Source of the DNA: Candidatus Latescibacterota bacterium | Lineage (GTDB): Bacteria > Latescibacterota > UBA2968 > GCA-2709665 | NCBI GenBank assembly: GCA_965205485.1 | Contig: OZ242180.1 | Location: 2,368,001-2,432,000, forward strand | Length of the DNA stretch: 64,000 nucleotides | Direction: 5' to 3' | Part shown: positions 1 through 64,000 of the stretch, piece after piece | How the letters are laid out: each line of letters begins with the position of its first letter | Numbering within the stretch: position 1 is the first letter of the stretch | Program-made: the position numbers and the translations under genes | Notes under the pieces: model-generated | What the model was told of the DNA's origin: nothing | Database searches by the model: none | What the model saw: the letters and a program-made list of their open reading frames with translations, nothing else

Positions 1-1
1 C

Positions 2-739
2 CAGAACGTGGGTCTGACGCCCGCCGGCGTCACCTCGCCGGGGGGATTCGGCAATCCGCTCGACTTCTACGCGCGGTGCGCCGAAGCCGCGTGCCGCCGG
101 GTCACCGGCAATCCGACGCCGTATCTGTTCAAACGCGTGTCCAGCGGCGCGGTGGAGACCCCCGTCTGGTATGCGGACCGCGACGCCGGCACCGCCATGG
201 GCGAAATCATCGCCGGGACGGGCGACTGGACGGGGTCGTGGACGGGATACGGAGAGGTCAACGCCGACAAGTACATCACGGCCGACCTTCAGGGCGGGCG
301 ACTGCCGGCCCTCATCGACGCGGGAGATCCCGCCGTCCTCATCAGCCACTGGCAGGGCTTCTACGGACTTCACGACGCCGACCGCCGGGGTTTCAACGCC
401 TTCAAGACCGTCGTCCGCCGGCTGAAGGAACGCGATCCGGCCGGAGAACGCACCAGGTGGCGCAAATGCAGCGAGATTACCACCTACGCCATCATGCGGG
501 AGATGGCAGAACTCGCCGTAAGGGACAACTCCGTCACGCTGGACCTGCCCGTGCGCATGCCGGAATTGACACTGCGCTTCACGGGCAGGGATATCCATTC
601 CGTGTCCGTAGACGGAATTCCGCTTGCGCGCGCGCGCACGAGGGCGGCATTCGAAGACCGGACCTTCTACGGTGAGAACGGCACAACCTACGTCGCTCTG
701 GATCCACAGCGCCGTACGACCACCGTTGTCGTCCGGTAG
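2..739 (+). CDS. Hypothetical protein, C-terminal part (runs off the left edge); possibly deacetylase/glycoside-hydrolase-like
   Basis: Frame open from the window edge, protein-like composition, TAG stop at 737-739, next gene follows closely. Confidence 0.6.
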   Translation, partial: QNVGLTPAGVTSPGGFGNPLDFYARCAEAACRRVTGNPTPYLFKRVSSGAVETPVWYADRDAGTAMGEIIAGTGDWTGSWTGYGEVNADKYITADLQGGRLPALIDAGDPAVLISHWQGFYGLHDADRRGFNAFKTVVRRLKERDPAGERTRWRKCSEITTYAIMREMAELAVRDNSVTLDLPVRMPELTLRFTGRDIHSVSVDGIPLARARTRAAFEDRTFYGENGTTYVALDPQRRTTTVVVR

Positions 740-755
740 AACGGGAATCAGCACC

Positions 756-1214
756 ATGAAACTTTGCGACGCATTGGCCGGCGACCGTATTGCACTCAAC
801 CTGACCAGTTCCGATCGGGACGGCGCCATCCGCGAGCTGATCGAAATGATCGGCCGGTCGGTCCGCCTGCCCGACCCCAACGCGCTGCTCGGCCTCATCC
901 TGGAACAGGAAGCCATCAAGACCAGCGGCGTGGACCAGCACGTGGCGATACCCCACGCCCGGTCGGACGACGTCGAAGGCGTGGTCGCGGCGTTGGGCGT
1001 ATCCGGGGAAGGCATCGATTTTCAGAGCCTGGACGGGCAACCCGTACACCTGATCTTCCTGATTCTTTCCTCCGAAATATCGATGCCGGCGTACATGAGC
1101 GTTCTGAGCCGCACCGCCCGCATTTTCGACCGCGAGGAGATCCGGCGGCAGGTCCTTGCAGCCGCGTCTCCCGATGAAATTATGGAGATCATCCGCGCAC
1201 AGGAGCCTTTTTAA
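756..1214 (+). CDS. PTS IIA (PtsN/fructose-type) domain protein
   Basis: ATG at 756; motifs TSGVDQHVAIPHAR (phospho-His) and GIDFQSLDGQPVHLIFLI. Confidence 0.9.
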   Translation: MKLCDALAGDRIALNLTSSDRDGAIRELIEMIGRSVRLPDPNALLGLILEQEAIKTSGVDQHVAIPHARSDDVEGVVAALGVSGEGIDFQSLDGQPVHLIFLILSSEISMPAYMSVLSRTARIFDREEIRRQVLAAASPDEIMEIIRAQEPF

Positions 1215-1355
1215 GACAACTTCTAACCTTGATTCGTAAAGTTTTCGTGGACGTTAATTCGAATATGTGCTAGTAAATAAAGGCGATTAGAAGGCGGATT
1301 ACCAGGATACTTTAGGTCACTGGACATGTTCGGGACCTCTCCCCCGGCCCCTCGG

Positions 1356-1574
1356 ATGCGGGTAGACGTGAGACGGTAGACGGCCCTATCAGCTGGGCCT
1401 CATCGCCGGGTGAACACACGGCCACAACAGATGCCTGCGCACGCACCGCTTTTGATCGCGGAGCACGGGAGATTTCCTGCCTTGTGGAGTTTCTTCTCCT
1501 GCCGGAGGCAAGAAGGAAATAGAGTAGCGGGCAAGGGTTTCTTCTACCGTCTTCCCTCTACCCTCTACCCGCAT
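1356..1574 (+). promoter_or_regulatory. Candidate structured cis-regulatory leader upstream of the antiporter operon
   Basis: ATGCGGGTAGA (1356-1366) is complementary to TCTACCCGCAT (1564-1574); AGACGGTAGA (1371-1380) is complementary to TCTACCGTCT (1543-1552). Confidence 0.35.
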
Positions 1575-1654
1575 TCAGGCTCTTTGTGGCCAATCTGACT
1601 GTTGTCTTTTTTCAAATTGGGGCTAAGGCCCACCCCTGGCGGAATAACTTCGAC

Positions 1655-1990
1655 ATGCATCTGCTCTTTATCACACTCTACCGCGAGGACCTGCTCGACG
1701 AGGTCCTCTCCGGCCTCGTTGAGATGGAAATCACGGGCGCGACGGTCCTGGATGGAACCCCTATGGAGCGGATCCTCTCCGAGGACGTGCCCATCTTTGC
1801 CGGGTTGCTCCCGTCCGGGTCCGGTCGTTCCAGCGTGATCGTCGCACCCGTGAAGGACCGGTCTCTTCTCGACCCGCTCATCCGGCTCTTCCATGAAACC
1901 GGTGTTGACTTCACGCGGCCCGGCGTCGGGAGACTCTTTCTGTTGCCCGTCGACTTCTGCCTCGGACCGGAGGGCGGAGAACCGCCATGA
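1655..1990 (+). CDS. P-II-like small protein associated with cation/H+ antiporters
   Basis: ATG 1655; LDEVLSGLVEMEITGATVLDG...PIFAGL...GVGRLFLLPV pattern; ATGA overlap with next gene. Confidence 0.7.
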   Translation: MHLLFITLYREDLLDEVLSGLVEMEITGATVLDGTPMERILSEDVPIFAGLLPSGSGRSSVIVAPVKDRSLLDPLIRLFHETGVDFTRPGVGRLFLLPVDFCLGPEGGEPP

Positions 1991-3174
1991 AACTGGTCTT
2001 CGCCGCCATCCTGATCGTTGTTATCGCCTTCGTCGGCTCCCGCTTCAGTTTCGTCCATATCCGCCTGCCCCTCGGTGTCAGAAACCTCTTTCTCACCGGT
2101 ATCGAGTACCTCCTGGTCGGCTTTCTTCTCGGCAGCGCCGTGCTCGATCTGCTGGACACGGCGACCCTCGACGGCCTCTATCCGTTTGTGGGCATGGGCC
2201 TCTCGTGGATCGGCATGCTCTTCGGCGTTCAGTGGGAGTTTAGACGGCTGAGTCATATTCCCGGACGGGTCTTCGGCGTTGCGCTTGTCCAGAGCCTGAT
2301 CACCATTGTGGTTGTGGCCGTCCCCTTCCTGCTGCTCTTTCAGAGGCTCTATTCTCACGAAACGGAACTGCTGGTGATCGGCGCCGTCACGCTGGCGGCA
2401 GCGGCGTCGGGCACGGCGTCCAGCGGCCTCTCGCTGTTTTCCCGAAACACGCCGTCTCCGGCGCGGCCCCTCATGCGGCTTCTCACGAACGTCTCGAATA
2501 TGGACGACCTGGTCGGCCTTACCGCGTTCGGTCTCATTTCGTGCCTGGCCGTATTGCACGCCGGCGAGCCCACGTTCTTATGGATCGGCGTCTCGGTGGG
2601 GCTCGGCCTTACCGTCGGTCTACTGATTGTCGCCCTCACCGCGTACCGCCTCAAGGACGACGAAATGCTGCTGGTGGTCATGGGCGCCATAACCTTTTCG
2701 GGCGGGCTTGCGCTGTATCTCAGCCTGTCCCCTCTCCTGGTCAACCTCATCGCGGGCACCGTTGTCGCGAACCTGGCAAGAGGTCGGGCGAGGAGGGGCA
2801 TTCGCAGCGTGCTCCTGAGGGGCGAACACTCCATCTACATCATCTTTCTCATCCTGGTGGGCGCCGGGTGGCGTATCGAATCGGTCTGGCTTCTGGCTCT
2901 CGTGCCCGTCTACGTCCTCGTACGCACCCTTGGCAAGTCCCTTGGCGGCTTCGTTTCGGTACGCCTGTTTCTGCCCGGTTCAGGAACGCTGGGCGGTCTG
3001 GGGCTCGGTCTGCTTTCCCACGGCGGCATGGCGGTGGCCATCGTTGTCAACCTGCACCAGATCCACCGCTCAGAGGTGACGGACGCCGTGATTACCGTCG
3101 TGCTGCTGGGCATCATCGTCAGCGAACTCATCGCTCCGGCCTCGACGCGACGACTGCTTGGTAGAGTACAATGA
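1987..3174 (+). CDS. Cation:proton antiporter (CPA2/Na_H_Exchanger family)
   Basis: Many hydrophobic helices; SNMDDLVG and LSPLLVNLIAG motifs. Confidence 0.8.
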   Translation: MKLVFAAILIVVIAFVGSRFSFVHIRLPLGVRNLFLTGIEYLLVGFLLGSAVLDLLDTATLDGLYPFVGMGLSWIGMLFGVQWEFRRLSHIPGRVFGVALVQSLITIVVVAVPFLLLFQRLYSHETELLVIGAVTLAAAASGTASSGLSLFSRNTPSPARPLMRLLTNVSNMDDLVGLTAFGLISCLAVLHAGEPTFLWIGVSVGLGLTVGLLIVALTAYRLKDDEMLLVVMGAITFSGGLALYLSLSPLLVNLIAGTVVANLARGRARRGIRSVLLRGEHSIYIIFLILVGAGWRIESVWLLALVPVYVLVRTLGKSLGGFVSVRLFLPGSGTLGGLGLGLLSHGGMAVAIVVNLHQIHRSEVTDAVITVVLLGIIVSELIAPASTRRLLGRVQ

Positions 3175-4484
3175 GGCTGATTATCGTTTTTGTCGCCCTG
3201 AGTCTGCTCATGGCGTGGGCAGGAGCAACACCGCCCGGAGACGCGCCCGGCGCCTACACAACGCTGGTTGTCGGTCTGCTCCTGCTTTCCGGTTACGCGG
3301 CGGGCCACGTCCTCGCCCGGCTGCGCCTCCCGCGGATCACCGGATACCTCTGCGTCGGCATGCTCACGGGACCCTACCTGATGGGCTTCCTGACCGGAGA
3401 AGCCGTGGGTCAACTCGGGTTTCTGAACGAACTGGCCGTGACGTTCATCGCACTGGCGGCGGGCGGCGAGTTGAGGATGGCCGAACTGAGGGAGCGGATG
3501 AGCGTCATCCTGCACTCTATCCTCTCCCAGACCACCATCGTCTTCATCATCGTCACCACATTCGTGTTTCTTGCAGCACCGCTGCTGCCGTTCACCGCAT
3601 CCTTTTCGAATCTCCAACTGCTGACGGTGGGCACGCTCTTCGGCGTGCTCGCCGTGGCGCGGTCGCCTTCCAGCGCCATCGCCATTGTAAACGAGACACG
3701 TGCGACGGGCCCGTTCACCGAAACCGCGCTCGGCGTCACCGTGGCGCTGGACGTCTTCGTGATCGTGCTGTTCGGCGCAGCGATTTCGTTCTGCGAGGTG
3801 GCGATGTCTCCCGCCGCCGCGATGGACCTGGGGTTCATTGCCGGCCTGAGCGTGGAAGTCCTGCTGGGCATCGGTGCGGGTCTGGGCGTGGGGCTGGCGC
3901 TGGGTTTCTATATTGACCGGGTCCGGGCGAACCTTCCGCTGCTGTTGCTGGGTACGGCCCTTCTGGTGACCAGCATCTCGCACGGGTTCGCCACGTATAT
4001 CAAAGAGGCGTACGGCCTCAGTATCCACCTCGAGCCCCTGCTGATCTGCGTTACCGCCGGATTCACCGTGCAGAACGTCTCCCGTCAGGGTTCCCGCTTC
4101 ATAGAAGCGATTGAATCGGTCGGTCTTCCAGTGTACGTTTTGTTCTTTACGCTGGCGGGAGCGGGACTGAACCTGGACGCCCTGATGCAGACGTGGACCG
4201 TCGCGATTCTGCTCGTTGGCGTGAGGGCCGGCGCCATCTGCCTGAGCGCGTACGCCGGGGGGCGCCTTGGCGGCGACCCTCCCCGCTTCAACCGCATCGC
4301 GGGTCTGGCCTATCTCACGCAGGCCGGCGTCAGCCTGGGACTGGCTCTGGAGGTGACACGGCGGTTTCCAGGCTGGGGTGACGCCTTCATGACGGTGATC
4401 GTCGCCGTAATAGCGGTCAATCAGATGATTGGTCCCATCGCGATGAAACAGGCGCTGATACGCGCCGGAGAAACCAGGAAATAA
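3171..4484 (+). CDS. Cation:proton antiporter (CPA2 family)
   Basis: LPRITGYL, IALAAGGEL, ARSPSSAIAIVNE, QAGVSLGLA and NQMIGP motifs. Confidence 0.85.
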   Translation: MRLIIVFVALSLLMAWAGATPPGDAPGAYTTLVVGLLLLSGYAAGHVLARLRLPRITGYLCVGMLTGPYLMGFLTGEAVGQLGFLNELAVTFIALAAGGELRMAELRERMSVILHSILSQTTIVFIIVTTFVFLAAPLLPFTASFSNLQLLTVGTLFGVLAVARSPSSAIAIVNETRATGPFTETALGVTVALDVFVIVLFGAAISFCEVAMSPAAAMDLGFIAGLSVEVLLGIGAGLGVGLALGFYIDRVRANLPLLLLGTALLVTSISHGFATYIKEAYGLSIHLEPLLICVTAGFTVQNVSRQGSRFIEAIESVGLPVYVLFFTLAGAGLNLDALMQTWTVAILLVGVRAGAICLSAYAGGRLGGDPPRFNRIAGLAYLTQAGVSLGLALEVTRRFPGWGDAFMTVIVAVIAVNQMIGPIAMKQALIRAGETRK

Positions 4485-4718
4485 ACCACCTGAAATGGCA
4501 ATAAACAGTCGTAGACAGGAAATGTAGAGGTTGCGGAAATTAAAAGACCGCATATCTTTCAGGTGTAAGCGTATCATTTTGAGACACTCTTAATAGCGTG
4601 CGGTTAATTGGAATGGCAGCCGGTTCCCCGACCTTTCCAACCCCTGTAGAGAACGCGGGACTCAGGCGGTTCCCGGTTGCAATTCGATCCGTTCGCCAAC
4701 TGAAAGGGGAACTTCCCG

Positions 4719-6275
4719 ATGTCTGCCGCGGGAGCGCCCCCCCAATCACATGATGGCGCGCAGTACCGCCGGCTGTTCGGCCTGGATATCCACCTGACCC
4801 CGGTGTTCGTAATCTCCAGCATTACCATCGTCGCGTTCGTCCTGGGCTCGCTTGTCTTCCGGGAAGCCGCGACCGGGGTATTCAAGGACACCCGCGTCTG
4901 GCTTACCACGAATCTCGACTGGTTCTTTATGATCGCGGCGAACGTCGTCGTGATCTTCTGTCTCTACATCGCCTTATCGCCGCTGGGGCGGGTCCGTCTG
5001 GGAGGCGCGGACGCAAAGCCGGAATACACGAATGCGACCTGGCTTGCGATGCTCTTTGCGGCCGGCGTGGGAATCGGTCTGCTGTTCTTCGGCGTGGCGG
5101 AACCGGTCTACTATCTAAAGAACCCCCCGCTGGGTATCGCCCCGGGAACGGAAGCGGCCGCCATCGCCGGCATTGCCGCCACGACGTTTCACTGGGGACT
5201 GCACGGCTGGGCGATCTACGGCGTCGTCGGTCTGGCGCTGGGGTACTTCGCGTACAACCGCGGACTGCCGCTGACAATCCGATCCGCGTTCCATACCATG
5301 TTTGGCGACCGCATCTGGGGCTGGCCGGGGCACGTCATCGACACCTTCGCGATATTCGCGGGGCTGTTCGGGGTGGCGACGTCCCTCGGGCTGGGGGTCC
5401 AGCAGGTGACGTCCGGCTTCAACTACCTGTTCGACGTCCCGGTCAGCGGCACGACGATGGTGGCCCTGATCGTCGTGATCACCGCCGTCGCCCTGACGTC
5501 GGTGCTGACGGGTATCGACGTGGGCATCAAACGTCTGAGCCAGTTCAACGTGATCCTCGCGCTCCTGTTACTGCTTGCCGTGATCCTGCTCGGCCCCACC
5601 GCCTACGCGCTTCGGAGCATCGTGGCAGGGTTCGGCGAGTATCTGGCCCGGATTGTGCCGCTGAGCAACTGGATGGGACGCGAGGATACCGGATTCGTAC
5701 GCGACTGGACCACGTTCTATTGGGCATGGTGGTTCGCCTGGGCCCCGTTCGTGGGTACGTTCATCGCCCGGATTTCCCGGGGGCGCACGGTCCGCGAGTT
5801 CGTCGTCTTCGTACTCCTGATGCCCACAATCCTGTGCCTGCTGTGGTTTGGCGCGTTCGGCGGCACCGCCTTCCACCAGCACCTCGTGGAGGGATATACC
5901 GGGGTTACCGGCAACGTCGAAGCCTGGAAGCTTGAAATCGCACTGTTCAAAATGCTTGACAGATTGCCCGCTCCCGCGGTGCTCTCGTGTGTCGCGATGT
6001 TGTTGACGATCGTGTTTTTCGTGACGTCGTCGGACTCCGCGTCGCTGATTATCGATACGATTGCGGCAGGCGGCAGGATCGACGCCCCGGTGGCGCAGCG
6101 TGTCTTCTGGTGCACGATCGAGGGACTGGTCGCGATCGCCCTCTTGCTGGGCGGCGGACTTGAGGCGCTTCAGGCCGCTTCGCTCGCCACCGGCTTCCCG
6201 TTCGCCGTCGTTCTACTTGGAATGGCGTTCTGCGTCTGGAAAGGGCTGCGCGCTGAAATACGGGAGTCGACATGA
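4719..6275 (+). CDS. BCCT family betaine/carnitine/choline transporter
   Basis: WLAMLFAAGVGIGLLFFGVAEP, FHWGLHGWAIY, WTTFYWAWWFAWAPFVGTFIARISRGRT, FFVTSSDSAS. Confidence 0.95.
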   Translation: MSAAGAPPQSHDGAQYRRLFGLDIHLTPVFVISSITIVAFVLGSLVFREAATGVFKDTRVWLTTNLDWFFMIAANVVVIFCLYIALSPLGRVRLGGADAKPEYTNATWLAMLFAAGVGIGLLFFGVAEPVYYLKNPPLGIAPGTEAAAIAGIAATTFHWGLHGWAIYGVVGLALGYFAYNRGLPLTIRSAFHTMFGDRIWGWPGHVIDTFAIFAGLFGVATSLGLGVQQVTSGFNYLFDVPVSGTTMVALIVVITAVALTSVLTGIDVGIKRLSQFNVILALLLLLAVILLGPTAYALRSIVAGFGEYLARIVPLSNWMGREDTGFVRDWTTFYWAWWFAWAPFVGTFIARISRGRTVREFVVFVLLMPTILCLLWFGAFGGTAFHQHLVEGYTGVTGNVEAWKLEIALFKMLDRLPAPAVLSCVAMLLTIVFFVTSSDSASLIIDTIAAGGRIDAPVAQRVFWCTIEGLVAIALLLGGGLEALQAASLATGFPFAVVLLGMAFCVWKGLRAEIREST

Positions 6276-6374
6276 AGTGGAACGCACGTTCACAGGGTCC
6301 GGAACCCAGGGACACGGCCGGGCGGATGTACCGGCTATCCAGCAAGCCTTTATAGCACAAGGCGAGGAGGCGTC

Positions 6375-9300
6375 ATGTGGTTCAGAGGTACGTATCTTTC
6401 GTTACTGGCAGGCGCTGCCATTCTTCTTTCCGCGCACGGGGTCGGAGCGCAGTCGACCGGCGCCGTGACCGGGACCGTCGTCGACGCCGAGACCGGAGAT
6501 CCGCTGGAAGGCGTTAACGTGACCATTGCCGCGCTGAACCTGGTCGAGGAGTCGGACGCGGCAGGACGCTTTACCATCCGGGACGTACCGGCGGGCACAC
6601 ACCAGCTCAGCGTGCAGCTGATCGGCTATACGGGCGAGCCGCGCACGATCACGGTCACCGCCGGCGCGACCCTTACCGTTGCGTTGAGTATGGACCTGTC
6701 GCTGCTATACATGGACGAACTCGTGGTGACCGGCACGGCCTTCAAGGAATCCCCCATCAACCAGACGTACGCGGTTGTGGCGGTCGGACGCGAGGAGATG
6801 GCGGAGCAGGGGTCTCCGCAGGCCGTCGACTTTTTCAAGAATCTCGGCGCGAGCCACGGCGTGATCGGGGAGCGCAGCAGCTGGTACAATTCAGGCCAGG
6901 CCGCCACACTCACCGAAAGCATCGCAAACGTCAACCTCCGGGGCCTGGGGGCGTCGCGCACCCTCGTGCTGATCAACAGCCGGCGACAGACTTACGTCCC
7001 GGCGCGACTGATCGGGGGCCGCTTTGTCGATGTCAACGTGATCCCCTCGATTGCCATCGAAAGGGTGGAAGTGCTCAAGGAAGGGGCTTCCGCCATATAC
7101 GGGTCGGATGCGGTTGGGGGCGTGGCCAACTTCCTCACGCGCCGGAACTTTGAGGGCTTCGAGGTTTCCGCCGCGCACGAGTACTTCCCGGGCGCGGGCG
7201 ATACCAACGCCGGCGCGATATGGGGCGGGAAACTCGGAGAAGCCCACGCGGTCGTCTCCGCCGAATGGAGGGGACGCCAGGCCTTGCCGTCCTGGGAAAG
7301 GGACTATCTGCTGCAGCCATGGCACGGCGGCGGGCAGCGCCTGGGGTGGTCGAGCCTGGGCAATCCCGGCACCTTCGCCATCGGGGCGCCGGCCCCATGG
7401 ACCGCCGCCATTCACGCCCCACGGTGCGAGGAATTCGGCGGCTTCCGGGAGTCCTGGACATGCCGGTTCCGATATCAGCAATATGAGAATCTGATCGAAG
7501 ATATGAGTCATATGCGCGCTTTTGCCGAGATCAACGGGAAGCTGGATAACGGTGCGGAGTATCACGTCGAAGGTCTGTGGGCGCAGGCCACGATTGCCGA
7601 TTGGTACACGACGCCTTCGTATCCGCCGTTTCCCCTCACGGACACGAGTATCATGGAGGTCGCGCCGGACCACCCGGGCCGGGGGGCATTCTGCGAGGAC
7701 TTCGGCGCGGACCCATCCGATCCATACTACGAGGCATGTCAGGGAGGCGAGAACTGGTACTTCAACGGACGTCCGTTCGGAAACTCGGGTCCGGGGCGAA
7801 CGCTGGACCGTGACTCTCGCACGTTGCGGCTGGCGGCTTCCATAAATGGAGACTTCGATGGATTCGGCGATCGGAAGAACCAATTTGACCTGGGTCTGTC
7901 CTATTCCCGGACCGAGGGCAACTACAACCTGCCCGGCGTGTACATCGAAAGGCTTTTCCTCGGCTTCCGGGGCTACGGAGGGCCGCGCTGCGGCGTTGGC
8001 GTGGTGGCGGATCGATCGTCGCTGGCCGGAATGCGCCTCGGCCCCCTGAGCGGTCAGGTGGCAGGGCAGGGTGACTGCCAGTATTACAATCCCTTCGGCA
8101 ATGCCATCGAGTTCACGGACCAATACGGGTCGGCGTACGCAACCCGGGCGAATCCCACCTACCGAGCCGCGCTTGCCAACAGCGAGGCGCTTCGACTCTG
8201 GCTCAACCAGGAAGTGGACATGCACAGTACGGCTGACATGCTGGTCGCCGACGCGACGCTGACCGGGACCTGGGTCGAGGACGTCGCCAGTTACGCGGCG
8301 GGCTACCAGTTCCGGCTTTTCAATGCCAGCGGGGACCCCAACGACGAGGGCGACGTCACCATCAACCCCTGTCCGGTCGTGGGCGACAGGAACTGCTCGG
8401 CGGAGGACCGATTCGGTCCCTATGCGTTCACCAATGTGCATCGCCCTTACGATGAATCCCAAACGGTGCATCGCTTCTTCGCGGAAACGCCTCTGAGCCT
8501 GGGCGAGTCGTTCGACGTACAGCTCGCGGCCAACTACGAGTTCCACGACGTGGCGAGCAGCTTCGATCCCAAGTTCGGGTGGCGCTATCAACTGATGGAA
8601 TCGCCGGACCAGTCCCTGTTCCTGCGCGGTTCTGTTCAGACGACGTTCCGCACGCCGGCGCTGGACGACGTGAATGAGAGCCCGCTCTCGACCCTCGAGT
8701 GGATCAACGAGACGGGCGCGTATCAAACGGTGGACAGAATCGGGAGCAAGGACCTCAAACCCGAACGGGCATTCACCTTTAACGCGGGCCTTGCCCTGGT
8801 CACCGAGACGGGCTTCGAGGCGACACTGGACTACTGGAGTTACGATTTCAGCGACGTGATCGGTTCCATGCCCCACGGCGCCATTACCGCCTTATACGCC
8901 GACGAAGCAAATAAGAACGCCCTGAAGCAATTCATCGTGTGTCCGGACGGAATCGGTACCGGAACCTGCGCGGCCTCGGAACTCGAGCGGGTGCAGGTGG
9001 ATATCGTCAATTGGCCGGGGCTCAAGACCTCGGGAATCGATCTGCATCTGGGTACGCGGGTGCCGCAGGGAGCAGGACTGTTCACAGCAGGCCTCGAAGG
9101 CACCTATACGCTGGCGTACGAGACAAAGGCGCTGATGCTGGGCAACCTGGTGCTGCTGGAGGATGCGGACGCCGCCGGTTACCTGAACTTCGGCAATCCC
9201 ATCGCGACGTCGCTTCCCAAGTTCAAGGGCCGGATTTCGGGGAGCTATTACTGGCAGGATTACAGTCTCGCGACCTATCTGAACTACATCTCGTCTTACG

Positions 9301-9551
9301 AGGACCGCGGGTCGATGGGCTCCGACAATTCGAAGATCAAGAGTATTTTCGGTACCATCGAATCGTATGTAACTTGGGACATGACGTTCCTGTGGAACAT
9401 GCCGAACGGGTTGAACATCGCTCTATCCGGCATGAATCTGCTCGACGCCATGCCTCCTCTCGTGAATATCGAGCAGGCCTACGACGGTTTCACCCACGAT
9501 CCCAAGGGCCGGCGGTTGAAGCTGGCCGTAACCTGGCGTCTCGGGCGATAG
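6375..9551 (+). CDS. TonB-dependent receptor with N-terminal carboxypeptidase-regulatory-like domain
   Basis: GAGGAGG RBS, signal peptide, DELVVTG box, plug motifs NLRGLGASRTLVLIN and IERVEVLKEGASAIYGSDAVGGVANF. Confidence 0.93.
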   Translation: MWFRGTYLSLLAGAAILLSAHGVGAQSTGAVTGTVVDAETGDPLEGVNVTIAALNLVEESDAAGRFTIRDVPAGTHQLSVQLIGYTGEPRTITVTAGATLTVALSMDLSLLYMDELVVTGTAFKESPINQTYAVVAVGREEMAEQGSPQAVDFFKNLGASHGVIGERSSWYNSGQAATLTESIANVNLRGLGASRTLVLINSRRQTYVPARLIGGRFVDVNVIPSIAIERVEVLKEGASAIYGSDAVGGVANFLTRRNFEGFEVSAAHEYFPGAGDTNAGAIWGGKLGEAHAVVSAEWRGRQALPSWERDYLLQPWHGGGQRLGWSSLGNPGTFAIGAPAPWTAAIHAPRCEEFGGFRESWTCRFRYQQYENLIEDMSHMRAFAEINGKLDNGAEYHVEGLWAQATIADWYTTPSYPPFPLTDTSIMEVAPDHPGRGAFCEDFGADPSDPYYEACQGGENWYFNGRPFGNSGPGRTLDRDSRTLRLAASINGDFDGFGDRKNQFDLGLSYSRTEGNYNLPGVYIERLFLGFRGYGGPRCGVGVVADRSSLAGMRLGPLSGQVAGQGDCQYYNPFGNAIEFTDQYGSAYATRANPTYRAALANSEALRLWLNQEVDMHSTADMLVADATLTGTWVEDVASYAAGYQFRLFNASGDPNDEGDVTINPCPVVGDRNCSAEDRFGPYAFTNVHRPYDESQTVHRFFAETPLSLGESFDVQLAANYEFHDVASSFDPKFGWRYQLMESPDQSLFLRGSVQTTFRTPALDDVNESPLSTLEWINETGAYQTVDRIGSKDLKPERAFTFNAGLALVTETGFEATLDYWSYDFSDVIGSMPHGAITALYADEANKNALKQFIVCPDGIGTGTCAASELERVQVDIVNWPGLKTSGIDLHLGTRVPQGAGLFTAGLEGTYTLAYETKALMLGNLVLLEDADAAGYLNFGNPIATSLPKFKGRISGSYYWQDYSLATYLNYISSYEDRGSMGSDNSKIKSIFGTIESYVTWDMTFLWNMPNGLNIALSGMNLLDAMPPLVNIEQAYDGFTHDPKGRRLKLAVTWRLGR

Positions 9552-9780
9552 CTCGAAGCGTGTGTCGGCAGGACGGTGGTGAGGAGTGGGCGTTTTGGAA
9601 GAAGGGTCCGAAGCGAGGCGGGTTTTTGGATTCCAGTTATGCGAATTTTCATGAAAAAATCATCAAAAGCAATATAATCATTGCCATTTTGTCATAACAA
9701 GTTGCTGATATAGTCTCTAACGGAGACGAGCCGGCGCATCCAGGCCGGCAATATTGAACGGACGATTGCAGTACGGCGAG

Positions 9781-9810
9781 AGACCACCCGCGTGAGGGGT
9801 GGTCTTTTTT
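9781..9810 (+). terminator. Rho-independent terminator
   Basis: AGACCACCC/GGGTGGTCT stem followed by a T run. Confidence 0.8.
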
Positions 9811-9876
9811 GTTTTGGAGTTTGGGGTTGGTCAGGTCGATCAACCGAACGGCCGGGGAGTGGACTCGAAATCTTTA

Positions 9877-9905
9877 TTGACATCGTCAAACGATATACCT
9901 AAAAT
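9877..9905 (+). promoter_or_regulatory. sigma70 promoter of the NHLP transporter operon
   Basis: TTGACA (9877-9882), 17 bp spacer, TAAAAT (9900-9905). Confidence 0.7.
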
Positions 9906-9923
9906 TCGCTCGCATCAAATGGA

Positions 9924-9950
9924 ATCACGAAAAAATCATATTTTTCTTAC
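9924..9950 (+). promoter_or_regulatory. Putative operator, copy 1 (shared with the precursor promoter)
   Basis: ATCACGAAAAAATCATATTTTTCTTAC, near-identical to 16582-16607. Confidence 0.55.
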
Positions 9951-10100
9951 GTGTCGAGAAAATAGTTCACATATGCGTAATCCGGTCGCCGGTCTCGCGG
10001 TCCCGATGCAGACCGGCAATTTGACGGCGCGAACCTGCCTTGCAAGTTGCCAAAGATCAGATTATAACGCCGCACGCCTGATTTCCCGACCCTCTCGAAT

Positions 10101-11348
10101 ATGAATGAATCCGACCGGAACAATTCACTTGATCGTCTGAGGACGCCCGAACACCTGGACCGCGCGCTGTACGTGACAACGCCGATGACATGGCTGTGGC
10201 TCTGCGTCCTCCTGGCGCTGACCGGCGCTGTCGTTGCGTGGGGGTTCTGGGGCGAGATTTCCATCTACGTGGAGGCCGAGGGTATCTTTCTGAGTCGCAA
10301 GGGCATGGTATTCGACGCGGCGTCTGACGGCGGCGGCAGACTGGCGCGAATCACGGCCACCGTCGGACAGCAGGTTCGTGAAGGCGACGTGGTGGCTGAA
10401 ATCTTCGACGCAGAGACGAGTGAACGGCTGGAGGGAGCCGTCGCGCTCGTGGCCGAGCACAAACTGGAACTCAGGGATCGCATCGCCGAGACCAATGAGG
10501 AGAACAGGCTCGCGGCGGAGAACATCGCCAGGCAGCGAGACCGCATGGACGAGATGGAACGCATAAACCGCGAGTTGAAAGAAAAGGCCGACATGCGCCT
10601 TCAGGAGGACCGGAAGCTGTTCGCGCAGCGTATGATCGATCGGACGGCCGTCGAGCGAAGCGAACAGGCGCTGAGCGTCTTGCAGCAGAATCTGTTCGAA
10701 TTACTGCGCCGGCGGGACGCGCTCGAAGTGGACGACGTTCGGCGGCGGAGCGGCATCAATTCCCGACTCTCTCACGCAAAGGGCGAACTCCTGAAAGCCG
10801 AGTTGGACGTCAGCGAACTCAAGGCGCTTATCGAGACCTGGCGAATTCGAGCTCCGGTCTCAGGGAGGATCATCGAAATCAAGGCGCAGATTGGCGCGAC
10901 GCTCAACCCCGGAGAGTCCGTACTGAGCATTGAGACCGGTGGAGAAGGTCTGGACGTGCTTACCTATATCTCTGCCATGGATGGCAAGAGCGTCAAGGCG
11001 GGTATGTCCGTCCTTGTATCTCCCGCCACCGTCCGACGCGAGGAGTACGGCTCCATGATTGGTACTGTAGAACACGTGTCCGAGTTTCCGGCGAGTCTGA
11101 ACGGCATGGTCGCCGTGCTCCGGAACCAGGAGCTTGCCGGGACCTTCTCAGCAGCGGGCCCGCCATATCCGGCACGAATCGCGCTCATGCCGGATGCGAC
11201 GACGCGTAGCGGCTTCGCCTGGACCTCGCCGCACGCCACTCGCCTTGAAATCACACCCGGAACGCTTGCAACCGTCGAAATCCGGGAGTCCACCAAACCG
11301 CCAGCCGCGCTCGTCCTGCCATGGATCAAAGAAAAACTGAGTCATTGA
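10101..11348 (+). CDS. NHLP bacteriocin system secretion protein (HlyD-like membrane fusion protein)
   Basis: LDRLRTPEHLDRALYVTTP N-terminus, single TM, coiled coil, PATVRREEYGSMIG, SGFAWTS. Confidence 0.92.
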   Translation: MNESDRNNSLDRLRTPEHLDRALYVTTPMTWLWLCVLLALTGAVVAWGFWGEISIYVEAEGIFLSRKGMVFDAASDGGGRLARITATVGQQVREGDVVAEIFDAETSERLEGAVALVAEHKLELRDRIAETNEENRLAAENIARQRDRMDEMERINRELKEKADMRLQEDRKLFAQRMIDRTAVERSEQALSVLQQNLFELLRRRDALEVDDVRRRSGINSRLSHAKGELLKAELDVSELKALIETWRIRAPVSGRIIEIKAQIGATLNPGESVLSIETGGEGLDVLTYISAMDGKSVKAGMSVLVSPATVRREEYGSMIGTVEHVSEFPASLNGMVAVLRNQELAGTFSAAGPPYPARIALMPDATTRSGFAWTSPHATRLEITPGTLATVEIRESTKPPAALVLPWIKEKLSH

Positions 11349-11423
11349 ATCCCTCGCCCTGAGCTGCATCCGAACCTCCGGTCCGATCGGGGCGGGCGTT
11401 TCAGGACGCCGACGATCCTGCAA

Positions 11424-13541
11424 ATGGAGACCACGGAGTGCGCGGCCGCTTGTCTGGGCATCATTCTCGCCTATCACGGACGATGGGTACCCCTCGAAGC
11501 GCTGCGGGTACGCTGCGGCGTCTCCAGGGACGGCGCCAATGCCGCCAATATGTTGAATGCGGCGCGGGAATACGGCCTTATTGCCCGGGGTTTCCGCAGT
11601 CAGCACCAGCAATTGTTCGACGTCCCGTTTCCCATGGTGGTCTTCTGGGAGTTCAACCATTTCGTCGTTCTCGAAGGGATCAAAGGCGACAGGGTCTATA
11701 TCAACGATCCCGGCGAAGGCCCTCGAAGGATAACGATGCAGGAGTTCGTGCAGGGCTTCGCGGGCGTCTGCTTCGGTTTCGCGCCTTCGGCCGGGTTCAG
11801 TCCGGGCGGACAGCAGCCCAATCTGGTTCGCGGACTGCGCGACCGCTTTGGCGAGGCGGGAAGTCCGTTTGCGTTTGCGGCGCTGGCGACCCTGGCCCTC
11901 GTTGTGCCCGGCGTGGCCGTCCCGACCCTGATCAAGGTATTCATAGACGATGTACTCATCGGGCAGAACAGCGCCTGGGTGTCTCCGATGCTGATCGGAC
12001 TGGCCTTCGCGGCTGTTGTCCAGGGCGCGCTGACCTGGCTGCAGCGCATCCTCCTTGCAAGGATGGAGACCAAGCTGTCCGTTATCTCGACGGTGCGCTT
12101 TTTCTGGCACGTCGCGACGTTGCCGATGTTGTTCTTCAGCCAGCGCTATGCGGGTGACATCGCCAGCCGCGTGGCGTCGAATGACACGGTCGCACGGCTG
12201 CTTTCCGGCGAACTGGCCATCAATGCGATAAACGTATTCACGATGGTGTTCTATGCGCTGGTCATGTTATCGTACGACGTTCCGCTGACGTTGATCGCAT
12301 TGGGGATGGTCGCCATAAATCTGATCGTGCTGCGTTTCGCGGCACGCGCCCGCGAAAACGCCAACCGCAGGCTTCTCAAGGAGAAGGGCAGGGTTGCCGG
12401 CGCCTCCATAAACGGCATCAGGATCATCGAGACGTTCAAGGCCAACGGTACCGAGGACGATTTCTTCGCCCGATGGTCCGGTATCCACGCCAATGCGCTT
12501 CGCGCCCAGCAGAGCCTCGATTACGTATCGACCGTTGCGAACGTGGCGCCCGTTCTGCTCTCGGCGCTTACCGCCATCATCGTCCTGGGATACGGAGGTA
12601 TTCGCATCCTCGACGGGGCGCTTTCCATCGGCGGGCTGATCGCCTTTCAGAGTCTCACGCTGAGTTTCTCACGACCTGTTGAGGGTCTGGTTCGGTTCGG
12701 CGCCAGTCTACAGATGATCAGGGCCGATATCGGCCGGCTCGACGACGTCCTGAACTACGCCCCCGACGAGCGAACGCTCAGTGGCATCAACACGGGAGCG
12801 CCTGTATCGGACGCACCCGTACCCCGGGGTTCTATCGATCTCGAAGGCGTGACGTTCGGTTACAATGCCACGGATCCGCCCCTGATCGAGGATTTCAGCC
12901 TTTCCATCAGGCCGGGCCGCCGCGTGGCGCTGGTGGGCGCATCGGGAAGCGGAAAGTCGACAGTCGCCAGGATGGTATGCGGTCTGCTGACCCCCTGGTC
13001 CGGAACCGTGCGCATCGACGGTCAGGCATTCGAGGACGTCCCTCCCGCCCGTTTCGCCGAAATCGTGTCCTACGTCGACCAGGAGGTTGTCCTGTTCGAG
13101 GACAGCGTGCGGGAAAACGTCACGCTGTGGGACCCCGATATCGAAGAACGCGACGTGGTACAGGCGCTCAGGGATGCCGCGATCCATGACGTCGTCTCTG
13201 CAAGGCCGATGAAGTACGATTGCCCCGTCAGCGAGGGAGGGCGCAATTTCAGTGGCGGTCAGCGGCAGCGCCTGGAAATCGCGCGTGCGCTTGTGAGGAA
13301 TCCGGCCGTACTGGTGCTCGACGAGGCCACCGCCGCGCTGGACCCGATTACCGAGGTCGAGATCGACGACCACCTTCGACGCCGCGGATGCTCCTGCCTC
13401 ATCATCGCCCACAGGCTGAGTACCATCAGAGACGCGGACCAGATTGTTGTTCTCGACCGGGGCCGTATCGTCCAGCGCGGCACACACGACAGCCTGATCG
13501 CGAAAGACGGCCTTTACAGAACCCTGGTCATGTCGGATTGA
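11424..13541 (+). CDS. NHLP family peptidase-containing ABC transporter (C39/permease/ATPase); true start probably upstream of 11424
   Basis: (RTPTILQ)METTECAAACL, CGVSRDG, FWEFNHFVV, INDP; Walker A GASGSGKS; FSGGQRQRLEIAR. Confidence 0.93.
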   Translation: METTECAAACLGIILAYHGRWVPLEALRVRCGVSRDGANAANMLNAAREYGLIARGFRSQHQQLFDVPFPMVVFWEFNHFVVLEGIKGDRVYINDPGEGPRRITMQEFVQGFAGVCFGFAPSAGFSPGGQQPNLVRGLRDRFGEAGSPFAFAALATLALVVPGVAVPTLIKVFIDDVLIGQNSAWVSPMLIGLAFAAVVQGALTWLQRILLARMETKLSVISTVRFFWHVATLPMLFFSQRYAGDIASRVASNDTVARLLSGELAINAINVFTMVFYALVMLSYDVPLTLIALGMVAINLIVLRFAARARENANRRLLKEKGRVAGASINGIRIIETFKANGTEDDFFARWSGIHANALRAQQSLDYVSTVANVAPVLLSALTAIIVLGYGGIRILDGALSIGGLIAFQSLTLSFSRPVEGLVRFGASLQMIRADIGRLDDVLNYAPDERTLSGINTGAPVSDAPVPRGSIDLEGVTFGYNATDPPLIEDFSLSIRPGRRVALVGASGSGKSTVARMVCGLLTPWSGTVRIDGQAFEDVPPARFAEIVSYVDQEVVLFEDSVRENVTLWDPDIEERDVVQALRDAAIHDVVSARPMKYDCPVSEGGRNFSGGQRQRLEIARALVRNPAVLVLDEATAALDPITEVEIDDHLRRRGCSCLIIAHRLSTIRDADQIVVLDRGRIVQRGTHDSLIAKDGLYRTLVMSD

Positions 13542-13545
13542 CACG

Positions 13546-16488
13546 ATGTCTGAAATACCCCTCATCGAACGCATACGCGGCGTCCGGATCGAAACCGGCG
13601 CCCACCGGCCGTTCCCGATGGACGACACGGCCGTTGTCTACTTTGTCGAACGGGGATACCTGGACGTCTTCGCCGTCGAACTCGAAGGCAACGAAGCCGC
13701 GGGACGCCGGAACTTCGTCGCCCGCGTTCCGGCCGGAGAAATGGCCTTTGGCGCGGACACCATCAGGCATCCGGTTCAGCCTCATCGCACGTTCGGATTC
13801 CTCGCCGTGCCATCTCTCGACGGGGTCATCGTACGGGGAGAGCGGGACGGCGTCGCTTCGGACGAGTTCGATCTTGCCGCGACCAGCTGGATCGACGAAT
13901 GGATTTCCCGGGTCTCGGAATTCGTGGTTCGGGACCGGCCGCCGCCCCGGGACGCACAGTTGCTGGAGGCGGAACCGGACGTTTCCTATGCAGCCGGCAG
14001 CGTGCTCAGCGCTCAGCATATGGACGTCATCTGGGTTGGCGCGGATGCGCAGATGCGCCTTGCAGGGCGCGATGCACTGGCCGTGCCGGCGGGCAGTCCG
14101 CTCGTGCCGGTCATCGAGCGAACATGGCTGCAGATCGACGCCGACGCGACGGTGTCCGCATTCTATACGCCAACTGCCCTTCTCACGGACCGGTTCTGGG
14201 AAGCGTTTGAGCGTTTCGGTACGCGAATCCTGGAATTCGCCATTCTTGCCGAGTCTGAATCGGTTGGGAACCTGCAGACCCGACGCCGCAATGCGCACGA
14301 AATCAGGAGAACTTCGGTTACGCGGGCCCTCGGCGGATTCGAGAGAATTCTGGCCGGGCCCGGCGACAACGCGACCGCCACCGTAAGCGACGGAACGCCG
14401 CTTCAAGCGGCGGCAGCCATCGTGGCTTCTTCGTGCGGGGCCTCGCTGGAGATTCCGTCGACCTCCGGGGAAGCACAGACGTCCGTGGAGGCCGTCGAGA
14501 GGATTGCCCGCAGGTCCGGGATCCGGACGCGATGGATTTCGCTGGCACCAGGATGGTGGCGGAAGGACGGACCTTCCCTGGTGGGTTTCAAAGCCGGGGA
14601 AGGCGGCACGGACCGGCCGCTCGCGCTCATTTCCGACAACCGCGGCACGTACCGGGCAATTGATCCGGTCACGAGCGAATCTTTTGTGGTCAACGAAAGC
14701 AACGCGGGGGGGATCACCCCGGGCGGCATGGCTTTCTACGCGCCGCTGCCCAACCACATCGAGTCGGGCGGGTCCGTACTTCGATTCTCGCTGCATCGCC
14801 GCGGTGGGGATCTTCGTACGGTGTTATTGGTGGGCATCGTGGGCGGGATGGCTTCACTCCTGACGCCGATACTTACCGGCGAGATTCTCGTCCGCATCAT
14901 TCCCCGGGCAGAAATCTCCCTGTGGTCTGTCGCACTGATCGCGCTGTTGTTGGCTGCTTTCGGGAACGCGGTCTTCGAGATCGTGCGCGGAATCGCCCTG
15001 CTGAGGATCGAGGGTCGCGTCGACGAGCGCCTCCAGTCCGCCATCTGGAGCAGGCTGATTGCGCTTCGCGCGCCGTTCTTTCGCGACTACACGGTGGGGG
15101 ACCTTGAGAATCGCGCGAACGGAATCAGCGAGATCAGACGCATCATCTCCTTCGCGGCCGTGGGCGCGGCCATGGGCGGCATCTTTTCCGTATTCAACCT
15201 CGCATTGCTCTTCTACTACAGCTGGTCACTCGCTTTGTACGTCTGTGGGTTGCTGTTCGTCCTGGTGGGTGCGGCATGGTTTCTGGCAAGGGGGCAGCTT
15301 CGTCATTATCGTGACGTATTTCGCATTCAGGGAGCGATCAACGGGTTCGTATTTCAACTGATAACCGGCCTGGCCAAGCTTCGGGTCGCCAATTCAGAGA
15401 CATTCGCGCTGGCGCGCTGGGCCCGGCGCTTCGCCCGGCAGAAGCAGGCCGCCTTCTCCGCGCTGAAGTGGACCGCGGGGCAATACGTCGTTGTCGGTAT
15501 GTTTCATCCCCTGGCGCTTATCGTCATCTTCGAGTCGGTGCAGCACGCCATACTGGACGGGAGAGGATCGGCATTCGACCTGGCGGGTTTTCTGTCCTTC
15601 AATGCCGCGTTCGGCCAGCTCACAGGCGCAGTATTTGCCCTCACCTCCGCCGCGGCAACCGCAATCGCCGTGATCCCGCTTCTCGAGCGCGTACGACCGA
15701 TTTTCAATGCCACGCCCGAAACCGCGGACGGACGCATCGAGCTTTCGGACATAAAGGGCGAGCTGGAATTCTCGAGCGTGAACTTTCGATACGGTCCGGA
15801 TGCATCAAAGGCGATCGACAGCGTATCGTTTCGAATCCGGCAGGGCGACTACGTCGCGTTCGTGGGACCCTCCGGCTGCGGAAAATCAACCGTCTACCGC
15901 CTGTTGCTCGGCTTCGAGCGGCCGGAGTCAGGGACGGTGTTTCTGGACGGGCACGACCTGTCCAGCCTGGACCTGACGACCCTCCGCAGGCATATGGGCG
16001 TCGTCCTGCAGAACGGCCAGATTGTCGCCGGAAATATATTCGAGAATATCGCCGGGATGTCTCCGTTGAGCGATGAAGAGGCGTGGGCTGCCGCCAGGGC
16101 GGCTGCGCTCGAAGACGATATACGGGCGATGCCGATGGGTATGCATACCATCCTGCCGGAAGGCGGTGTGGGTCTTTCGTCAGGACAGAAGCAGCGTTTG
16201 CTGATCGCGCGCGCATTCGCCCGCAAGCCGCGCATTCTGCTTTTCGACGAGGCCACCAGCGCCCTGGACAACCGGGCGCAGGCAGTGGTACAATCGTCCC
16301 TGAAGGGGTTGGGGGTGACCCGTGTCGTCATTGCTCACCGGCTGAGCACCATCCGCGACGTGGACAGAATCTTCGTGATGGACGCCGGGCGTATCGTGGA
16401 AAGCGGCAGCTTCCGGCAGCTTGTCGAGCACAACGGGGTCTTTGCCGCGCTCGCGCGGCGTCAGACGCTTCAGTCAACGAATGCGTAG
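13546..16488 (+). CDS. NHLP bacteriocin export ABC transporter permease/ATPase with N-terminal cNMP-like domain
   Basis: VYFVERGYLDVFAV N-terminal domain; GWWRKDGPSLV; GPSGCGKS; LSSGQKQRLLIAR; FDEATSALDN. Confidence 0.92.
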   Translation: MSEIPLIERIRGVRIETGAHRPFPMDDTAVVYFVERGYLDVFAVELEGNEAAGRRNFVARVPAGEMAFGADTIRHPVQPHRTFGFLAVPSLDGVIVRGERDGVASDEFDLAATSWIDEWISRVSEFVVRDRPPPRDAQLLEAEPDVSYAAGSVLSAQHMDVIWVGADAQMRLAGRDALAVPAGSPLVPVIERTWLQIDADATVSAFYTPTALLTDRFWEAFERFGTRILEFAILAESESVGNLQTRRRNAHEIRRTSVTRALGGFERILAGPGDNATATVSDGTPLQAAAAIVASSCGASLEIPSTSGEAQTSVEAVERIARRSGIRTRWISLAPGWWRKDGPSLVGFKAGEGGTDRPLALISDNRGTYRAIDPVTSESFVVNESNAGGITPGGMAFYAPLPNHIESGGSVLRFSLHRRGGDLRTVLLVGIVGGMASLLTPILTGEILVRIIPRAEISLWSVALIALLLAAFGNAVFEIVRGIALLRIEGRVDERLQSAIWSRLIALRAPFFRDYTVGDLENRANGISEIRRIISFAAVGAAMGGIFSVFNLALLFYYSWSLALYVCGLLFVLVGAAWFLARGQLRHYRDVFRIQGAINGFVFQLITGLAKLRVANSETFALARWARRFARQKQAAFSALKWTAGQYVVVGMFHPLALIVIFESVQHAILDGRGSAFDLAGFLSFNAAFGQLTGAVFALTSAAATAIAVIPLLERVRPIFNATPETADGRIELSDIKGELEFSSVNFRYGPDASKAIDSVSFRIRQGDYVAFVGPSGCGKSTVYRLLLGFERPESGTVFLDGHDLSSLDLTTLRRHMGVVLQNGQIVAGNIFENIAGMSPLSDEEAWAAARAAALEDDIRAMPMGMHTILPEGGVGLSSGQKQRLLIARAFARKPRILLFDEATSALDNRAQAVVQSSLKGLGVTRVVIAHRLSTIRDVDRIFVMDAGRIVESGSFRQLVEHNGVFAALARRQTLQSTNA

Positions 16489-16538
16489 ATCGTAAGGGGA
16501 CATGCCCCGACAATCTCCGGTGGGTCCATACGCCGGGG

Positions 16539-16566
16539 TTGACATGCGACGGAAAATCGTTATATT
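16539..16566 (+). promoter_or_regulatory. sigma70 promoter of the NHLP precursor gene
   Basis: TTGACA (16539-16544), 16 bp spacer, TATATT (16561-16566). Confidence 0.6.
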
Positions 16567-16581
16567 TGCCTTGTGGTAAAT

Positions 16582-16607
16582 ATCACGAAAAGATCATGTT
16601 TTCTTAC
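16582..16607 (+). promoter_or_regulatory. Putative operator, copy 2
   Basis: ATCACGAAAAGATCATGTTTTCTTAC; further ATCACGAA half-sites at ~16625 and ~16655. Confidence 0.55.
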
Positions 16608-16702
16608 CGTATTAGACCGAAAATATCACGAATAATGCGATAAATATAATTATCATCACGAAACATTCACTTCTTCTCACCACTCCAAACCAGGGGGCCA
16701 CG

Positions 16703-17017
16703 ATGAAGACCATGCAGGAAATGCAGGACCACGTCGTATTCAAAGCGTCTTCCGACGCGCAGTTTCGTGCCAGTCTGCTGAAGAATCCCAAGGGCTCAAT
16801 AGAAAAAGAGCTCGGCGTGAAGATTCCGGAGAATTTCTCGGTCGAAATTCACGAAGACAACCTGACGACCGCGCACCTGGTTCTTCCGCTGAGAAACGGA
16901 CCGGAGGCGATGAGCGAGGACGAGTTGGCGGCGGTTGTGGGCGGTGCAGGCGCAGAGAACTGTGAATGGGGTCACGATCATCACGACGAATACCACGTTC
17001 CGTTGGGAGGTCCCTGA
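16703..17017 (+). CDS. NHLP-leader (proteusin-type) RiPP precursor
   Basis: KASSDAQFRASLLKNPK..IEKELGVKIP..VEIHED..HLVLP leader ending MSEDELAAVVGG; core AGAENCEWGHDHHDEYHVPLGGP. Confidence 0.93.
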   Translation: MKTMQEMQDHVVFKASSDAQFRASLLKNPKGSIEKELGVKIPENFSVEIHEDNLTTAHLVLPLRNGPEAMSEDELAAVVGGAGAENCEWGHDHHDEYHVPLGGP

Positions 17018-17089
17018 TCGTTCGAAGAATCTTGCCGAGACTTCAGGAGGCGAGGTCAGGAATCCCGCATGGTTATACGACGTATTTTC

Positions 17090-17121
17090 CCGGTGCCGCC
17101 CGAAGGCGGCGCCGGTTTTTT
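17090..17121 (+). terminator. Rho-independent terminator/attenuator between the precursor and the candidate modifying enzyme
   Basis: CCGGTGCCGCC-CGAA-GGCGGCGCCGG followed by TTTTTT. Confidence 0.75.
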
Positions 17122-17195
17122 CGTACGTGCGATGCGAAGTGAGAAGAACGGAACGGCCTGATTGCGTACAACACGGTTTGACGAAGGAGCTGACG

Positions 17196-18287
17196 ATGCC
17201 GGAGCGCCTCAGGGTGATTTCACCGGAATCGCGCCGTTTCATTCCGTCGGAACTCGTCGCCGGTCACGGCTGGGACCGCCTGGTGCGCCGGGTCGGCGAA
17301 CTTCCCGGCTGGCCGGTGTTGAACAGGGTGTTCTTCGAGTTCGGCCTCGGAGACCCCGCGCCCGTTGCCGACTTCTCCGTCCGCGTCCTTCCGGGGCATC
17401 CGGGATTGCCTGGCCACTTCGTCAATCGGGGAAGGACGGCCCGGCAGAATTCCGCGGCTGCCGCGCTGGGCAGATTCCTTTCAGATTTTGCGGATGCTCG
17501 GGCGGGGTCCGGATCCGCCTTGAGCGCCAGGTTCAACGATATCATGCTCGAATACGATATCGCCGGAATCAAGACGGAAGCATCACCGGATCCCGGATTG
17601 TTTCTGGGATTGCGGCCCGCCGCGTCGCCGGACGATTCAGAGGTCCGTTCTCCACGAGACGTGGTTGCAGAGTTGACGAATGCGGTAGGATGGAATGTTG
17701 ACACCGGCGAGCGCCGGGTTGTGGAACGGATCGTCAAGGCGCTCCCGCCGGGGGGTCGGCTGGATCACGTGGGAGCGATGCCCGGCCGCTCCGTCAGGGC
17801 CGTGCGTGTGATTGTCAACGGCATTACGTCGGAGGAAATGCCGGTTTTCCTGGAGCGCGCCGGCTGGCCGGGTTCGGTACGAAACGTGATGGACGCCCTT
17901 GTTGAATGGCGTGACGTATTTCCGTACTTTCGACCCTGTTTCGACGCTTCCGCTCGCGGCTTGCGTCCGCGTCTCGGACTCGAGATGTTTCCGCGAAGTG
18001 AAAGAAAGGGCCGCTGGCCGGTGGGGGATTGGCTCAATACGGGTATCCGGACATGGCTGCCGGTTCTGGAACGCCTGGAGGAGCGGGAACTGTGTCTGCC
18101 GGCAAAGGGTAACGGCTTGCGTGTCTTCCCGGGACTGGAACGGGTTTTCGACAAGAACGGTGTGTATATGCTTCACAAGGGACTCAACCACGTCAAACTG
18201 GCGATCGAAGATGGCGGCGTACAGGCCAAAGCATATGCCGGCCTCAGATTGCTGCGGTTCGGTCCGGAAGCGGCTGCAATGCCCTGA
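17196..18287 (+). CDS. Uncharacterised RiPP-cluster protein; candidate peptide-modifying enzyme (possibly ABBA prenyltransferase-like fold)
   Basis: AAGGAG RBS and ATG 17196; motifs MLEYD, PGLFL, HVGAMPGR, FLERAGWPG, PRLGLE, LNHVKL..AKAY; directly after the precursor. Confidence 0.6.
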   Translation: MPERLRVISPESRRFIPSELVAGHGWDRLVRRVGELPGWPVLNRVFFEFGLGDPAPVADFSVRVLPGHPGLPGHFVNRGRTARQNSAAAALGRFLSDFADARAGSGSALSARFNDIMLEYDIAGIKTEASPDPGLFLGLRPAASPDDSEVRSPRDVVAELTNAVGWNVDTGERRVVERIVKALPPGGRLDHVGAMPGRSVRAVRVIVNGITSEEMPVFLERAGWPGSVRNVMDALVEWRDVFPYFRPCFDASARGLRPRLGLEMFPRSERKGRWPVGDWLNTGIRTWLPVLERLEERELCLPAKGNGLRVFPGLERVFDKNGVYMLHKGLNHVKLAIEDGGVQAKAYAGLRLLRFGPEAAAMP

Positions 18288-18507
18288 TTCGGCGGTCGAA
18301 CGGTGACACATTTCCGGAACGGAACACCAGAGCCAAAGAAACGGTTGCAGACGCTGTCATTGAAGCGCATATTGTCATTGCACGTCCCGCATTTGGACGC
18401 GATCCCGGGTCGAGGGTATGGGGAAGACGGTAGACCAAAAGTGGTAAGACGGGAGCTTGCACATAAATGAACTCACGTCACCGAAAACCGACGAATCCTG
18501 GTCTAAG

Positions 18508-19002
18508 ATGAACAAACGCGAAGACTATCTCTCGTGGGACGAATATTTCATGGGCGTCGCGCTGCTCTCCGCCCTCAGGAGCAAGGACCCCAACACCCGC
18601 GTCGGCGCATGCATCATCAACGAGAAAAAGAAAATCGTGGGCATCGGCTATAACGGCCTGCCGATCGGCTGCTCGGACGACGAGTATCCGTGGGCAAGAG
18701 AGGGGGACTTTCTCGACACCAAGTACCCGTACATATGCCACGCCGAACTCAACGCGATCCTGAACAAGATCGACACCAACCTCTACAACTGCACGATCTA
18801 CGTTACGCACTTTCCGTGCAACGAATGCGCGAAAGTGATCATTCAATCCGGCATTCGGGAAGTCATCTACCTGGCGGACAAATACGCGGAAACCGAACCC
18901 GTCATGGCCTCCAAACGCATGTTCGACAGCGCCGGAGTCGACTACCGCCGGCTCACCGGGTACCGGGATCACCTGCACATCGAATTCAAAGACCTTTCCT
19001 GA
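18508..19002 (+). CDS. dCMP deaminase (ComEB family)
   Basis: SWDEYFMGVA, RSKDPNTRVGACI, CHAELNAI, FPCNECAK zinc motifs. Confidence 0.95.
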   Translation: MNKREDYLSWDEYFMGVALLSALRSKDPNTRVGACIINEKKKIVGIGYNGLPIGCSDDEYPWAREGDFLDTKYPYICHAELNAILNKIDTNLYNCTIYVTHFPCNECAKVIIQSGIREVIYLADKYAETEPVMASKRMFDSAGVDYRRLTGYRDHLHIEFKDLS

Positions 19003-19026
19003 TATTGGATCAGAGAGGAAGCCGAA

Positions 19027-19863
19027 ATGCCGGCCACGGATCCCTGGCTGCCGGTTGGACCGGACCTGAAAACCGTCAACGCGGCGTACGAAAATCCGCT
19101 CAAAGCCCTTTCAGCGGCCGAGATACCGGCCATCCTCCTGCCTCGGTCCTACGACCCGGCCCACTGTGCCGGCCTGATTCGCCGTTTCATAGACCGCGGC
19201 CTGATGCGGGATCCCGCGGACACGGAATCCGACGATGCCCGAACCCGAATCGACATCGGCACCAGCCTGGGGAACCTGGGTAACGACCGGGAGCGATTTC
19301 TCGATCACGCCGTAAAGACTCACGACCTGTTCGGGGATCTCTTCAACGGATTCGACAATCCGGTCGACGTCATCTATGACAGCCTCACCGCCCTCGCGGC
19401 GGGTAAACGGGTGTTGACGGCGCGCGAACCAGACGGCCGCCTTTACGGACCGGCCATCTTCCGCATCCACTACACCCACCACACCTACCGGCCGCACATC
19501 GACCACGTCACGCTGCGCGAAAAACGCTTCAATTACGATGTCTCCCGGTTCGAACACCAGTTCGCCGGCATCCTCTGCTTTCAAAACGCGGCTCAGGCCG
19601 GGCCGGCGACCCAGGCGATCCTGCACCGGTGCCTGTGGACGGAAGACGTCGAGGCGCACATTGCCGAAAACGCCTTTCACGAATACGCCCGGCTGAACGA
19701 CGTCGGACAGTGCCGCGTCGAGCTTGAACCGGGCGATCTCTACTTCTTCAACACCCGCTGCATCCACGAGGTCCCCGCGGTCGAGGGAACAGACCCCAGA
19801 ATCGTCCTGGCCGTCTTCATCGGCTGGTCAGACGACGACGGCGAGGTCTACGTCTGGGCGTAG
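19027..19863 (+). CDS. Fe(II)/2-oxoglutarate-dependent oxygenase-like protein
   Basis: HxD (PHIDH) and GDLYFFN..IHEV..RIVL jelly-roll pattern. Confidence 0.65.
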   Translation: MPATDPWLPVGPDLKTVNAAYENPLKALSAAEIPAILLPRSYDPAHCAGLIRRFIDRGLMRDPADTESDDARTRIDIGTSLGNLGNDRERFLDHAVKTHDLFGDLFNGFDNPVDVIYDSLTALAAGKRVLTAREPDGRLYGPAIFRIHYTHHTYRPHIDHVTLREKRFNYDVSRFEHQFAGILCFQNAAQAGPATQAILHRCLWTEDVEAHIAENAFHEYARLNDVGQCRVELEPGDLYFFNTRCIHEVPAVEGTDPRIVLAVFIGWSDDDGEVYVWA

Positions 19864-19950
19864 CGTTATCCCGCCACAAGTCGGAATCTGTCGCCCACAG
19901 TGTCATTTTCACGATGGGAATTCGCGGGTTGCGTCCCGGAATCCGCCGCC

Positions 19951-21336
19951 ATGGCTGAAACCCTGTATCGGGGAAACCTCCTTCCCGAGCGTCCTGCCCT
20001 CCGCGACGTCAGGTCCGTTCTGCCCGACTACCGCGCTATGCTGCTTGCGGTGATGGCCGCCATCGCGGATCGGTACGAACACGAGCCCGACTACCCCTTC
20101 ATCGATACCAAGCTGGACCTCATCTCCGGAGAGGACTTCCCGCCGGACGATCCCGTAAGGGGTGCGAACGCGGTCTTCGGCTGGATTCAGGGTCGCGGCC
20201 TCGAATCCCTGGCCGGGCACTGCCGATGGATGCGCCGTCACAATCTGGCGCCGGAACTTCGGCGGCGCCTGGAGAGAATCACGTCGGACGTGCTCGCGGT
20301 ACTGCTAGACATTCGCGCCAGAAACGCCGGCCGCCTGTCCTTTTTCATGTCACCCGATGGAAACCCGTTCACGCTGGACGAGAATGGCGGGATCCGGACG
20401 CTGCAGCTCACGGAGGAATCGCACTATGGATTCAGCGACCTCTTCAGCGCCAAGGGCATGGTTGCCGCGGCGAGATACCTCGAGTTGCTGGATGCCGAAG
20501 CGGAAGCCATGGAATACTGCCGCCGGGTGGACGATGCAATTCACGAAGGCGGGTTCACCACCGACCAGATTTCGCTGGATCCGATGAATCCCGCCGGTCC
20601 CCGACCGGGACGCCATCCCCACGGCGCGTACATGATTCAGATCGGCGCCGCCGCCGTGCTGGCCGAACACCGTATTTCCGACAGCGTGGAAATGGGTCTG
20701 CGCCTCATTCGACACGAAATGCGGACCTACGTCAATCTGGGCGGGCGGGTGCCGCGTCTCCGGGAGTACGACTTCTGGGAAGCGGTGGACGACGACGGCC
20801 GGCCCTTCGAGGAGGACGGCAGGATCCTTTCCGATCCGGGCCACGTCCTCGAGTTCATCGGCCTGACGCTGAAATTCGCCTCGGCCGTCAGAGAAAACGC
20901 GCTGGCGGATGCCGAACAACTTACGGAAATCGCGGACGTCGAAGCCCATATGCCCGCGCTGCTCGCGCATACCTTCGCGGGAGGCTTCCAACCCGGTCCC
21001 GGCGGCATCTGCAAGGTGTTCGACCTGATTTCCCGCGCACCCGCCAATACCGACATGCCGTGGTGGAACCTTCCTGAAACGCTGCGCGCCGCCGCGTACT
21101 GCTTTTCGATTGCCTCATCCACGGCACAGCGGCAGGACGCTCTGAGCATATTCAGCGCGTGCCACAACGCCTTCACAAGGCACTTCGTTCGTCCGGACCT
21201 CCATCTGATGGCCTATCAGACGCGAAACGAAGCCGGACAGGTCGTGCCGGTCATTCCCGCTACCGCGGATGCGGACCCGGGATACCACACGGGTCTGAGC
21301 ATCATCGACGTACTCGAAATCTTCGAGAATGCGTAG
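19951..21336 (+). CDS. AGE/cellobiose-epimerase-like (alpha/alpha)6 barrel protein
   Basis: WIQGR, SDLF, DPGHVLEF, PWWNLPET, DPGYH motifs. Confidence 0.6.
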   Translation: MAETLYRGNLLPERPALRDVRSVLPDYRAMLLAVMAAIADRYEHEPDYPFIDTKLDLISGEDFPPDDPVRGANAVFGWIQGRGLESLAGHCRWMRRHNLAPELRRRLERITSDVLAVLLDIRARNAGRLSFFMSPDGNPFTLDENGGIRTLQLTEESHYGFSDLFSAKGMVAAARYLELLDAEAEAMEYCRRVDDAIHEGGFTTDQISLDPMNPAGPRPGRHPHGAYMIQIGAAAVLAEHRISDSVEMGLRLIRHEMRTYVNLGGRVPRLREYDFWEAVDDDGRPFEEDGRILSDPGHVLEFIGLTLKFASAVRENALADAEQLTEIADVEAHMPALLAHTFAGGFQPGPGGICKVFDLISRAPANTDMPWWNLPETLRAAAYCFSIASSTAQRQDALSIFSACHNAFTRHFVRPDLHLMAYQTRNEAGQVVPVIPATADADPGYHTGLSIIDVLEIFENA

Positions 21337-21359
21337 CCAGACGCACTAGACGGGAAGCC

Positions 21360-22022
21360 ATGCGCCTCGAGATCAAAAACCTTTCACTTCGGTACGGCAC
21401 AAAAAAACCGCTGTTTCAACGCGTGGACCTCACCGTTGACAGCGGAGACTTCGTCCTCATCCACGGGCCGTCGGGAAGCGGTAAATCCAGCTTCCTCAGG
21501 CTGCCCAACCGGCTGCAGGAGCCCTCATCGGGCGACATTCTGCTAGACGGCAGCCCGGTGTCTCGCCACAACGTCACCGAACTGCGGCGAATGGTCGGTT
21601 ACGTCCAGCAGACGCCCGCGATGGCCGGGGGCAACATTCGTACCAACCTGACCCTGTCATTCACGTTCAAAGCCGGACGGGAACGGCAACAGCCGGACGG
21701 AGACCGGCTCAGAGGCCTCCTGGACGAATTCCTGCTTCAGGACGTGGACCTCGACGACGACGCGGAAACCCTGTCCGTAGGGCAGAAACAGCGGATCGCC
21801 CTGATCCGTGCGCTGCTGTCCGAACCCGGCTTTCTCCTCTGCGACGAACCCACTTCCGCCCTCGACCCCGAGTCCAAATCCGTGGTGGAAACATGGCTGG
21901 AACGACTCGCGCTGGAACAGAACATCGGCATCTTGCTGGTGACGCACCTGGACTTCACGCCCGTTCGAGTCAGGGCCCGGCGATACCGGCTCGACGGCGG
22001 TCTTCAGGAGGTCTCCGCTTGA
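21360..22022 (+). CDS. ABC transporter ATP-binding protein (FetA/YbbL-like)
   Basis: GPSGSGKS, LSVGQKQRIAL, DEPTSALD; paired with a FetB-type permease. Confidence 0.85.
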   Translation: MRLEIKNLSLRYGTKKPLFQRVDLTVDSGDFVLIHGPSGSGKSSFLRLPNRLQEPSSGDILLDGSPVSRHNVTELRRMVGYVQQTPAMAGGNIRTNLTLSFTFKAGRERQQPDGDRLRGLLDEFLLQDVDLDDDAETLSVGQKQRIALIRALLSEPGFLLCDEPTSALDPESKSVVETWLERLALEQNIGILLVTHLDFTPVRVRARRYRLDGGLQEVSA

Positions 22023-22792
22023 ACCTGATCGAGATCACTCCCATCCAACTGCTTCTGTGTCTCGTTTTCGTTTTGATCGCGGGCACCGGCTCGGTTGTCT
22101 TCCGCCTCAACCTGGAAAAGGACCTCGCGTGGGGCACCGTACGCACCTTCGCGCAGCTCTTCCTCGTTGGCTACGTCCTGAAGTACATCTTCCAGATCAA
22201 CAACCCGTACCTGATTCTCATCCTCTTCGTCTGGATGGTCTTCTGGGCCGCCCACGCCATCCGCGGACGCGTAAAGGAAAAAGAGGTCCGATACTTCATC
22301 CCAACGTTCATTTCAATGGTGGCCAGCTACACGACCGTTTCCATCCTGGTTACGGCGGCGATCGTTCAGGTCAAGCCCTGGTACACGCCTCAGTACTTCA
22401 TCCCCCTCGGCGGCATGATTATCGGCAACTCCATGAACGCGGTCACGATCGCACTGGAACGCCTCTTCTCAGACCTGCGCAAACAGCGGGACCAGATCGA
22501 ACTCGCCCTTTGCCTCGGCGCCACCTACCAGGAAGCGACGGCCACGATTCTTCGCGACGTGGTCAAGGCCGGTATGATCCCTTCAATCAACTCCCTGATG
22601 ACCGTCGGCCTCGTTTCCCTGCCCGGGATGATGACGGGTCAGATCCTGGCTGGCTCGGACCCGATGACTGCCATCAAGTATCAGATCATTGTGATGCTGA
22701 TGATCGTTGCCGCCACTGCTATTGGCTCGATTATCGTCGTACACGTCGTCCGCCGCCGCTGCTTTACCCGGGCGCATCAGCTGGCGATATAA
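22019..22792 (+). CDS. fetB: Iron export ABC permease, FetB/UPF0014 family
   Basis: TTG start overlapping the upstream stop; PWYTPQYFIPLGGMIIGNSMN, GLVSLPGMMTGQILAG, AIKYQI. Confidence 0.88.
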   Translation: MNLIEITPIQLLLCLVFVLIAGTGSVVFRLNLEKDLAWGTVRTFAQLFLVGYVLKYIFQINNPYLILILFVWMVFWAAHAIRGRVKEKEVRYFIPTFISMVASYTTVSILVTAAIVQVKPWYTPQYFIPLGGMIIGNSMNAVTIALERLFSDLRKQRDQIELALCLGATYQEATATILRDVVKAGMIPSINSLMTVGLVSLPGMMTGQILAGSDPMTAIKYQIIVMLMIVAATAIGSIIVVHVVRRRCFTRAHQLAI

Positions 22793-22797
22793 ACTGG

Positions 22798-23583
22798 TTA
22801 GACCGTTTCACCCGACCCGCCGTCGAAGTTGATCGCGGCGCCGGTGATGAAGGCGCCCCGGTCGGACACCAGAAACGCGACCAGATCGGCCACCTCGGCG
22901 GGTTCGCCCATCCTGCCCAGCGGCACGTCCTTTCCGAGTTTCTCACACCAGGCATCGAAATCCATGTCGCTGCCGGAGGCCGTCCAGGCCCGCTCCGCCT
23001 GCGCCGACCTGATATTCGTGAGGCACACCGTATTGACGCGAATCCGGTGCTGCGCCAGGTCCTTCGACATCGCCTTGCTCAATGCGATCCCCGCCGCGCG
23101 GCTCACCGACGTGGGCACTGAACCCGGCCCCGGCGCCTTACCCCCCGGATGCGTGATGTTCACGATGCTGCCCCCGCCACGCGACTTCATGTGCGGAACC
23201 GCCAGACGTGAACCGCGGACCGCGGCCCAGAACTTCAAGTCGAAATCTCCCTGCCAGACGGACTCGGGTGCATCTTCGAAGTGATGGCCTTCGGAACGGC
23301 CGGCGTTGTTGACCAGGATATCGATTCCGCCGAATCCGGACACTGCGTCATTTACGAACCGTTCCACGTCCGCGGCAAGCGTGACGTCCGCCGCCACCGC
23401 GAGGACCTCGGCGCCGGATTCCGATCTGATGGCGTCCGCCGCGGCCGCCAAAACGTCCTGACGCCGCGCGCACATCGCAACCCGGCATCCCTCCCCGGCC
23501 AACTTCAGGGCGATCCCTTTTCCGATGCCCTCGCTGCCCCCTGTCACCAGCGCCACCTTGTCCGTCAGATTCAACTCCAGCAT
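22798..23583 (-). CDS. SDR family oxidoreductase
   Basis: AAGGAGG RBS; VALVTGGSEGIG, DILVNNAG, PLGRMGEPAEVA. Confidence 0.92.
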   Translation of the reverse strand: MLELNLTDKVALVTGGSEGIGKGIALKLAGEGCRVAMCARRQDVLAAAADAIRSESGAEVLAVAADVTLAADVERFVNDAVSGFGGIDILVNNAGRSEGHHFEDAPESVWQGDFDLKFWAAVRGSRLAVPHMKSRGGGSIVNITHPGGKAPGPGSVPTSVSRAAGIALSKAMSKDLAQHRIRVNTVCLTNIRSAQAERAWTASGSDMDFDAWCEKLGKDVPLGRMGEPAEVADLVAFLVSDRGAFITGAAINFDGGSGETV

Positions 23584-23707
23584 TTCACTCCCTCCTTGAG
23601 TCGACACCCTGTGCCACAACCGGCGCCTTCGGTAAACGAGCGAGGCCGCAGTCCGGCTGCGCGACGCGCTCTCGACCTCTCGAAGCGTCGTCTTCTGCGT
23701 GTGACGT

Positions 23708-24346
23708 TCAACCCGCGGCCCATCGCACGCCCTGGCAGAGCATGACCTGTACCGGAGGCCTCGCAAACGTCCCGGGGCCGTGACCGAGCGCCGTGTAGAA
23801 GACCCGGCCCGACCCATAAGGTTTCACCCACGCAATGGGAAACGTCCCGCCATGCCATTGCGCCGAAGCGAGAATCCGCAGTTGAGGCTCGTACGCCGAA
23901 ATGTAGATTTCGTCGTCCACCTCGAAATCCTCGATGCCCATCATTACCGGATGGTCCCCGTCTGCCACCCGTACGCTGAACTTCAACCCGGGCGGGTGCC
24001 AATTGGCGTGCCCGCCCAGGAGGTCCGCCGCACGCCCGCCGATCCACCATGCCGATCCGTGAATACCCACCAGCCCCTTGCCGCCGGCGACGAACCCGAA
24101 GAGCCCGTCCTCCTGTGCGGGCGTCAGGTCCGGTTCGCGGGCGATCGAACCGTCCTCCCGCTTGACGGTGCGCGTGAACCCGGTTCCGAATACGCAGACG
24201 TCATATTGTTCCATCCCGCTGGCCAGAAGGTCCTTGTCCGTTCTCAGTTCCACGGACAGATCGGGCTGGTCGTCCAGGAACCCATGGATCATTCCGGCGC
24301 TCTGATCGAAGCCGTGATTCGCACCCGACAGAATCAATACGTTCAT
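23708..24346 (-). CDS. ThuA-like (class I glutamine amidotransferase-like) domain protein
   Basis: GKGLVGIHG, DHPVM..DDEIY, YGSGRVFYTALGH. Confidence 0.9.
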   Translation of the reverse strand: MNVLILSGANHGFDQSAGMIHGFLDDQPDLSVELRTDKDLLASGMEQYDVCVFGTGFTRTVKREDGSIAREPDLTPAQEDGLFGFVAGGKGLVGIHGSAWWIGGRAADLLGGHANWHPPGLKFSVRVADGDHPVMMGIEDFEVDDEIYISAYEPQLRILASAQWHGGTFPIAWVKPYGSGRVFYTALGHGPGTFARPPVQVMLCQGVRWAAG

Positions 24347-24693
24347 TGCAAACCCTCCTCCGGATAACCGTTGCCCTTCGAATTCCGCTGCGCCGGCCCC
24401 GCGAACCCGCTGGCGACAGGCTCCAGCAGAGCCGGATGAATTCCTTATCTAATTGATTTTATTCATCTTCCATCCGGTAACCGCGCGTCGTACAAAACAT
24501 GCATCGCAGGAATTCCGATGTCAACGGTTTTTCTCGGCGTCGGCGTTCGAGATACGCGCCCCTTGATTCGGGTACATATATCGCCTAAATTCAACGGGGC
24601 GGCGGTCCCGCTCCCAGGTGCGGGTATCGAATTTGTCCCTCGTTGGAAACCACATCATCTGCGCCCATCGTCAATTTACAGGAACACGACGCA

Positions 24694-24972
24694 ATGTACG
24701 AAGGTGAAGTCAGGGATTGGTACGCTCGTTCCCCCGCGGAGCGTTTCGTCGAGTCTCAGAAACTCTGGGAGATATTCCTGCTCTTTGGAGGAGACCTTGA
24801 ACCAGAGCCCGATACCCAAAGCCCTTTCCACGATATTCGGTTCCAGAGTCCGGGCGCTGCTGATGGGCGGCCAAGCCTGTATCCTTTACGGAGCGGCGGA
24901 GTTCAGCCGGGACATCGATCTGGCGATACTGGCATCGGCCGACAATCTGAATCACCTGCAGACTGTTCTTGA
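24694..24972 (+). CDS. Small hypothetical protein, putative partner/antitoxin of the downstream nucleotidyltransferase
   Basis: WYARSPAERFVESQKLW..GGDLEPEPDTQSPF; overlaps the downstream gene. Confidence 0.5.
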   Translation: MYEGEVRDWYARSPAERFVESQKLWEIFLLFGGDLEPEPDTQSPFHDIRFQSPGAADGRPSLYPLRSGGVQPGHRSGDTGIGRQSESPADCS

Positions 24973-25543
24973 TCAATTGCAGGCCGAAACGACGTACGTG
25001 CCTGATTTAAGCCGGGAAGTGCTCGTTCGGGGACATGCCTGCCACTTCAGGTGCGGCGCTCCCGGTGTCGAGGGACTTCGAATCGATGTAATGGGCAAGC
25101 TGAGAGGTCTGCCTAACTTCGATGTATTGTGGAATCGTCGGACGGAAATCGAACTACCCGAGGTCTGTGCCGTTCCGGTGATCGCGTTGGAAGATCTGGT
25201 TCGCGCGAAGAAAACGCAGCGCGACAAGGACTGGCCTATGATCCGTCGCCTGATCGAGGCCGACTACTTTCGGCGTCACAACAGGGCATCTGAAGAAAAG
25301 GTGCGTTTCTGGCTCGCAGAATGCAGGACGCCGGACATCCTTCAGGAGATCGTGAGAAAGTATCCTGGTTTAGCCCGCGACATGGTCAGGAGTCGACCGC
25401 TCTTGATAAGCATTCTGGAGGGACGGCGCGCGGACGTCGAAGATCAATTGCGCGACGAGGAAGATCGCGAACGTAATCTGGACCGTCGTTACTGGGCGCC
25501 TCTGAGAAAAGAACTGGCTGCCTGGCGCCGCCGGCGAGGATGA
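24797..25543 (+). CDS. Pol-beta superfamily nucleotidyltransferase-like protein
   Basis: GGAGGAG RBS with TTG start; LMGGQA..YG..SRDIDL, RIDVM, LVRAKKTQRDKD. Confidence 0.7.
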   Translation: MNQSPIPKALSTIFGSRVRALLMGGQACILYGAAEFSRDIDLAILASADNLNHLQTVLDQLQAETTYVPDLSREVLVRGHACHFRCGAPGVEGLRIDVMGKLRGLPNFDVLWNRRTEIELPEVCAVPVIALEDLVRAKKTQRDKDWPMIRRLIEADYFRRHNRASEEKVRFWLAECRTPDILQEIVRKYPGLARDMVRSRPLLISILEGRRADVEDQLRDEEDRERNLDRRYWAPLRKELAAWRRRRG

Positions 25544-25579
25544 ATTCAACGAAGGGTTTCTGCCAACCGGAGCGGCGCC

Positions 25580-26599
25580 ATGGCTGCCAGGCCGCTGAGC
25601 GAAGCCATCCTGAATTACACGGTCCCCTGGACACGAGTGGACTGGCCGCCTGATTGGGGCACGATTTTCGGCCGTCCGGGCTCGGTGGTCGTTGAAATCG
25701 GCTTCGGCACGGGCGAGTTTCTGGTGGACCGGGCCCTTACGCATCCGGAGATGAATTTCGTTGGGATCGAACGATCATGGGTGTCGGTACAGAGGCTGTT
25801 CAGGCGGTTGGATCGAAGCGGACCCGGGAACGTGCGGGTGGTCCACGGTGGGGCGGATTTTGTGCTGGAACGCCTCTTTTCGGTGGAGAGTGTCGCACAA
25901 GTCTACATCAACTTCCCGGATCCCTGGCCGAAGGAGCGCCATCACGGCAGACGCCTGATCCAGCCGGCGTTCGTCCAGGTGCTTGCGGAGCGACTGGCGC
26001 CGGGCGGGACGGTGACCGTGGCGACCGACCACGGGGGATATGCGTCGTGGATTACAGGGATACTGGAAGCGCAGCCGCTTCTGCGATCCGGTTACCGGTC
26101 TCCGTCGGTGTCCGGTTTGCACGGCAGAAAACCCACCAAATATGAACGCAAGGCCCTGTGTGGCGGCGCGCCCGTCCACTATTTCGTCTGGTTGCGCGAA
26201 TCCGGCTTCGCCAGGGCGAAAACCGTTGAAAAGGTTGGACCAATGCCGAATATGCTGCTGAAAGGGAAGTACGACCGTGCGCGGTTGCCGGCGGAATTCG
26301 ACGCGTGCTCCTGGCGGACGGACCATCACGGCGTAACGGTGGTGATCAGGCTGGTGTCCCTCTACACGGACCGGAACGGGGACAGTCTGGTGGAGGCGAT
26401 GGTGAGGGAGGGCGCATTCTCCCAGCACTTCGGCATCCTGGTTCTGGCGCGATCCGGAAACCGGGTGTTGATCAAACTCTCGCCGATCGGTCAGCCGCGG
26501 CCCACCTGGGGGGTGAAGCAGGCGGTAGGCAGGGTGGGCGAGATGGTGCTGAAGCACTGTCCCGGGTTGAGCGTAGCGGAAAGCGCGGTGGGCCGATAG
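25580..26599 (+). CDS. trmB: tRNA (guanine-N7)-methyltransferase with C-terminal extension
   Basis: VEIGFGTGEF, INFPDPWPKERHHGRRL, ATD, PTKYERK. Confidence 0.92.
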   Translation: MAARPLSEAILNYTVPWTRVDWPPDWGTIFGRPGSVVVEIGFGTGEFLVDRALTHPEMNFVGIERSWVSVQRLFRRLDRSGPGNVRVVHGGADFVLERLFSVESVAQVYINFPDPWPKERHHGRRLIQPAFVQVLAERLAPGGTVTVATDHGGYASWITGILEAQPLLRSGYRSPSVSGLHGRKPTKYERKALCGGAPVHYFVWLRESGFARAKTVEKVGPMPNMLLKGKYDRARLPAEFDACSWRTDHHGVTVVIRLVSLYTDRNGDSLVEAMVREGAFSQHFGILVLARSGNRVLIKLSPIGQPRPTWGVKQAVGRVGEMVLKHCPGLSVAESAVGR

Positions 26600-26655
26600 C
26601 GTTCTGTCCCGGACACAGATTTCCCGATTGGCGAGGGTTTTTCGGGGCAGGACTC

Positions 26656-27714
26656 TTATGCAAAGATGATCTGCGCGCTCCCGTCCAGGGGCTTCGCGGC
26701 GCCGATGATACGTGCCCGTCCCTCCCCGGCGTCGTGGAGCGCGGTCAGAAGGCTCCGGCCCTGGTCGGGCGGGACCGAGACCAGCAGACCGCCGCTGGTC
26801 TGGGGATCGACGAATATCTCGTCGTGCCGATCGGGCAGGACCGCGTCAAAACGGGTCGCGTCCCGGATGAGTTCCCTGTTGGCGGCGTTCGCGCCGGTAC
26901 CCACGCCCTTCTCGTACATTTCAAGGGCTTCCGACATGACGGGGACGTCCGACGCGGCGATCTCCAGGGTGAGCCCGGAACCCCTGGCGATTTCAAGGGC
27001 ATGGCCGGCCAGGCCGAATCCGGTCACGTCGGTGGCCGCGTGGATGTCGAAACCGGCCATGGCGTCAGCCGCGGTCTTGTTCAGTGCGGCGGTGGTGTCG
27101 AGGCACTCCTTCACGGCTGCGTCCGAGACCCATCCTTTGAGGTTGGCGTTGAAGAGTACGCCGCTGCCGATGGGTTTGGTCAGGATGAGCAGGTCGCCCG
27201 GCCGTGCGCCCGAGTTGTGCCAGTATTCTTCAGGGTGGACGACTCCGGTTACGGACAGCCCGAATTTGGGCTCCTCATCGTCGGTCGTGTGCCCGCCCGC
27301 CAGCACGGCGCCGGCTTCCGTGATCTTGCTGAGGGCGCCCTCTACGATGCCCGCCAGGACCTCCGGCCCGAGGCGACGGGAGGGGAATCCGATCAGGTTC
27401 AGGCACGCGATCGGCCGCCCGCCCATGGCGTAGACGTCGCTGAGGGCGTTGGCCGCGCCGATCTGTCCGAAAACGTACGGATCGTCCACAGGAGGCGTGA
27501 TGAAGTCCGCCGTGAGTACGAGGGCGGTCTCATCGTCCATCCGGTAGACGCCGGCGTCGTCGCTGGACTGAAATCCCACCATCAGATTCGGATCGGCGTT
27601 TTGAGGCAGGCCGTCCAGAAGTTTCTTCAGTCCGACCGGACTGACTTTGGCCGCTCACCCGCAGGTCCGCGCCAGGCTTGTGAGCGTATGTTTTTTCCTG
27701 ATGAACGGTAACAC
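26656..27714 (-). CDS. selD: Selenide, water dikinase; selenoprotein with in-frame UGA (Sec) at 27655-27657
   Basis: GTG 27714 gives LTSLARTCG-U-AAKVSP in frame with DDAGVY, DFITPPVDDP, ANALSDVYAMGG, TDVTGFGLAGH, DPQTSGGLL. Confidence 0.93.
27627..27644 (-). promoter_or_regulatory. Putative bacterial SECIS hairpin
   Basis: UCAGUCC-GGUC-GGACUGA starting 10 nt after the UGA. Confidence 0.7.
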
Positions 27715-27862
27715 AGGTACGTCCCCGGAGGTTCTTGCGTATCGCGATCCGTGCTGAGATAGATACGGGAAAACAACCGCGATCGCAACCTCAAACCATC
27801 TGCATGCTCCCGCGCCGGCCCGGCTCCGGCGGGCCTATGCGCTAATCGGCGGTAATGCCCTG

Positions 27863-28579
27863 ATGAACCGTGGATTCGAAACAGTACACGCGCTCTCGTT
27901 TGTAGACGTTTCGAAAGTCTACGATGCGGGAGTCGGATTGCGTTATGCGCTTCGCGGCGTGTCGTTTGTCGTTGAGCCTGCCCGGAAGGTGGCCGTTGTT
28001 GGACGCAGCGGGAGCGGGAAGTCCACCCTGCTGCACCTTGCGGCCGGCATTGACGTTCCCACCGGAGGGATGGTGAAGGTTGGCAATCGGGACCTGAGCG
28101 CGCTGACCGAAGAAGCCAGAACGAAACTGCGCCGCGACGAGGTGGGACTCATTTTTCAGTTTTTCTATCTCATGCCGCACCTGCCGGTGGCGGACAACGT
28201 CGCATTACCCGCGATGATCGCGGGGGAAAAGCCGCGGTCGTACCGCCCCCGGGTTATGGAACTCCTGGAGCGCGTGGAACTTGGCGACCGCGCGGGAGAC
28301 CCGGTGCAGAAGCTGTCAGGCGGCGAGCAGCAGCGGGTGGCCATCTGCCGGGCGTTGTTGCGCCGGCCCGGTCTGCTGCTGGCGGACGAACCGACGGGCA
28401 ACCTGGACGACGATAACGGGCGACGGGTGATGGAACTGATGATGGAACTGGTTGATCATGAGGGCGCGACGCTGGTATACGTAACCCACAGCCGGGAATT
28501 CGCCTCACTTGCCGATGACGTCTGGGAACTGCACAGCGGAGAGTTGAGCCATCCGTCACCGCCGCGCGCCCCCGCGTAA
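27863..28579 (+). CDS. ABC transporter ATP-binding protein (LolD/AttE-like)
   Basis: [30 protein letters not shown]. Confidence 0.92.
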
Positions 28580-28639
28580 CCGGCCGGGGCGCCGAACGCA
28601 TCGTATGTTGACTGTTTTTCGCAGATCAGGGCCGTTCCG

Positions 28640-31171
28640 TTGATCCGATACTTCGCTAAATCGCTGGGCGCCCAGCTGCGCGCGGGAGGCAGCCTCTATT
28701 TTCTGACGGTATTCGGCGTAGCGCTTGGCGTTGCTTCGGTACTCTCCATTCAAATTGTGAATTTCAATGCGCTGGCCGCGTTCGAGGGGACGGTGCGGGC
28801 GGTAAGCGGGGAGGCGGACTTGAGCGTGCTGGGAAAGACGCCGGCGTTTTCGGAATATCTTTACTCCGATGCGCTGTCCGTGGAGGGTGTGGCGGCGGCC
28901 TGGCCGTTGTACCGCACGGACGTGGCGCTGGCGGGCCGGGAGAGGTTTTACCTCGAGGTTCTGGGGGTTGACTTTTTCACGCCTATGCGCATCCCTTGGC
29001 GGGACGACCCCGGGGATCTTCCGGCCGCGCTCGCTGGCGACGGCTGGAGCGCAGTAACGCCGGACCTGGCAAAGCGGTTCGGCTGGGCCGTGGGCGATAC
29101 GTTCGAGGTACACAGCGGGATTCGACGGGTGCGGCTGCGCGTGGGGGCGCTGGTGGACTTCCGGGCGCTGAGCCCGGTCGCCAGTCGGAAGCTGGTGGTT
29201 ATGGATATCGCGCAGGCGCAGGCGCTGCTGGGGCGGAAGGGCCAGCTTCATCAGATTGACGTGCGGGTGGCCAGGGGCGCGGACCCCGCCGCCGTCCGAA
29301 GACGATTGCAGGAAAGGCTTGGACCCGGGGTGCGCGTGGCAACGCCCGGCCAGCGGTCGGAGCAGGCCGAGGGTCTGCTTGCGGCATTCAGGCTGAATCT
29401 CTCGGCGATGAGCCTGATCAGCCTGTTCGTCGGGTTGTTTCTGGTTTACAGCAGCACCCAGGCGGGGTTGATACGGCGGCGGACGGAGTTGGGACTTCTG
29501 CGCTCGCTTGGCGCCACACGGGCGCAGGTCCTTGCGCTGATCCTGGGGGAGGTGGCGCTTCTGGGGGCGGTAGGCGTGCTGCTCGGGCTGCCGTTGGGGT
29601 ACTGGGCCGCCGAGGCGAACCTGGAGGTCGTGAGCGCGACGCTGACCAATCTCTACCTTCTGGAGGAAATCTCATCCCTTAAGCTGCCAGGGTGGTTGTA
29701 CGGACTGGGCGTGGCGATCGGGATGGGCGGCGCCGTGGCGGGCGCCCTGGCGCCGGCGCTGGACATGAGTCGGCGGGATACCCGCGTCCTCCTTTCGGCA
29801 GTTCCGCTTCAGGAACGGACAGGTCCGCTGGTATTGCGGCTTTTCTGCGCGGGCATGGGTATTCTTGCGGCGGCCGGAATCTGGTACCTCGCGTGGGGCA
29901 GGGAATGGAAACACGCCGGGTTCGTGCTTTGCGTGGCGCTCCTCATCGGACTGCCGTTATGCGCGCCCTTCGCGATCAGCCAGGTTTGCGGCCGGGTGCG
30001 CGTAAGGGGATTCGGGCCGGGTTACAGCCTGAGGGCGCTGGCCGTCCGCATCCGGACGACGTCGTTCGCGGTGGCGTCTCTGGCCATCGCCGTCAGCATG
30101 CTGGTCGGCATCACGCTGATGATCGGAAGCTTCCGCCGGACGATGGAAGTGTGGGTCAACGCGTCTGTTCGGGCGGATGTGTATATTTCGCCCTCTTCCT
30201 GGCGTGGGCGCGGAAACGAGGGTACACTGAATGATGAACTCGTGGCTTCGTTGGCTAGTTATCCGGGCGTGAAGATGGTGGACCGCCTCCGGGGATTCCC
30301 CGCCTGGTCCGGCGACCGTCAGATTGGACTGGCCGGGGTTGACATGGCGCTTCCCGGAGGCGAGGTACGTTTTCCGCTGCTCGACGGGAACGTGGATGAG
30401 GCGATCCGAAGGGTGCGGGAGGAGTCCGCGGTTCTTGTCGGAGAAACGCTTGCCCGTGGTGTTGATAAGTGGAAGGGCGACGAAATCGCGGTATCCGGGC
30501 CGGACGGGGAGGTCCGGTTTGACGTGGCGGGTGTGTACTACGACTACCACACGGGCGGCGGCGCGGTTGTCATGGACCTGAAAACACTTGAGACCATCTT
30601 CGGACCCGGGCCGGTCAACGGGGCGGCGCTCTTCCTCGAGCCAGGATGGGACGCGGACACGGTAATCGAGAATCTGAAAGCGCGGTATTCGGAAGCGCCA
30701 CTTCAGATTCGCAGCAATCGCCGGCTCAGAGACGAGGTGTTCCGGATCTTCGATCAGACGTTTCTGGTCACACGGATCCTGCAGGGGATGAGTCTGCTGA
30801 TTGCCGTATGCGGCATCATGCTGATGCTTCTCGTGCTCGTGCGGGAGCAAGCGGCCGAACTGGCGTTGTATCGCGCGGTTGGGGCGAAGCGCAGCCAGGT
30901 CTTCCTGGTGTTTCTGGGCCAGGGCATGGGTTTCGGACTGTTGGGATTGGCGCTCGGACTTCTAGGGGGCGTGCTGCTCGCGGGGGTGCTTGTCTTCGAG
31001 ATAAACAGGGCGTATTTCGGATGGACCATACAGGTCTATTGGCCCTGGGGACCCGTTCTCCAGCAGGTGGCCGCCATACTCGGCGCGGCCCTGCTGGCAA
31101 GTCTCTACCCCGCGGCGCGCGCGAGCCGTACTCCGGCTACCGAACTGGGCCGGGACGATCTGATGGCGTGA
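28640..31171 (+). CDS. FtsX/MacB-type ABC permease (AttF/G-like)
   Basis: GVALGVA, AFRLNLSAMS, ELGLLRSLGAT, MIGSFRRT, IFDQTF, INRAYFGWT. Confidence 0.88.
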   Translation: MIRYFAKSLGAQLRAGGSLYFLTVFGVALGVASVLSIQIVNFNALAAFEGTVRAVSGEADLSVLGKTPAFSEYLYSDALSVEGVAAAWPLYRTDVALAGRERFYLEVLGVDFFTPMRIPWRDDPGDLPAALAGDGWSAVTPDLAKRFGWAVGDTFEVHSGIRRVRLRVGALVDFRALSPVASRKLVVMDIAQAQALLGRKGQLHQIDVRVARGADPAAVRRRLQERLGPGVRVATPGQRSEQAEGLLAAFRLNLSAMSLISLFVGLFLVYSSTQAGLIRRRTELGLLRSLGATRAQVLALILGEVALLGAVGVLLGLPLGYWAAEANLEVVSATLTNLYLLEEISSLKLPGWLYGLGVAIGMGGAVAGALAPALDMSRRDTRVLLSAVPLQERTGPLVLRLFCAGMGILAAAGIWYLAWGREWKHAGFVLCVALLIGLPLCAPFAISQVCGRVRVRGFGPGYSLRALAVRIRTTSFAVASLAIAVSMLVGITLMIGSFRRTMEVWVNASVRADVYISPSSWRGRGNEGTLNDELVASLASYPGVKMVDRLRGFPAWSGDRQIGLAGVDMALPGGEVRFPLLDGNVDEAIRRVREESAVLVGETLARGVDKWKGDEIAVSGPDGEVRFDVAGVYYDYHTGGGAVVMDLKTLETIFGPGPVNGAALFLEPGWDADTVIENLKARYSEAPLQIRSNRRLRDEVFRIFDQTFLVTRILQGMSLLIAVCGIMLMLLVLVREQAAELALYRAVGAKRSQVFLVFLGQGMGFGLLGLALGLLGGVLLAGVLVFEINRAYFGWTIQVYWPWGPVLQQVAAILGAALLASLYPAARASRTPATELGRDDLMA

Positions 31172-31272
31172 AGCCGGGCGGTGTGCCGCGAATTCTGTTT
31201 GCCAACGTCATCATGTGGCTGGATATTCCCGTTAGCACGACACAATCTTCGCCACTTTACAGGGGGTACCCA

Positions 31273-32535
31273 ATGAATCCTTTCCTGGTTCTGCAGACCG
31301 TACTGATCGCCCTGCTTGTGCTTGCGCTGGGGGCATTCGTGTGCTTCCTGTTCGTACCCGGTGCCGCATATTCCATATCTGCGGCTCTGAGTATTGACCA
31401 GAAAGCCGATGCGCTAAAGTTCCTGGGTATAGGCGCTGCCGGTGTCCTGGTTGCTCTGAACGCCCTGATGTTCTACAGACGCGCCAGGGCGATGGAGGAG
31501 GTCGCCAGAGCGCAGGCCGACGCCGCTTTTGAGCAGGCCAGGGCCACAGCGGAGCAGGCGCGCGCGCGCCGCGACGCCGAACTGGGACGGAGGCATCAAC
31601 GCCTGCATCACGGCGTCGAACACATGGGGCACGAGTCGGCTGCGGTTCGCCTGGGCGGCGCCTTTGAACTCTTCCACCTCGCGCAGGATACCGAATCTTT
31701 ACGACAGCCCGTGCTGGACATACTCTGCTCGCATATCCGCCGCACCACGGAACAGGACGCCTATCGGAGAAGGTACAGGTCGAGTCCTTCGGAGGAGGTC
31801 CAGAGCCTGCTTAACCTGTTGTTCACCTCCCCTCGCGGGATCTGTAGAGGGCTACGCATCGACCTGCAGGGATGCTGGTTGAACGGAGCGACACTCTGTG
31901 CCGCGTACCTGTGCGGCGCCAATCTTGCGGAGGCGAGGCTGCAGGGCGCGGACCTGGTCGGCGCGCAACTCCAGGGGGCGGACCTGTCATGGGCGCACCT
32001 GCAGGTGGCCGGTCTCTCGTGGACGAGGCTGCAGGGCGCGGACCTGGTCGGGACCCGGCTCGACGCCGCGAGCCTTTCCAGGGCGAACCTGCAGGGCGCG
32101 GATCTTGCCCGTTCGATGCTGCGCGGCGCGGCGCTGGGCCGCGCGCATCTGCAAAGCGCATTTATTGTGGGCGCAAATCTGCAGGGTGCGGACCTCGCCG
32201 ATGCGCAGTTCCAGGGTGTAAGAAGCCACGTGGACTACCCGGATTCCTTCACGGAGCGCATGAAGGCGTCCATCGGCGAAGAGACGGATCTGAGCGGGGC
32301 GATCTTCGGCGGCGGATTGACACTGGAGGAGGTGGAATCCATTCTGGAGGGGATGCACCACGAAACGGCAAACGACCTGCGGGAAAAGTTGACGCCCCAC
32401 GTCGGCAAGCCGACGTCCTACGAACTGCCGGAACACAGCGGCGCGGTCATCGGGGCCTACACGGACGAAGACGCCGAGAAATGGATCGCCGAATACCGGG
32501 AAGCGAGGGGAGAGGAGGCGGAGGACGAAGGCTGA
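31273..32535 (+). CDS. Membrane-anchored pentapeptide repeat protein
   Basis: Two N-terminal TM helices, AVRLGG..L..LA motif, tandem A(D/N)LxG repeats. Confidence 0.88.
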   Translation: MNPFLVLQTVLIALLVLALGAFVCFLFVPGAAYSISAALSIDQKADALKFLGIGAAGVLVALNALMFYRRARAMEEVARAQADAAFEQARATAEQARARRDAELGRRHQRLHHGVEHMGHESAAVRLGGAFELFHLAQDTESLRQPVLDILCSHIRRTTEQDAYRRRYRSSPSEEVQSLLNLLFTSPRGICRGLRIDLQGCWLNGATLCAAYLCGANLAEARLQGADLVGAQLQGADLSWAHLQVAGLSWTRLQGADLVGTRLDAASLSRANLQGADLARSMLRGAALGRAHLQSAFIVGANLQGADLADAQFQGVRSHVDYPDSFTERMKASIGEETDLSGAIFGGGLTLEEVESILEGMHHETANDLREKLTPHVGKPTSYELPEHSGAVIGAYTDEDAEKWIAEYREARGEEAEDEG

Positions 32536-32563
32536 TACTGACACCAGATGGGATCTCGTCGCA

Positions 32564-32622
32564 CGGGTCGAGGGCATACTGCCATCGTTGCGCCTTCATT
32601 GCATTTGCAGGTGCGACCGGCC
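32564..32622 (+). repeat. Degenerate direct repeat, copy 1 (left of the WD40 gene)
   Basis: 50/59 identity (hand alignment) to 33998-34056. Confidence 0.75.
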
Positions 32623-32794
32623 TTTCTCCCCCTTTCCTTCAGGAGAGTGGGCCGGGAGGAGAGGTCTTCGGGGGTGTGGAGGGGTAGGTCTTGATTTCGC
32701 CTCTCGTTGCTGGTTTTCGCTGACAGCTGACCACTGATTGCTGAGAGCCTTAACTAAGAGTGAGCTCCACTTTTACCAAAGAAACGGGTATCCT

Positions 32795-33955
32795 GTGAAA
32801 AAGAGCTACAGTTTCGGTATTGCCGTCCTTTTTGTCTTCGTCATGGTGGCGCAAAACAGCTTCGCACAAGGAAACAACCCCGTCAGTTTGGTCGAAGGCC
32901 GCGTCATTCTGCGAGGACACACCTCGGGGGTTTCGTCCTTGTCGTTTTCGCCTGACGGGCTAACGCTTGCCAGTGGGAGCAATGACGCGACGATCCGATT
33001 GTGGGACGTGGTTGCCCTTCGAGAAAAGACCAGACTTACGGGCCACCCGGGGCTTGTCAATTCCGTGGTGTTTTCGCCGGACGGGAAGACGCTGGCCAGC
33101 AGCAACGAAGACGTTCGATTGTGGGATGTGGCCAGCGGTCAGGAGAAGGCGCCGTTGGAGGGCCATATGAGGGCTTTTTTCGCCCTGACGTTTTCGCCGG
33201 ACGGAAGCACGCTCGCCGCGTGCCTTGGAGACATTCATTGGTGGGACGTGGCCAGCCGTCGGGAGAAGCCCAGGCTGCGAGGTCATTCGCCCAGTGCCTT
33301 TACCGTGACGTTCTCACCTGATGGGCGAACGCTTGCCAGCGGAGGCAACGACACTACGGTTCGATTGTGGGACGCGGACACGGGTCGACAGATAGCCACG
33401 TTTTGGGATAATGCGGGTTCGGTTGGTACCGTGCTGTTTTCGCCCGACGGGAGGACTCTCGCCAGCGGCAGTGGAGACGATTCGATTCGATTGCGGGATA
33501 TTGCCACCGGACGGAAGAAGGCAACAATACAAGGTCCTGACGGCTCGGTTTCGTCATTCACATTCTCACCGGATGGGAGTACTATCGCCAGCGGAGGGGG
33601 AGACCATACGGTTCGATTGTGGGATCTGGCCAGCGGTAAGGAGAAGGCCACACTCCGGGGGCATACGGGTTCGGTTGGTTGTGTCTTGTTCTCGCCGGAC
33701 GGGAGGATTCTCGCCAGCGCGAGCAGGGACGGTACGATTGTCTTGTGGAATGTGTCCCCGCATATCACCCCTCAGCCCGCCGATCCGGACTTCGATGGCA
33801 ATGGGGCCGTTGACTTCGCCGATTTCTTGAAATTCGCCGCGCATTTCGGGCTGAGTTTTGGCGATGTTGGATATTACACGGGTTATGATATCGACGGCGA
33901 CGGCGCGATTGCATTCGATGATTTTCTAATTTTCGCAAAAGCGTTCGGCAGGTAG
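32795..33955 (+). CDS. Secreted WD40-repeat protein with C-terminal dockerin/EF-hand-like motifs
   Basis: Signal peptide; about 7 GH..FSPDG.TLAS..D.T.RLWD repeats; DFDGNGAVDFADFL and DIDGDGAIAFDDFL. Confidence 0.92.
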   Translation: MKKSYSFGIAVLFVFVMVAQNSFAQGNNPVSLVEGRVILRGHTSGVSSLSFSPDGLTLASGSNDATIRLWDVVALREKTRLTGHPGLVNSVVFSPDGKTLASSNEDVRLWDVASGQEKAPLEGHMRAFFALTFSPDGSTLAACLGDIHWWDVASRREKPRLRGHSPSAFTVTFSPDGRTLASGGNDTTVRLWDADTGRQIATFWDNAGSVGTVLFSPDGRTLASGSGDDSIRLRDIATGRKKATIQGPDGSVSSFTFSPDGSTIASGGGDHTVRLWDLASGKEKATLRGHTGSVGCVLFSPDGRILASASRDGTIVLWNVSPHITPQPADPDFDGNGAVDFADFLKFAAHFGLSFGDVGYYTGYDIDGDGAIAFDDFLIFAKAFGR

Positions 33956-33997
33956 GCGGGCGTGCCGGGCAGAAGAGGGGCCGGGGAGACAGATCCC

Positions 33998-34066
33998 CGG
34001 ATCGAGGGTATCCTGCCCTCGCTGCGTCTTCATCGCATTTGTAGGGGCGACCGGCCGGTCGCCCCT
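33998..34066 (+). repeat. Direct repeat copy 2, ending in a GTAG-type REP palindrome
   Basis: GTAGGGGCGACCGGCCGGTCGCCCCT at 34041-34066. Confidence 0.8.
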
Positions 34067-34185
34067 CTGTTGGCGCATGTTCTGTTCGACGCCGGTTGTG
34101 TCACGTGAGCCTGCATGGATTCGTCGCCGGCCGATTAGGACGATCGGCACCATTGTGACATGAAATTCCCAACCTGGAGTTCTCA

Positions 34186-35643
34186 ATGGGCATCCTGCGA
34201 GGGCATATTGTTGACGGCGCGACCGGCGAGCGGATCGACGCCAAGGTCCACGTGCTGACCTCCGACGGCCGTTTTGCGCATCCCCCCGAGGCCGTGCTCA
34301 AGCGGGGCCCCGGCACGCCGTTCTTCTTCTGCGACGGTTCCTTTGAGGTCCGGGGGGGCCGCGGGCGCACTGACGTCCTGGTGGAAAGAGGGACGGAATA
34401 CGAGCCCCGGCGAACGGTTGTCGACCTGCCCGAACACGGCTCGAAAGACGTCGAGATCGTCCTCAGCCGATGGTATTTCCCGCAGGAGAACAACTGGTAC
34501 CCTGGCAACACTCACATCCACTACGATGAAAGAGAATCGCGGCCGGACGACCGGCTGGCCATCGACTGCAGCGTCGAAGGCTACAACGTGACCGTGGTCA
34601 GCGTCCTGGACAGAAGGCAACTCCCCTACGCCAGCAACAAATATCCGATCGGCGTGATGAACGAATTCACCAGCGCGCATCACGTCCTGGACATCGGCGA
34701 AGAGAACCGCCACTACGGCGAGAACTCGCCCTGGGGTTTCGGGTACGGACACGTAATGTTTCTCAACATCCGCAACCTGGTCCAGCCCGTGAGCCGCGGC
34801 CACATCCTCACCGCCCAGTTCGACCCGGACTATCCGCCGCTCTGCTTCTGCTGCGACGAAGCGCGCGACCAGGGCGGTATCGTCATCTGGTGCCACAACG
34901 GCCGGGGCATGGAGGCGCCGGTCGCGGCGGTGCTCGGGAAGCTTGATGCGTTCAACCTGTTCGATCCCTTCTGGATGGACCCCGAATACGACCTCTGGTA
35001 CAAGCTCCTCAACTGCGGCATCCGCCTGCCCGCGTCCACCGGCACGGACTGGTTCGTCTGCTCCAACAACCGCGTGTACGTCAACACCAGCGACGCGTTT
35101 TCCTACGAGAACTGGATCGCCGGTATGAAGGCGGGCAACACCTTCATCACCAACGGCCCCGCCGTCGATCTGACCGTCAACGATCACCCGATGGGATCCA
35201 CGGTCCGGCTGCCCTCCGGAGGCGCGCTCGATATCGAGTCCAGCTTCAGTTCCTTCTATCCGGTCCATCGCGTGGAAATCGTAATGAACGGCCGCGTCAT
35301 CCACGCGGAGCACGATGACGAAGGTAAACGCGCGGGAGCCGTCCGCCATCGCGTGGACGTCGACAGGGACGGGTGGATCGCCGCGCGGCTCTGGGGCGAC
35401 GGGCGCGACAGCTTCGACCAGTCCATCTACGCCCATAGCAGCCCGGTCTATTTCTCGTGCGGCCGTCCCCCCGCCGAACGAGAGGAGTCCACGCAGTATT
35501 TCCTGAACGGAATCGACGACTCCCTGAAATGGATCGATACCTGGGGACGGTACAACACAGACCGGCAGCGTGAAGACGTCCGGGAGCTCTTCCGACAGGG
35601 GCGCGAGGGGTTCGCGGGGCTGGTGTCAGGTGGGTCCGGATGA
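34186..35643 (+). CDS. CehA/McbA-type (PHP fold) metallohydrolase
   Basis: WYPGNTHIH, GYGHV, WCH, WYKLLNCGIRLPASTGTD, TFITNGP, AHSSPVY. Confidence 0.85.
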   Translation: MGILRGHIVDGATGERIDAKVHVLTSDGRFAHPPEAVLKRGPGTPFFFCDGSFEVRGGRGRTDVLVERGTEYEPRRTVVDLPEHGSKDVEIVLSRWYFPQENNWYPGNTHIHYDERESRPDDRLAIDCSVEGYNVTVVSVLDRRQLPYASNKYPIGVMNEFTSAHHVLDIGEENRHYGENSPWGFGYGHVMFLNIRNLVQPVSRGHILTAQFDPDYPPLCFCCDEARDQGGIVIWCHNGRGMEAPVAAVLGKLDAFNLFDPFWMDPEYDLWYKLLNCGIRLPASTGTDWFVCSNNRVYVNTSDAFSYENWIAGMKAGNTFITNGPAVDLTVNDHPMGSTVRLPSGGALDIESSFSSFYPVHRVEIVMNGRVIHAEHDDEGKRAGAVRHRVDVDRDGWIAARLWGDGRDSFDQSIYAHSSPVYFSCGRPPAEREESTQYFLNGIDDSLKWIDTWGRYNTDRQREDVRELFRQGREGFAGLVSGGSG

Positions 35644-36356
35644 CCGAAATGGACTCGACGCTCTTGATCGTTTTTCTGGTTCCATCGGTTATCGCGTTGT
35701 GGCGATACGAAAACAGGTCCGTTTCACCGGAAAAGCGTTACCGGACGTTCTGGCCAAGGTTCCTGGCGGGTTTTGTTGACGGCCTGGTGCTTTGGCCCTT
35801 GTACGTGCTTCTAATTTTCATCCTTCGACTTGATGCACCAATCTGGTTGCACGTAACTGTTTATCTGGTATACAATGTGATTCTCTTTGTTTACACGATA
35901 TTCCTGCATGGCAAGTATGGGCAAACCGTTGGTAAAATGGTCACACGAGTCCAGATCGTTGACGCCAGGACCTGCGGCAGCATCTCGTTCAGACATGCCT
36001 TCCTCAGGGATAGCCTCCCAATCCTGTTCATGGTTCCCTGTATCGCTATCGACGCCCATGAACTGGCGCTTTCAAAGATGAAGAATGAACCGTGGCCGTC
36101 CGGCGAAGCCTCAACCGGTAGCTCGTGGGCTTTTCTGGTTCTGGTTGTCTGGTGGTTGGCCGAGGTCATCACGATGCTCACCAACACCAGACGTCGAGCA
36201 ATCCACGACTTTGTTGCCGGTACCGTCGTCGTCCGGACGAATCTGGGAGCACCCGTTGTTCAACCGACACGCGAACCGATTGAAGATACGACTCCTGAAA
36301 TGACGCCTGAACCGAAGCCTCGCGTAAAGAGAAGGTTCAGCTCGGTATTTCGTTAG
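35640..36356 (+). CDS. RDD family membrane protein
   Basis: FWPRFLAGFVDG, GQTVGK, RRAIHDFVAGTVVV. Confidence 0.9.
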   Translation: MTEMDSTLLIVFLVPSVIALWRYENRSVSPEKRYRTFWPRFLAGFVDGLVLWPLYVLLIFILRLDAPIWLHVTVYLVYNVILFVYTIFLHGKYGQTVGKMVTRVQIVDARTCGSISFRHAFLRDSLPILFMVPCIAIDAHELALSKMKNEPWPSGEASTGSSWAFLVLVVWWLAEVITMLTNTRRRAIHDFVAGTVVVRTNLGAPVVQPTREPIEDTTPEMTPEPKPRVKRRFSSVFR

Positions 36357-36372
36357 GCGAATCGCTCGAATC

Positions 36373-37530
36373 GTGAAATCGAACCCGAAAACGGAGCGCG
36401 CCTCGCTGTTTTCCGACAGAATTTGGGTTGCGCTCGCTTTTTTACTGTTCACGCCCGCCCCCGTGGTCCACGCCGGGGAGTGGAAGGCCGCCCGCTCGGA
36501 CTATCCGTGGTCCTTCCCGCAGGACCACTGGGCCCGTGACGGGTACAAGACGGAGTGGTGGTATTTTACGGGGCATCTGACGTCGGAGGACGGGCGCCGC
36601 TTCGGGTACCAGTTCACCTTCTTCAGGGTCGGCATGTTGCCGCAGCGCCCCTCGCTGGCCTCGGAATGGGCGGCCGGCAACGTGATCATGGGCCACGCGG
36701 CCATCGGCGATCTCGAGTCGCAACGCCATCACTTCAGTGAGGTGATCTACCGGATCACGCCCCTGCTCGGCGGGTTTGGCGAGTACCCGGACACGCTGAT
36801 CGCGTGGAGCCGGGCGCCCGCGGGTACCGACGCGCTCTGGACGCTGCGCTGGAACGGCTCGGGTTTCGATTTCACGATGACCGACAGCCGGCAGCGCATG
36901 GGATTCTCGCTTTCGACCCGGCCCGAAAAGGAGATGATCTACCAGGGGCCGAACGGATTCAGCAGAAAAGGCAACGCCGAGGCCGCGGCCAGCCAGTATT
37001 ACAGCTTTACCCGGCTTGCAACAACGGGCGAGATCAGGCTGGGCGGCGAGCGGCTTTCGGTAACGGGTCGGACCTGGATGGACAAGGAGTTCGGGTCGAA
37101 CCAGTTGGAAACCCATCAGGTGGGGTGGGACTGGTTCAGCCTGCAGCTCGACGACGGCCGCGAGGTGATGCTGTACGTGCTGCGGGACACCACGGGCGCC
37201 GCGGACCATGCCCGCGGTACAATCGTCTCGGCGTCGGGGCAGGCCACGTATCTGGCGCCCGAAGCGTTTTCCATTCGAGCGACCGGGACCTGGGAAAGTC
37301 CGGAGACGGATGCCGTGTATCCATCGCGTTGGGAGATCGCGCTGCCCGGCGAGGACCTGCGGATGTCGATCCGGCCCGTGATGGCGGACCAGGAGAATCG
37401 AAGCGCGTTGATCAAATCGATGTTCTATTGGGAGGGCGCGGTGGATATTACCGGCCCTGACAGGAAGCGGATTGGGCAGGGATACGTTGAACTCGTGGGG
37501 TACGGGACGGGAAGCCGGCCGCGGTTGTAG
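36373..37530 (+). CDS. AttH-like / carotenoid 1,2-hydratase lipocalin-like protein
   Basis: FPQDH, EWWYFTG, WMDKEF, GWDWFSLQL, YWEGAV, GYVELVGY. Confidence 0.9.
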   Translation: MKSNPKTERASLFSDRIWVALAFLLFTPAPVVHAGEWKAARSDYPWSFPQDHWARDGYKTEWWYFTGHLTSEDGRRFGYQFTFFRVGMLPQRPSLASEWAAGNVIMGHAAIGDLESQRHHFSEVIYRITPLLGGFGEYPDTLIAWSRAPAGTDALWTLRWNGSGFDFTMTDSRQRMGFSLSTRPEKEMIYQGPNGFSRKGNAEAAASQYYSFTRLATTGEIRLGGERLSVTGRTWMDKEFGSNQLETHQVGWDWFSLQLDDGREVMLYVLRDTTGAADHARGTIVSASGQATYLAPEAFSIRATGTWESPETDAVYPSRWEIALPGEDLRMSIRPVMADQENRSALIKSMFYWEGAVDITGPDRKRIGQGYVELVGYGTGSRPRL

Positions 37531-37594
37531 CGATCCGCGCCTGTCGGCGAGAGATGACATTAATCCGATGTACAGGCTGAGATACCATTCATGC

Positions 37595-37620
37595 GTAGGG
37601 GCGATCCTTGTGGTCGCCCT
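37595..37620 (+). repeat. GTAG-type REP palindrome
   Basis: GTAGGGGCGATCCTTGTGGTCGCCCT. Confidence 0.8.
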
Positions 37621-37747
37621 TTTTCGTTGTGTCTTACGTCGCGGGCAACCGGAGTGCATCCTGAAGGGTGTAAGTGCGGAGGATCGGCCAAAAGTAACCC
37701 TTGCAATTGTCCATTTGGAGGATAATTCGATTGAATCGTACCTCGCG

Positions 37748-39805
37748 ATGAAAAGGCGATTACACATTTGCAGCGTCGTTGCGACGTTGCTGACGTCCGT
37801 ATCATTGGGTGCCGACGATCAGCACCCGACCCGGGTCGCTCGAGCCGTCAGGGTGAAAACCGCACCGGTAATCGATGGCGAGCTTTCCGATCCCGTATGG
37901 CAACAAGCGCGGATTGCGACCGGCTTCTTTCGTGTAAAGGAGGGAAGTATTCAACCGTCGCGTCTGAAAACTGAAGTCAGGATATTGTACGACGAAGAGG
38001 CGCTCTATATAGGCATATATTGTGAAGAACCGGATATGGGGAATCTGCGGGAAACGATGACCCGACGCGATTCCCGTATATGGCATAATGACTGCGTGGA
38101 AGTGATGCTGGATACCTATCGAGACCGGCGCAATTGTTACGTTTTCGCGACAAACACACTTGGCACGCAGATGGACGAACGGATAAGCAATGAGAGTGTC
38201 TTCGACCTGAGTTGGGATGCCGTTTGGGAATCGAAGGTAAGGAAACACCGCAACGGATGGACCGCCGAATTCTCGATCCCGTTTCGAGCGCTCCGGTTTG
38301 ATCCGCATAATCCGACGTGGGGAGTCAACTTCTGGAGGACGCATCCGATAAACGGTCAATCCTATTCCTGGGCGCCTTCCGCATTTTTCGGCCGTGTGTC
38401 CGAGTTCGGCGACCTGACCGGATTGAATCTTGGAAAGATCCGTTTCGAACCGAAAGTCGGCGTTCTTCCCTACGCCACTTATCGTGCGATAGACGACCGT
38501 CAGGATGATTTCGACGGGGGCCTGGACTTTATTGTACCGGTCTCGACGCACCTTACCTCGAATGTGACGTTCAACCCCGACTTTTCTCAGTTGGAAAGTG
38601 ACCCCACCCGAATCAATATAGTTAGCGACCGGGAGCTGTCACTGCCGGAACGAAGGCCATTTTTCCGGGAGGGCGCCGAACTATTCAAGTTGCCCCTGAA
38701 CCTGTACTATACCCGCCGCGTTCAGGAAATCGATATAGGGACGAAAGTAGCCGGCAGATTTCGCGCAGCGAATTTCTCCGTGATCAACACGTACGGAAAG
38801 TTGATAGACCGATACGATGGGGATAGCAAAAAGCAGGCGAATCTCCTGGCCGGTCGTGTCAACTACGACATTGGCAATCGTACGGTCGTCGGGTTCATGG
38901 GCGTTCAGAAACACCAGGAAGACAGAGACGTGATGCTTCTGTCTCTCAACGGTCGATTCGGATTTGGTCGAGACCTGACTGCAACGTCCCAATTTGCCGT
39001 CAATTCCATTGGCGGTCAAACACGTAGCGCGTACCACCAGGCACTGACGTGGGTCCATGAGGGTTGGATGGCTCAAATTGGGATTGAAGAAATCCAGGAC
39101 GGCTTTCGTCCCAATGAGATCGGACTTGAAGATGACGCATTCCATCGCAAGCGTGCCCGGGCAAGATACAGTTACGGACTGCCGGAGACCCGTCTCGTGC
39201 GGTCACTGACGGCCGAAATGTACCACGCATACCAAACCGATGCAGACAAGCTGTTGAAGGAACGGCGCCACGAGTTCAGGTTCAATGTCGAAATCGGCCG
39301 GACTGACTTCGCGACGTTCGGTGGATTCGGAGCCCTTCGCGAAGTCGGTGAACTCTTCGACACCCGGTTTCTTGGCTCAGAGATGAATTATACGGCACAG
39401 CGGTGGCACCTGAGCACATTTGGTCGAATCGGGCTTCGTCGAGGCGAAATCAGCCGATATTCGAGTTTCTCCGCAGGTCTCAACCTCTTGGAAAAGACGA
39501 CTTTGGATGTCACGCTTGGCTATCTTTCATGGGATGCGATTCGCAACACGTTTGTATTCCGGCTAAGCGGCAACTACCAACTGACTCGAAGGGTCGGCTG
39601 GCGCATTTATGTTGAACGGGTTGATGAACGGTTACGGGATGAAACGTTCCTCAGTTTCAATGCCATCTTCGATTACGAATTCACGCCGGAAAGCCATATA
39701 TACTTTGTATTCGTGGATGGCAGGCAGGGAAACCGGGCAGTGTTCGCGAAAATTGCGTATCTCTTCGAATCCGGTGTTCCAGGTTTCGGCAAGGCGATTG
39801 AATGA
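37748..39805 (+). CDS. CBM9-like + DUF5916 outer-membrane protein
   Basis: Signal peptide; APVIDGELSDPVW, TEVRILYDEEALY, WTAEFSIPF, NPDFSQLESD, PERRPFFREG. Confidence 0.85.
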   Translation: MKRRLHICSVVATLLTSVSLGADDQHPTRVARAVRVKTAPVIDGELSDPVWQQARIATGFFRVKEGSIQPSRLKTEVRILYDEEALYIGIYCEEPDMGNLRETMTRRDSRIWHNDCVEVMLDTYRDRRNCYVFATNTLGTQMDERISNESVFDLSWDAVWESKVRKHRNGWTAEFSIPFRALRFDPHNPTWGVNFWRTHPINGQSYSWAPSAFFGRVSEFGDLTGLNLGKIRFEPKVGVLPYATYRAIDDRQDDFDGGLDFIVPVSTHLTSNVTFNPDFSQLESDPTRINIVSDRELSLPERRPFFREGAELFKLPLNLYYTRRVQEIDIGTKVAGRFRAANFSVINTYGKLIDRYDGDSKKQANLLAGRVNYDIGNRTVVGFMGVQKHQEDRDVMLLSLNGRFGFGRDLTATSQFAVNSIGGQTRSAYHQALTWVHEGWMAQIGIEEIQDGFRPNEIGLEDDAFHRKRARARYSYGLPETRLVRSLTAEMYHAYQTDADKLLKERRHEFRFNVEIGRTDFATFGGFGALREVGELFDTRFLGSEMNYTAQRWHLSTFGRIGLRRGEISRYSSFSAGLNLLEKTTLDVTLGYLSWDAIRNTFVFRLSGNYQLTRRVGWRIYVERVDERLRDETFLSFNAIFDYEFTPESHIYFVFVDGRQGNRAVFAKIAYLFESGVPGFGKAIE

Positions 39806-39936
39806 CCTCGACGTCAACCGGTCGACACGTGACCGGGGAAGAGTAAACGTCAGACGGGTTTTTCTGAGACTGACTGTTGAATCTACTGAATCGGCAGTCC
39901 GGCTTTGCAGACCCATCCCGACTATTTGTGTCTTCT

Positions 39937-39962
39937 GTAGGGGCGACCCTTGTGGTCGCCCT
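39937..39962 (+). repeat. GTAG-type REP palindrome
   Basis: GTAGGGGCGACCCTTGTGGTCGCCCT, 1 mismatch to the 37595 copy. Confidence 0.8.
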
Positions 39963-40087
39963 GTTTTTTGCGCATAAGTACAAAAAGACGTTGATCGGCA
40001 TATTCATGAGGGCTATCTTGTCAGCGGCGTTGTGGACCGCAGGAACGTCAGTTGCCGCCCGGATCATTTCCCTTTTATGAGGTGCGT

Positions 40088-41224
40088 ATGGACAGCGAGA
40101 GTGGACGCCGGATCTACGAAGACCTGGGCGTGAACCCCGTGATCAACGGTATGGGAAGCCAGACAGTGCTGGGCGGTTCGCGTCTCTCTCCCGGCGTACT
40201 CCGGGCGATGCAGGATGCGAACCGGTACTTTGTGGATATGAAGGAGTTGTTGAAGGGGTCGGGCGAAGTGATTGCGGGGATATTGAGGGCGGAGGCGGCG
40301 CTGGTCACGCCCGGATGCGCGTCCGTGCTGGCGCTGGGATCGGCGGCGTGCATGACGGGAAACGACCGCGGCAGGATGGAGAGGCTGCCCGACACGACGG
40401 GGATGTGCGACGAGTTTCTGATTCAGTCCGGGCAGCGGTACAAATACGAACGCTGCGTGACGGTTTACGGCGGAAAGCTGGTGGAGGTTGGTGACGGGGA
40501 CGGTACGACGGAGAGCCAGCTGCGGGCCGCGATGACCGATCGCACGGCAGGCCTGCTCTACGTCGCCCCTGGCGGGGGGCCGGGCGTGGTCCCGCTGGAA
40601 GACGCCATAGCCATCGCGAGAGACCGCGGCGTCGCGGTAATCGTGGATGCGGCCTCGCAGGTATTCCCGCTGGACGTCATGTGCCGGTACCCCCGTATGG
40701 GCGCGGACGTGGTGGGATACGGCGCGAAATATTTCGGCGCGTGCAACTCAACGGGGATCATGTGCGGACGGAGAGACCTGGTGGACGCGGCTTTCGTTCA
40801 GGGTTTCATCGGATTCGAGACCGAGGAACGGCGCACCGTGGGTCGTCCCCTGAAGGTGGACCGCCAGGAGGTGATCGCCGTGACTGCCGCGTTGAAGGAA
40901 TGGTTTGAAATGGACCACGACGCGCGTTTCGACGATCACCGGCGCAAGGCCGACAAACTGTTCCGCTCATTGAAGGGCGTTCCGCAAATCCAGGTGGAAC
41001 ACGTGACGGAAAAACGCGGGCTCGGCAGCGGGCTGCTGGTCCGGTTCGACGAGAACGTAATTGGAAAATCCCTTTCGCAGGTCCTGGCCGAACTTAAGGA
41101 GGCCCGGCCGAGTATCGTGCTTGGGAATTCTGCGGATGCGCTCCACGTGTCGGTTCCGACCCTGACGGACGAGGACTTGAAAGTCGTCGGCGAGCGATTG
41201 CGTGAAGTCCTGGGCGCATCGTGA
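40088..41224 (+). CDS. SelA-like / DgaE-family PLP-dependent enzyme
   Basis: LGVNPVING.G..T.LGGS, IVDAAS, GAKYFG, GRPLKVDRQE. Confidence 0.8.
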   Translation: MDSESGRRIYEDLGVNPVINGMGSQTVLGGSRLSPGVLRAMQDANRYFVDMKELLKGSGEVIAGILRAEAALVTPGCASVLALGSAACMTGNDRGRMERLPDTTGMCDEFLIQSGQRYKYERCVTVYGGKLVEVGDGDGTTESQLRAAMTDRTAGLLYVAPGGGPGVVPLEDAIAIARDRGVAVIVDAASQVFPLDVMCRYPRMGADVVGYGAKYFGACNSTGIMCGRRDLVDAAFVQGFIGFETEERRTVGRPLKVDRQEVIAVTAALKEWFEMDHDARFDDHRRKADKLFRSLKGVPQIQVEHVTEKRGLGSGLLVRFDENVIGKSLSQVLAELKEARPSIVLGNSADALHVSVPTLTDEDLKVVGERLREVLGAS

Positions 41225-41269
41225 GAGAATACAGGCTTGCCTGCACGGAATGTGGTTGAAAACGTAGCG

Positions 41270-42007
41270 ATGGATTCCTGTACCCGGCTTACCGTAATTG
41301 TCCCTGCTTTCAATGAGGAGGCATATCTCGCCGCGACTCTGGACTCGATCCGCGCCGCGGCGGAACTGTTGACCGCGAAATCAATCGCGTGCGTAGTGAC
41401 GATCGTCGTGGACAACAACAGCGTGGATGGAACCGCCGGTATTGCGCGCGCCCGCGAGGCGACGGTTGTTTTCGAGCCGATGCAGGGCATCTCCCGCGCG
41501 CGCAATACGGGAGCGCGTCACGCCGCCGGGGACGTGTTGGTCTTTATCGACGCGGACGTCATCGTTCCTCACGATCTGCTCAAGACGATTCACGAGGAAA
41601 TGGGCGATCCGAAGTGTATCGGAGGCGGCGTGGACGTAGACTATCGACCTCGACGCCTCGCCGTACGGCTCTATCTTGGCGCCTGGCGGCTCTTTGGTCG
41701 TGTTACGGGAATGGTTCAAGGGGCCGCGCAATTCTGTAGCAGGAGCACTTTCGAGCAGACAGGCGGCTACGACGAGAGCGTCTGGATGGGCGAGGACGTC
41801 GACTTTTACTGGAAGCTGAACAGGCTGGCAAAATCAACGGGCCGGTCGGTCAGGTTTATCCGGGAACCGCGGGTACAACCTTCCAGCCGGCGCTTCGACA
41901 GGTGGCCGGTCTGGAAGATCATTGTCTGGACGAACCCGCTCTTCATCACGTTGTTCCGCCGATGGAAACGAGTCTGGACCGGATGGTACGCCGATCCCGT
42001 GCGGTAG
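41270..42007 (+). CDS. Glycosyltransferase family 2
   Basis: VIVPAFNEE, VVDNNSVDGT, ARNTGA, FIDAD, GEDVDF, SSRRF. Confidence 0.92.
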   Translation: MDSCTRLTVIVPAFNEEAYLAATLDSIRAAAELLTAKSIACVVTIVVDNNSVDGTAGIARAREATVVFEPMQGISRARNTGARHAAGDVLVFIDADVIVPHDLLKTIHEEMGDPKCIGGGVDVDYRPRRLAVRLYLGAWRLFGRVTGMVQGAAQFCSRSTFEQTGGYDESVWMGEDVDFYWKLNRLAKSTGRSVRFIREPRVQPSSRRFDRWPVWKIIVWTNPLFITLFRRWKRVWTGWYADPVR

Positions 42008-42106
42008 CGCGTCGGTACGCTTTGTTTTCGCGCATGACCGGCGTCGCCGCGGTGACCGTGCCGGACTATCGGCGATCGACTTGAGGACGAAGTTTCAACT
42101 TCGGGG

Positions 42107-42874
42107 ATGAATTTGATCTCAGCCGGAGAGCAGTTCAATCGCCAGGCGGCCAGATACGCCGTGAGCGAAGCGCACTCATCGGGAGAGAGTCTGCGCATCC
42201 TCACGGGCTGGGCGGCCCTCGAACGCTACGCCATCGGTCTGGATATCGCAACGGGTCCCGGCTTCACGGCATTCGCGGTTGCCGGTTTCTGCGACACGAT
42301 CGTGGCATCGGACATCGCGCCGAGGATGCTGGACCAGGCCCGAAAAATCGCTGAAGAGCGGGGCATTGCGAACGTACGCTTTGAGATTGTCGATGCCTGC
42401 GATATTTCATATCCTGACGCATCGATCGACCTGGTCACCTGCAGGACGGCGCCTCACCATTTTCAGGAAATCGGCAGGTTTCTCTCAGAAGTCGACCGCG
42501 TGTTGAGACCGGGGGGCGTCTTCCTTCTGTGCGACACGACGACGTCGGAAGACCCGGATGTCGCGGCGTGGCATCATCGCGTGGAAGTGGAACGGGATCC
42601 AACGCATGTGTCGGCGCCTACGCCGAAGGAGTGGCGCAGGGACCTGAGCGGCACCGGATTCGAAATGACCCATACGGCGGACACGCGGGTGGACATGACG
42701 CTTCGGGAGTGGGTTGATCGATCAGGGACGCCGGCGGAGGCAGTGGAGGAATTGTATCGGGACTTCGCCGCCGCGCCGCGGGAAGTCAGAAACGCGTTCG
42801 GGATAAGCCGTTCAGGTGACGATGATTTCGAGTTCTATTGGCCGGTTTTCTGTTGTCGGTCCTTGAAGTCTTAA
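42107..42874 (+). CDS. Class I SAM-dependent methyltransferase
   Basis: LDIATGPG, DLVTCRTAPHHF, RVLRPGG, RDPTH. Confidence 0.92.
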   Translation: MNLISAGEQFNRQAARYAVSEAHSSGESLRILTGWAALERYAIGLDIATGPGFTAFAVAGFCDTIVASDIAPRMLDQARKIAEERGIANVRFEIVDACDISYPDASIDLVTCRTAPHHFQEIGRFLSEVDRVLRPGGVFLLCDTTTSEDPDVAAWHHRVEVERDPTHVSAPTPKEWRRDLSGTGFEMTHTADTRVDMTLREWVDRSGTPAEAVEELYRDFAAAPREVRNAFGISRSGDDDFEFYWPVFCCRSLKS

Positions 42875-42943
42875 TACCCGCGAAATCGCGAAACCCATGG
42901 GTCAACAAATCAATAATGTCGTCAACTCCGGGAGGGATCGATT

Positions 42944-43357
42944 ATGCCGTCGGCAACCGCTTGGACGTGCAAGCTGATTCGCTCGCAGGACGTCTTCACC
43001 GGCAAGCAGGCGTTTACCTACCGTAAGGGCGTAACCGCCGAAAACACCGGGTCCCGGGGTCTCAGCATGCACCTGCTGGCCATCCCTCCGGGCGAACGCG
43101 CCAAAGCGCACCTGCACGAAGACCACGAGAGCGCCGTCTACGTCATCAGTGGCAAGTCGGGAATGTGGTACGGCGAGAATCTGGAGGAGCACGTGCGCGT
43201 CGACAGCGGCGATTTCGTCTACATCCCGCCCGGTATGCCCCACCTCCCGTACAACGCCAGCGACACCGAACCCTGCATCGCCGTCATCGCCCGCACCGAC
43301 CCCAACGAACAGGAGAGTGTTCGGCTCCTGCCGGAGTTGGATGGGATTCACCCGTGA
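42944..43357 (+). CDS. Cupin domain protein (RmlC-like)
   Basis: AHLHEDHESAVYV, GDFVYIPPGMPHLPYN, ARTDPNEQESV. Confidence 0.9.
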   Translation: MPSATAWTCKLIRSQDVFTGKQAFTYRKGVTAENTGSRGLSMHLLAIPPGERAKAHLHEDHESAVYVISGKSGMWYGENLEEHVRVDSGDFVYIPPGMPHLPYNASDTEPCIAVIARTDPNEQESVRLLPELDGIHP

Positions 43358-43419
43358 GAATGCACTGTGCCGTATCTTCCGGCGTCGGACCAGCTTCCGA
43401 TTCAGTGGTGAATCGGCAA

Positions 43420-44025
43420 TTACTGCAAATGACGCCGGACATATCCAATGCCATCGGCGAATTTCGTCAGCAGCAGGCAATCACGTGAACTCAGTTCAGT
43501 TTCGATATGCGGATTGGCGAAATCCCTGGAATTCCTGGTTATGAAACAGCATCGCTCCCGGGATTCTGCATTCAGATGGTCAAGAACGGAAGCATAAACA
43601 ATCGAATCTTGCGGGGAAAGGTTGAGCTTTTCTTGAAGACTTATCGCGGCGCTTATGACGTTTAATCCTACCGGTATCACTTCAACGGTCTGCAAAATTC
43701 CTTCCAGCGTTTCGTCCAGCCTGCGCTTTTCCTCTTCTCCGCTACGGATCAATATGCTGTTGAGTTCGTGGAAACGTTCGGATGCCGCTTCGTATGGACT
43801 TGAACGCGAGAGTTCTCGAATGGCCGTCGTGACGTCCTCGTGGATCTGTCGTCTTCGCTTCGTGCGGCGCACCCACGTTTCATAAGGCTCCCCAATGCTG
43901 AAGGCAGGCAAAACCAGGCTAATCTTACCAACTTCAGCGAGGCGCAAAAGTGCCGAGCACTCGTCATGCTCGGCCTGGAGAAAAGCAAGTTCAAGAACGA
44001 AATTTGACTCCAGATACACAATCAT
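43420..44025 (-). CDS. PIN domain protein
   Basis: IVYLESNFVLE, LSPQDSIVYASV, FITRNSRDF. Confidence 0.8.
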   Translation of the reverse strand: MIVYLESNFVLELAFLQAEHDECSALLRLAEVGKISLVLPAFSIGEPYETWVRRTKRRRQIHEDVTTAIRELSRSSPYEAASERFHELNSILIRSGEEEKRRLDETLEGILQTVEVIPVGLNVISAAISLQEKLNLSPQDSIVYASVLDHLNAESRERCCFITRNSRDFANPHIETELSSRDCLLLTKFADGIGYVRRHLQ

Positions 44026-44474
44026 GTTGTTTCTTCGAGTTCTATCGAACCGTTTGAGATAGCTTCCGACAACCCCGAGTCAAAGAGCCACTGGGAATTT
44101 CCGTCTACCGAGCCATTACGCGAGTCAATATCAAGCAGATCTCCCAGCCAGGAAATCGTTATCAATTCGAGACCGTACCGGCTTAGAACATCAAGGGATA
44201 GGTCTGATTTGAGATATGGTGCGAAAATTTCATTAGCATCAATCTTGTAGTCAGGTTTTGCCAGATTATCTGCCGTAGATGCCGCCGTCCAAAGATAAAG
44301 GTAGTCGGGGAGGACAAGGAGGAAGTATGGAACCGGCGGCAAGAATGCATGGGCCAGCAGATTTCGCCGCATAAGTGTGGCCCACTCCGCAGAAGAGACA
44401 GGCGCCTTCTTGATTTCCACGACGAGTTGCAGGCTTCCATCCGCGCCGGACACCGCTATATCGACATTTTTCAT
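44022..44474 (-). CDS. Hypothetical protein with PD-(D/E)xK-like N-terminus
   Basis: VDIAV...LVVEIK; ATGA-coupled to the PIN gene; lower GC than flanks. Confidence 0.6.
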   Translation of the reverse strand: MKNVDIAVSGADGSLQLVVEIKKAPVSSAEWATLMRRNLLAHAFLPPVPYFLLVLPDYLYLWTAASTADNLAKPDYKIDANEIFAPYLKSDLSLDVLSRYGLELITISWLGDLLDIDSRNGSVDGNSQWLFDSGLSEAISNGSIELEETT

Positions 44475-44577
44475 TTTCAGGTCCTTGACTCAATGACTGG
44501 CGTTATATCCTTGCAGCATGCACCAATGAATTCTTGAATCAGCGACGCCAGTTCGTCGGTCTATCGCTTACGGCTTG

Positions 44578-44606
44578 ATAATACCCACGCTCTCCGCCCG
44601 TGTCAA
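44578..44606 (-). promoter_or_regulatory. sigma70 promoter of the PD-(D/E)xK-like/PIN pair
   Basis: On the minus strand: TTGACA, 17 bp spacer, TATTAT. Confidence 0.65.
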
Positions 44607-44813
44607 GGGATTGCCGCGAGAAAAACAGCCTCATGCTGCCTCGCGAGCCATCCCCGCATTCTCGACGATTCGGACTACTACTCAACCTCGCTCGATCATC
44701 CTTCGGTCGGCAGACTTCCGCACCTGCAACTCACTACGTTTCTTGAACAGCTGACAAGATGGTAAAACAGGAGCGGGAATTGTAGGTGGTGACGGAGGCA
44801 GGGATCCGATACC

Positions 44814-46862
44814 CTATCGAAGCGGTTGTTTCACTCGATTGAAGTCAACCTTGTACCGATCGAGGGCCTTGAGCGCCTTGTTCCGGGGATGGGGATATAC
44901 GTCGCGTGACTTTCTGAAGGACATGACGGCGGCGTTTGTCCGGCCCTGATTCTGAAGCAGCCTTCCCTTCTGATAGTACAGCTCGGCAAGCGTCTTCTTC
45001 TTCAACGCTTCATGCCTGAGCATCTCCGCCCTGGTCAACCACTTTCCCACCTGCTCCCAGTTCGAGCTGTTTCCGTTGTCCAGTACGACCGAGGCCATAC
45101 CCAGAAGGCTCGCGTAACTGCCGTGTGCGAGCCTGAACGGTTCCTGCAATTGCTCGAACACCGGGTCCCCGGTAAAATATGCCAATCCCAGATAGCGCCC
45201 GTAGTGGAACAGCATTTCGTTCCGGCGGACCCGCTCCCAGCGGTCGGTGGGTTTCCGGTTGATGAGCTGTACGAAGAATTCTTCGCCGCGAGGATGGCGC
45301 TTCAGCTTGATCGTCCCCGGTTTCCCGCCCCTTGCAGCTTCCATCAGGAAGCCGTAGACGCGTAACTCACGGTTGGGATAGATATCGACGTCCAGGGGCA
45401 AGAAGATCGCCCGTTCGTTCGAATCGATAAACCGTTCGAGTACCGCATCCCTCTTCTTTGTCGACATGAACGGGTTGAACAGGCGTTCGCCGTATACGAG
45501 ACCCTGCAGATTGTACAATGTGACATCCGGACGGCGGTTTTCGACGTATCGATAATAGCCGATCGGCCCGGTTGTATCTCCGAAGACGAACAGGACAGCG
45601 TCTTCCGGCAAGAGGTCCAGCTGCATTTCAGCATGCCGCTCGGCGAAGTCGTTTTCGGCCCTGTCGTTTGGCTTCCAGTGGGATTGGACTGACCACCAGA
45701 CCAGGCAGACCCCGGCGAGCACAGCAGCAGAGATTCCTACCTTCGGACCGTACGGCGTTTTGTCTGTGAATTTTCCCTTCAGCCAGTGGCAGACACACTG
45801 TAGTCCGATGCCCAGCCACAACGCCAGAAGACCGTAACACAATATCGAATACGGCCGGAAGACCGCGACCTGGAAATAGTCAAAATCGAAGCGCAGCAGG
45901 ACGATCAGCACAATGCTGTTTGTAAGGAAAACCAGCAATCCCGATACCGCAATATCGGTTTGGCGCTTGCGAAACAGGAGCATCAGGCCGAGCACCGACA
46001 GCGCGAATCCCGGTAACGTCAATTGCCAAAGGAATTCGTTTCCGAGCCACTGCATGAACCTGAACCGGTCATTCCATCCGGCGCTTGGGCTGATGTCGAC
46101 TTCGACATACCCCTGCCGGCTGAAGTAGAACCAGAACGCCTTCAGGGAATCGATCGAACCGTAGAAATTGATCAGAACGTCCTGGTGAGACCGCCAGACC
46201 ATCCAGGCATAGGGCAATACCGCGCAGCATGCGAGAACGGCGAGGAGCAGCGGAAGCTTCCTGTAGAGATTCCGCCGAACGGTAAAGGCCAGCACCGCGA
46301 GTCCGGGTGCTGACAGCACCGTGAGCGGCACGTGATTGGCCAGGCTAAATCCGTAAGCCGCGGCGGCGGCAATCCAGATGCCGGTGCGGTGAGGGTGACG
46401 GACGCCGTACAGCATCAGCGCGTAGATGCCAAAGAAAAACAGCGCATTGAGCGTGTAGACCTCGGTGACGACGGCCTGAGACCAGAAATGCTCTGAGGCG
46501 GCAAACAGCACGGAGGCTGTCAGGGCGGGAATGGGCGAGGCGCCGATCAGACGGATGCAAATGTAGACGCAGCCGCACGCGAGGGCGCCCAGCGTCGCGC
46601 TGGACAGATGGCCGAGGACGGCGACGCTGCCGAAGGGAAACTGCGTGAAGAGGTAGACGATCAGCGTAAAGAGAGGATATCCCGGCGGATGGGCGACACC
46701 CAGGTGCGCGCCGGCCATCAGGAACAACCCGTCGTCTTCCAACACGACGGTGCGAGGCATCGTCAGAACGTACAGAACCAGCGGCGCCAGGATAGAGGCA
46801 ACCAGAGCCGTGCCATCGCGAAACGGCTCGATCGATCCGCGCCTGGAGTGCGCGCGCATCAT
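44814..46862 (-). CDS. DUF2723/TMEM260-like GT-C membrane glycosyltransferase with C-terminal TPR-like helices
   Basis: EDDG, LGVAHPPGYPLF, FWSQAVVTEVYTLN, many TM segments. Confidence 0.85.
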   Translation of the reverse strand: MMRAHSRRGSIEPFRDGTALVASILAPLVLYVLTMPRTVVLEDDGLFLMAGAHLGVAHPPGYPLFTLIVYLFTQFPFGSVAVLGHLSSATLGALACGCVYICIRLIGASPIPALTASVLFAASEHFWSQAVVTEVYTLNALFFFGIYALMLYGVRHPHRTGIWIAAAAAYGFSLANHVPLTVLSAPGLAVLAFTVRRNLYRKLPLLLAVLACCAVLPYAWMVWRSHQDVLINFYGSIDSLKAFWFYFSRQGYVEVDISPSAGWNDRFRFMQWLGNEFLWQLTLPGFALSVLGLMLLFRKRQTDIAVSGLLVFLTNSIVLIVLLRFDFDYFQVAVFRPYSILCYGLLALWLGIGLQCVCHWLKGKFTDKTPYGPKVGISAAVLAGVCLVWWSVQSHWKPNDRAENDFAERHAEMQLDLLPEDAVLFVFGDTTGPIGYYRYVENRRPDVTLYNLQGLVYGERLFNPFMSTKKRDAVLERFIDSNERAIFLPLDVDIYPNRELRVYGFLMEAARGGKPGTIKLKRHPRGEEFFVQLINRKPTDRWERVRRNEMLFHYGRYLGLAYFTGDPVFEQLQEPFRLAHGSYASLLGMASVVLDNGNSSNWEQVGKWLTRAEMLRHEALKKKTLAELYYQKGRLLQNQGRTNAAVMSFRKSRDVYPHPRNKALKALDRYKVDFNRVKQPLR

Positions 46863-47302
46863 CCGGTACCGTCCTGCACGTTATCCCCAGCCTCGGGAGG
46901 GGCCTCGCGAAATGTCCAGAGAGAATTGACGGAATAGTTCAGCACACCGGCGGGGGCGATCGCACACCCCTGCAGGATTACCAGCGGCACATCCGCGAAC
47001 TGTACGGAAAGCAGGACGAACGTGCCGTAACTCAACATTAGCGACACGAGCGATACAAGATGATATTTCAACCCCCGAATCCGGCGCTTTCCTGGCAGCG
47101 AGCGACTCCCGAAGGTCCAGTAGTTGTTGAGCAGAAAATTGGAGACGATGGACAGCTCGATCGCAATCGGCGACGCCAGCAGCGCGTGTACGCCGAGATT
47201 GAGCATCAATTGAAACGAACCGAGATTCACAACCACGCCGCCAAGGCCCGTGAGCGCGAATTTTCCGAATGTCGGAGAAAGTAATTTTCCGAATAGACGC
47301 AT
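46859..47302 (-). CDS. GtrA family membrane protein (start uncertain)
   Basis: KFALTGLGGVVVN, ELSIVSNFLLNNYWTF, LNYSVNSLWTF. Confidence 0.8.
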   Translation of the reverse strand: MRLFGKLLSPTFGKFALTGLGGVVVNLGSFQLMLNLGVHALLASPIAIELSIVSNFLLNNYWTFGSRSLPGKRRIRGLKYHLVSLVSLMLSYGTFVLLSVQFADVPLVILQGCAIAPAGVLNYSVNSLWTFREAPPEAGDNVQDGTG

Positions 47303-47576
47303 GGAATTCGATGGGATGCGGGTGGTGAACAGATACGGTACGGAACGCGCCTGAGAACCCTGGCGTTCGAAGAGATTCAACAAGCGTGCGTACCACGGCG
47401 TACGCAGCGATGGTGTCTCCAAGTTTAACGATATCCGCTCTCCTCGGCAACAGTTACGGGATGTCGAATGTGGCGGGTCGTACCCCGCTTAGTTTTTCGT
47501 TGACTTCACAGACATCAGACAACTGACCGTCGAACGCGCGCCGAATTCATACATCCGACCGCTTCTGTCGAGACAC

Positions 47577-47608
47577 ACACCGGTGGCTCTTGCCAACGGT
47601 GTTTTTTT
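47577..47608 (+). terminator. Rho-independent terminator-like hairpin
   Basis: ACACCGGTGGC-TCTT-GCCAACGGTGT followed by a T run. Confidence 0.6.
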
Positions 47609-47639
47609 ATGTGGTGACGCTACTTCTCAGGTTCGGAGC

Positions 47640-47686
47640 GGTGCAAGATGCAACATGGTTTCATCCGGGTGACGCAGAATGGAACA
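47640..47686 (+). promoter_or_regulatory. Putative enhancer-binding-protein sites (two copies)
   Basis: GGTGCAAGATGCAACA (47640) and GACGCAGAATGGAACA (47671); same motif at 57105 and 57124. Confidence 0.5.
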
Positions 47687-47784
47687 CATCGTTCAGCAAC
47701 CGGACGTCGACAAACGGGCTGCAGGGAGGCTGGCGATTTTTTCTCTTTTGCACTCCAGACAGTTAGGTCCCGGGGTATTGTGAG

Positions 47785-47799
47785 TGGCACAATCCTTGC
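47785..47799 (+). promoter_or_regulatory. sigma54 (-24/-12) promoter upstream of the precursor array
   Basis: TGGCACAATCCTTGC (GG-N10-GC). Confidence 0.7.
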
Positions 47800-48027
47800 G
47801 AGTCCAATTCGTCGAAGGAGGCGCGATACGTGCACGAGACGCGTGGCTCGATGTCTCCAATGATTCGCATCAAGAGCAGCGCCAAAGGGGGTGTGTCGAG
47901 ACCGCGAAATGACACGCATAACCCTTTGTAAATCAAGACATTTTGGCGGCGCACATCAGCATACGGTTTATCAGGAAACGGCATCGTTTGGTTGTCGCCG
48001 GGATGTCTACGAAAGGAGGTGATTGAC

Positions 48028-48231
48028 ATGAAGAGACGCATTGCATCACGCCTTGTAGACACGTCCGGAATTCCGTCTCGGTTGCCCATCCGGACGGAGG
48101 ACCTGACTGACGGGCAGACGGCTCGCATCTCCGGTGGAGCCATACGCTGGCGGGCGATACTGAAAGATGTGTTCGGCATCGATCTGGGCACGAATTTGCC
48201 GGAAACAGGCGCGGCTGGTCCATTGCTGTAG
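48028..48231 (+). CDS. Double-glycine leader peptide precursor P1
   Basis: AAAGGAGGTGA RBS; 37-aa leader ending EDLTDGQTARISGG; core AIRWRAILKDVFGIDLGTNLPETGAAGPLL. Confidence 0.78.
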   Translation: MKRRIASRLVDTSGIPSRLPIRTEDLTDGQTARISGGAIRWRAILKDVFGIDLGTNLPETGAAGPLL

Positions 48232-48315
48232 TATTCGAGTTGCATACCAACCAGGTATGTTGCCTGGAAAATCAAACAGGATGTCATACGGACACAATAG
48301 AAAGGAATTGACGAA

Positions 48316-48504
48316 ATGACGGACCAGATCCTTGCCACGTCAGCTCAGGCATCTGTGGCCTGCGCTCAACTCCCAGAACAAGAAATCGGCCTGGCACGTC
48401 GTGAGATGGTGAATACATCGGGGGGTCTTCTACCACCAATTCCGCTTCCTTTAGCCCGTCTGATTGCCGAGATCATCAAGGATTACCTTGACGACGGGGA
48501 TTGA
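48316..48504 (+). CDS. Double-glycine leader peptide precursor P2
   Basis: AAAGGA RBS; 37-aa leader ending GLARREMVNTSGG; core LLPPIPLPLARLIAEIIKDYLDDGD. Confidence 0.78.
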   Translation: MTDQILATSAQASVACAQLPEQEIGLARREMVNTSGGLLPPIPLPLARLIAEIIKDYLDDGD

Positions 48505-48735
48505 AGTGGGGGCCAACAGGACGAAGTCTCTCCCATTCGCCGGCCTCCGCTGTTGTGAATTCGAACTGAATCTTCAACGACCTCGTTTTTCCAATCTGAT
48601 CTTCTCCAATAGCGAAGACGAAGCCGCAAGGGTCGTCAGCGATCTGAAAACTCAACGAGTTGTGGCGATTCTGGGGAGATCCGAAAACGGCTACTTTCTG
48701 CGCATCGTTGAAGCGGCCAGAAAAAACGTGCATTA

Positions 48736-48936
48736 ATGGCAGAGCGGATTAGTTTTAGGTTTGGGGTGAGTTCTGTGGCCTGCCATCAACCTATCGGAGG
48801 TCTCGGTGCCTCCGGCGCGGTCGGAGATCGCGTAAACGGTTTAGCCGAAATTTTCAGATCCATAGCCGTCTCGTGTTGCCAGCGTTTCGGCGAAGCTACA
48901 AACACAACGGACGTTAACTTCGGGATAATCGACTGA
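48736..48936 (+). pseudogene. Possible decayed paralogue of precursor P2
   Basis: I5, SVAC 13-16 and Q18 in the same register as P2; no intact GG motif or clear RBS. Confidence 0.3.
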
Positions 48937-48953
48937 CTCTACAGGAGGTAATC

Positions 48954-49238
48954 ATGACTCATGCATTGGCGAATCCGATGGCGACTGATGGCGGTCTTAT
49001 GGTCGTAGACTGCAATCCGCTTCAGCGGCAGGAAGAAACGCTTAACAGCGGGCAAATGGGAGACACACAGGGCGGAATCTTGATTGGACCGGCCCTTTAC
49101 TTGATTGCAAAAGCCGCTGCACCCTATGTGGCGGGTGCTGTTACTGCAATCGTCGTTGGAGTGGTTCTCGCTGAGATTGCGCCGAACAACGGGTGCAATA
49201 GCTGTACGTGCAACACAAGGCCACCTGGACGCCGTTAG
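48954..49238 (+). CDS. Double-glycine leader bacteriocin-like precursor P3
   Basis: AGGAGGT RBS; 41-aa leader ending TLNSGQMGDTQGG; hydrophobic core with CNSCTC tail. Confidence 0.82.
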   Translation: MTHALANPMATDGGLMVVDCNPLQRQEETLNSGQMGDTQGGILIGPALYLIAKAAAPYVAGAVTAIVVGVVLAEIAPNNGCNSCTCNTRPPGRR

Positions 49239-49315
49239 GTTTCGTGCGTGGGATAGGAGCGATTTGTTCGCTCCTATCCCACAAAGACCAATAGACACAA
49301 CACTGGAGGTCCCGG

Positions 49316-50128
49316 ATGAAGGACATCATCCACACACGATCGCGGAGGGGTTGGGTCTTCGCGGCCATATCGTACACGCTGTTTTCCGTTGTGCCTGCTC
49401 TGCTGATTCTCAGATACGTCATTCAAATCGATCTTGCGATCCTGACAGCGGTCCTGGCCAGTCAGGCAGTGTCGTTTATAATCTTCCGAAAAAAGCTCTA
49501 TGAAACTGCAGCGGTAATGATGAGCGCGGTCCGCGGATTACTTGAGTCGAGTCCCGGCGCTATTGAACCAGGCCAGGATTCTAACGTCACCGAAGTGATT
49601 CTTGAAAAACAAGAGATGTACAGTTTATACTTTTTGATGTTCTGGATTTCGGGAATGTCTGTCATCGGGGTAGATGCTTTGCTTCCGTGGGCAATAGAAC
49701 TGCGATTTCCTCTTGTTGATCTATGGAAATTGATTGGAGGATTAATCGCCTTGTATGTGATTCACGAAGCGCTTCACGGTCTCGCCGCGATGGCGTGGGG
49801 AAAAATTCCATTTAGTTCGCTGCACTTTGGAATCAACGTGCGATTAATGGCCTTTTACTGCCACGCTGACAAACCGATGACACTGAGCGCATACCGGGCA
49901 TTCGCGCTACTGCCGTTAATCGTAACAACACCTGCCGCGGTTTTAGTTCTGTCGTTTGATCCGGCGATCTGGTCGGTCTTGATACTATGTTCCACGTTTG
50001 CCGGGGGCGCGGGAGATGTGATGGTTTTTTTCAAGGCTCGCAGGTATGACAATGACAGTTGGATTCAGGATCATTTGTCAGAAGTGGGTTTCACAATGTT
50101 TCCCGCAGGGGAGACACCCGCACGCTAA
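49316..50128 (+). CDS. DUF3267 (zincin-like HEXXH) membrane protein
   Basis: GGAGG RBS; IHEALHG, FG...FYCH, ALLP, GGAGD, IQDH..EVG. Confidence 0.85.
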   Translation: MKDIIHTRSRRGWVFAAISYTLFSVVPALLILRYVIQIDLAILTAVLASQAVSFIIFRKKLYETAAVMMSAVRGLLESSPGAIEPGQDSNVTEVILEKQEMYSLYFLMFWISGMSVIGVDALLPWAIELRFPLVDLWKLIGGLIALYVIHEALHGLAAMAWGKIPFSSLHFGINVRLMAFYCHADKPMTLSAYRAFALLPLIVTTPAAVLVLSFDPAIWSVLILCSTFAGGAGDVMVFFKARRYDNDSWIQDHLSEVGFTMFPAGETPAR

Positions 50129-50249
50129 GCGACCGTAAACGGAACCGCTACAAGGGTATCCGGCAGGCGCATTACAAGAACATGGATGACTTCCACGACG
50201 TTCGGTTAAGGTAGTTCCACCTAACATCCCGCCGGCATCTACAATCGAT

Positions 50250-50851
50250 ATGGATTCACAAGAGATCACCAACAGGGATTCCCACGAGGTCCTCACGATC
50301 CGGACAGGCGCGCTTGCGATGTTCCTGCTTTCGCTTGTGATGTTTTTTGTCGCGGTAAACGTGGCCCGTGTGGTGCACTCGGGCTTGTCCGGATGGAATA
50401 TTGACCTCCAGCCGGACAGTTTCAATCTGTGGGTGTTTCTGGGAAGTCTCGTCTTGCTGGTGGTTGTCCACGAAGCGTTGCATGCCCTGGCCGCATTGCT
50501 GTGGGAAAGGCGCATTTAAGTTCGATTCGTTTCGGGTACAATTTGAAATGGCTCATCGCCTACTGTCATTGCTCGAGCCTGATGAGGAAGCGCGCCTTTC
50601 GCAGATTCCTGCTGTTGCCCCTCGCGGTCACAGTGCCGTTTGCCGGTCTTTTCCTTCTGTTGTACCCGTTTTTGTGGACACTCCTGCTCTTCAGTTTGAG
50701 TTTTTCTGCATGTGCGGGGGATGTGTTGATTGATTTCAAGGTCCAGAATTTGCCCGCCGACCTGTGGGTTCAGGATCACCCTTCGGAAATCGGATGCTAT
50801 GTCTGGCCTGAAGGGCAATCTCCGCCAGGTGGTGGAGTGTATCGGGGGTAG
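50250..50851 (+). pseudogene. Second DUF3267 protein, split by a 1-nt frameshift at ~50503-50505
   Basis: VHEALHA in one frame continues as GKAHLSSIRFG..AYCH..CAGD..VQDHPSEIG in another. Confidence 0.8.
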
Positions 50852-51276
50852 CGTTCACTGCGCTAGGACTGTGGTGGTTTGCCCGGGTTTCACAGACCGC
50901 GCAACGTGTTTCCGATGGCCAGGATCCGCTTGCGGATGCCGAGACCGATGCAGTTTAGGGCCTGATCGGTTGCTCTTGGCCGTGATCATAGTCGAATCGG
51001 ACAGGGGTTACTCAAGCCTGGCGTTTGGTCGATAATACGCAATGGAATACTAAATATAATATGTTTCAATACTAATTATAGTATGTATCGGCAAGTATTC
51101 GCGGACTTCGGGCGTGGCAAGCTAGAATTGAGCGGCTTGTTAAGGATTGCCCTTCGAGGCCGGAAAATCCCGGATCTCCGGCAGGAAGAACCCCTGGTAA
51201 CCGGCGAATCGCCCTCGGTCGGAAATCGATCTACATCCGGAAACGCCAATAATCCTTCCATTTCGGGAAAGGAACT

Positions 51277-54200
51277 ATGGACGTCTTTACCCACTTTTCT
51301 CAGGCGTCGAATCAAACGGAATCCGTACGGTTTCGCTTCGGAGAGATTGTAATTGTACAAGGGGCGCCTGGCGATGCGTTCTACATGCTAAAATCGGGCC
51401 GGCTGCGAGTAATCAAACGGAATACGGACGGCCAACCTGAAACCGTGGGATTTCTTTATGCCGGCGACCACTTTGGCGAGGGCGCGCTGTTGACGGGGCA
51501 GGGACATCGGGCGGTGGTGCGAGCCGCGGAGGATTCCGTGGTGCTGAAGGTGTCGCGGGATGAATTCCTCGATGTATTGAAGAAGGAGCCGGAGCTGGAG
51601 GCCTATCTGCAGGACCAGGTTGCGAATATCGCGTACCGGGACTTCACGAGGTATCTGAAGGGGTCCGTTTCCGGGGATGGCATGCGGGAGCTGTTCCAAC
51701 GTCTGAAGCGAGAGGAGGTCGCAGCGGGCGCGTCGTTCACGCAATCCGGTCACACGAGCGAGCGTTTCTGCGTGGTGGGCAGCGGCGGGTTGGACGTGAT
51801 GCTTGAGGACGGAAGCACGCACTCGCTCGACGCCGGGGATTTTTTCGAAGAGACGGATTCTACTGTCGGCGGCTCACGGACGATCCGCAGCCGGGTGAAT
51901 AGCGTTATCTACGTCTTGGAAAAGCCTGACCTGGAAAGCCTGAGTCAATCAATCCTTGCATTAACGCCCTTGAGAGAGATGGCACGGCGATTGTACAAGG
52001 AACCGGCACCGGACAGGTCGATGTCCCGCGAGATTCAATCGGGCGGAATTCACGTCCACACGGAAACGGCGGCGGTGAACAACGCCGTTGCGGCGAACGG
52101 CGGGCCATACGATGTCCCGAATTCCAGGACATCTGACGAGCAGCGCAGAACATCGACGGCGTTTCGTTTTCCGTTTCTGAAACAACACGATCAGTCCGAC
52201 TGCGGGGCGGCGTGTCTGGGGATGATCTGCAAGTATTTCAGGATGCCGATCGGGTTGAACCGGCTGCGGGACATGTGCAACGTGTCGCGGGACGGCACGT
52301 CGATGGCGGCATTGGCAGAAGCGGCGGAGACGCTTGGATTTGTCACGCGGGGCGTGCGCACCGGCTACGAAGCGTTGATGCGAACGGAATTGCCGGCCAT
52401 TCTGCACTGGGAAGGCAACCATTTCGTTGTCCTGTATGAGATCAACAAGAAGGGTGTGAAAATCGCGGATCCGGGCGTGGGTATTCGCAGATTGGCCCGG
52501 AGGGAGTTCGAGAAGAGCTGGACCAACATGGCGTTGCTCCTTGAATACACGGATCAAGTGGCGGAGAATGAACCCTCCAGATCTTCCTTCAAGCGTTTTT
52601 TCCCGTTGATCAAGCCCTATACGGCCATTCTGGTCGAGGTCCTGCTGGCGTCCCTGGTACTCAGCCTGTTGGGCCTTGCCTCGCCGGTTTTTACGCAAAC
52701 TATAGTCGACCAGGTGCTGGTGCATCACGACGAGGACCTTCTGAACCTGATGCTCGCGGGTATGGTCGTCGTGGCGCTCTTCCAGATGGGGACATCGACG
52801 CTGCGCGCGTATCTGATCGGATATATCAGCGCCAGGTTGAGCCTCACGATGTTGTCGCGGTTCTACCGCCATCTGCTGGGCCTGTCCATGCGGTTCTTTG
52901 CGTTGCGCCGCACCGGCGATCTGACCACGCGATTCAAGGAAAACGCGACGATCCAGCGGCTCTTCACCGACACGACCATTTCGGCGATCCTCGATTTTAT
53001 CATGTTGTTCGTCTATCTTGGGCTGATGTTCTACTACAATTGGGAGTTGACGCTCGTGATGTTGATTTTCGTGCCGCTCTCGGTAGGGCTCACGCTGATC
53101 TATACCCCGATCCTGAAGTCCTTCAGCCAGCGGGCATTTCTCGCTCGCGCCGAACAGTCCTCCGTACTGATCGATTCGCTGCACGGAATCGACGTTGTGA
53201 AAGCCGAAGCGGTCGAACGGGTAACGAGATGGCAGTGGGAGGGCAAATTTACAAGGGAAATCCAGATCGGATTCCGACGATTGAAAATGGAGATGCTGTT
53301 CGGCGCAGGCGGTAGTATGATCAATCTCCTGAGTTCCACGGTGATTCTGTGGTATGGCGCCTCTCTGGTTATCGACGGTGAGTTGTCAGTCGGTCAATTG
53401 ATGGCTTTCAATGCCCTTATCGGCAACGTGATGGGACCCATAATGGGATTGATCGGCGTGTGGCCCGAGGTTCAGGAAGCCCGGGTCGCCCTGGACAGGC
53501 TGAATGACGTCTATGACTCTAAGATGGAAAGTGCGCGCCAGCGCGGACACGGCCTGAGACTGAAGCAGGTTGAAGGCCGTCTGATTTTCGAAAACGTGTT
53601 CTTCAGGTACGGCGTTGGAACCGATGAACCCTACGTCTTGAACAACATCGACCTGGAACTGAAGCCTGGACGAAAGGTCGCCATCGTCGGCCGCAGCGGC
53701 GCCGGAAAAACCACGCTCGTCAAGCTCGTGCCCCGCCTGTTCGATCCCACGGAAGGGCGCGTGCTGCTGGACGGGATGGATATGCGCGATTTCGACCCTC
53801 ACTGGCTGCGCCGCCAGGTGGGCATGGTTATGCAGGACTCTTTTCTATTCAGCGGAACCATTGCGGAGAACATCGCGGTCGGAGAACCGGACGCGAATAT
53901 GGACCGCCTCCTGGAAGTCGCGAAATTGGCATGCGTTCACGACTTCGTAAACGAGATGCCCCTGGGATACGAGACGAAGGTGGGCGAACAGGGAATCGGA
54001 TTGTCCGGCGGCCAGCGGCAACGTGTTGCGATCGCGCGCGCGCTGTACCGCGATCCGGGAATACTGATCTTCGACGAAGCGACAAATGCGCTGGATACGG
54101 ACTCGGAGGCTGCGATCCAGACCAATCTGGCGCTGTTCCTGGAAAATCGCACGTCCCTGGTCATCGCCCATCGCCTGAGCACGGTGAGGGATGCGGACAC

Positions 54201-54312
54201 GATTCTCGTAATGGAAAAGGGCCACATTCTCGACACCGGCACGCACGAAGAACTGATGCTTCGACGGGGTCTTTACTATCACATGTGCAGCCAGCAGTTG
54301 CAGCTGACCTGA
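51277..54312 (+). CDS. Peptidase-containing ABC transporter with N-terminal cNMP-binding domains (cNMP-cNMP-C39-TMD-NBD)
   Basis: GDHFGEGAL..HRA; KQHDQSDCGAACL, HWEGNHFVV, IADP; GRSGAGKT, LSGGQRQR. Confidence 0.93.
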   Translation: MDVFTHFSQASNQTESVRFRFGEIVIVQGAPGDAFYMLKSGRLRVIKRNTDGQPETVGFLYAGDHFGEGALLTGQGHRAVVRAAEDSVVLKVSRDEFLDVLKKEPELEAYLQDQVANIAYRDFTRYLKGSVSGDGMRELFQRLKREEVAAGASFTQSGHTSERFCVVGSGGLDVMLEDGSTHSLDAGDFFEETDSTVGGSRTIRSRVNSVIYVLEKPDLESLSQSILALTPLREMARRLYKEPAPDRSMSREIQSGGIHVHTETAAVNNAVAANGGPYDVPNSRTSDEQRRTSTAFRFPFLKQHDQSDCGAACLGMICKYFRMPIGLNRLRDMCNVSRDGTSMAALAEAAETLGFVTRGVRTGYEALMRTELPAILHWEGNHFVVLYEINKKGVKIADPGVGIRRLARREFEKSWTNMALLLEYTDQVAENEPSRSSFKRFFPLIKPYTAILVEVLLASLVLSLLGLASPVFTQTIVDQVLVHHDEDLLNLMLAGMVVVALFQMGTSTLRAYLIGYISARLSLTMLSRFYRHLLGLSMRFFALRRTGDLTTRFKENATIQRLFTDTTISAILDFIMLFVYLGLMFYYNWELTLVMLIFVPLSVGLTLIYTPILKSFSQRAFLARAEQSSVLIDSLHGIDVVKAEAVERVTRWQWEGKFTREIQIGFRRLKMEMLFGAGGSMINLLSSTVILWYGASLVIDGELSVGQLMAFNALIGNVMGPIMGLIGVWPEVQEARVALDRLNDVYDSKMESARQRGHGLRLKQVEGRLIFENVFFRYGVGTDEPYVLNNIDLELKPGRKVAIVGRSGAGKTTLVKLVPRLFDPTEGRVLLDGMDMRDFDPHWLRRQVGMVMQDSFLFSGTIAENIAVGEPDANMDRLLEVAKLACVHDFVNEMPLGYETKVGEQGIGLSGGQRQRVAIARALYRDPGILIFDEATNALDTDSEAAIQTNLALFLENRTSLVIAHRLSTVRDADTILVMEKGHILDTGTHEELMLRRGLYYHMCSQQLQLT

Positions 54313-54339
54313 ACTTTCGGCTGACGAGGAGCCGGTCGG

Positions 54340-55743
54340 ATGGCGGAACCGCGACAATTGGCGTCTTCGGGAGCGTCGTCGCCGATGCATCTGCCCGCGC
54401 GGGAGCAGGTTTCGGAGGAGATGCAGGCGTTTTTCGGGTCGCTGAGGCCGTTCTGGGGGCGGGCGCTGCTCTACGTCGTTCTTCTGTTTGTCGGGATCGC
54501 GGTGTTCTGGGCATGGCGGGGCAAGGTGGACGTTGTGGCTTCGGCGCCGTTTCAACTGGTGCCGATGGGGAAGGTGAAGACGTTGCAGGCGCGCCGCGGC
54601 GGCGAGATCGAGCACATCGGCGTCAGCGAGGGCGATCGCATCGAAGAGGGGCAGTTGCTGTTCAAGCTGAAGTCTTGGGAAACCTGGGGAGACCTTCGAG
54701 AGCTGGAACAGGCGGAAATGGCGTATCAACAGGCCGGATACGACTTCAAACAGGTATTGCCCCGGAGATCGGAATTGAACCTGGAGACGATCGCGTCGCT
54801 CGAAAAGCGACTGGCCGTTCTGCAGCGGTTCATGGCGGCGCATCAGAACGCCCTCAGGGACTACCACGACGACGCGGGTGATGCCGAAGGATCCGGAAGT
54901 GACAATTCCGAGGCGGAACTGCAGGCACAGATCGGCTTCAGGCAGGCGGAAATCGATCACTTGAAGCAGGACTATCTTCAGCAGAAGGCATTGTTCCAGA
55001 GGAAACTGATCAGCCGGGTGGATATCAATCAGGCGCGTGTACGGTACCTGAGCGCACTCGCAGCGCTTCCGGGACGCATGTCGGAAATATACAGGAACGA
55101 AACGGCCGTCCAGGACCTCAAACGTCAGATTCTGGAGGCGCGAATCGAGCACGGCCGCGAGGCGTCAAAGATGAAACACGCGTACGAAACCGCGCGATTG
55201 AGACTGGAGCAGGCGCGCAAACGCGTCGACCGCCGGCTGGAAGCGGAGTCGGACCTCATATTGGCGCCGGAATCCGGCATTGTAACGCGGGTGGAGGTGA
55301 ATGCGCTCGGACAGGTTATCAGCAAAGGGCAGGCGCTGGTTTCAGTAGCGCCGGCGTCCGCTCCGATCGTCGCCGAGCTTACGGTATTGAACAGGGACGT
55401 GGGCATGCTGAAACCGGGTCAGATCGTGAAGCTGAAATACGACGCCTTCGCATTCCAGGATTTCGGAATCAAACGCGGGTGGCTCAAACAGATCTCGCCG
55501 GATGCCGTCATCGATGAGATTGTCGGACCGGTTTTCAGGGGTGTCGTTGAATTGGAAGAAACCACCGTGGACGTAAAGGGACAGGAGAAACCGCTCCGGT
55601 TCGGCATGAAGGGCACCGCGGAGATCATGACGGACCGCCAATCCGTCCTGCTGATGCTTCTGAGTCCTCTGCGAAGGCTTTACGAGTCAGCATCGTACGA
55701 CGCCGTAAAGTCGGCGGCAGCTCAGCCGGAGGATTCGTTATGA
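54340..55743 (+). CDS. HlyD family secretion adaptor
   Basis: Single TM, lipoyl half-motifs, coiled coil, LKYDAFAFQDFG, ISPDA, GMKGTAEI. Confidence 0.92.
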   Translation: MAEPRQLASSGASSPMHLPAREQVSEEMQAFFGSLRPFWGRALLYVVLLFVGIAVFWAWRGKVDVVASAPFQLVPMGKVKTLQARRGGEIEHIGVSEGDRIEEGQLLFKLKSWETWGDLRELEQAEMAYQQAGYDFKQVLPRRSELNLETIASLEKRLAVLQRFMAAHQNALRDYHDDAGDAEGSGSDNSEAELQAQIGFRQAEIDHLKQDYLQQKALFQRKLISRVDINQARVRYLSALAALPGRMSEIYRNETAVQDLKRQILEARIEHGREASKMKHAYETARLRLEQARKRVDRRLEAESDLILAPESGIVTRVEVNALGQVISKGQALVSVAPASAPIVAELTVLNRDVGMLKPGQIVKLKYDAFAFQDFGIKRGWLKQISPDAVIDEIVGPVFRGVVELEETTVDVKGQEKPLRFGMKGTAEIMTDRQSVLLMLLSPLRRLYESASYDAVKSAAAQPEDSL

Positions 55744-56555
55744 CTCCTCGCGCGGAAGATGGGAACCCGATTCCTTCCCGGGAAATCACGCTCGTCCAGG
55801 TCAATGGCGCCGGTGTGTCGCTGAGTCAGGTCGTCCGTCAACTGGGGGTCGTCGACAAACTCGATTTCTTCGGTGAATTCGCGCGCAGAGAACTCGTGCG
55901 CCAGCTTGCGGTCCGGGAAGGCATCCGTTCAAAACCGGAAGACATCCAGCGCGACGTGGACGACTGGCGCTATCGACATCGCCTGGAACGTGTTGAAGAC
56001 ACGGAAGCGTGGCTCCGGTCCCGAGGCATTACCCTCGGCGACGTCGCAGAAGACGCTCAGGCGAAACGGTTGGAGCGTGCGTTGTCCGACAAGGTCGTGG
56101 ACAGAAGGATCCAACCGTACTTCGCTCAGCACAAGCTGGATTTCGACGAGGCGGAAGTCAGCTGGATTTTTCACCGTAATAGAGGCGTGATAGAAGAAAT
56201 CGGGCTTCAGGCCATAGAAGAAGGCGCTGATTTTTGCAGAATGGCCCGCGAGTACTCACAAGATGAACGCACGCGTCCGTCCGGCGGGTTTGTCGGGCGC
56301 GTTCGACGCGGACAGTTGCCGAAGGGTATTGCGGCGCGCCTCTTCGCCGCCGAACCTGGTGAAGTTTTCGGACCCGAAAAGGCATCGGGCGGCTTCGCGT
56401 TGTATATGCTGCAGCGGAACTTTCCGGCAGTCCTTGATGATAGCGTTTCAAATGAGATTCGCGATACGCTATTCAGTCAGTGGCTGCAGAGTGAGTTTCA
56501 GCGGGCGGAAATACACTACCCGATCTGGGAAACCGCGAAGGCGGTCCAGGAGTAG
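55740..56555 (+). CDS. PpiC-type peptidylprolyl isomerase-related maturation protein
   Basis: WRYRHRL..WL..GITL, DFCRMAREYSQD..GGFVG, EVFGP; coupled to HlyD. Confidence 0.82.
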   Translation: MTPRAEDGNPIPSREITLVQVNGAGVSLSQVVRQLGVVDKLDFFGEFARRELVRQLAVREGIRSKPEDIQRDVDDWRYRHRLERVEDTEAWLRSRGITLGDVAEDAQAKRLERALSDKVVDRRIQPYFAQHKLDFDEAEVSWIFHRNRGVIEEIGLQAIEEGADFCRMAREYSQDERTRPSGGFVGRVRRGQLPKGIAARLFAAEPGEVFGPEKASGGFALYMLQRNFPAVLDDSVSNEIRDTLFSQWLQSEFQRAEIHYPIWETAKAVQE

Positions 56556-56741
56556 GCGGGAGACGTGGCACGGTGACGGGTCCCTTCGCCGATGGCGACC
56601 GTTCAGTCGTTGAGGCGCGAACATCATATCCCCATGTCGTTTCGTTGCATCAGGCCGTTGATTCAGTATTTCGACGTGGGCTGCGTAAGCATCTACGCCG
56701 ATTTCAGATCGACCCGTTTCTGCAGAAATGCAAATTAGCCC

Positions 56742-56770
56742 TTGTCATTCACAAGAGCGGAAACTATATT
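56742..56770 (+). promoter_or_regulatory. sigma70 promoter of the candidate ncRNA
   Basis: TTGTCA, 17 bp spacer, TATATT. Confidence 0.55.
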
Positions 56771-56774
56771 CCGG

Positions 56775-56990
56775 TTGTCACCACTCGGGCAGTGCCCGTA
56801 TGTCGGGTAGCCTACCGAATACAATAGCCGACATTCAGGGGCAAGGGTAGCTCCCTTGTCCCCGGCGAATACGTAGGACCTTCCCGCATCCTAAAAGCTG
56901 CGTGAGTGGTGACACTGCCCGGCACCCTTTAATCGGGGTGCCGCTAAGATGCTCATCACTGAACGGCGGGGGATGAAGCGGGATTTTTTT
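56775..56990 (+). ncRNA. Candidate highly structured ncRNA (family unassigned)
   Basis: GTCACCACTC/GAGTGGTGAC closing stem enclosing several hairpins; GGCACCC/GGGTGCC hairpin; T run near 56990. Confidence 0.5.
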
Positions 56991-57104
56991 ATGCCCTTCG
57001 CTGTTGGTCCTCCTCAACATCCATCGCGTGTCAACGTCTTCCGTTGCAGTGCCAAGCCGCTGACTTTGTCGTAAGACGCCTACAACATTGGGTCGGCGCC
57101 AGGC

Positions 57105-57139
57105 GTTGCAGAATGCGCCATACGATGCAAAATGCATCA
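57105..57139 (+). promoter_or_regulatory. Putative enhancer-binding-protein sites (two copies)
   Basis: GTTGCAGAATGCGCCA and GATGCAAAATGCATCA. Confidence 0.5.
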
Positions 57140-57332
57140 CATGTTAACGCGCGCGTTCCAGCTACGCAAAAAAAGCACGCAGACACGGGTTTCATCTCAC
57201 GTCCGCGCCGGCGTACCGGTATTTTCCTTGAAGCGTCGAGACGCAAATCGCTACACGTCCGCTTCTCTTCAAAGCGCCTCACCATTTTAGCCAAATGCTT
57301 TATATACTTTAAGTTATTCGCTTATTCAAATC

Positions 57333-57348
57333 TGGCTCGCATTTTGCA
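57333..57348 (+). promoter_or_regulatory. sigma54 promoter upstream of the CPBP protease pair
   Basis: TGGCTCGCATTTTGCA (GG-N10-GC), preceded by an AT-rich tract. Confidence 0.65.
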
Positions 57349-57506
57349 TATCGACCTGGATTGTTCGACACCCAAACAGGACACCGAATGCGACCGCGGC
57401 AAGAGGACTGCCGGAGTTGCGGGCTCGATGAAATCCGCCGCTCGCGCCGGAATGCGGGGTCGTTGGATCCACTTTCGTCCGGTCGCATCAATAGGGGAGG
57501 GAATAA

Positions 57507-58361
57507 ATGGCGTATCCGAATCTGAAGCAGTCCGTCTGGCTGATGGTCTTGCTTGTGGTGGCAACGAGCGCGCTGGGGATGATGCTTCATTTCCTCGGCG
57601 CCGCGTCGGACAATGAAACACGAATCTTCGAATACCTGGGATGGATTCTAAACCTTCCCGTTTTCGCTCTACTCGTGTTATATGCGCAGCGTCGATCCGG
57701 TCGGCCCTGGTCGGACGTCCTGCTCTTAAGGACAGTACCGTGGAAAATGTACCTCCCACTTACTGTCTCGATCCTGGGATTCGGCATTGTCATATCCGAC
57801 CTTGCAACCTTCGTGCAATATCTGATTCCAATTCCCAAAGTATACCTCGAGATATTCCTTGATCTAATGGGGAGCAAAACACCTCTTGGTCTCGCGTTTT
57901 ATGTTCTCGCGATTCACGCGCCGCTTACCGAGGAAGTTCTCTGCAGAGGCGTTATTCTTGGCGGGCTGTTAGCCAACGGTACCCGCCGGCGTGCTATTTT
58001 TTGGTCTGCAGTGCTGTTCGCCGCGATGCATATGAATCCATGGCAGTTTCCAGGATCCTTGATACTGGGTCTTGTATTCGCGTGGTGGGTCGTACAGACA
58101 GGTTCTTTGCTGCCTGCGTTATTCGGTCACGCTCTGAACAATTTTCTGTCGTTGATTTCGGTGCGTATGGAGATATTCCGTCCTATCGAGGATTGGGGTG
58201 TTGTGGAGTTTCTGCCATGGTGGCTGCTTGTGTGCGGTATTGTACTGGCTGCGGTCGGTCTGCGGTGGTTCAATCAAATGGCAAAACGCGAAGGGACGCC
58301 GCTGGCTCCACCGGCTGAACCGGAGCCGGTCGTAACGGCGGTGGCCGAGAAATCAGTCTGA
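57507..58361 (+). CDS. CPBP (CAAX/Abi) intramembrane glutamic endopeptidase
   Basis: APLTEEVLCRG, FAAMH, GHALNN. Confidence 0.92.
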   Translation: MAYPNLKQSVWLMVLLVVATSALGMMLHFLGAASDNETRIFEYLGWILNLPVFALLVLYAQRRSGRPWSDVLLLRTVPWKMYLPLTVSILGFGIVISDLATFVQYLIPIPKVYLEIFLDLMGSKTPLGLAFYVLAIHAPLTEEVLCRGVILGGLLANGTRRRAIFWSAVLFAAMHMNPWQFPGSLILGLVFAWWVVQTGSLLPALFGHALNNFLSLISVRMEIFRPIEDWGVVEFLPWWLLVCGIVLAAVGLRWFNQMAKREGTPLAPPAEPEPVVTAVAEKSV

Positions 58362-58445
58362 CGGCGCAACACGCGGGGCGACACTCGACTTGGGTCCGGA
58401 TTGTTCGACTTGCCGGCATCTCCTCACCCAAACAGGAGGGAATAC

Positions 58446-59300
58446 ATGGCGTATCCGAATCTGAAGCAGTCGGTCTGGCTGCTGATCTTGTTTTTCCTGA
58501 TAAGCGCGGCACTGGGTGTACCGGTTGCCATCCTGGGTTTCATCCTGGACCAGACTTTGCACGGGAGTCCGTACGTAATCTGGCTATTAACGCTCATCAG
58601 TTTCGTTCTGGTGGCTGCTTACTCGAAGCGCCGAACAGATCGGACCTGGCGAAATATCCTGCAATTCAGGCCCGTATCCTGGCAACTGTCCCTGCCGCTC
58701 GGGGTGTCAATCATCGGCCTGGCAATCGTCGGTTCAGACCTGGGAAACCTCATGCGACATCTGATACCGGCACCTGAAATAATCGTCAACGCATTGAAGG
58801 AGCTGGCGGACAAGGAAAGTCCCTTTGGGCTGTCTTTTTATGTCATGGTGGTTCAGGCTCCCCTGACTGAGGAAATCCTCTTCAGAGGCATCATTCTCGG
58901 CGGCCTGCTGACCCACCGAACGCGGAACCGGGCGATCGTCTGGTCCGCGGTCATGTTTGCGCTGTTTCATGCGAACCCGTGGCAATTCCCGATCGCCCTG
59001 ATATTGGGGATCGTATTCGCGTGGTGGGTTGTTCAAACCGGGTCCCTGGTACCGGCGATTGCAGGGCATGCGCTGAACAATTTTCTGGCATTGACGGTTG
59101 CGCATCTGGAATTATTCGGACCGATTGATAGTCCCGATACGGTGGTGTACTATCCGTGGTGGTTGCTTGCCGGCGGTATCGTCCTGGCTGCGGTCGGCTT
59201 GCGGTGGTTCAATCAGATGGCAAAACGCGAAAGTTCATCGCTCGAAAACCGCGTTCAACCGGAGCAGGCCGATGCGCCTGATAACCGGGAACCGGTCTGA
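58446..59300 (+). CDS. CPBP (CAAX/Abi) intramembrane glutamic endopeptidase, tandem paralogue
   Basis: APLTEEILFRG, FALFH, GHALNN; same MAYPNLKQSVWL start. Confidence 0.92.
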   Translation: MAYPNLKQSVWLLILFFLISAALGVPVAILGFILDQTLHGSPYVIWLLTLISFVLVAAYSKRRTDRTWRNILQFRPVSWQLSLPLGVSIIGLAIVGSDLGNLMRHLIPAPEIIVNALKELADKESPFGLSFYVMVVQAPLTEEILFRGIILGGLLTHRTRNRAIVWSAVMFALFHANPWQFPIALILGIVFAWWVVQTGSLVPAIAGHALNNFLALTVAHLELFGPIDSPDTVVYYPWWLLAGGIVLAAVGLRWFNQMAKRESSSLENRVQPEQADAPDNREPV

Positions 59301-59638
59301 TGGCGAGATTCGAAAGGATGTTTCCGCCAAGGCCATCGTATACGATCCTGTTCCGTAGAAGAGATGAGGTCTGAAGAGCCATGCCCGCCATCCATCAATC
59401 TTCCCGCGTCGCTGCCGGCGTCCGTCGGCATCCCCGCATCGCCATTCCGAAGTCGACGAATGTGTTGCAGGATGCAACGGCAAATGGGTATCATGGAGGG
59501 AGTCGTGACGTAGGTTCACGGATGTTGTGGAAACGGGATTCTTCGTGCCCGGAAGGTCGGGCCCGATCCCAAAAAACGCTCGCCGGACGCGGAATCAGTT
59601 CCTCCATACGGCTTCATCGCGGCCGTCCGCGCCGGCGA

Positions 59639-60850
59639 ATGAGTGAATCGGCAATGGTTCCTCGAAAAAGACTCGATATCGGCTGGCGCGATCTCCTCTT
59701 CGGTATGCGCCGATGCCTCTCCGGCGACCGGCGCGAGGAAGGCCATGCCGTTTGCCGGGAGAGTACCGGAGACACCGACGAGGCCATTTTCTTTCTTTCG
59801 CTTCGCAGCGGCTTCGATGCCTGTCTCCGGGAAGCCCGGTTTCCTCGCGGTTCGCACATCCTGGTGTCCGCCATCACCATTCCCGATATACTCGAAATCA
59901 TCCGGAGTCACGGACTCGTGCCCATTCCGGTCGATCTGGATCCACTGACCCTTGAGCCCGATCCGGACAGTCTCAACAGCGGGCTGACGTCCAGAACCGT
60001 CGCGCTCCTGGCGACTCACCTGTTCGGCGCCCGAATCCCAATGGACCCGCTTGTTCGTTTCGCCAGAATGCACGGTCTCTTGCTGTTTGAAGATTGCGCA
60101 CAGGCGCATTGGGGTGACGGCTTCACAGGTCATCCTGACAGCGACGTACGCATGTTCAGTTTCGGACCGATCAAGTACCATACCGCGTTGGGCGGTGGCC
60201 TTCTCTTTGTGGGCGACCCTGATCTTCGTGGCAGAATCAGACGGCTGCATAGCAGTTATCCTGTGCAGAGCAAAGGCTGGTTCTTCCTGCGCCTGGCAAA
60301 ATACGGCGTTGTTCTCCTGCTCAACCGGCCGGGGCCGTATACCCTGCTATGCGCCGCGTGCCGCCTGTTGGGCAGGTCGCACGATGCCGTGGGATACCGC
60401 GCCACACGCGGTTTCAGAGGACTGGAACTGCTCAGGAAAATCCGTCGCCAGCCCTGTGGCGCCCTCCTGGATCTGCTGTCACGGCGTCTGCGTTCCAATG
60501 CCCTCAGGCCCATGGGTTGCCGCCCGGAAGCCCTGGCATTTCATCGCAGCGTTCCGGATCTCTGCTACCCGGGCCGAAGCGCGGATCACTCCTATTGGCT
60601 CTTCGTCGTCAGGGTCGGCAACGCGGCGGACCTGTGCCGGCGCCTCTGGAGCGCAGGCATTGACGCACATTTGTGGCCACCGTCCCTATGCGTGGTCAAG
60701 CCCGATCGTGATCTGCCAGGCCACGAGCCAACGTGCGCAATAGCGCTCGGGCCGCAACTCCTGTTCCTTCCCGTATACCCACTGGTGGGGCGGGTCCGCC
60801 TCGCCCACCTGAGCCGCATCGTGCGTCAACGGGCGCGGTCGCACGGATAA
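59639..60850 (+). CDS. DegT/DnrJ/EryC1/StrS-like PLP-dependent aminotransferase
   Basis: PIPVDLD, THLFG, FEDCAQA, FSFGPIK..TALGGG. Confidence 0.8.
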   Translation: MSESAMVPRKRLDIGWRDLLFGMRRCLSGDRREEGHAVCRESTGDTDEAIFFLSLRSGFDACLREARFPRGSHILVSAITIPDILEIIRSHGLVPIPVDLDPLTLEPDPDSLNSGLTSRTVALLATHLFGARIPMDPLVRFARMHGLLLFEDCAQAHWGDGFTGHPDSDVRMFSFGPIKYHTALGGGLLFVGDPDLRGRIRRLHSSYPVQSKGWFFLRLAKYGVVLLLNRPGPYTLLCAACRLLGRSHDAVGYRATRGFRGLELLRKIRRQPCGALLDLLSRRLRSNALRPMGCRPEALAFHRSVPDLCYPGRSADHSYWLFVVRVGNAADLCRRLWSAGIDAHLWPPSLCVVKPDRDLPGHEPTCAIALGPQLLFLPVYPLVGRVRLAHLSRIVRQRARSHG

Positions 60851-61064
60851 CGCGCCCGCCCGCCTTCTTCCTCCTGCCTGCCGTGAATCCTGCTCTGAAT
60901 CCTGATACAGGCGCCTGGATCTCCGTCCGAGACATCGCGAATCGTCGTCGGAAACTGGTTTTTCTGCCAGGGTCCGGATGTTATATTCGGTCGGATCGGT
61001 CAATGCTGCCCGCCCGGTCCAACCGCTCCGGAATCCCACACGAAAACCCAACGGAGGCAATCCC

Positions 61065-62924
61065 ATGTCTGGTACCAATACCGAAGCGATGGGTAACGGT
61101 TTTTTTCACCACGGCGTCGCCACGCCCGTCAGCAACCATCGCGGTACAGCTGTTGCCGTGGACGGCGAGGGCCGCAACGTGGTCCTGATCTGGCTTTACG
61201 ACCACCGGGGCGGATATGCGCTGCTGATGATCGATGCCGAAACCGGTAAGGCCGACGAATTCCCCATGCCCTTTCCGCCGGGCGGAGACTGTCCCTTTGC
61301 CGCCATCCTGTCCAGCCGTAACAGGTATTACACGCACTTCAACAGCCACTTTGTCGAATTCGACCCGGAGAAGCGCGCATTCACGTTCTTCCACAAGACC
61401 GTGCCGCAGATGGCCATGAGCATGACCGAGGACGACGGCGGCCGCATCTGGTCTGGAACCTATCCGAACAGCGCGGTGGCATCCTACAACCCCGGTACCG
61501 GCGAGTTCCGTGACTACGGTAACCTATACGACCAGAACTGGCGTCAGTATCCCCGGGCGATCGCCGCTGACGATACCGGCTGGATCTATTTCGGCGTCGG
61601 CAGCACGGCCAGTCAGATTATCTCGCTGGACCCGGAAAGCGGAAGGGCGGAGCCGCTCCTGGCGGAAGACGAACGGACGCATGCCCATGCACTTGTCTAT
61701 CGTGACCTGAACGGGAGAGTATACGGGCACACCAGCGGCGGATCGGAGGACGGTTGGATGGAATTGTACCGCGGCAGGCGGATGGACGTCGGCAGGATTG
61801 AGAACAGAAGTGAGAAACCGGTCATTGCCGGCAGTCAGGGGCTGTTCCACACGGATTTTCCCGACGGCAAACGCATGGTCTCCTGCAGCCTCGTGGAACG
61901 AACTCTGGCCGTTGAGGACCCCGGAACCGGCGAGATCCGCGAAGTGTCCTTCGACTACTCCAGCGAAGGCGCCCACATCATGGGCGTGGCCACGGCTCCG
62001 GACAATACCATCTGCGGCGGCACCGCGTTCCCCATGCACTTTTTCAGCTTCAACCCGGAAACCGGCAGCTGGATCAACCGACCGGCGCTGGGTCAATGGA
62101 ATACCGTCGCCAGAGAAGGCGACATGTTCTTCATCGGCGCCTATACCCACGGCCTGCTGGAGGCGTGGGACCCTGCCCGGCCATGGGTCCGCACCGAGCG
62201 CGACAAGGCCGGCTGCAACCCGGAACTGCTATACGAATGCCACGAGGTCATCAACCGCCCTCACATGCTGCTCGCCCATCCGGACGGAAGAACCGTAATA
62301 CTCGCCGGTACACCGGGGTACGGGCTTACCGGCGGCGGCCTGCTGTTCTGGAACAGGCAGACCCGCGAGCATACGCTGCTGGAACATACCGACATCCTGC
62401 CAAACCAGTCCACCATGAGCCTGGTTCCCCTGCCCGATGGCAGGCTCCTGGGCGGCACGACGACCAGCGCAGGCACGGGCGGGGAACAGAAGGCCGACGA
62501 AGCGGAACTCTATATTATAAACATGGAAACGAGGCGGCTCGATTGGCACGCGGTCGTCTTCCCCGGCGTGCAGGGTTATACCGATATGTGCTCGGGGCCG
62601 AACGGTGTGGTGTACGGCATCGCCGACCGCAGGCGCTTTTTCGTCTTCGATCCCGGCGACGGAAGGGTGGTCCACCAGCGGGAACTCGAGCCCGAATTCG
62701 GGCCCACGACGTCTCAACAGGGCCCGAGGGTTTTTGTTACCGCGCCGGACGGCGCCATTTTCATCCTCTTCACGAAGGGTATCGCTATCGTCGAACCCGA
62801 TACCCACGAAATACGGATGCTGGCTGAGTCGCCCGTGCCCGTAGGGCCGGGTGGCGACATCCTGGACGGTCGAATCTACTTCGGAAGCGGGTCCCACCTC
62901 TACAGCTATCAGGTATCGGAATAA
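61065..62924 (+). CDS. Hypothetical beta-propeller repeat protein
   Basis: GGAGG RBS; repeated DG.I..GT / YDP.TG blade-like motifs. Confidence 0.7.
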   Translation: MSGTNTEAMGNGFFHHGVATPVSNHRGTAVAVDGEGRNVVLIWLYDHRGGYALLMIDAETGKADEFPMPFPPGGDCPFAAILSSRNRYYTHFNSHFVEFDPEKRAFTFFHKTVPQMAMSMTEDDGGRIWSGTYPNSAVASYNPGTGEFRDYGNLYDQNWRQYPRAIAADDTGWIYFGVGSTASQIISLDPESGRAEPLLAEDERTHAHALVYRDLNGRVYGHTSGGSEDGWMELYRGRRMDVGRIENRSEKPVIAGSQGLFHTDFPDGKRMVSCSLVERTLAVEDPGTGEIREVSFDYSSEGAHIMGVATAPDNTICGGTAFPMHFFSFNPETGSWINRPALGQWNTVAREGDMFFIGAYTHGLLEAWDPARPWVRTERDKAGCNPELLYECHEVINRPHMLLAHPDGRTVILAGTPGYGLTGGGLLFWNRQTREHTLLEHTDILPNQSTMSLVPLPDGRLLGGTTTSAGTGGEQKADEAELYIINMETRRLDWHAVVFPGVQGYTDMCSGPNGVVYGIADRRRFFVFDPGDGRVVHQRELEPEFGPTTSQQGPRVFVTAPDGAIFILFTKGIAIVEPDTHEIRMLAESPVPVGPGGDILDGRIYFGSGSHLYSYQVSE

Positions 62925-64000
62925 GGCGGGTTCGGCCCGTTGTCCAGAAAGTCAGGAATCACCTCGTTTTCCGTGATCTGGTCCAGTGTCTGTCGTTTCC
63001 TGATCCGGTGCAGCGTGCCATCCGGGGCCTGCAGCACCTCGGCGGCCTCCGGAAAGGAGTTGTAGTTCTTCGATGCCATGCCGGAACAGTACGCGCCGGA
63101 TCCGCCCACCGCCAGCAGATCGCCCATCCTCGCCTCGGCGAGAAGCCGGGGTTTCAATCCTTCCGGATCTCCCGGCGCAGGGGTCAACACGTCTCCGCTC
63201 TCACAGCAATGGCCGGCAATCAGATATTCCCTCAGTGGCCGCGTCTCCGGCTGCGCGGGCACGGTCACAATCGGGTGCTGTGCGCCATAGAGGCTGATGC
63301 GCAATAGCTCGGTCATTCCCGCGTCTGCCTTCAGGAACTCGTACCCGTTCCTGCCGGTATCCACGCAATCGATGACCGAACAGATCAGCGCGCCAGCGTT
63401 GGCCACCAGAAAGGTGCCCGGCTCGACCTCCAGCCGCAGCTTGCGCCCATGTTCGGTTCCAAAGGCCCGGAACGCTTCGGTTACATGCATTCCGATCCGA
63501 TTCAGGTCGGTAGATGCCTCCCCTGCCATACGCCCTACCTTAAACCCGCCCCCGAGGCTCAGCACCTCCACCTCCGGCAGTAGTGCAGCGATCCGCAGAG
63601 AAATCATCGCGCAGTGCTCCCAGACCTCGGGATCGCTGCCCGAACCGATGTGGGTATGCATACTCGAAATCTTCAGATTGCAGGCTCCGGCAATGGCGAG
63701 TACCTGGTCCAGATACTCGTGCCAGATCCCGAAACTTGCGGATGGGCCACCCACGTTGGTCTTTTTGCTGTGCCCCGATCCCAGACCGGGGTTGATTCGT
63801 ACCGTTACGGAATGGCCCGGAAACAGGTCGCCGAAGTGCCTCAGTTGCTGCAGCGAACAGGCATTGAATATGACGCCCTGTCTCACCAGGAACTCCAGAT
63901 TCGGGGGCGTACGCTGTGCGGTGAGCTGGATCTGGTCCGGAGAAACGCCGGCCCGGATGGCGCGCTCCACTTCGTATCCGCTGCTGGCATCGATGTGCAG
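62909..64000 (-). CDS. lysA: Diaminopimelate decarboxylase (5' end outside the window)
   Basis: IDASSGYE, VRINPG, HTHIGSG, LGGG, EPG, GHCCESGD, GAYCSGM..NYN. Confidence 0.92.
   Translation of the reverse strand: MHIDASSGYEVERAIRAGVSPDQIQLTAQRTPPNLEFLVRQGVIFNACSLQQLRHFGDLFPGHSVTVRINPGLGSGHSKKTNVGGPSASFGIWHEYLDQVLAIAGACNLKISSMHTHIGSGSDPEVWEHCAMISLRIAALLPEVEVLSLGGGFKVGRMAGEASTDLNRIGMHVTEAFRAFGTEHGRKLRLEVEPGTFLVANAGALICSVIDCVDTGRNGYEFLKADAGMTELLRISLYGAQHPIVTVPAQPETRPLREYLIAGHCCESGDVLTPAPGDPEGLKPRLLAEARMGDLLAVGGSGAYCSGMASKNYNSFPEAAEVLQAPDGTLHRIRKRQTLDQITENEVIPDFLDNGPNPPYSDT

Follow-up and report, generated by a model that had tools for sequence, protein, structure and literature searches.

A compact NHLP cassette in a Candidatus Latescibacterota bacterium pairs a His/acid-rich precursor with a predicted ABBA-type peptide prenyltransferase

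Trp prenylation of RiPPs with long leaders has been described in several systems (PMC12715784; PMC13290415; PMC10853753), and the term "new RiPP type", which the first-pass annotation applied to the locus reported here, is therefore overstated. In Moorena producens PAL, the soluble ABBA-type prenyltransferase MppC catalyzes C5 geranylation of Trp in MppE, a precursor with a Nif11 leader; MppC requires the leader, which is engaged by a hairpin Phe (F340), and LanM macrocyclisation must precede prenylation (Wakeel, McShan, Agarwal, JACS 2025; PMC12715784). As summarized in PMC13290415, NctPC (Hubrich et al., Chem 2024) is an ABBA-fold peptide prenyltransferase that acts on Trp and resembles cyanobactin enzymes only slightly; it carries a fused terpene cyclase and adds a C20 group. 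In the PalQ/PalX system of Paenibacillus alvei, Trp prenylation is the only modification of the linear core of an NHLP precursor; PalQ needs a terminal Trp, and its gene adjoins a histidine kinase (PMC10853753). The NHLP systems described by Haft, Basu and Mitchell in 2010 combine a TIGR03793 precursor, which has a Gly-Gly site, with the three export proteins TIGR03794/03796/03797; their cores are hypervariable and rich in Cys/Ser/Thr, and YcaO or LanM is present (PMC2887384).

The window analyzed here is a 64,000-nucleotide stretch of a Candidatus Latescibacterota contig, in which five genes form one discrete cassette consisting of the NHLP export trio, an NHLP precursor and a 363-aa enzyme (Table 1). 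As the first-pass annotation had proposed, the export trio is complete (3/3 in the NCBIfam search) and accompanied by a single precursor, all above curated cut-offs; the TIGR03793 precursor with its Gly-Gly site, together with the trio, identifies an NHLP-leader RiPP system. The C39 motif of the peptidase-containing transporter retains both Cys and His. The first ATG of this gene is at 11424, but translation probably starts further 5', at an in-frame CTG at 11364, since 6/6 copies examined conserve L.PNLRSDRGGRFRTPTILQ ahead of that ATG. No YcaO, LanM, radical SAM or halogenase gene is present among the five cassette genes, again as annotated. The clusters of proteusins sensu stricto (polytheonamide type) encode a radical SAM epimerase or methyltransferase, and neither was found among these five genes.

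Table 1. Features of the cassette and its flanks (positions within the window)
Feature	Position	Strand	Evidence or remark
Operator-like 15-mer TCATGAAAAAATCAT	9649..9663	+	Left cassette edge; putative role
Terminator-like hairpin between upstream TonB-receptor gene and cassette promoter	9778..9808	+	Consensus scan only
Sigma70-like promoter TTGACA-17-TAAAAT, export operon	9877..9905	+	11/12 matches; putative role
Operator-like 15-mer TCACGAAAAAATCAT	9925..9939	+	Directly 3' of export promoter; putative role
HlyD membrane-fusion protein, NHLP-system	10101..11348	+	TIGR03794, 237.7 bits (cut-off 156.2)
C39 peptidase/permease/ATPase ABC transporter	11364..13541	+	TIGR03796, 975 bits (cut-off 853.3); PF03412
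Peptidase-less NHLP export ABC transporter	13546..16488	+	TIGR03797, 804.4 bits (cut-off 709.4)
Sigma70-like promoter TTGACA-16-TATATT, precursor and enzyme	16539..16566	+	11/12 matches; putative role
Operator-like 15-mer TCACGAAAAGATCAT	16583..16597	+	Directly 3' of precursor promoter; putative role
NHLP precursor, 104 aa	16703..17017	+	TIGR03793, 64.3 bits (cut-off 50.9)
Core AGAENCEWGHDHHDEYHVPLGGP	16946..17014	+	After VVGG; 23 aa
Intrinsic-terminator-like 11-bp hairpin and T run, precursor/enzyme gap	17090..17121	+	Putative role
Predicted ABBA (PT-barrel) peptide prenyltransferase, 363 aa	17196..18287	+	AF2 model, Foldseek, VIA-align, 94-homologue alignment

Copies of the two internal operator-like 15-mers (<=2 mismatches) lie upstream of HlyD and of the precursor, respectively, in 5/5 related cassettes, and the TCAYGAAAARATCAT motif at the cassette is a putative protein-binding sequence. 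The hairpin between precursor and enzyme would yield surplus precursor mRNA. The left coordinate of the first-pass annotation, 9877, is the first base of the export promoter-like site.

The precursor leader comprises 81 aa and ends in M-x4-L-x3-V-G-G, with VVGG at residues 78-81. Translation of the core agrees with its earlier description, with 4 His, 3 Glu, 2 Asp, 1 Cys, 1 Trp, 1 Tyr and no Ser or Thr, and gives a computed monoisotopic mass of 2526.04 Da when unmodified. The single Trp (Trp89, codon 16967-16969) is internal, not terminal. Purifying selection acts on the 23-residue core, whose variable codons across six genomes include one non-synonymous versus 11 synonymous-only (two-sided Fisher p=0.009). 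A search of the genome for further NHLP precursors, suggested earlier, returned none else above the TIGR03793 cut-off; the other matches, at G000:46043-46432, fall below it, occur in 15/15 genus genomes and are most likely nitrile hydratase.

The enzyme gene is preceded by an AGGAG ribosome site, and a 450-aa TTG-started reading (16935-18287) was rejected because the ATG at 17196 has this site and homologues begin at the same ATG. The first-pass annotation had treated the protein as unknown, which holds insofar as no Pfam or NCBIfam family matches it at E<=0.1; however, its kind is not unknown, since its predicted fold is that of an ABBA prenyltransferase barrel. The AF2 model (pLDDT 86.1, pTM 0.88) is a ten-stranded antiparallel barrel built of alpha-beta-beta-alpha repeats. 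In an exhaustive structural search, the top 19 rows were all ABBA/DMATS/cyanobactin prenyltransferases (Z 11.4-16.0 over 250-305 residues), led by MpnD (Z 16.0, rmsd 4.4, 297 aligned) and including CymD (15.6), PagF (12.0), PatF (11.8) and DciF (11.4), and the next row, the first non-prenyltransferase, scored Z 5.8. Every match listed by Foldseek was likewise a prenyltransferase. In an alignment of 94 homologues, 19-64% identical to the enzyme, E48, D121, R198, K334, K345 and Y347 are invariant and D59, E119, R204, K304 and H332 nearly so, and in the model these residues lie mostly on or beside barrel strands. By residue type they resemble the acidic, basic and Tyr set expected for diphosphate binding (PMC7973389), and they may serve that role here.

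A shared fold by itself does not establish prenyltransferase function. The enzyme is only 5-15% identical to solved prenyltransferases, the fold searches turned up no close relative of solved structure, and neither the single protein nor the A5 family profile matched PDB sequences at E<=10, while the A2 family profile retrieved from PDB two unrelated chains only (E 0.3 and 0.9). Prenyltransferase models of Pfam and NCBIfam found no match in 129 family members, including DMATS (PF11991) and NphB-type (PF11468) HMMs, and the cyanobactin F-family models TIGR04445 and PF19156 matched neither the enzyme nor these 129 members at E<=0.1; the DMATS and NphB-type links come from language-model leads only (0.88-0.89), and a polyprenyl-synthase Pfam match is absent from the enzyme. 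Such low identity, the lack of a family HMM match, and a GHDHHDEYH stretch that would suit metal binding with modification unneeded are all compatible with a barrel that performs other chemistry or serves as a non-catalytic leader/peptide-binding or immunity protein, in which case an unmodified His/acid-rich metal-binding peptide would be exported. We consider this quite improbable: the catalytic-type residues are invariant across the divergent homologues, single loci hold up to five family paralogues beside precursors, and family domains occur fused to 2OG oxygenases and to methyltransferases, like tailoring enzymes.

The enzyme belongs to a family of 3,645 clusters at 50% identity that is unnamed in Pfam and NCBIfam. 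Co-occurrence of homologues with RiPP precursors, a check named by the first-pass annotation, came out in its favor, as an NHLP precursor adjoins the family gene in 24/27 loci. A same-strand precursor ends <=600 bp upstream of 34/43 family genes, 30 of these 34 precursors containing Trp; a metagenome scan added one locus (L049), where no same-strand upstream precursor was found. Among 79 distinct cores from outside this genus, whose source genomes are related so that the cores are not independent, Trp is present in 76 versus 20.0 expected, an approximately four-fold enrichment, and is the last core residue in 50. His (24/79 versus 22.8 expected) and Tyr (27/79 versus 28.2) stay at background. 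The annotated emphasis on a His-rich core is right for composition, but the residue conserved by family cores is Trp, and His-richness is peculiar to this genus: no counterpart of the His/acid-rich type exists among the 79 cores.

Prenylation of His, Tyr or Cys in the core, perhaps of several His, instead of or besides Trp appears unlikely, though several observations point that way. The four His exceed the maximum of two in the related cores; LimF, an ABBA enzyme, prenylates His (PMC11002830); the His-prenylating ABBA examples FunA and AuraA are among the structural matches of the enzyme; at a locus of Nostoc (L047), the three NHLP cores beside a family gene contain Tyr and lack Trp; and H94Y in one cluster member is an aromatic-for-aromatic swap. 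Against these stand the background frequencies of His and Tyr beside the Trp enrichment, and the rejection by MppC of His or Tyr as Trp replacement (PMC12715784).

Trp89 remains our preferred acceptor, and the described peptide prenyltransferases offer comparisons. As in MppC/MppE, the gene of an enzyme of ABBA type, here predicted, adjoins a long structured-leader precursor, whereas here the leader is NHLP and the core linear; a LanM-cyclised core, as in the MppC and NctP systems, is not found, the core being Ser/Thr-free and the cassette lacking LanM. The hairpin of this enzyme is shorter than that of MppC, with V317/F318 and no Trp, and the links of the enzyme to MppC and NctPC are indirect. 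The family extends into cyanobacterial LanM/Nif11 clusters, the setting of MppC. In 13/91 parsed cyanobacterial-type homologues the corresponding hairpin bears W-x3-F, spaced as W336 and F340 are in MppC; none of the proteins examined has both residues at those exact positions. The Atlas model of a family member matches a 686-aa cluster with a squalene-cyclase domain (TM 0.85), an NctPC-type architecture; a weak search for fused forms at 707-2015 aa, a range that misses 686-aa fusions, found none. Unlike NctPC, this enzyme stands alone in a cassette without a cyclase. The minimal linear-core design, with Trp prenylation as the proposed sole modification, recalls PalQ/PalX and ComQ/ComX, but the fold of PalQ and ComQ is the all-helical one of isoprenoid synthases and not the beta barrel predicted here, and this cassette, in contrast to that of PalQ, has a three-gene NHLP exporter and no kinase. 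The cyanobactin F-family (PagF, LynF, LimF) has the barrel fold predicted here and likewise acts on peptides, LimF geranylating His, but these enzymes are leader-independent, act after macrocyclisation and span about 290-300 aa, and PatA/PatG proteases are absent here. Compared with the NHLP systems of 2010, the cassette encodes just one core, which hardly varies, and no tailoring gene besides that of the predicted prenyltransferase fold.

The cassette has sharp boundaries within the genus. Enzyme, precursor and exporter occur together in the same 6/15 genomes, with an empty site in 9/9 cassette-free genomes, and the 363-aa protein is, as annotated, the only local tailoring gene. The TonB receptor and the 2OG oxygenase were rejected as cassette members, since both occur in 15/15 genomes and are contiguous at the empty site; the dCMP deaminase and an epimerase-like gene were also rejected. 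That oxygenase gene (19027-19863, WelO5-type 2OG-Fe(II) Pfam match, 62.2 bits, cut-off 27) is on the same strand, 740 bp downstream; JmjC oxygenases (L029-L034, L038), YcaO (L017) or LanM (L042) are frequent additions in related loci; and PF04820 matches weakly in two distant genes of the genome. Prenylation might accordingly be only one step, the mature product also needing the neighboring 2OG-Fe(II) oxygenase, a flavin halogenase or a radical SAM enzyme. This is very unlikely, as every one of the 15 genomes has the 2OG gene, including nine that are cassette-free, and neither YcaO nor JmjC was matched in the 97% complete genome, where positive controls were detected; LanM DUF4135 was also unmatched, a weaker result because its control was silent.

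With an exporter, one His-rich precursor and an enzyme of predicted ABBA-like fold, the likely product of the cassette is a simple peptide, linear and tagged with a lipid. From the gene content, boundaries, core conservation and family co-occurrence with Trp-bearing NHLP cores observed, and from the predicted fold, we favor, at a probability of roughly 0.6, leader-guided prenylation of the linear core, most likely at the lone Trp, followed by C39 cleavage and export. The enzyme would bind the NHLP leader in its folded state, with hairpin V317/F318 as a possible contact by analogy with F340 of MppC, and its conserved acidic, basic and Tyr residues would ionise a prenyl diphosphate supplied by the host (C5, C10 or longer); two polyprenyl synthases are encoded in the genome. 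The indole of Trp89 would then be alkylated, the C39 transporter would remove the leader after Gly80-Gly81, and the 23-residue His/acid-rich lipopeptide would leave by type I export, using a TolC whose gene lies outside the cassette. The low identity, missing prenyltransferase HMM match, internal Trp and Tyr-only cores of L047 were counted against this reading, as was a quick tree in which the clade of the enzyme has no resolved sister among Trp-core clades, so that their acceptor rule may not extend to it. As a guess, the product could associate with membranes and act as a signal or an antagonist, and GHDHHDEYH might let it bind metal. It is doubtful whether one may go further and propose a multi-phylum family of NHLP-leader-guided ABBA prenyltransferases that makes linear lipopeptides without other tailoring, represented here by a lipid-anchored, possibly His-lipidated, His/acid-rich metallophore.

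The enzyme chemistry itself has precedent in MppC, NctPC and PalQ, and the cassette is a variant rather than new chemistry. The apparent novelty lies in an ABBA/NHLP form that is linear and prenyltransferase-only, and in its His/acid-rich core; neither such a cluster nor this core was described in the literature searched, in which subscription papers were thinly covered. With one enzyme, one precursor and sharp boundaries, the cassette is a very clean test case. Elsewhere in the family, Trp-bearing arrays reach up to 18 cores. If the reading is true, a leader-guided prenyltransferase that takes linear cores whose Trp is internal would be useful as a catalyst of peptide lipidation, because MppC prefers a macrocycle (PMC12715784) and PalQ needs a terminal Trp (PMC10853753). 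The conserved His/acid stretch raises the question of metal binding by a prenylated RiPP, and the predicted fold offers a likely function for a large family that databases label hypothetical.

The five cassette genes lie where the first-pass annotation had placed them, all on the forward strand.

Cassette genes and putative regulatory elements, with window coordinates
Feature	Position	Strand	Basis
HlyD	10101-11348	+	above TIGR03794 curated cut-off
C39-ABC	11424-13541	+	above TIGR03796 curated cut-off
ABC	13546-16488	+	above TIGR03797 curated cut-off
NHLP precursor	16703-17017	+	above TIGR03793 curated cut-off
363-aa enzyme ORF	17196-18287	+	no Pfam or NCBIfam match at E<=0.1
Promoter-like site	9877-9905	+	consensus match only
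Promoter-like site	16539-16566	+	consensus match only
11-bp hairpin + T run, between precursor and enzyme	17090-17121		consensus match only

The cassette is real and well bounded. In the 5.1-Mb, 97%-complete genome, the enzyme gene is single-copy and the cassette precursor is the sole NHLP above cut-off. Among 15 genus genomes, the same six (the source genome G000 plus G002, G004, G005, G006 and G010) carry the enzyme together with an NHLP and a TIGR03796 transporter that both exceed their cut-offs; records of close relatives name Gemmatimonadota or Ca. Latescibacterota. The genes on either side, for a TonB receptor and a 2OG-Fe(II) oxygenase, occur in 15/15, and in all nine cassette-less genomes the TonB gene is followed by a dCMP deaminase gene within a few hundred bases, with a junction corresponding to window ~9545 and ~18508. 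Absence of the cassette thus rests on an intact empty site, not on a failed search, and because of the universal flanks and this empty site, the unit is exactly five genes. The WelO5-like oxygenase, present in all 15 genomes as against six for the cassette, is ruled out as a member. This enzyme (PF22814, 62 bits) forms a core-genome pair with a GlcNAc-2-epimerase-like protein, the two together spanning 19027-21336. A second peptide-export set lies at 51277-56555 and consists of a 1011-aa cNMP-binding/C39-peptidase ABC transporter, an HlyD protein and a rotamase of the PpiC type; a similar transporter occurs in 15/15 genus genomes.

Relative to loci L022-L024, one extra base at 11345-11363 places the TTG overlapping the HlyD stop in a different reading frame from the C39 transporter; the gene nevertheless looks intact, since 6/6 copies retain a CTG in frame at 11364. 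An operator-like 15-mer, TCAYGAAAARATCAT, occurs at 9649, 9925 and 16583, with a chance estimate of 0.01 that is circular because the pattern was derived from the very sites scored. In 5/5 related cassettes, HlyD and the precursor are each preceded by a copy with at most two mismatches, versus 0/9 empty-site loci, consistent with co-regulation. The only further exact genomic copy (G000:C1:1224862, minus) precedes a gene for a 1163-aa WD40-repeat protein (L111, 2289-5777) by ~1.1 kb.

A profile of 28 enzyme homologues found 3,645 representatives at 50% clustering, 656 of them at E<=1e-30. Prenyltransferase models of Pfam/NCBIfam, those for the cyanobactin, DMATS and NphB types included, gave zero matches among 129 family members scanned. 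The AlphaFold2 model of the enzyme (pLDDT 86.1, pTM 0.88) contains helix-strand-strand-helix repeats, and every match listed by Foldseek is a prenyltransferase. Rows 1-19 of an exhaustive structural search are ABBA, DMATS or cyanobactin enzymes, led by MpnD (Z 16.0, rmsd 4.4, 297 aligned) and including CymD (15.6), DMATS1 (15.2), FunA (14.4), NphB (12.8), PagF (12.0) and DciF (11.4), before the score falls to 5.8 at row 20; identity to the matched prenyltransferases is 5-15%. Across 94 diverse homologues, E48, D121, R198, K334, K345 and Y347 are invariant, and D59, E119, R204, K304 and H332 nearly so. In ABBA enzymes the diphosphate is held by basic residues and Tyr, and NphB binds Mg2+ via Asp62 (PMC7973389). 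D59 on the second strand may be the counterpart of this Asp. Other members are fused to 2OG-Fe(II) oxygenases (~575 aa) or SAM methyltransferases (~630 aa) (proteins P0219-P0319), P0166 is a tandem double domain, and the Atlas holds a radical-SAM-fused look-alike.

The leader ends in M70-x4-L75-x3-V79-G80-G81 and is followed by the 23-residue core AGAENCEWGHDHHDEYHVPLGGP. Variable codons across the six genomes number 22 non-synonymous and 21 synonymous-only in the leader versus 1 and 11 in the core (two-sided Fisher p=0.009, the genomes being related), and the core is under purifying selection. Within the precursor's 90% cluster, the core varies only by A82G and one H94Y (15/16 members compared).

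The first-pass annotation had proposed co-occurrence of enzyme homologues with RiPP precursors as a test, and this was borne out: NHLP precursors are present in 24 of 27 family loci (24 loci from a single-motif search of a species-genome collection, a biased sample, and three from a phylum search) and were not found in L018, L040 and L045. According to their records, the loci belong to Alpha- and Gammaproteobacteria, Binatia, Spirochaetia, Dehalococcoidia and Vicinamibacterales. Single loci can contain as many as 18 precursors or as many as five enzyme paralogues, and 34/43 family genes have a precursor on the same strand ending <=600 bp upstream. Excluding own-genus loci, the near-duplicate L039 and seven precursors with unparsable cleavage sites left 79 distinct cores, many parsed with one additional leading Gly. 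Trp occurs in 76 of these, where the composition of genes in the window predicts 20.0; it is terminal in 50 and is found in most cores of 19/19 non-genus loci with precursors. The rule is not universal, as three NHLP cores of the Nostoc locus L047 have Tyr and lack Trp. The acceptor residue is the main doubt: His, Tyr or Cys of the source core could be prenylated rather than Trp89, and that core has four His against a maximum of two in related cores; this is unlikely, with His (24/79 cores versus 22.8 expected) and Tyr (27/79 versus 28.2) both at background.

Among 88 neighbouring ORFs scanned, picked from ~200, extra tailoring comprised JmjC (L029-L034, L038), YcaO/oxidase/radical SAM (L017), LanM (L042) and a methyltransferase (L041); no recognised RiPP enzyme was among those scanned at L027, L035, L037 and L044, the last having a PhyH oxygenase ~2 kb off. 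A search of the source genome for YcaO and JmjC gave no match. At L027, L028, L033, L034, L038 and L039, NHLP precursors form arrays of 11-18, and their short cores mostly end in Trp. Some of these cores (e.g. FERHEGFYNINW, GDWNITSDW) are identical between loci recorded as Binatia and as Gammaproteobacteria, a pattern suggestive of cassette exchange. L016 (10234-13181), in a same-class genome (G121), encodes a family enzyme, an FAD-binding oxidoreductase and an export ABC pair; the end of its 10-residue core, WSPSSPSLGP, resembles PLGGP of the source core.

The family reaches cyanobacteria. On a Pseudanabaena plasmid, a fusion of a family domain with a 2OG oxygenase adjoins LanM and a Trp-ending Nif11 precursor, and in Azospirillum B510 a member lies beside NHLPs, 6/7 listed cores ending in Trp; both reach 160-200 bits against the family profile. 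The Azospirillum member (L046, plasmid NC_013855, ~10001-11050) is inside the NHLP cluster treated by Haft 2010 (PMC2887384). A profile-profile comparison gave P=100, with two members common to both sides. The ABBA enzyme MppC geranylates a lanthipeptide at C5 of Trp and requires the peptide's Nif11 leader, contacted via W336/F340 (PMC12715784). Of 91 parsed cyanobacterial-type homologues (119 in all), 13 carry W-x3-F at the hairpin preceding the HxK motif; the corresponding residues of the cassette enzyme are V317/F318, Phe being commonest at that column in its subgroup (85/155). For one member, the Atlas model is matched at TM 0.85 by a 686-aa cluster that includes a squalene-cyclase domain, the architecture reported for NctPC (PMC13290415). 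These links to MppC and NctPC are indirect.

No prenyltransferase-only ABBA/NHLP cluster, nor such a core, was found described in the literature searched; the new RiPP type proposed in the first-pass annotation nevertheless goes too far, Trp prenylation of long-leader RiPPs being published (MppC, NctPC, PalQ). Prenylation of some core residue is quite probable. With a probability of roughly 0.6, the precursor leader would dock on the enzyme, which would transfer a prenyl group to Trp89; the C39 domain would then cleave at Gly80-Gly81 and the core would be exported. Two polyprenyl synthases in the genome are possible donor sources. PalQ, an enzyme with the isoprenoid-synthase fold, prenylates a linear NHLP core at its terminal Trp (PMC10853753). 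The cassette system may work like MppC and PalQ. Because the His/acid stretch is selected, the product might, as a guess, bind metal.

Follow-up and report, generated by a model that had tools for sequence, protein, structure and literature searches.

A candidate microcin-like peptide export locus with paired membrane genes in a Latescibacterota bacterium

Genes and features of the locus

The DNA analysed here (the window) is a stretch of 64,000 nucleotides from a Candidatus Latescibacterota bacterium, towards one end of which lies the group of features collected in Table 1. A sigma-54 promoter is followed in order by three precursor genes, a cNMP–C39 transporter gene, a gene for an HlyD-family adaptor and one for a PpiC-like protein. 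The DUF3267, transporter, HlyD, PpiC-like and both CPBP/Rce1-like genes all lie on one strand, as a preliminary description of the sequence had stated. That description was also right about the AT-richer character of the 5′ part (GC content 52.5% across 47785-51276 versus 59.9% genome-wide) but the start coordinate that it gave, 47785, marks the promoter and not a gene.

Table 1 Features of the locus (positions refer to the window)
Feature	Position	Strand	Details
Pair of conserved palindrome-like sites	47649..47695	+	14-locus same-genus alignment
Sigma-54 (-24/-12) promoter	47785..47799	+	consensus match
Precursor P1, short type A, 67 aa	48028..48231	+	37-aa GG leader and 30-aa amphipathic core
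Precursor P2, short type B, 62 aa	48316..48504	+	37-aa GG leader and 25-aa amphipathic acidic core
Precursor P3, long type C, 94 aa	48954..49238	+	41-aa GG leader and 53-aa core
D1, 2-TM ‘E’ module fused to DUF3267 (site-2-protease clan)	49316..50128	+	PF11667, E 1e-15
D2, second DUF3267 gene, frameshifted pseudogene	50250..50851	+	ORF in two frames
C-terminal CPBP remnant abutting D2	~50818..50958	+	CPBP profile positions 239-273 of 280
Long-type PCAT	51277..54312	+	two cNMP-binding domains, C39 peptidase, ABC membrane and ATPase domains
HlyD-family periplasmic adaptor	54340..55743	+	TIGR01843, 201.6 bits (cut-off 208.65)
PpiC/rotamase-like protein	55740..56555	+	no predicted membrane segment
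Sigma-70-like promoter of structured RNA element	56742-56770	+	
Structured non-coding RNA element, 5′ of CPBP pair	56776..56944	+	folding z -6.25
CPBP/Rce1-like intramembrane protease 1	57507..58361	+	motifs intact
CPBP/Rce1-like intramembrane protease 2	58446..59300	+	motifs intact

The structured RNA element shows two-sided change in 20 of its 33 predicted pairs (16 copies), and its best Rfam match, sRNA-Xcc1, scores 27.6 bits, below the 53-bit cut-off. It is an uncertain member of the peptide system.

Precursors, exporter and promoter

Each of the three precursor ORFs is preceded by a strong RBS, and its leader, which ends in GG, is hydrophobic at -4, -7 and -12. That these tiny ORFs, picked out in the preliminary description, are real genes is borne out by a chance control: a PCAT-type GG leader is found in 4/642 small RBS-bearing ORFs genome-wide, and three of the four are P1, P2 and P3. 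The leaders have dN/dS values of 0.32 (P1, 14 sequences), 0.28 (P2, 17 sequences) and 0.31 (P3, 13 sequences) and are better conserved than the cores (0.67 versus 0.48, 0.55 versus 0.40 and 0.41 versus 0.29). Purifying selection acts on the leaders; the cores are highly variable.

The leader family was found in 58/59 loci, with 131 different precursors in all, and spans two families of one order, the named relatives bearing the loci being Latescibacterota (mostly) or Gemmatimonadota MAGs. The 95 precursors of 38/39 loci are all on the transporter strand and 5′ of the transporter, with two to four precursors and several membrane genes in each same-genus locus. Leaders in the family are 37–47 aa long, with hydrophobic residues at -12 (leucine in 88/95), -7 and -4 and glycine at -2, in agreement with the PCAT recognition motif as set out in the available text of PMC10885120. 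They also have an additional conserved C-x2-L-P motif at -22 to -18, and 21/95 end in Gly-Leu, Gly-Ala, Gly-Gln or Gly-Thr rather than GG. No curated model matched the family: NHLP, Nif11 or HetP-type models matched 0/80 leaders, and a single leader of the 80 matched any NCBIfam model at all (TIGR01847, E 0.049).

The cores of P1–P3 match no Pfam or NCBIfam family and their nearest ESM Atlas matches are class II bacteriocins (0.87, below the 0.9 mark), whilst the glycine-zipper cores of relatives give weak, sub-cut-off scores against the Bacteriocin_IIc and Gly-zipper models (E 3e-5 and 1e-5). P3 has a core made up of a membrane-length hydrophobic helix (best 19-residue hydropathy 2.14) and a Cys-rich tail, and many long cores terminate in Cys runs. 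Most bacteriocins are cationic. Here the net charge is negative in 71/95 cores, an acidic bias that, like the lack of family matches for the cores of P1–P3, counts against the explanation we prefer below.

On the export side, the intact Q/C/H/D residues attributed to the C39 transporter are indeed there, Q303, C309, H382 and D398 being invariant in 39/39 aligned matches, as are the Walker residues. An RTX type I secretion reading was rejected: the 59 loci of up to 20 kb contain no ORF with two or more RTX nonapeptide repeats, hence no repeat-bearing substrate, and the C39 cysteine is intact. The PpiC-like protein has W142 (37/38) and A220 (37/38) in what we take to be the positions of the parvulin active-site histidines and, lacking both, is probably a chaperone.

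A match to the pattern that we take to be the sigma-54 consensus lies 241–245 bp 5′ of the first precursor in 14/14 same-genus loci, against a chance rate of 0.009 per 400 bp, and the genome encodes RpoN. About 90–135 bp further 5′ sits the palindrome-like pair; a pattern drawn from the same-genus alignment has one match in the whole genome, and the two may be enhancer-binding-protein sites. A promoter of this kind, with sites further 5′, implies that the regulator is activated by a signal, and 14 strong enhancer-binding proteins are encoded elsewhere in the genome. The peptides might be strain-specific signals for sensing a quorum or recognising kin: the short cores, which are amphipathic, would be pheromones, processed, sensed or cleared by the membrane proteases, some of them catalytically dead. 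The two cNMP-binding domains on the transporter, the loss of the catalytic Glu from several CPBPs (see below) and the export of a pheromone by the PCAT ComA (PMC10885120, available text) would suit such a role. We give it a slim chance: in the loci examined, the stretch from precursors to transporter has no recurrent gene for a kinase, a regulator or a receptor. To our knowledge, moreover, pheromones are unlike the long glycine-zipper and membrane-length cores found here.

Membrane genes and their pairing with cores

The preliminary description saw two HEXXH DUF3267 genes in a complete locus. D1 is intact, with HEALH at 150, Asp at 234 and six predicted TM segments, but D2 is frameshifted and one CPBP gene survives only as a remnant, so that ‘complete’ has to be given up. 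The fused 2-TM module also exists as a gene of its own, the stand-alone E family, to which hhalign matches the D1 N-terminus with a probability of 95.8 (control 0.7); the E family has no named match, and the predicted D1 structure is of poor quality. D2 is one base short near 50500-50507 compared with three intact relatives (L022, L024 and L025). Contigs of two samples cross this site without a gap, so the lesion is real and not an assembly error. Where the CPBP remnant sits in the window, L025 has a whole CPBP gene: the remnant is a deletion scar. The two downstream CPBP proteases share ~55% identity and the first of them falls in the cassette-CPBP clade. Lys replaces the first catalytic Glu in nine downstream CPBP copies of the genus, and cutting is therefore not needed for all of them, whilst HExxH is intact in 32/33 DUF3267 pieces. 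DUF3267 occurs in the window's genome at this locus only, and the same-genus matches, all those listed, lie in the orthologous locus. Membrane-gene fragments are present in 7/15 same-genus loci.

The link between membrane proteases and peptides, proposed from the window, is supported across the loci. In 40/46 cases the class of the next gene can be predicted from the core cluster of the last precursor, whereas 20,000 shuffles gave 19.9 on average and 27 at most; related loci in this count are not independent of each other. The pairing extends across families: a stand-alone DUF3267 gene comes after one core type in 10/10 loci of three genera and a 2-TM gene after WDW glycine-zipper cores in 8/8, and where a rare core shared by two different families is followed by a CPBP in each, the two CPBPs make up a separate deep clade (SH-aLRT 100, quick tree). 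The five cassette types need at least six changes on a 14-tip transporter tree, near the value for shuffled labels (696/5000 label shuffles need six or fewer); the cassettes are scattered over the tree.

D1 follows P3-type cores in 4/4 loci and is the candidate cognate partner of P3. It is retained in 13/14 same-genus loci, of which only four have a P3-type core, a distribution that fits orphan immunity but also a general role. Co-folded with P3 residues 30-90, D1 scores 0.49 (best control 0.00) against a mark that is reached by 116/157 solved complexes and 2/215 mismatches, but at 0.60 or below by only 18/157 solved complexes and both mismatches; at least 79% of contacts agree between runs, with partner pLDDT of at least 60. 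The modelling lends weak support to the pairing.

The only characterised DUF3267 protein, TmcP, is a maturation protease and not an immunity protein: according to the available text of PMC13712780, it is an intramembrane protease that removes the leader in TMcin biosynthesis and requires a 2-TM escort, TmcE. As described there, TMcin resembles the present locus in three ways: its DUF3267 protease has HExxH and a distal Asp, there is an accessory module of two TM segments, and the precursor contains cysteines and a single membrane helix. TMcin belongs to Gram-positive bacteria and is described without PCAT, HlyD or GG leader, its exporter being of the two-gene TmcBC ABC type rather than a single-chain PCAT with HlyD; conversely, the 2-TM module here is N-terminal or stand-alone, and DUF3267 is optional, being missing in some loci. 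The DUF3267 proteins might nonetheless trim the membrane-inserted long core after, or in place of, the C39 cut, with the E module as escort and the product then exported, in which case the pairing would reflect enzyme–substrate specificity rather than immunity. The fused architecture of D1, the membrane-length helix of P3, the near-universal HExxH and the non-GG leaders (Leu at -1 fits the canonical GG/GA/GS poorly) all suit this reading, and the weak co-folding result fits it equally well. We nevertheless judge it unlikely. The intact C39 domain should already have removed the leader, the same slot behind different cores is filled by three unrelated families, one of which has no catalytic motif at all, and copies build up and decay without a matching precursor. 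Furthermore, D1 has its extra helices at the N-terminus, but in 6-TM DUF3267 proteins it is helices 5 and 6 that are TmcE-like.

Not every core has a partner. One common long core has the transporter directly behind it, with no membrane gene between, in 11/11 loci, and no DUF3267/CPBP/2-TM-family membrane gene lies near the precursor loci L077-L079; both observations count against the explanation preferred here. A core class without a partner gene, the mostly acidic cores and the terminal Cys runs could instead point to non-toxic surface or matrix components or to metal binders, glycosylated first in the sister genera, where glycosyltransferases head the operon. There is a precedent in EbfG1-4 of Synechococcus elongatus, several co-transcribed GG-motif small proteins that are encoded ahead of PteB, a C39 transporter of HetC-like architecture, are exported by it and are required for biofilm formation; the available text makes no mention of cassettes being exchanged along with cognate membrane genes (PMC4997328). 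This role seems very unlikely for the present peptides, as it explains neither why core types and particular membrane genes travel one to one nor why cassettes turn over between close relatives.

Likeness to known systems and proposed function

Part of what had been called an undescribed system is already known. In the available text of PMC3140520, cyanobacterial group I/II ‘bacteriocin’ clusters combine a long-type C39 ABC transporter bearing an N-terminal CAP_ED (cNMP) domain with HlyD and a SurA/rotamase protein; their GG precursors, arranged in arrays, had been overlooked and have diverse cores, most of them acidic. The host here is non-cyanobacterial, the leader is not of NHLP, Nif11 or HetP type and DUF3267/CPBP/2-TM cassettes are interleaved; the words ‘immunity’ and ‘glycosyl’ are absent from the main text of that paper. 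As the cNMP-PCAT/HlyD/rotamase core has been described, only the leader family, the cassette pairing and a glycosyltransferase-bearing form look undescribed.

The last of these is found in the sister genera, where two or three glycosyltransferase domains head the operon, whereas none occurs in the window's genus. The claim that the system has no tailoring enzyme must accordingly be limited to the latter, in which no modification enzyme lies between precursors and transporter. The transferases are GT-B enzymes (PF00534 and PF04101) scoring 33 bits against TIGR04157 (cut-off 400), and no radical SAM enzyme recurs. RREs consist of three strands and three helices; in the glycosyltransferase region checked for one, three helices were modelled, the strand region had pLDDT <50 and there was no clear fold match and no Pfam or PDB sequence match. 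Glycocin and TIGR04157 systems likewise combine a GG precursor, a PCAT and a glycosyltransferase. Their transferases, in the glycocins known to us, are GT2 enzymes, in contrast to the GT-B enzymes of the sister genera and their absence from the window's genome. From this distribution, the form in the window's genus would be derived, its glycosyltransferases having been lost.

Class IIa microcins, especially microcin S, offer a second likeness: in the available text of PMC3316575, an unmodified GG precursor with a glycine-rich, cysteine-containing core is exported by PCAT and HlyD, and the CAAX/CPBP-family protein beside it, McsI, confers immunity. The present system has several precursors per locus, leaders of 37–47 aa with the C-x2-L-P motif, cNMP domains, a PpiC-like gene, three alternative partner families and a sigma-54 promoter, rather than the four genes, single precursor and single dedicated immunity gene of class IIa; modification enzymes are absent from the window's genus but present in its sisters. 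The likeness is one of genomic pairing and a weak co-folding score.

On balance, we lean towards a peptide export system that is polymorphic and resembles class IIa microcins, with membrane proteins as the cognate immunity factors. The conserved sigma-54 promoter would drive the precursors, which the PpiC-like protein probably holds in the cytoplasm. By analogy with established PCAT chemistry, the C39 domain would cut after the double glycine, and the cores would leave through PCAT–HlyD and one of the TolC-like channels encoded in the genome. The variable membrane-active payload may be the long type C core, with the short A and B cores as helpers or second components. Long cores each travel with a matching membrane gene directly 3′, which encodes a protease of the DUF3267 or CPBP family, a small 2-TM protein or, as in D1, a 2-TM/DUF3267 fusion. 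Most likely, these partners protect the producer from its own peptide, binding the cognate core in the inner membrane and cutting it there. Surplus, damaged and orphan copies could be leftovers of earlier cassettes or be kept against the peptides of neighbours.

A bolder version, which we regard as possible but doubtful, is that in a polymorphic peptide-conflict system the DUF3267 and CPBP intramembrane proteases (of unrelated clans) and 2-TM proteins are interchangeable sequence-specific antidotes, exchanged between strains as cassettes with their own core, and that the ancestral, sister-genus form glycosylates its peptides by means of dedicated GT-B enzymes reading the extended C-x2-L-P leader. 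If true, the sister-genus form would represent a class of glycopeptide RiPPs that does not rely on GT2.

Peptides swapped together with matching membrane proteins are the pattern expected of antibacterial peptides with their own antidotes. The loci supply more than 100 natural cores on one shared leader and one exporter, together with a genomic key to which membrane protein goes with which core, so that two open questions can be tested in a laboratory strain: whether CPBP/Abi proteins immunise by cutting the cognate peptide, and which role DUF3267 proteases play beyond TMcin. Outside cyanobacteria, they also supply the cNMP-PCAT/HlyD/rotamase module, which is widespread yet has received little study, with precursors, and the dedicated glycosyltransferases found in an uncultured lineage may make a new type of glycopeptide.

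Precursors, promoter and downstream genes

The three small ORFs picked out in the preliminary description, each with a strong ribosome-binding site (RBS) and a leader ending in GG, have stood up to analysis as double-glycine precursors, two short (P1 and P2) and one long (P3). In the whole 5.1-Mb genome, 642 small ORFs come with an RBS but only four of these with a PCAT-type leader as well, three of the four being the cluster's own, and a leader profile search of the same genome returned P1–P3 as its sole matches. The 5′ part of the locus is richer in AT, as had been noted (GC content 52.5%, against 59.9% for the genome).

The start of the region at 47785 is a sigma-54 promoter rather than the start of a gene. 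All 14 same-genus loci have this promoter, 241–245 bp ahead of their first precursor, and none of the other 25 loci tested has it. Alignment of the same-genus loci reveals conserved palindrome-like sites upstream of it, and RpoN and 14 strong enhancer-binding proteins are encoded elsewhere in the genome. The apparent conservation of a candidate fourth precursor, which has neither an RBS nor a match to the leader profile, is that of the promoter. Two further ORFs were rejected as genes: neither has a family match, and the more distal overlaps a conserved RNA element. The hairpin conserved directly before the RBS in the P1 5′ leader shows two-sided changes in 7 of 30 predicted pairs (14 close relatives) and may act in translational control. 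In one contig each from runs X1 and X3, 48139 is joined to 48942; as the join was placed at 90% similarity and spans undetermined bases, it is only a hint of a co-occurring strain with a different core behind the P1 double glycine.

Features of the locus, of the surrounding window and of relatives' loci
Feature	Position	Strand	Remark
Second peptide exporter	10101-18287	+	separate from the locus
Unassigned ORF behind NHLP-like precursor	16935-18287		
Glycosyltransferase-containing gene group	41237-47422		divergent from peptide operon
GtrA and TMEM260-like genes	44814-47422		rejected as system parts
Candidate fourth precursor	47784-47912		rejected
P1 5′ leader	47800-48027	+	long; conserved hairpin
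P1	48028-48231		leader 37 residues
P2	48316-48504		leader 37 residues
ORF	48464-48736		rejected
P3	48954-49238		leader 41 residues
D1	49316-50128		2-TM module fused to DUF3267
D2	50250-50851		DUF3267, frameshifted
Transporter	51277-54312		cNMP-C39 PCAT
ORF	56573-56827		rejected
RNA element	56776-56944	+	other copies L095-L113
178-aa membrane protein	L049:3355-3888		homologs elsewhere
Genes inside distant loci	L090:6873-9661; L045:11851-12924; L092:10418-11716		M16 peptidase pair, S41 peptidase, TPR protein

Downstream on the same strand, and as originally described, lie a transporter that combines a pair of cNMP domains with C39, membrane and ATPase domains, genes for HlyD and a PpiC-like protein, and two CPBP genes. 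The C39 domain is indeed intact, Q303, C309, H382 and D398 showing no variation among the 39 aligned hits. Whilst both of the DUF3267 genes reported are present, the second, D2, is split between two frames, being one base short near 50500–50507 relative to loci L022, L024 and L025. Contigs from runs X1 (50429–51690) and X4 (50297–51831), two samples of one study of which X1 may be the source sample, cross the lesion without a gap, so the frameshift is real and an assembly error is ruled out. A CPBP C-terminal remnant lies directly behind D2. DUF3267 is found at this locus only in the genome; eight outer-membrane efflux genes (16 domain matches, in pairs) lie elsewhere. An AlphaFold model of D1 (mean pLDDT 47.6) was left out of the analysis.

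The divergent GtrA and TMEM260-like genes are genus-conserved neighbours, yet patchy: L021, L024, L031 and L033 have only part of the TMEM260-like gene or lack it altogether, and the other genera have neither gene. For this reason they are not counted as parts of the system. With a GT2 glycosyltransferase, a SAM methyltransferase and a PIN-domain gene pair, the GtrA flippase and the TMEM260-like GT-C protein could form a lipid-linked glycosylation module.

Distribution of the leader family

Close orthologs of the transporter occur throughout the genus and its sister family, with 11 named records of relatives assigned to Candidatus Latescibacterota (seven), Gemmatimonadota (three) or an uncultured organism (one). 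The leader profile identifies 95 precursors, spread over 38 of 39 loci, and every one of them lies ahead of the transporter and on its strand; with further loci fetched, the tally rises to 131 distinct precursors in 58 of 59 loci. A large RTX-type substrate, raised in the preliminary description as the possible cargo of homologous PCAT loci, was looked for there and none was found. The 95 leaders have Leu at −19 in 94 cases, Pro at −18 in 79, Leu at −12 in 88 and Cys at −22 in 66; position −1 is Gly in 74 and Leu in 14, and Gly at −2 is partly set by the way leaders were delimited. Leaders are more alike than cores within each precursor type, with a leader dN/dS of 0.28–0.32 (the pattern used for the dN/dS and pairing sets clipped the long-type leader of L033 too early; the motif counts come from the 95-precursor set).

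Of 168 genomes from the phylum, 41 carry the leader family, and these belong to just two families within a single order. Among 1.84 billion representative proteins there are 113 matches, 102 of them short with an N-terminal leader; the other 11, long or repetitive, were rejected as chance hits. None of ten matching proteins looked up carries a name, and just one of 80 leaders touches an NCBIfam model (E 0.049).

Core–partner cassettes, export and function

Loci in the genus begin with the short peptide or peptides and a single long one; a variable set of membrane genes comes next, then the transporter trio and finally one to three further CPBPs. In addition to DUF3267 and CPBP proteins, relatives encode a third partner family, E, an 85–95-aa 2-TM protein for which no named match was found. 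The N-terminal 90 residues of D1 are homologous to E (hhalign 95.8, control 0.7), the E profile taking in one member itself fused to DUF3267. A stand-alone DUF3267 gene comes next after one long-core type in all 10 of its loci, which span three genera; E comes after WDW glycine-zipper cores (8/8), D1 after P3-type cores (4/4) but a CPBP after two related cores, and the transporter itself directly after another type (11/11). Core type predicts the next gene with a purity of 40/46 (two single-member clusters uncounted) against a shuffle mean of 19.9 and maximum of 27 (20,000 shuffles), a figure inflated by kinship and drawn from 48 pairs within 1 kb, 9 of 57 pairs having been dropped as further apart. 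L023 and L080, from different families, share one rare core, and the CPBPs that follow it form their own deep clade in a quick tree; such cross-family pairing is a stronger case for a core–partner link than the purity count. Cassette types are scattered on the transporter tree (FastTree), with 6 changes for 5 types across 14 tips, as few as in 696 of 5000 shuffles; the core and next-gene labels were hand-set one-to-one, so that only the scatter is informative.

One same-genus genome with an E-type cassette yielded no DUF3267. The 178-aa membrane protein of L049 has no family hit and recurs among sister-family partner genes, making it a possible fourth partner type. Precursors also occur away from any transporter (L076–L079): one of these places holds a complete cassette run that includes E and CPBP genes, and the other three a lone precursor each. 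In genome G022 the whole unit of short peptide, long peptide and CPBP is tandemly repeated (L044 and L080), the long cores closing with as many as seven cysteines in a row. In the congener G014 (L075 and L113) the N-terminus of the orthologous transporter is in two frames, with four precursors and their partners intact; elsewhere in that genome (L038) there is another transporter, 61% identical, whose GG leader differs.

The cores would be released by C39 cleavage and then leave by type I secretion, a route made very probable by the leader motif and the intact catalytic residues (PMC10885120, in the portion available). The partner membrane proteins are, on balance, read as cognate immunity proteins, since three unrelated families share the slot, follow particular cores, and accumulate and decay, and since there is precedent in microcin S, immunity to which is conferred by a CAAX-family protein (PMC3316575, as excerpted). 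The chief rival, that the partners are maturation enzymes, draws on the sole characterised DUF3267 protein, a peptidase that removes a leader and works with a 2-TM escort (PMC13712780, accessible text), but seems unlikely. Co-folding of D1 with P3 (0.49, best control 0.00) gives weak support to a partner role and does not separate immunity from maturation. Also counting against immunity are the absence of the first catalytic Glu from nine downstream CPBPs, the net negative charge of 71 of 95 cores and a core class without a partner. That the peptides are instead signals is improbable, and that they are matrix or metal-binding components akin to EbfG (PMC4997328, in part) slightly more so; immunity remains the favoured reading of the partners.

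Accompanying elements and relation to known systems

In genera other than the window's, the gene for a 467-aa GT4-like protein, which bears an additional domain of 100 residues at its C-terminus, usually ends 52–230 bp ahead of the first precursor and is preceded by a GT28-like domain, often within an 850-aa ORF. The additional domain may be an RRE: its model shows three helices, with the strand region below pLDDT 50, whilst Pfam and PDB sequence searches gave no hit and fold comparison gave no clear match. The GT4-like C-terminal part turned up in 25 of the 168 genomes, each of which also bears the leader; the 16 leader-bearing genomes without it are the window's genome, 14 congeners and one 82%-complete genome. 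A GT28-like query found nothing in the 14 congeners or, at E 1e-40, in the window's genome. In paralogous loci, where identity is down to about 50%, the pair still accompanies the precursors. As both families and several genera carry these glycosyltransferases, their loss in the window's genus would be the simpler reading.

The RNA element is dispersed: of 53 genomes from the order, 31 have it, often immediately ahead of the RBS of a gene whose product is a membrane or secreted protein. It consists of a promoter, a long covarying outer stem, inner conserved hairpins and a closing hairpin, with a pseudoknot possible, and shows two-sided changes in 20 of 33 predicted pairs. An Rfam search gave sub-threshold sRNA-Xcc1 hits only. 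The element looks like a cis-regulatory leader or a C4/Xcc1-like RNA. The second exporter comprises an NHLP-type HlyD and two ABC transporters, above NCBIfam cut-offs, followed by a 104-aa NHLP-like precursor with a His-rich core near 16700. Peptidases and a TPR protein lie inside some distant loci (see the table).

Amongst known systems, the cNMP-PCAT/HlyD/rotamase core is common to the locus and the cyanobacterial group I and II clusters (PMC3140520, in the text available). The locus, with its multiple precursors, would work like those of class IIa microcins, but departs from their four-gene definition; with TMcin it has a protease family in common, but not a pathway. Among the papers listed on DUF3267 and bacteriocins, the subjects are TMcin and a staphylococcal mecA region, and for sponge-associated Latescibacterota only generic antiSMASH RiPP-like calls are reported (PMC12993501, in part). 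Searches of the main texts of open-access papers returned no account of the locus. The peptide system is real, and what is undescribed in it is the leader family, the core–partner cassettes and the glycosyltransferase-bearing form.

Follow-up and report, generated by a model that had tools for sequence, protein, structure and literature searches.

The window analyzed here, a 64,000-nucleotide stretch of contig OZ242180.1 from a Candidatus Latescibacterota bacterium, contains three small precursor genes, P1, P2, and P3. They lie upstream of an export module that encodes, in order, a peptidase-containing ABC transporter (PCAT), a HlyD-family protein, and a SurA/PpiC-like protein (Table 1). The module is conserved and is flanked by DUF3267 and CPBP membrane proteases, whose arrays are variable. 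Pfam annotation of the neighboring genes identified neither a regulator nor an outer-membrane factor, and neither a sensor kinase nor a response regulator.

Table 1. Features of the precursor and export locus (positions in the window)
Feature	Position	Strand	Description
P1 precursor, 67 aa	48028-48231	+	ORF with ribosome-binding site; leader 48028-48138 (37 aa, ends ISGG); core 48139-48228 (30 aa, 'IRW' type)
P2 precursor, 62 aa	48316-48504	+	ORF with ribosome-binding site; leader 48316-48426 (37 aa, L-12 xxx E-8 M-7 ... SGG); core 25 aa
Possible decayed second P2-type copy, 66-aa ORF	48736-48936	+	First 18 residues like the start of the P2 leader
P3 precursor, 94 aa	48954-49238	+	ORF with ribosome-binding site; leader 48954-49076 (41 aa, ends TQGG); core 53 aa
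Perfect 15-bp stem-loop directly after the P3 gene	49248-49282	+	No U tract
Z1, DUF3267 (S2P-clan, HExxH) membrane protein, 270 aa	49316-50128	+	PF11667 58 bits (cut-off 27.1)
Z2, second DUF3267 gene	50250-50851	+	Frameshifted by -1 within a G run near 50504
Peptidase-containing ABC transporter (PCAT), 1011 aa	51277-54312	+	Two cNMP-binding domains, C39 peptidase, transmembrane domain, ATPase (Pfam/NCBIfam)
HlyD-family membrane fusion protein	54340-55743	+	TIGR01843 201.6 bits (cut-off 208.65); in 21/21 loci
PpiC/SurA-like protein, 271 aa	55740-56555	+	Rotamase 44 bits; TIGR04500 83.2 bits (cut-off 180); in 21/21 loci
CPBP/CAAX-type (Rce1-like) intramembrane protease	57507-58361	+	PF02517 68.7 bits
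CPBP/CAAX-type (Rce1-like) intramembrane protease	58401-59300	+	PF02517 73.5 bits

Precursor genes and their surroundings

The ATG of each precursor gene is placed 6-9 nt downstream of a GGAGG/GAAAGGA-type site, i.e., a strong ribosome-binding site. Syntenic orthologues of P1, P2, and P3 occur in the loci of relatives, with leader lengths constant in the genus at 37, 37, and 41 aa, respectively. P1 orthologues with a 37-aa leader were found at 15 other loci, and 18 P2-type genes are spread over 12 loci, frequently two per locus. The start, the GG site, and the stop are conserved across relatives. For P1, dN/dS is 0.35 in the leader and 0.21 in the core; for P2, the respective values are 0.29 and 0.21. 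Overall, leaders span 0.29-0.35 and same-type cores 0.20-0.40. That P1, P2, and P3 are chance open frames in an intergenic stretch, as their shortness and the lack of a database family might suggest, is refuted almost beyond doubt by the conservation of start, GG site, and stop, by dN/dS values under 0.4, by strong ribosome-binding sites, and by 114 public homologues at 90% clustering.

Between P2 and P3 lies a 66-aa ORF, at a position where relatives carry a second P2 copy. A 19-nt direct repeat, 89% identical, pairs the P2 leader region (48352-48370) with this ORF (48772-48790). As a working fourth precursor, the ORF was rejected: it is devoid of the LP...L...GG part, and its likeness to P2 extends over just 18 N-terminal residues, with a tblastn E of 0.13 that is not significant alone. 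Pfam returned no match for it, nor any family for the ORF at 48464-48736 (+) and four antisense ORFs.

The stem-loop after P3 folds with -33.6 kcal/mol (z -7.8), matched by none of 200 shuffles, and is unique in the genome. In most loci of the genus, the P3-type gene is likewise followed by a strong hairpin, with a stem sequence that differs. The element is likely transcript-stabilizing or attenuating. Promoter and terminator scans gave sites no more numerous than in shuffles, and positions 47300-51400 matched no Rfam family at E up to 1.

One leader family and its cores

The earlier note, based on the letters of the DNA, had described a new leader family shared by three precursors with unrelated cores, and the printed sequences, inspected by eye, agree with it in detail. 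All three leaders end in GG (residues 36-37 in P1 and P2, 40-41 in P3) and carry Leu at -12 and -19. Residue -7 is T/M/M and residue -4 is I/T/T in P1/P2/P3, while residue -8 is Glu in P2 and Gln in P1 and P3. The P1 and P2 leaders, 37 aa each, have I5, S13, LP19-20, L26, and SGG in common; P2 and P3 share V-x-C-x-x-L-x-x-Q-E-x-x-L; and the cores of 30, 25, and 53 aa are mutually unalignable. In PCATs, leader recognition involves GG/GA/GS sites, a Leu-12-x3-Glu-8-Leu-7 motif, and hydrophobic knobs at -4/-7/-12 (PMC6363468). Each window leader has two of these three knobs, L-12 being present in all.

Profile-profile alignment establishes that the leaders are homologous. Per-type leader profiles compared by hhalign gave 94.3% (E 1e-7) for P1-P2, 97.3% (E 2.8e-11) for P2-P3, and 96.4% (E 1.1e-9) for P1-P3. 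The alignments run end to end and gapless over 34-37 columns, and in each comparison the real score lay above those of all 100 column-shuffled controls. The earlier note had also called for a scan with an HMM built from the three leaders. Run with --max over 93,138 stop-to-stop ORFs of the own genome and 5,656 ORFs of 20 relatives' loci, it ranked 49 ORFs of relatives, all of them on the + strand at ABC loci, upstream of the transporter, ahead of the top remaining ORF of the own genome (12.7 bits, E 0.49). In the leader-profile search of the own genome, the three precursor genes score 53-59 bits and the next best ORF scores 13 bits. When the 49 leaders are aligned, L-19 and G-2 never vary, and L-12 and G-1 are each kept by at least 90% of the sequences. 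In some distant members the corresponding site reads G-E, G-K, or G-L, which a C39 domain may be unable to cut.

Pairwise identity among the three window leaders is 24-30%. This low value, and the fact that the best-conserved columns (L-12, GG) are those a C39 domain reads (PMC6363468), would fit a likeness imposed by one C39 domain through convergence, with no common descent and no 'family'. We regard convergence as very improbable, since the gapless alignment includes the N-terminal 20 residues outside the known recognition zone, the leaders have L-19 P-18 and equal lengths in common, and relatives have leader types that stand between P2 and P3.

The family is lineage-restricted and unnamed. 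It was found in 41 of 168 genomes of the phylum, all within one order, and comprises ~68 credible clusters at 50% identity among 1.84 billion representatives, or ~114 public clusters at 90% identity, whose copies are nameless or labeled 'hypothetical protein'. No Pfam or NCBIfam family matched P1-P3 at cut-off, in keeping with the family being called new in the earlier note. The named leader and bacteriocin models considered were TIGR01847, TIGR03949, ComC PF03047, Bacteriocin_IIc PF10439, and the NHLP and Nif11 leader models. Below cut-off, the 49 members gave four matches to TIGR03949 (class IIb bacteriocin; best E 0.0074), one to TIGR01847 (E 0.22), and one to MccV (E 0.083), none near the cut-off. 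The nearest language-model clusters of P3 are class IIb/Bacteriocin_IIc at 0.87, a lead only, and P3 matched no solved structure at E up to 10.

The cores are of different kinds, as judged by eye from the printed sequences for charge and hydrophobicity. The P1 core is amphipathic. The P2 core is anionic, beginning Pro-rich and ending in an acidic tail; by eye, 18/18 P2 cores have kept a Pro at core position 3-5. The P3 core is hydrophobic, with a long hydrophobic stretch followed by a C-x-x-C-x-C motif, in which two of the three Cys are invariant, and a basic tail. Aligning 15 P3a-type proteins showed C84, C86, E74, and G69 to be invariant. Strongly acidic cores, such as that of P2 and those of many relatives, are unusual for bacteriocins.

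The leader/core junction recombines in natural populations, and cores are swapped. P1-type leaders carry four core types, and in one pair of P1-type genes, the leaders are identical (37/37) and the cores different. P1 leaders are as alike across the two main core types (25.2/37 identical) as they are within each type (24.8 and 26.1). One contig, from run X4, departs from the window sequence at 48139, i.e., the first core base, and stays in frame as the other core type. The earlier note had read the combination of conserved leader and hypervariable cores as a diversifying peptide library. Family-wide, the great diversity of cores (~68 clusters) and the four core types on P1-type leaders support this in part. 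For the window, it is an overstatement: the leaders are only 24-30% identical and the core types are few and discrete. P1, P2, and P3 are old paralogues, each with a discrete type of core, and do not form a hypervariable library. Every one of them has orthologues of its own within the genus, and purifying selection acts on cores of the same type (dN/dS 0.2-0.4).

The export module

The transporter matches Peptidase_C39 with 135.7 bits at residues 298-424 and, ahead of it, cNMP_binding with 98 bits in two stretches. Aligned with PCAT1 and LahT150 (E 1.8e-21), its C39 part retains the catalytic Cys, His, and Asp. Orthologues of the transporter are 62-95% identical. The leader family is strictly linked to the transporter module: all 21 loci chosen by ABC orthology have at least one family member on the same strand, and among 40 relatives, which as kin are not independent, leader hits occurred in 31/31 with a full-length transporter orthologue, 2/2 with fragments, and 1/7 without an orthologue.

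These features resemble those of double-glycine/PCAT systems such as PCAT1, LahT, and ComA substrates, in which leaders end in GG with Leu-12 and a further hydrophobic residue at -7 or -4, and precursors adjoin a C39-ABC protein with a Cys/His/Asp triad (PMC6363468). The window family differs in its long leader (37-46 aa), the N-terminal part of which is family-specific (consensus C-x-x-L-P-x-R-x-E-x-L), in having no curated leader model at cut-off, and in the two N-terminal cNMP domains of the transporter. The HlyD partner is shared with Gram-negative type I systems. HetC of Nostoc PCC 7120 has the same domain order (cNMP, C39, ABC) and conserved catalytic residues (PMC10986499). However, HetC contains one cNMP domain and the window transporter two, together with an adjacent HlyD gene, and candidate substrates lie directly upstream of the latter, whereas no GG-peptide gene is found near HetC.

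The third component looks like a SurA/PrsA-type chaperone, judged from a structure model whose best matches are SurA, PrsA, and Cj1289; with TM scores of 0.2-0.4 and low model confidence (mean pLDDT 59, parvulin part <50), these serve as a consistency check only. By eye, the protein has no N-terminal signal peptide or membrane segment. Its TIGR04500 match covers only model positions 87-336 of 340. MirC, the only characterized member of this nearest named family, acts as a chaperone partner and is not a proven isomerase (PMC13097080). Like MirC, a PpiC-related partner in graspetide clusters, the window protein is a SurA-like, chaperone-type protein without export signal beside a PCAT in a peptide cluster (PMC13097080). 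Unlike MirC, it reaches just 83 bits against the cut-off of 180 and has no ATP-grasp enzyme to partner in its locus. The role in the proline-rich P2 core suggested for it in the earlier note found no support: its gene is present in 21/21 loci and a P2-type gene in 12/21, and the protein is chaperone-like, with no signal peptide recognized by eye. One point in favor of such a link is the Pro kept at core position 3-5 in 18/18 P2 cores.

Membrane proteases, proposed pathway, and competing readings

The HExxH and distal GD of Z1 (H150, E151, H154, D234) are invariant in 13 orthologues; its structure model (mean pLDDT 42.1) is too poor for fold use. The two halves of Z2 align in different frames to an intact orthologue in locus L016, and contigs of two runs show no insertion or deletion at the frameshift site. 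Z1 and Z2 are the only two DUF3267 matches in the genome, and the two CPBP genes are two of its five PF02517 matches. One to three CPBP copies follow the PpiC gene in 14 of the 15 g1 loci (the window and 14 relatives' loci, given as L015-L027 minus L024), and at least one is found upstream of the transporter in 17/21 loci. For the pneumococcal blp locus, an immunity function is ascribed to CPBP/CAAX genes and membrane proteins (PMC4860687). SilX, a CAAX protease in a bacteriocin locus, conferred no immunity (PMC9298176), and TmcP, the one characterized DUF3267 member, is a leader-removing protease for the transmembrane-helix-bearing TmcA, not an immunity protein (PMC13712780).

The locus is likely a bacteriocin-like multi-peptide system, familiar in kind and seen here in an uncultured lineage. 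P1, P2, and P3 are genuine genes for small precursor peptides, and their leaders form one homologous, so far unnamed double-glycine family. We judge it probable that, as predicted, the C39 domain cuts these leaders after GG, with HlyD-assisted export of the cores. The proposed pathway can be rationalized as follows. (i) Handling: the cytoplasmic SurA-like protein would chaperone the precursors, whose transcript level the hairpin after P3 may raise relative to the downstream genes. (ii) Cleavage: the C39 domain of the downstream cNMP-C39-ABC transporter would cut the leaders of P1, P2, and P3 after GG. (iii) Export: the cores would then leave with the help of HlyD, possibly gated by a nucleotide signal through the two cNMP domains. 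(iv) Protection or processing: the DUF3267 and CPBP proteases, whose copy number varies with the precursor set, may be immunity and/or processing factors.

The cores presumably act as bacteriocin-like, membrane-active peptides. We favor this reading because of the weak TIGR03949 matches, the language-model lead for P3, the blp-style CPBP/CAAX immunity genes, and the confinement of DUF3267 to the locus. Streptococcus pneumoniae blp and similar class II multi-peptide loci likewise contain several GG peptides beside CAAX/CPBP and other membrane 'immunity' genes, vary in gene content between strains, and join leaders to different cores by recombination (PMC4860687). In contrast to blp, the window locus is without a quorum-sensing kinase/regulator, includes DUF3267 genes and a SurA-like protein, has many acidic cores among its relatives, and belongs to a Gram-negative-type uncultured lineage.

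Instead of antimicrobials, the peptides could be signals akin to pheromones or morphogens that leave the cell through a nucleotide-gated PCAT like HetC of Nostoc. HetC, which shares the cNMP-C39-ABC build, binds ppGpp in vitro and is thought to export an unknown regulatory peptide (PMC10986499); many cores are acidic; and the P1 cores fall into two alternative types whose leaders are interchangeable, reminiscent of pherotypes. We think signaling unlikely: the neighbors include no sensor kinase or response regulator, and the CPBP/membrane-protein arrays, multiple co-encoded peptides, and weak class IIb similarity fit bacteriocin loci better.

To about the same low degree, we entertain a TMcin-like route, in which P3 and other hydrophobic-core members are membrane-inserted precursors matured in the membrane by the adjacent DUF3267 protease, leaving the C39 domain to serve only P1 and P2, or export alone. 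In TMcin biosynthesis (TmcA/TmcP/TmcE/TmcBC/TmcD), too, a DUF3267 gene adjoins a precursor that combines a long leader, a hydrophobic core, and conserved Cys (PMC13712780). In 12/21 loci, the last precursor gene, of P3 type, has a DUF3267 gene immediately behind it, and the removal of the TmcA leader by TmcP (PMC13712780), the invariant HExxH and distal Asp of Z1, the absence of DUF3267 from the rest of the genome, and the long hydrophobic stretch and conserved Cys of the P3 core all point the same way. However, the leader of P3 shares homology and the GG context with the P1 and P2 leaders, and the exporter is a PCAT (C39-ABC with HlyD) with an intact triad, not a TmcBC-type pump. The invariant P3a Cys, C84 and C86, are two residues apart, whereas C70 and C95 of TmcA, which close a loop by a disulfide, are ~25 apart, and TMcins are described from Gram-positive bacteria only (PMC13712780). 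Moreover, Z1 orthologues are kept in seven loci without a P3a-type gene (L016-L020, L024, L026), resembling orphan immunity genes, Z2 is frameshifted in the window, and Pfam recognized no TmcE-like (two-helix) escort or DsbA-like gene among the annotated genes, a search that took in small membrane ORFs only in part.

Bacteriocin-like double-glycine export remains our preferred reading. More speculatively, and with slightly less conviction than for either of these two alternatives, a hybrid pathway can be envisaged in this order of Latescibacterota-labeled bacteria. In it, an N-terminally extended GG leader would be handled by a cytoplasmic SurA-like chaperone, release would occur through a PCAT gated by two cyclic-nucleotide-type domains, DUF3267 and CPBP proteases would act on membrane-helix cores, and the leader would double as a recombination handle for core swapping. 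If true, membrane-embedded TMcin biosynthesis would have a Gram-negative counterpart, one that is fused to double-glycine export.

The analysis defines an unannotated precursor family missed by standard Pfam/NCBIfam models, which could extend genome mining in uncultured bacteria associated with sponges and marine habitats, and shows that natural populations recombine at the leader/core junction. DUF3267 proteases, whose characterization had been limited to Gram-positive TMcin clusters, occur here in a double-glycine peptide locus of another phylum. Finally, in contrast to HetC, the cNMP-fused PCAT described here has obvious adjacent substrates, so that the role of its nucleotide-binding domains becomes testable.

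Organization of the locus

Three precursor-peptide genes with double-glycine leaders, P1, P2 and P3, precede two DUF3267 genes (Z1 and Z2) and a PCAT, i.e., an ABC transporter containing a C39 peptidase. The locus has a G+C content of 51–54%, against 59.9% for the 5.13-Mb genome.

Features of the precursor locus (window coordinates)
Feature	Coordinates	Strand	Description
GtrA-family gene	46859-47422	minus	divergent; borders the precursor stretch opposite the large transporter gene
P1	48028-48231	plus	67 aa; leader 37, core 30 residues
P2	48316-48504	plus	62 aa; leader 37, core 25 residues
P3	48954-49238	plus	94 aa; leader 41, core 53 residues
DUF3267 gene Z1	49316-50128		downstream of P3
DUF3267 gene Z2	50250-50851		split over two frames
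ABC transporter	51277-54312		1011 aa; two cNMP-binding domains and a C39 peptidase
HlyD	54340-55743		downstream of the ABC transporter
PpiC-type protein	55740-56555		downstream of HlyD
Two CPBP/CAAX-type proteases	57507-59300		last in the downstream gene order

Each precursor gene starts with an ATG 6–9 nt past a GGAGG/GAAAGGA-type site. Upstream regions were examined at transporter orthologues from 20 relatives (62–95% identical), where the order and ribosome-binding sites of the P1-, P2- and P3-type genes are kept; leader lengths (37/37/41 aa) and the GG position are constant within the genus. Pairwise dN/dS for P1, P2 and P3 is low, at 0.35, 0.29 and 0.33 in leaders and 0.21, 0.21 and 0.40 in same-type cores (only three pairs for P3 cores), and antisense ORFs at the locus match no Pfam family. 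Together, these features exclude the reading of P1–P3 as chance ORFs. A search of the precursor region against Rfam returned no family.

Located 3′ of P3 is a hairpin with a perfect 15-bp stem (49248-49282; −33.6 kcal/mol, z −7.8) that occurs once in the genome; in most same-genus loci, the last precursor gene is followed by an equally strong hairpin with a differing stem sequence. Other precursor operons carry transcript-stabilizing or attenuating hairpins, and by analogy we read this one as such an element.

Two further ORFs were seen. A 66-aa ORF (48736-48936) is similar to the beginning of P2 in its first 18 residues and in a 19-nt DNA repeat, and relatives have a second P2 copy at the corresponding position; it is probably a decayed P2 paralogue. 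A 190-aa ORF of no family (57044-57616) runs into the 5′ end of the first CPBP gene, is matched by relatives piecewise in differing frames, and may be a decayed gene. The window holds a second C39-ABC transporter (about 11394-13526), part of a different peptide cassette.

The leader family and its distribution

The earlier note proposed that P1–P3 share a new leader family, and its residue positions are all correct on the translations: every leader ends in GG with Leu at −12 and −19, position −7 is T/M/M and position −4 is I/T/T (P1/P2/P3), while the cores are mutually unrelated. Following the check suggested there, a profile HMM of only these three leaders was run unfiltered on 93,138 own-genome ORFs and 5,656 ORFs at relatives' loci. 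It ranked 49 relatives' ORFs, every one on the plus strand at ABC loci, ahead of the top-scoring remaining ORF of the own genome (12.7 bits); gene maps place leader-family members upstream of the transporter. Per-type leader profiles align without gaps and with GG terminal (P1–P2, 94.3%; P2–P3, 97.3%; P1–P3, 96.4%), and none of 100 column-shuffled controls reached the real scores. The 49-leader alignment (consensus M..R....P......C..LP.REE.L....MA..SGG) has invariant L-19 and G-2, with L-12 and G-1 conserved in at least 90%; in the own genome, its profile matches only P1–P3 (53–59 bits; next best, 13 bits).

P1–P3 match no family in Pfam or in NCBIfam at E up to 10, where HMMER filters dropped most weak matches. 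Scanned singly, four of the 49 members match TIGR03949 (class IIb bacteriocin; best E 0.0074), one TIGR01847 (E 0.22) and one MccV (E 0.083), none near the cut-off. The leader family is matched by 114 clusters of a 5.8-billion-protein collection, none with a Pfam domain, the six named rows reading 'hypothetical protein'. A set of 1.84 billion representatives clustered at 50% identity yields 71 matches with E values of 0.001 or below; 66 were re-examined, of which 63 are small proteins with an N-terminal match and three, larger and repetitive, were discounted, leaving about 68 credible clusters. Within the phylum, the family occurs in 41/168 genomes, all in two families (17/21 and 23/31) of one order, and in 0/115 genomes of the other families. 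Of 185,579 species genomes, 13 encode the P1 type, and every one of these is a MAG whose title reads Candidatus Latescibacterota or Gemmatimonadota bacterium. Our search of the open-access literature found nothing on these leaders. The observation on P1–P3 is confirmed: the leaders are homologous by profiles, HMM and shuffles, and form a new, unnamed, lineage-restricted family of the double-glycine kind.

Some distant members, at three relatives' loci (L031, L033, L025) or as single proteins (P0147, P0151, P0153, P0154, P0172), have G-A, G-E, G-K or D-G-L instead of GG where the cleavage site aligns, implying either a shifted site or cutting by another protease.

Core types and recombination

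Mean pairwise identity in the genus is 0.62/0.55/0.42 for P1/P2/P3 leaders and 0.41/0.38/0.29 for cores. The 84 distinct P1-type proteins carry four core types, IRW (22, the type in the window), DAGLG (32), acidic GCFP (28) and IWD (2). Leaders of IRW and DAGLG carriers are as similar to each other (25.2/37 identities) as inside the types (24.8 and 26.1). One pair of proteins shares the same leader but differs in core, and for 24/84 proteins the closest leader belongs to a protein of another core type (16 further ties). In public sequencing run X4, one contig equals the window until 48139, where the P1 core begins, and continues in frame into a DAGLG-type core. One contig of run X1, which may be the source sample, joins 48139 to 48942, just before the P3 ribosome-binding site, omitting the P1 core and P2, with gene order as in a relative's locus (L015). 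Since cores are swapped on matching leaders and contigs break at 48139, the leader/core junction acts as a site of recombination. For the whole family, this lends support to the earlier idea of a diversifying peptide library; P1–P3 themselves are paralogues of long standing, each with a discrete core type under selection.

Unlike the usual cationic bacteriocins, a P1-type subgroup with leaders ending ISGA (P0081-P0114) has extremely acidic cores, with DGCFPVPEDD at the beginning and PWPWPM at the end. Cores of the P3a subtype have basic, Cys-rich C-terminal tails (invariant C-x-C, up to five Cys, then K/R) that could serve disulfides, metal binding or lipidation.

Predicted export and accessory proteins

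C39 domains are described as reading GG/GA/GS plus Leu-12-x3-Glu-8-Leu-7, with leader side chains −4, −7 and −12 packing into a groove (PMC6363468). The last 12 leader residues appear to fit these features (P2, L-12 xxx E-8 M-7; P3, L-12 xxx Q-8 M-7; P1, L-12 and I-4). The C39 part of the transporter matches PCAT1 and LahT150 (E 1.8e-21) and retains the catalytic Cys, His and Asp. All 21 loci have both the ABC-HlyD-PpiC module and at least one same-strand leader-family member. Across 40 relatives, which are not independent, leader matches occur in 31/31 with a full-length transporter orthologue, 2/2 with fragments and 1/7 without one. Based on leader motif, catalytic triad, constant module and co-occurrence, the best-supported mechanism is that the C39 domain would cut the leaders after GG and the adjoining module would export the cores. 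The cNMP-PCAT build is known from HetC, whose cNMP domain binds ppGpp in vitro and whose substrate is given as unknown in the cited account (PMC10986499), whereas here candidate substrates adjoin the transporter. In a sister family (G022, G023, G027, G035, G039), genomes hold up to four paralogous cNMP-PCAT modules, each with its own leader-family genes close by.

The earlier note tied the PpiC-like protein to the proline-rich P2 core; it is present with or without a P2-type gene, and therefore the proline argument fails. By eye, no signal peptide was seen in it; it scores 83 bits against TIGR04500 (cut-off, 180), and a low-confidence structure model resembles SurA, PrsA and Cj1289. MirC, the TIGR04500 member that has been studied, is described as a chaperone-like partner likewise clustered with a PCAT (PMC13097080).

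Accessory genes vary in number and order among loci, while the export module is constant. Both DUF3267 matches in the genome (2/2) and two of the five CPBP matches lie inside the locus. Z1 orthologues are retained at seven loci lacking a P3a-type gene. This pattern favours an immunity role for the accessory genes here; counting against it, TmcP, the only DUF3267 protein studied so far, is reported to cleave the leader off a membrane-embedded bacteriocin precursor (PMC13712780), and the CAAX protease SilX is reported to confer no immunity (PMC9298176). Z1 is probably an active enzyme because HExxH and a distal Asp are invariant. Compared with the intact orthologue at locus L016, Z2 is disrupted near 50504, where a G run carries a −1 frameshift. 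No indel occurs at this break in contigs from two public runs, which suggests that Z2 is a true pseudogene and not a product of misassembly; both runs differ by T>G at 50428.

Overall, the locus is a multi-peptide, bacteriocin-like one with an unusual accessory set, in which a new leader family serves a double-glycine kind of system that is already known.
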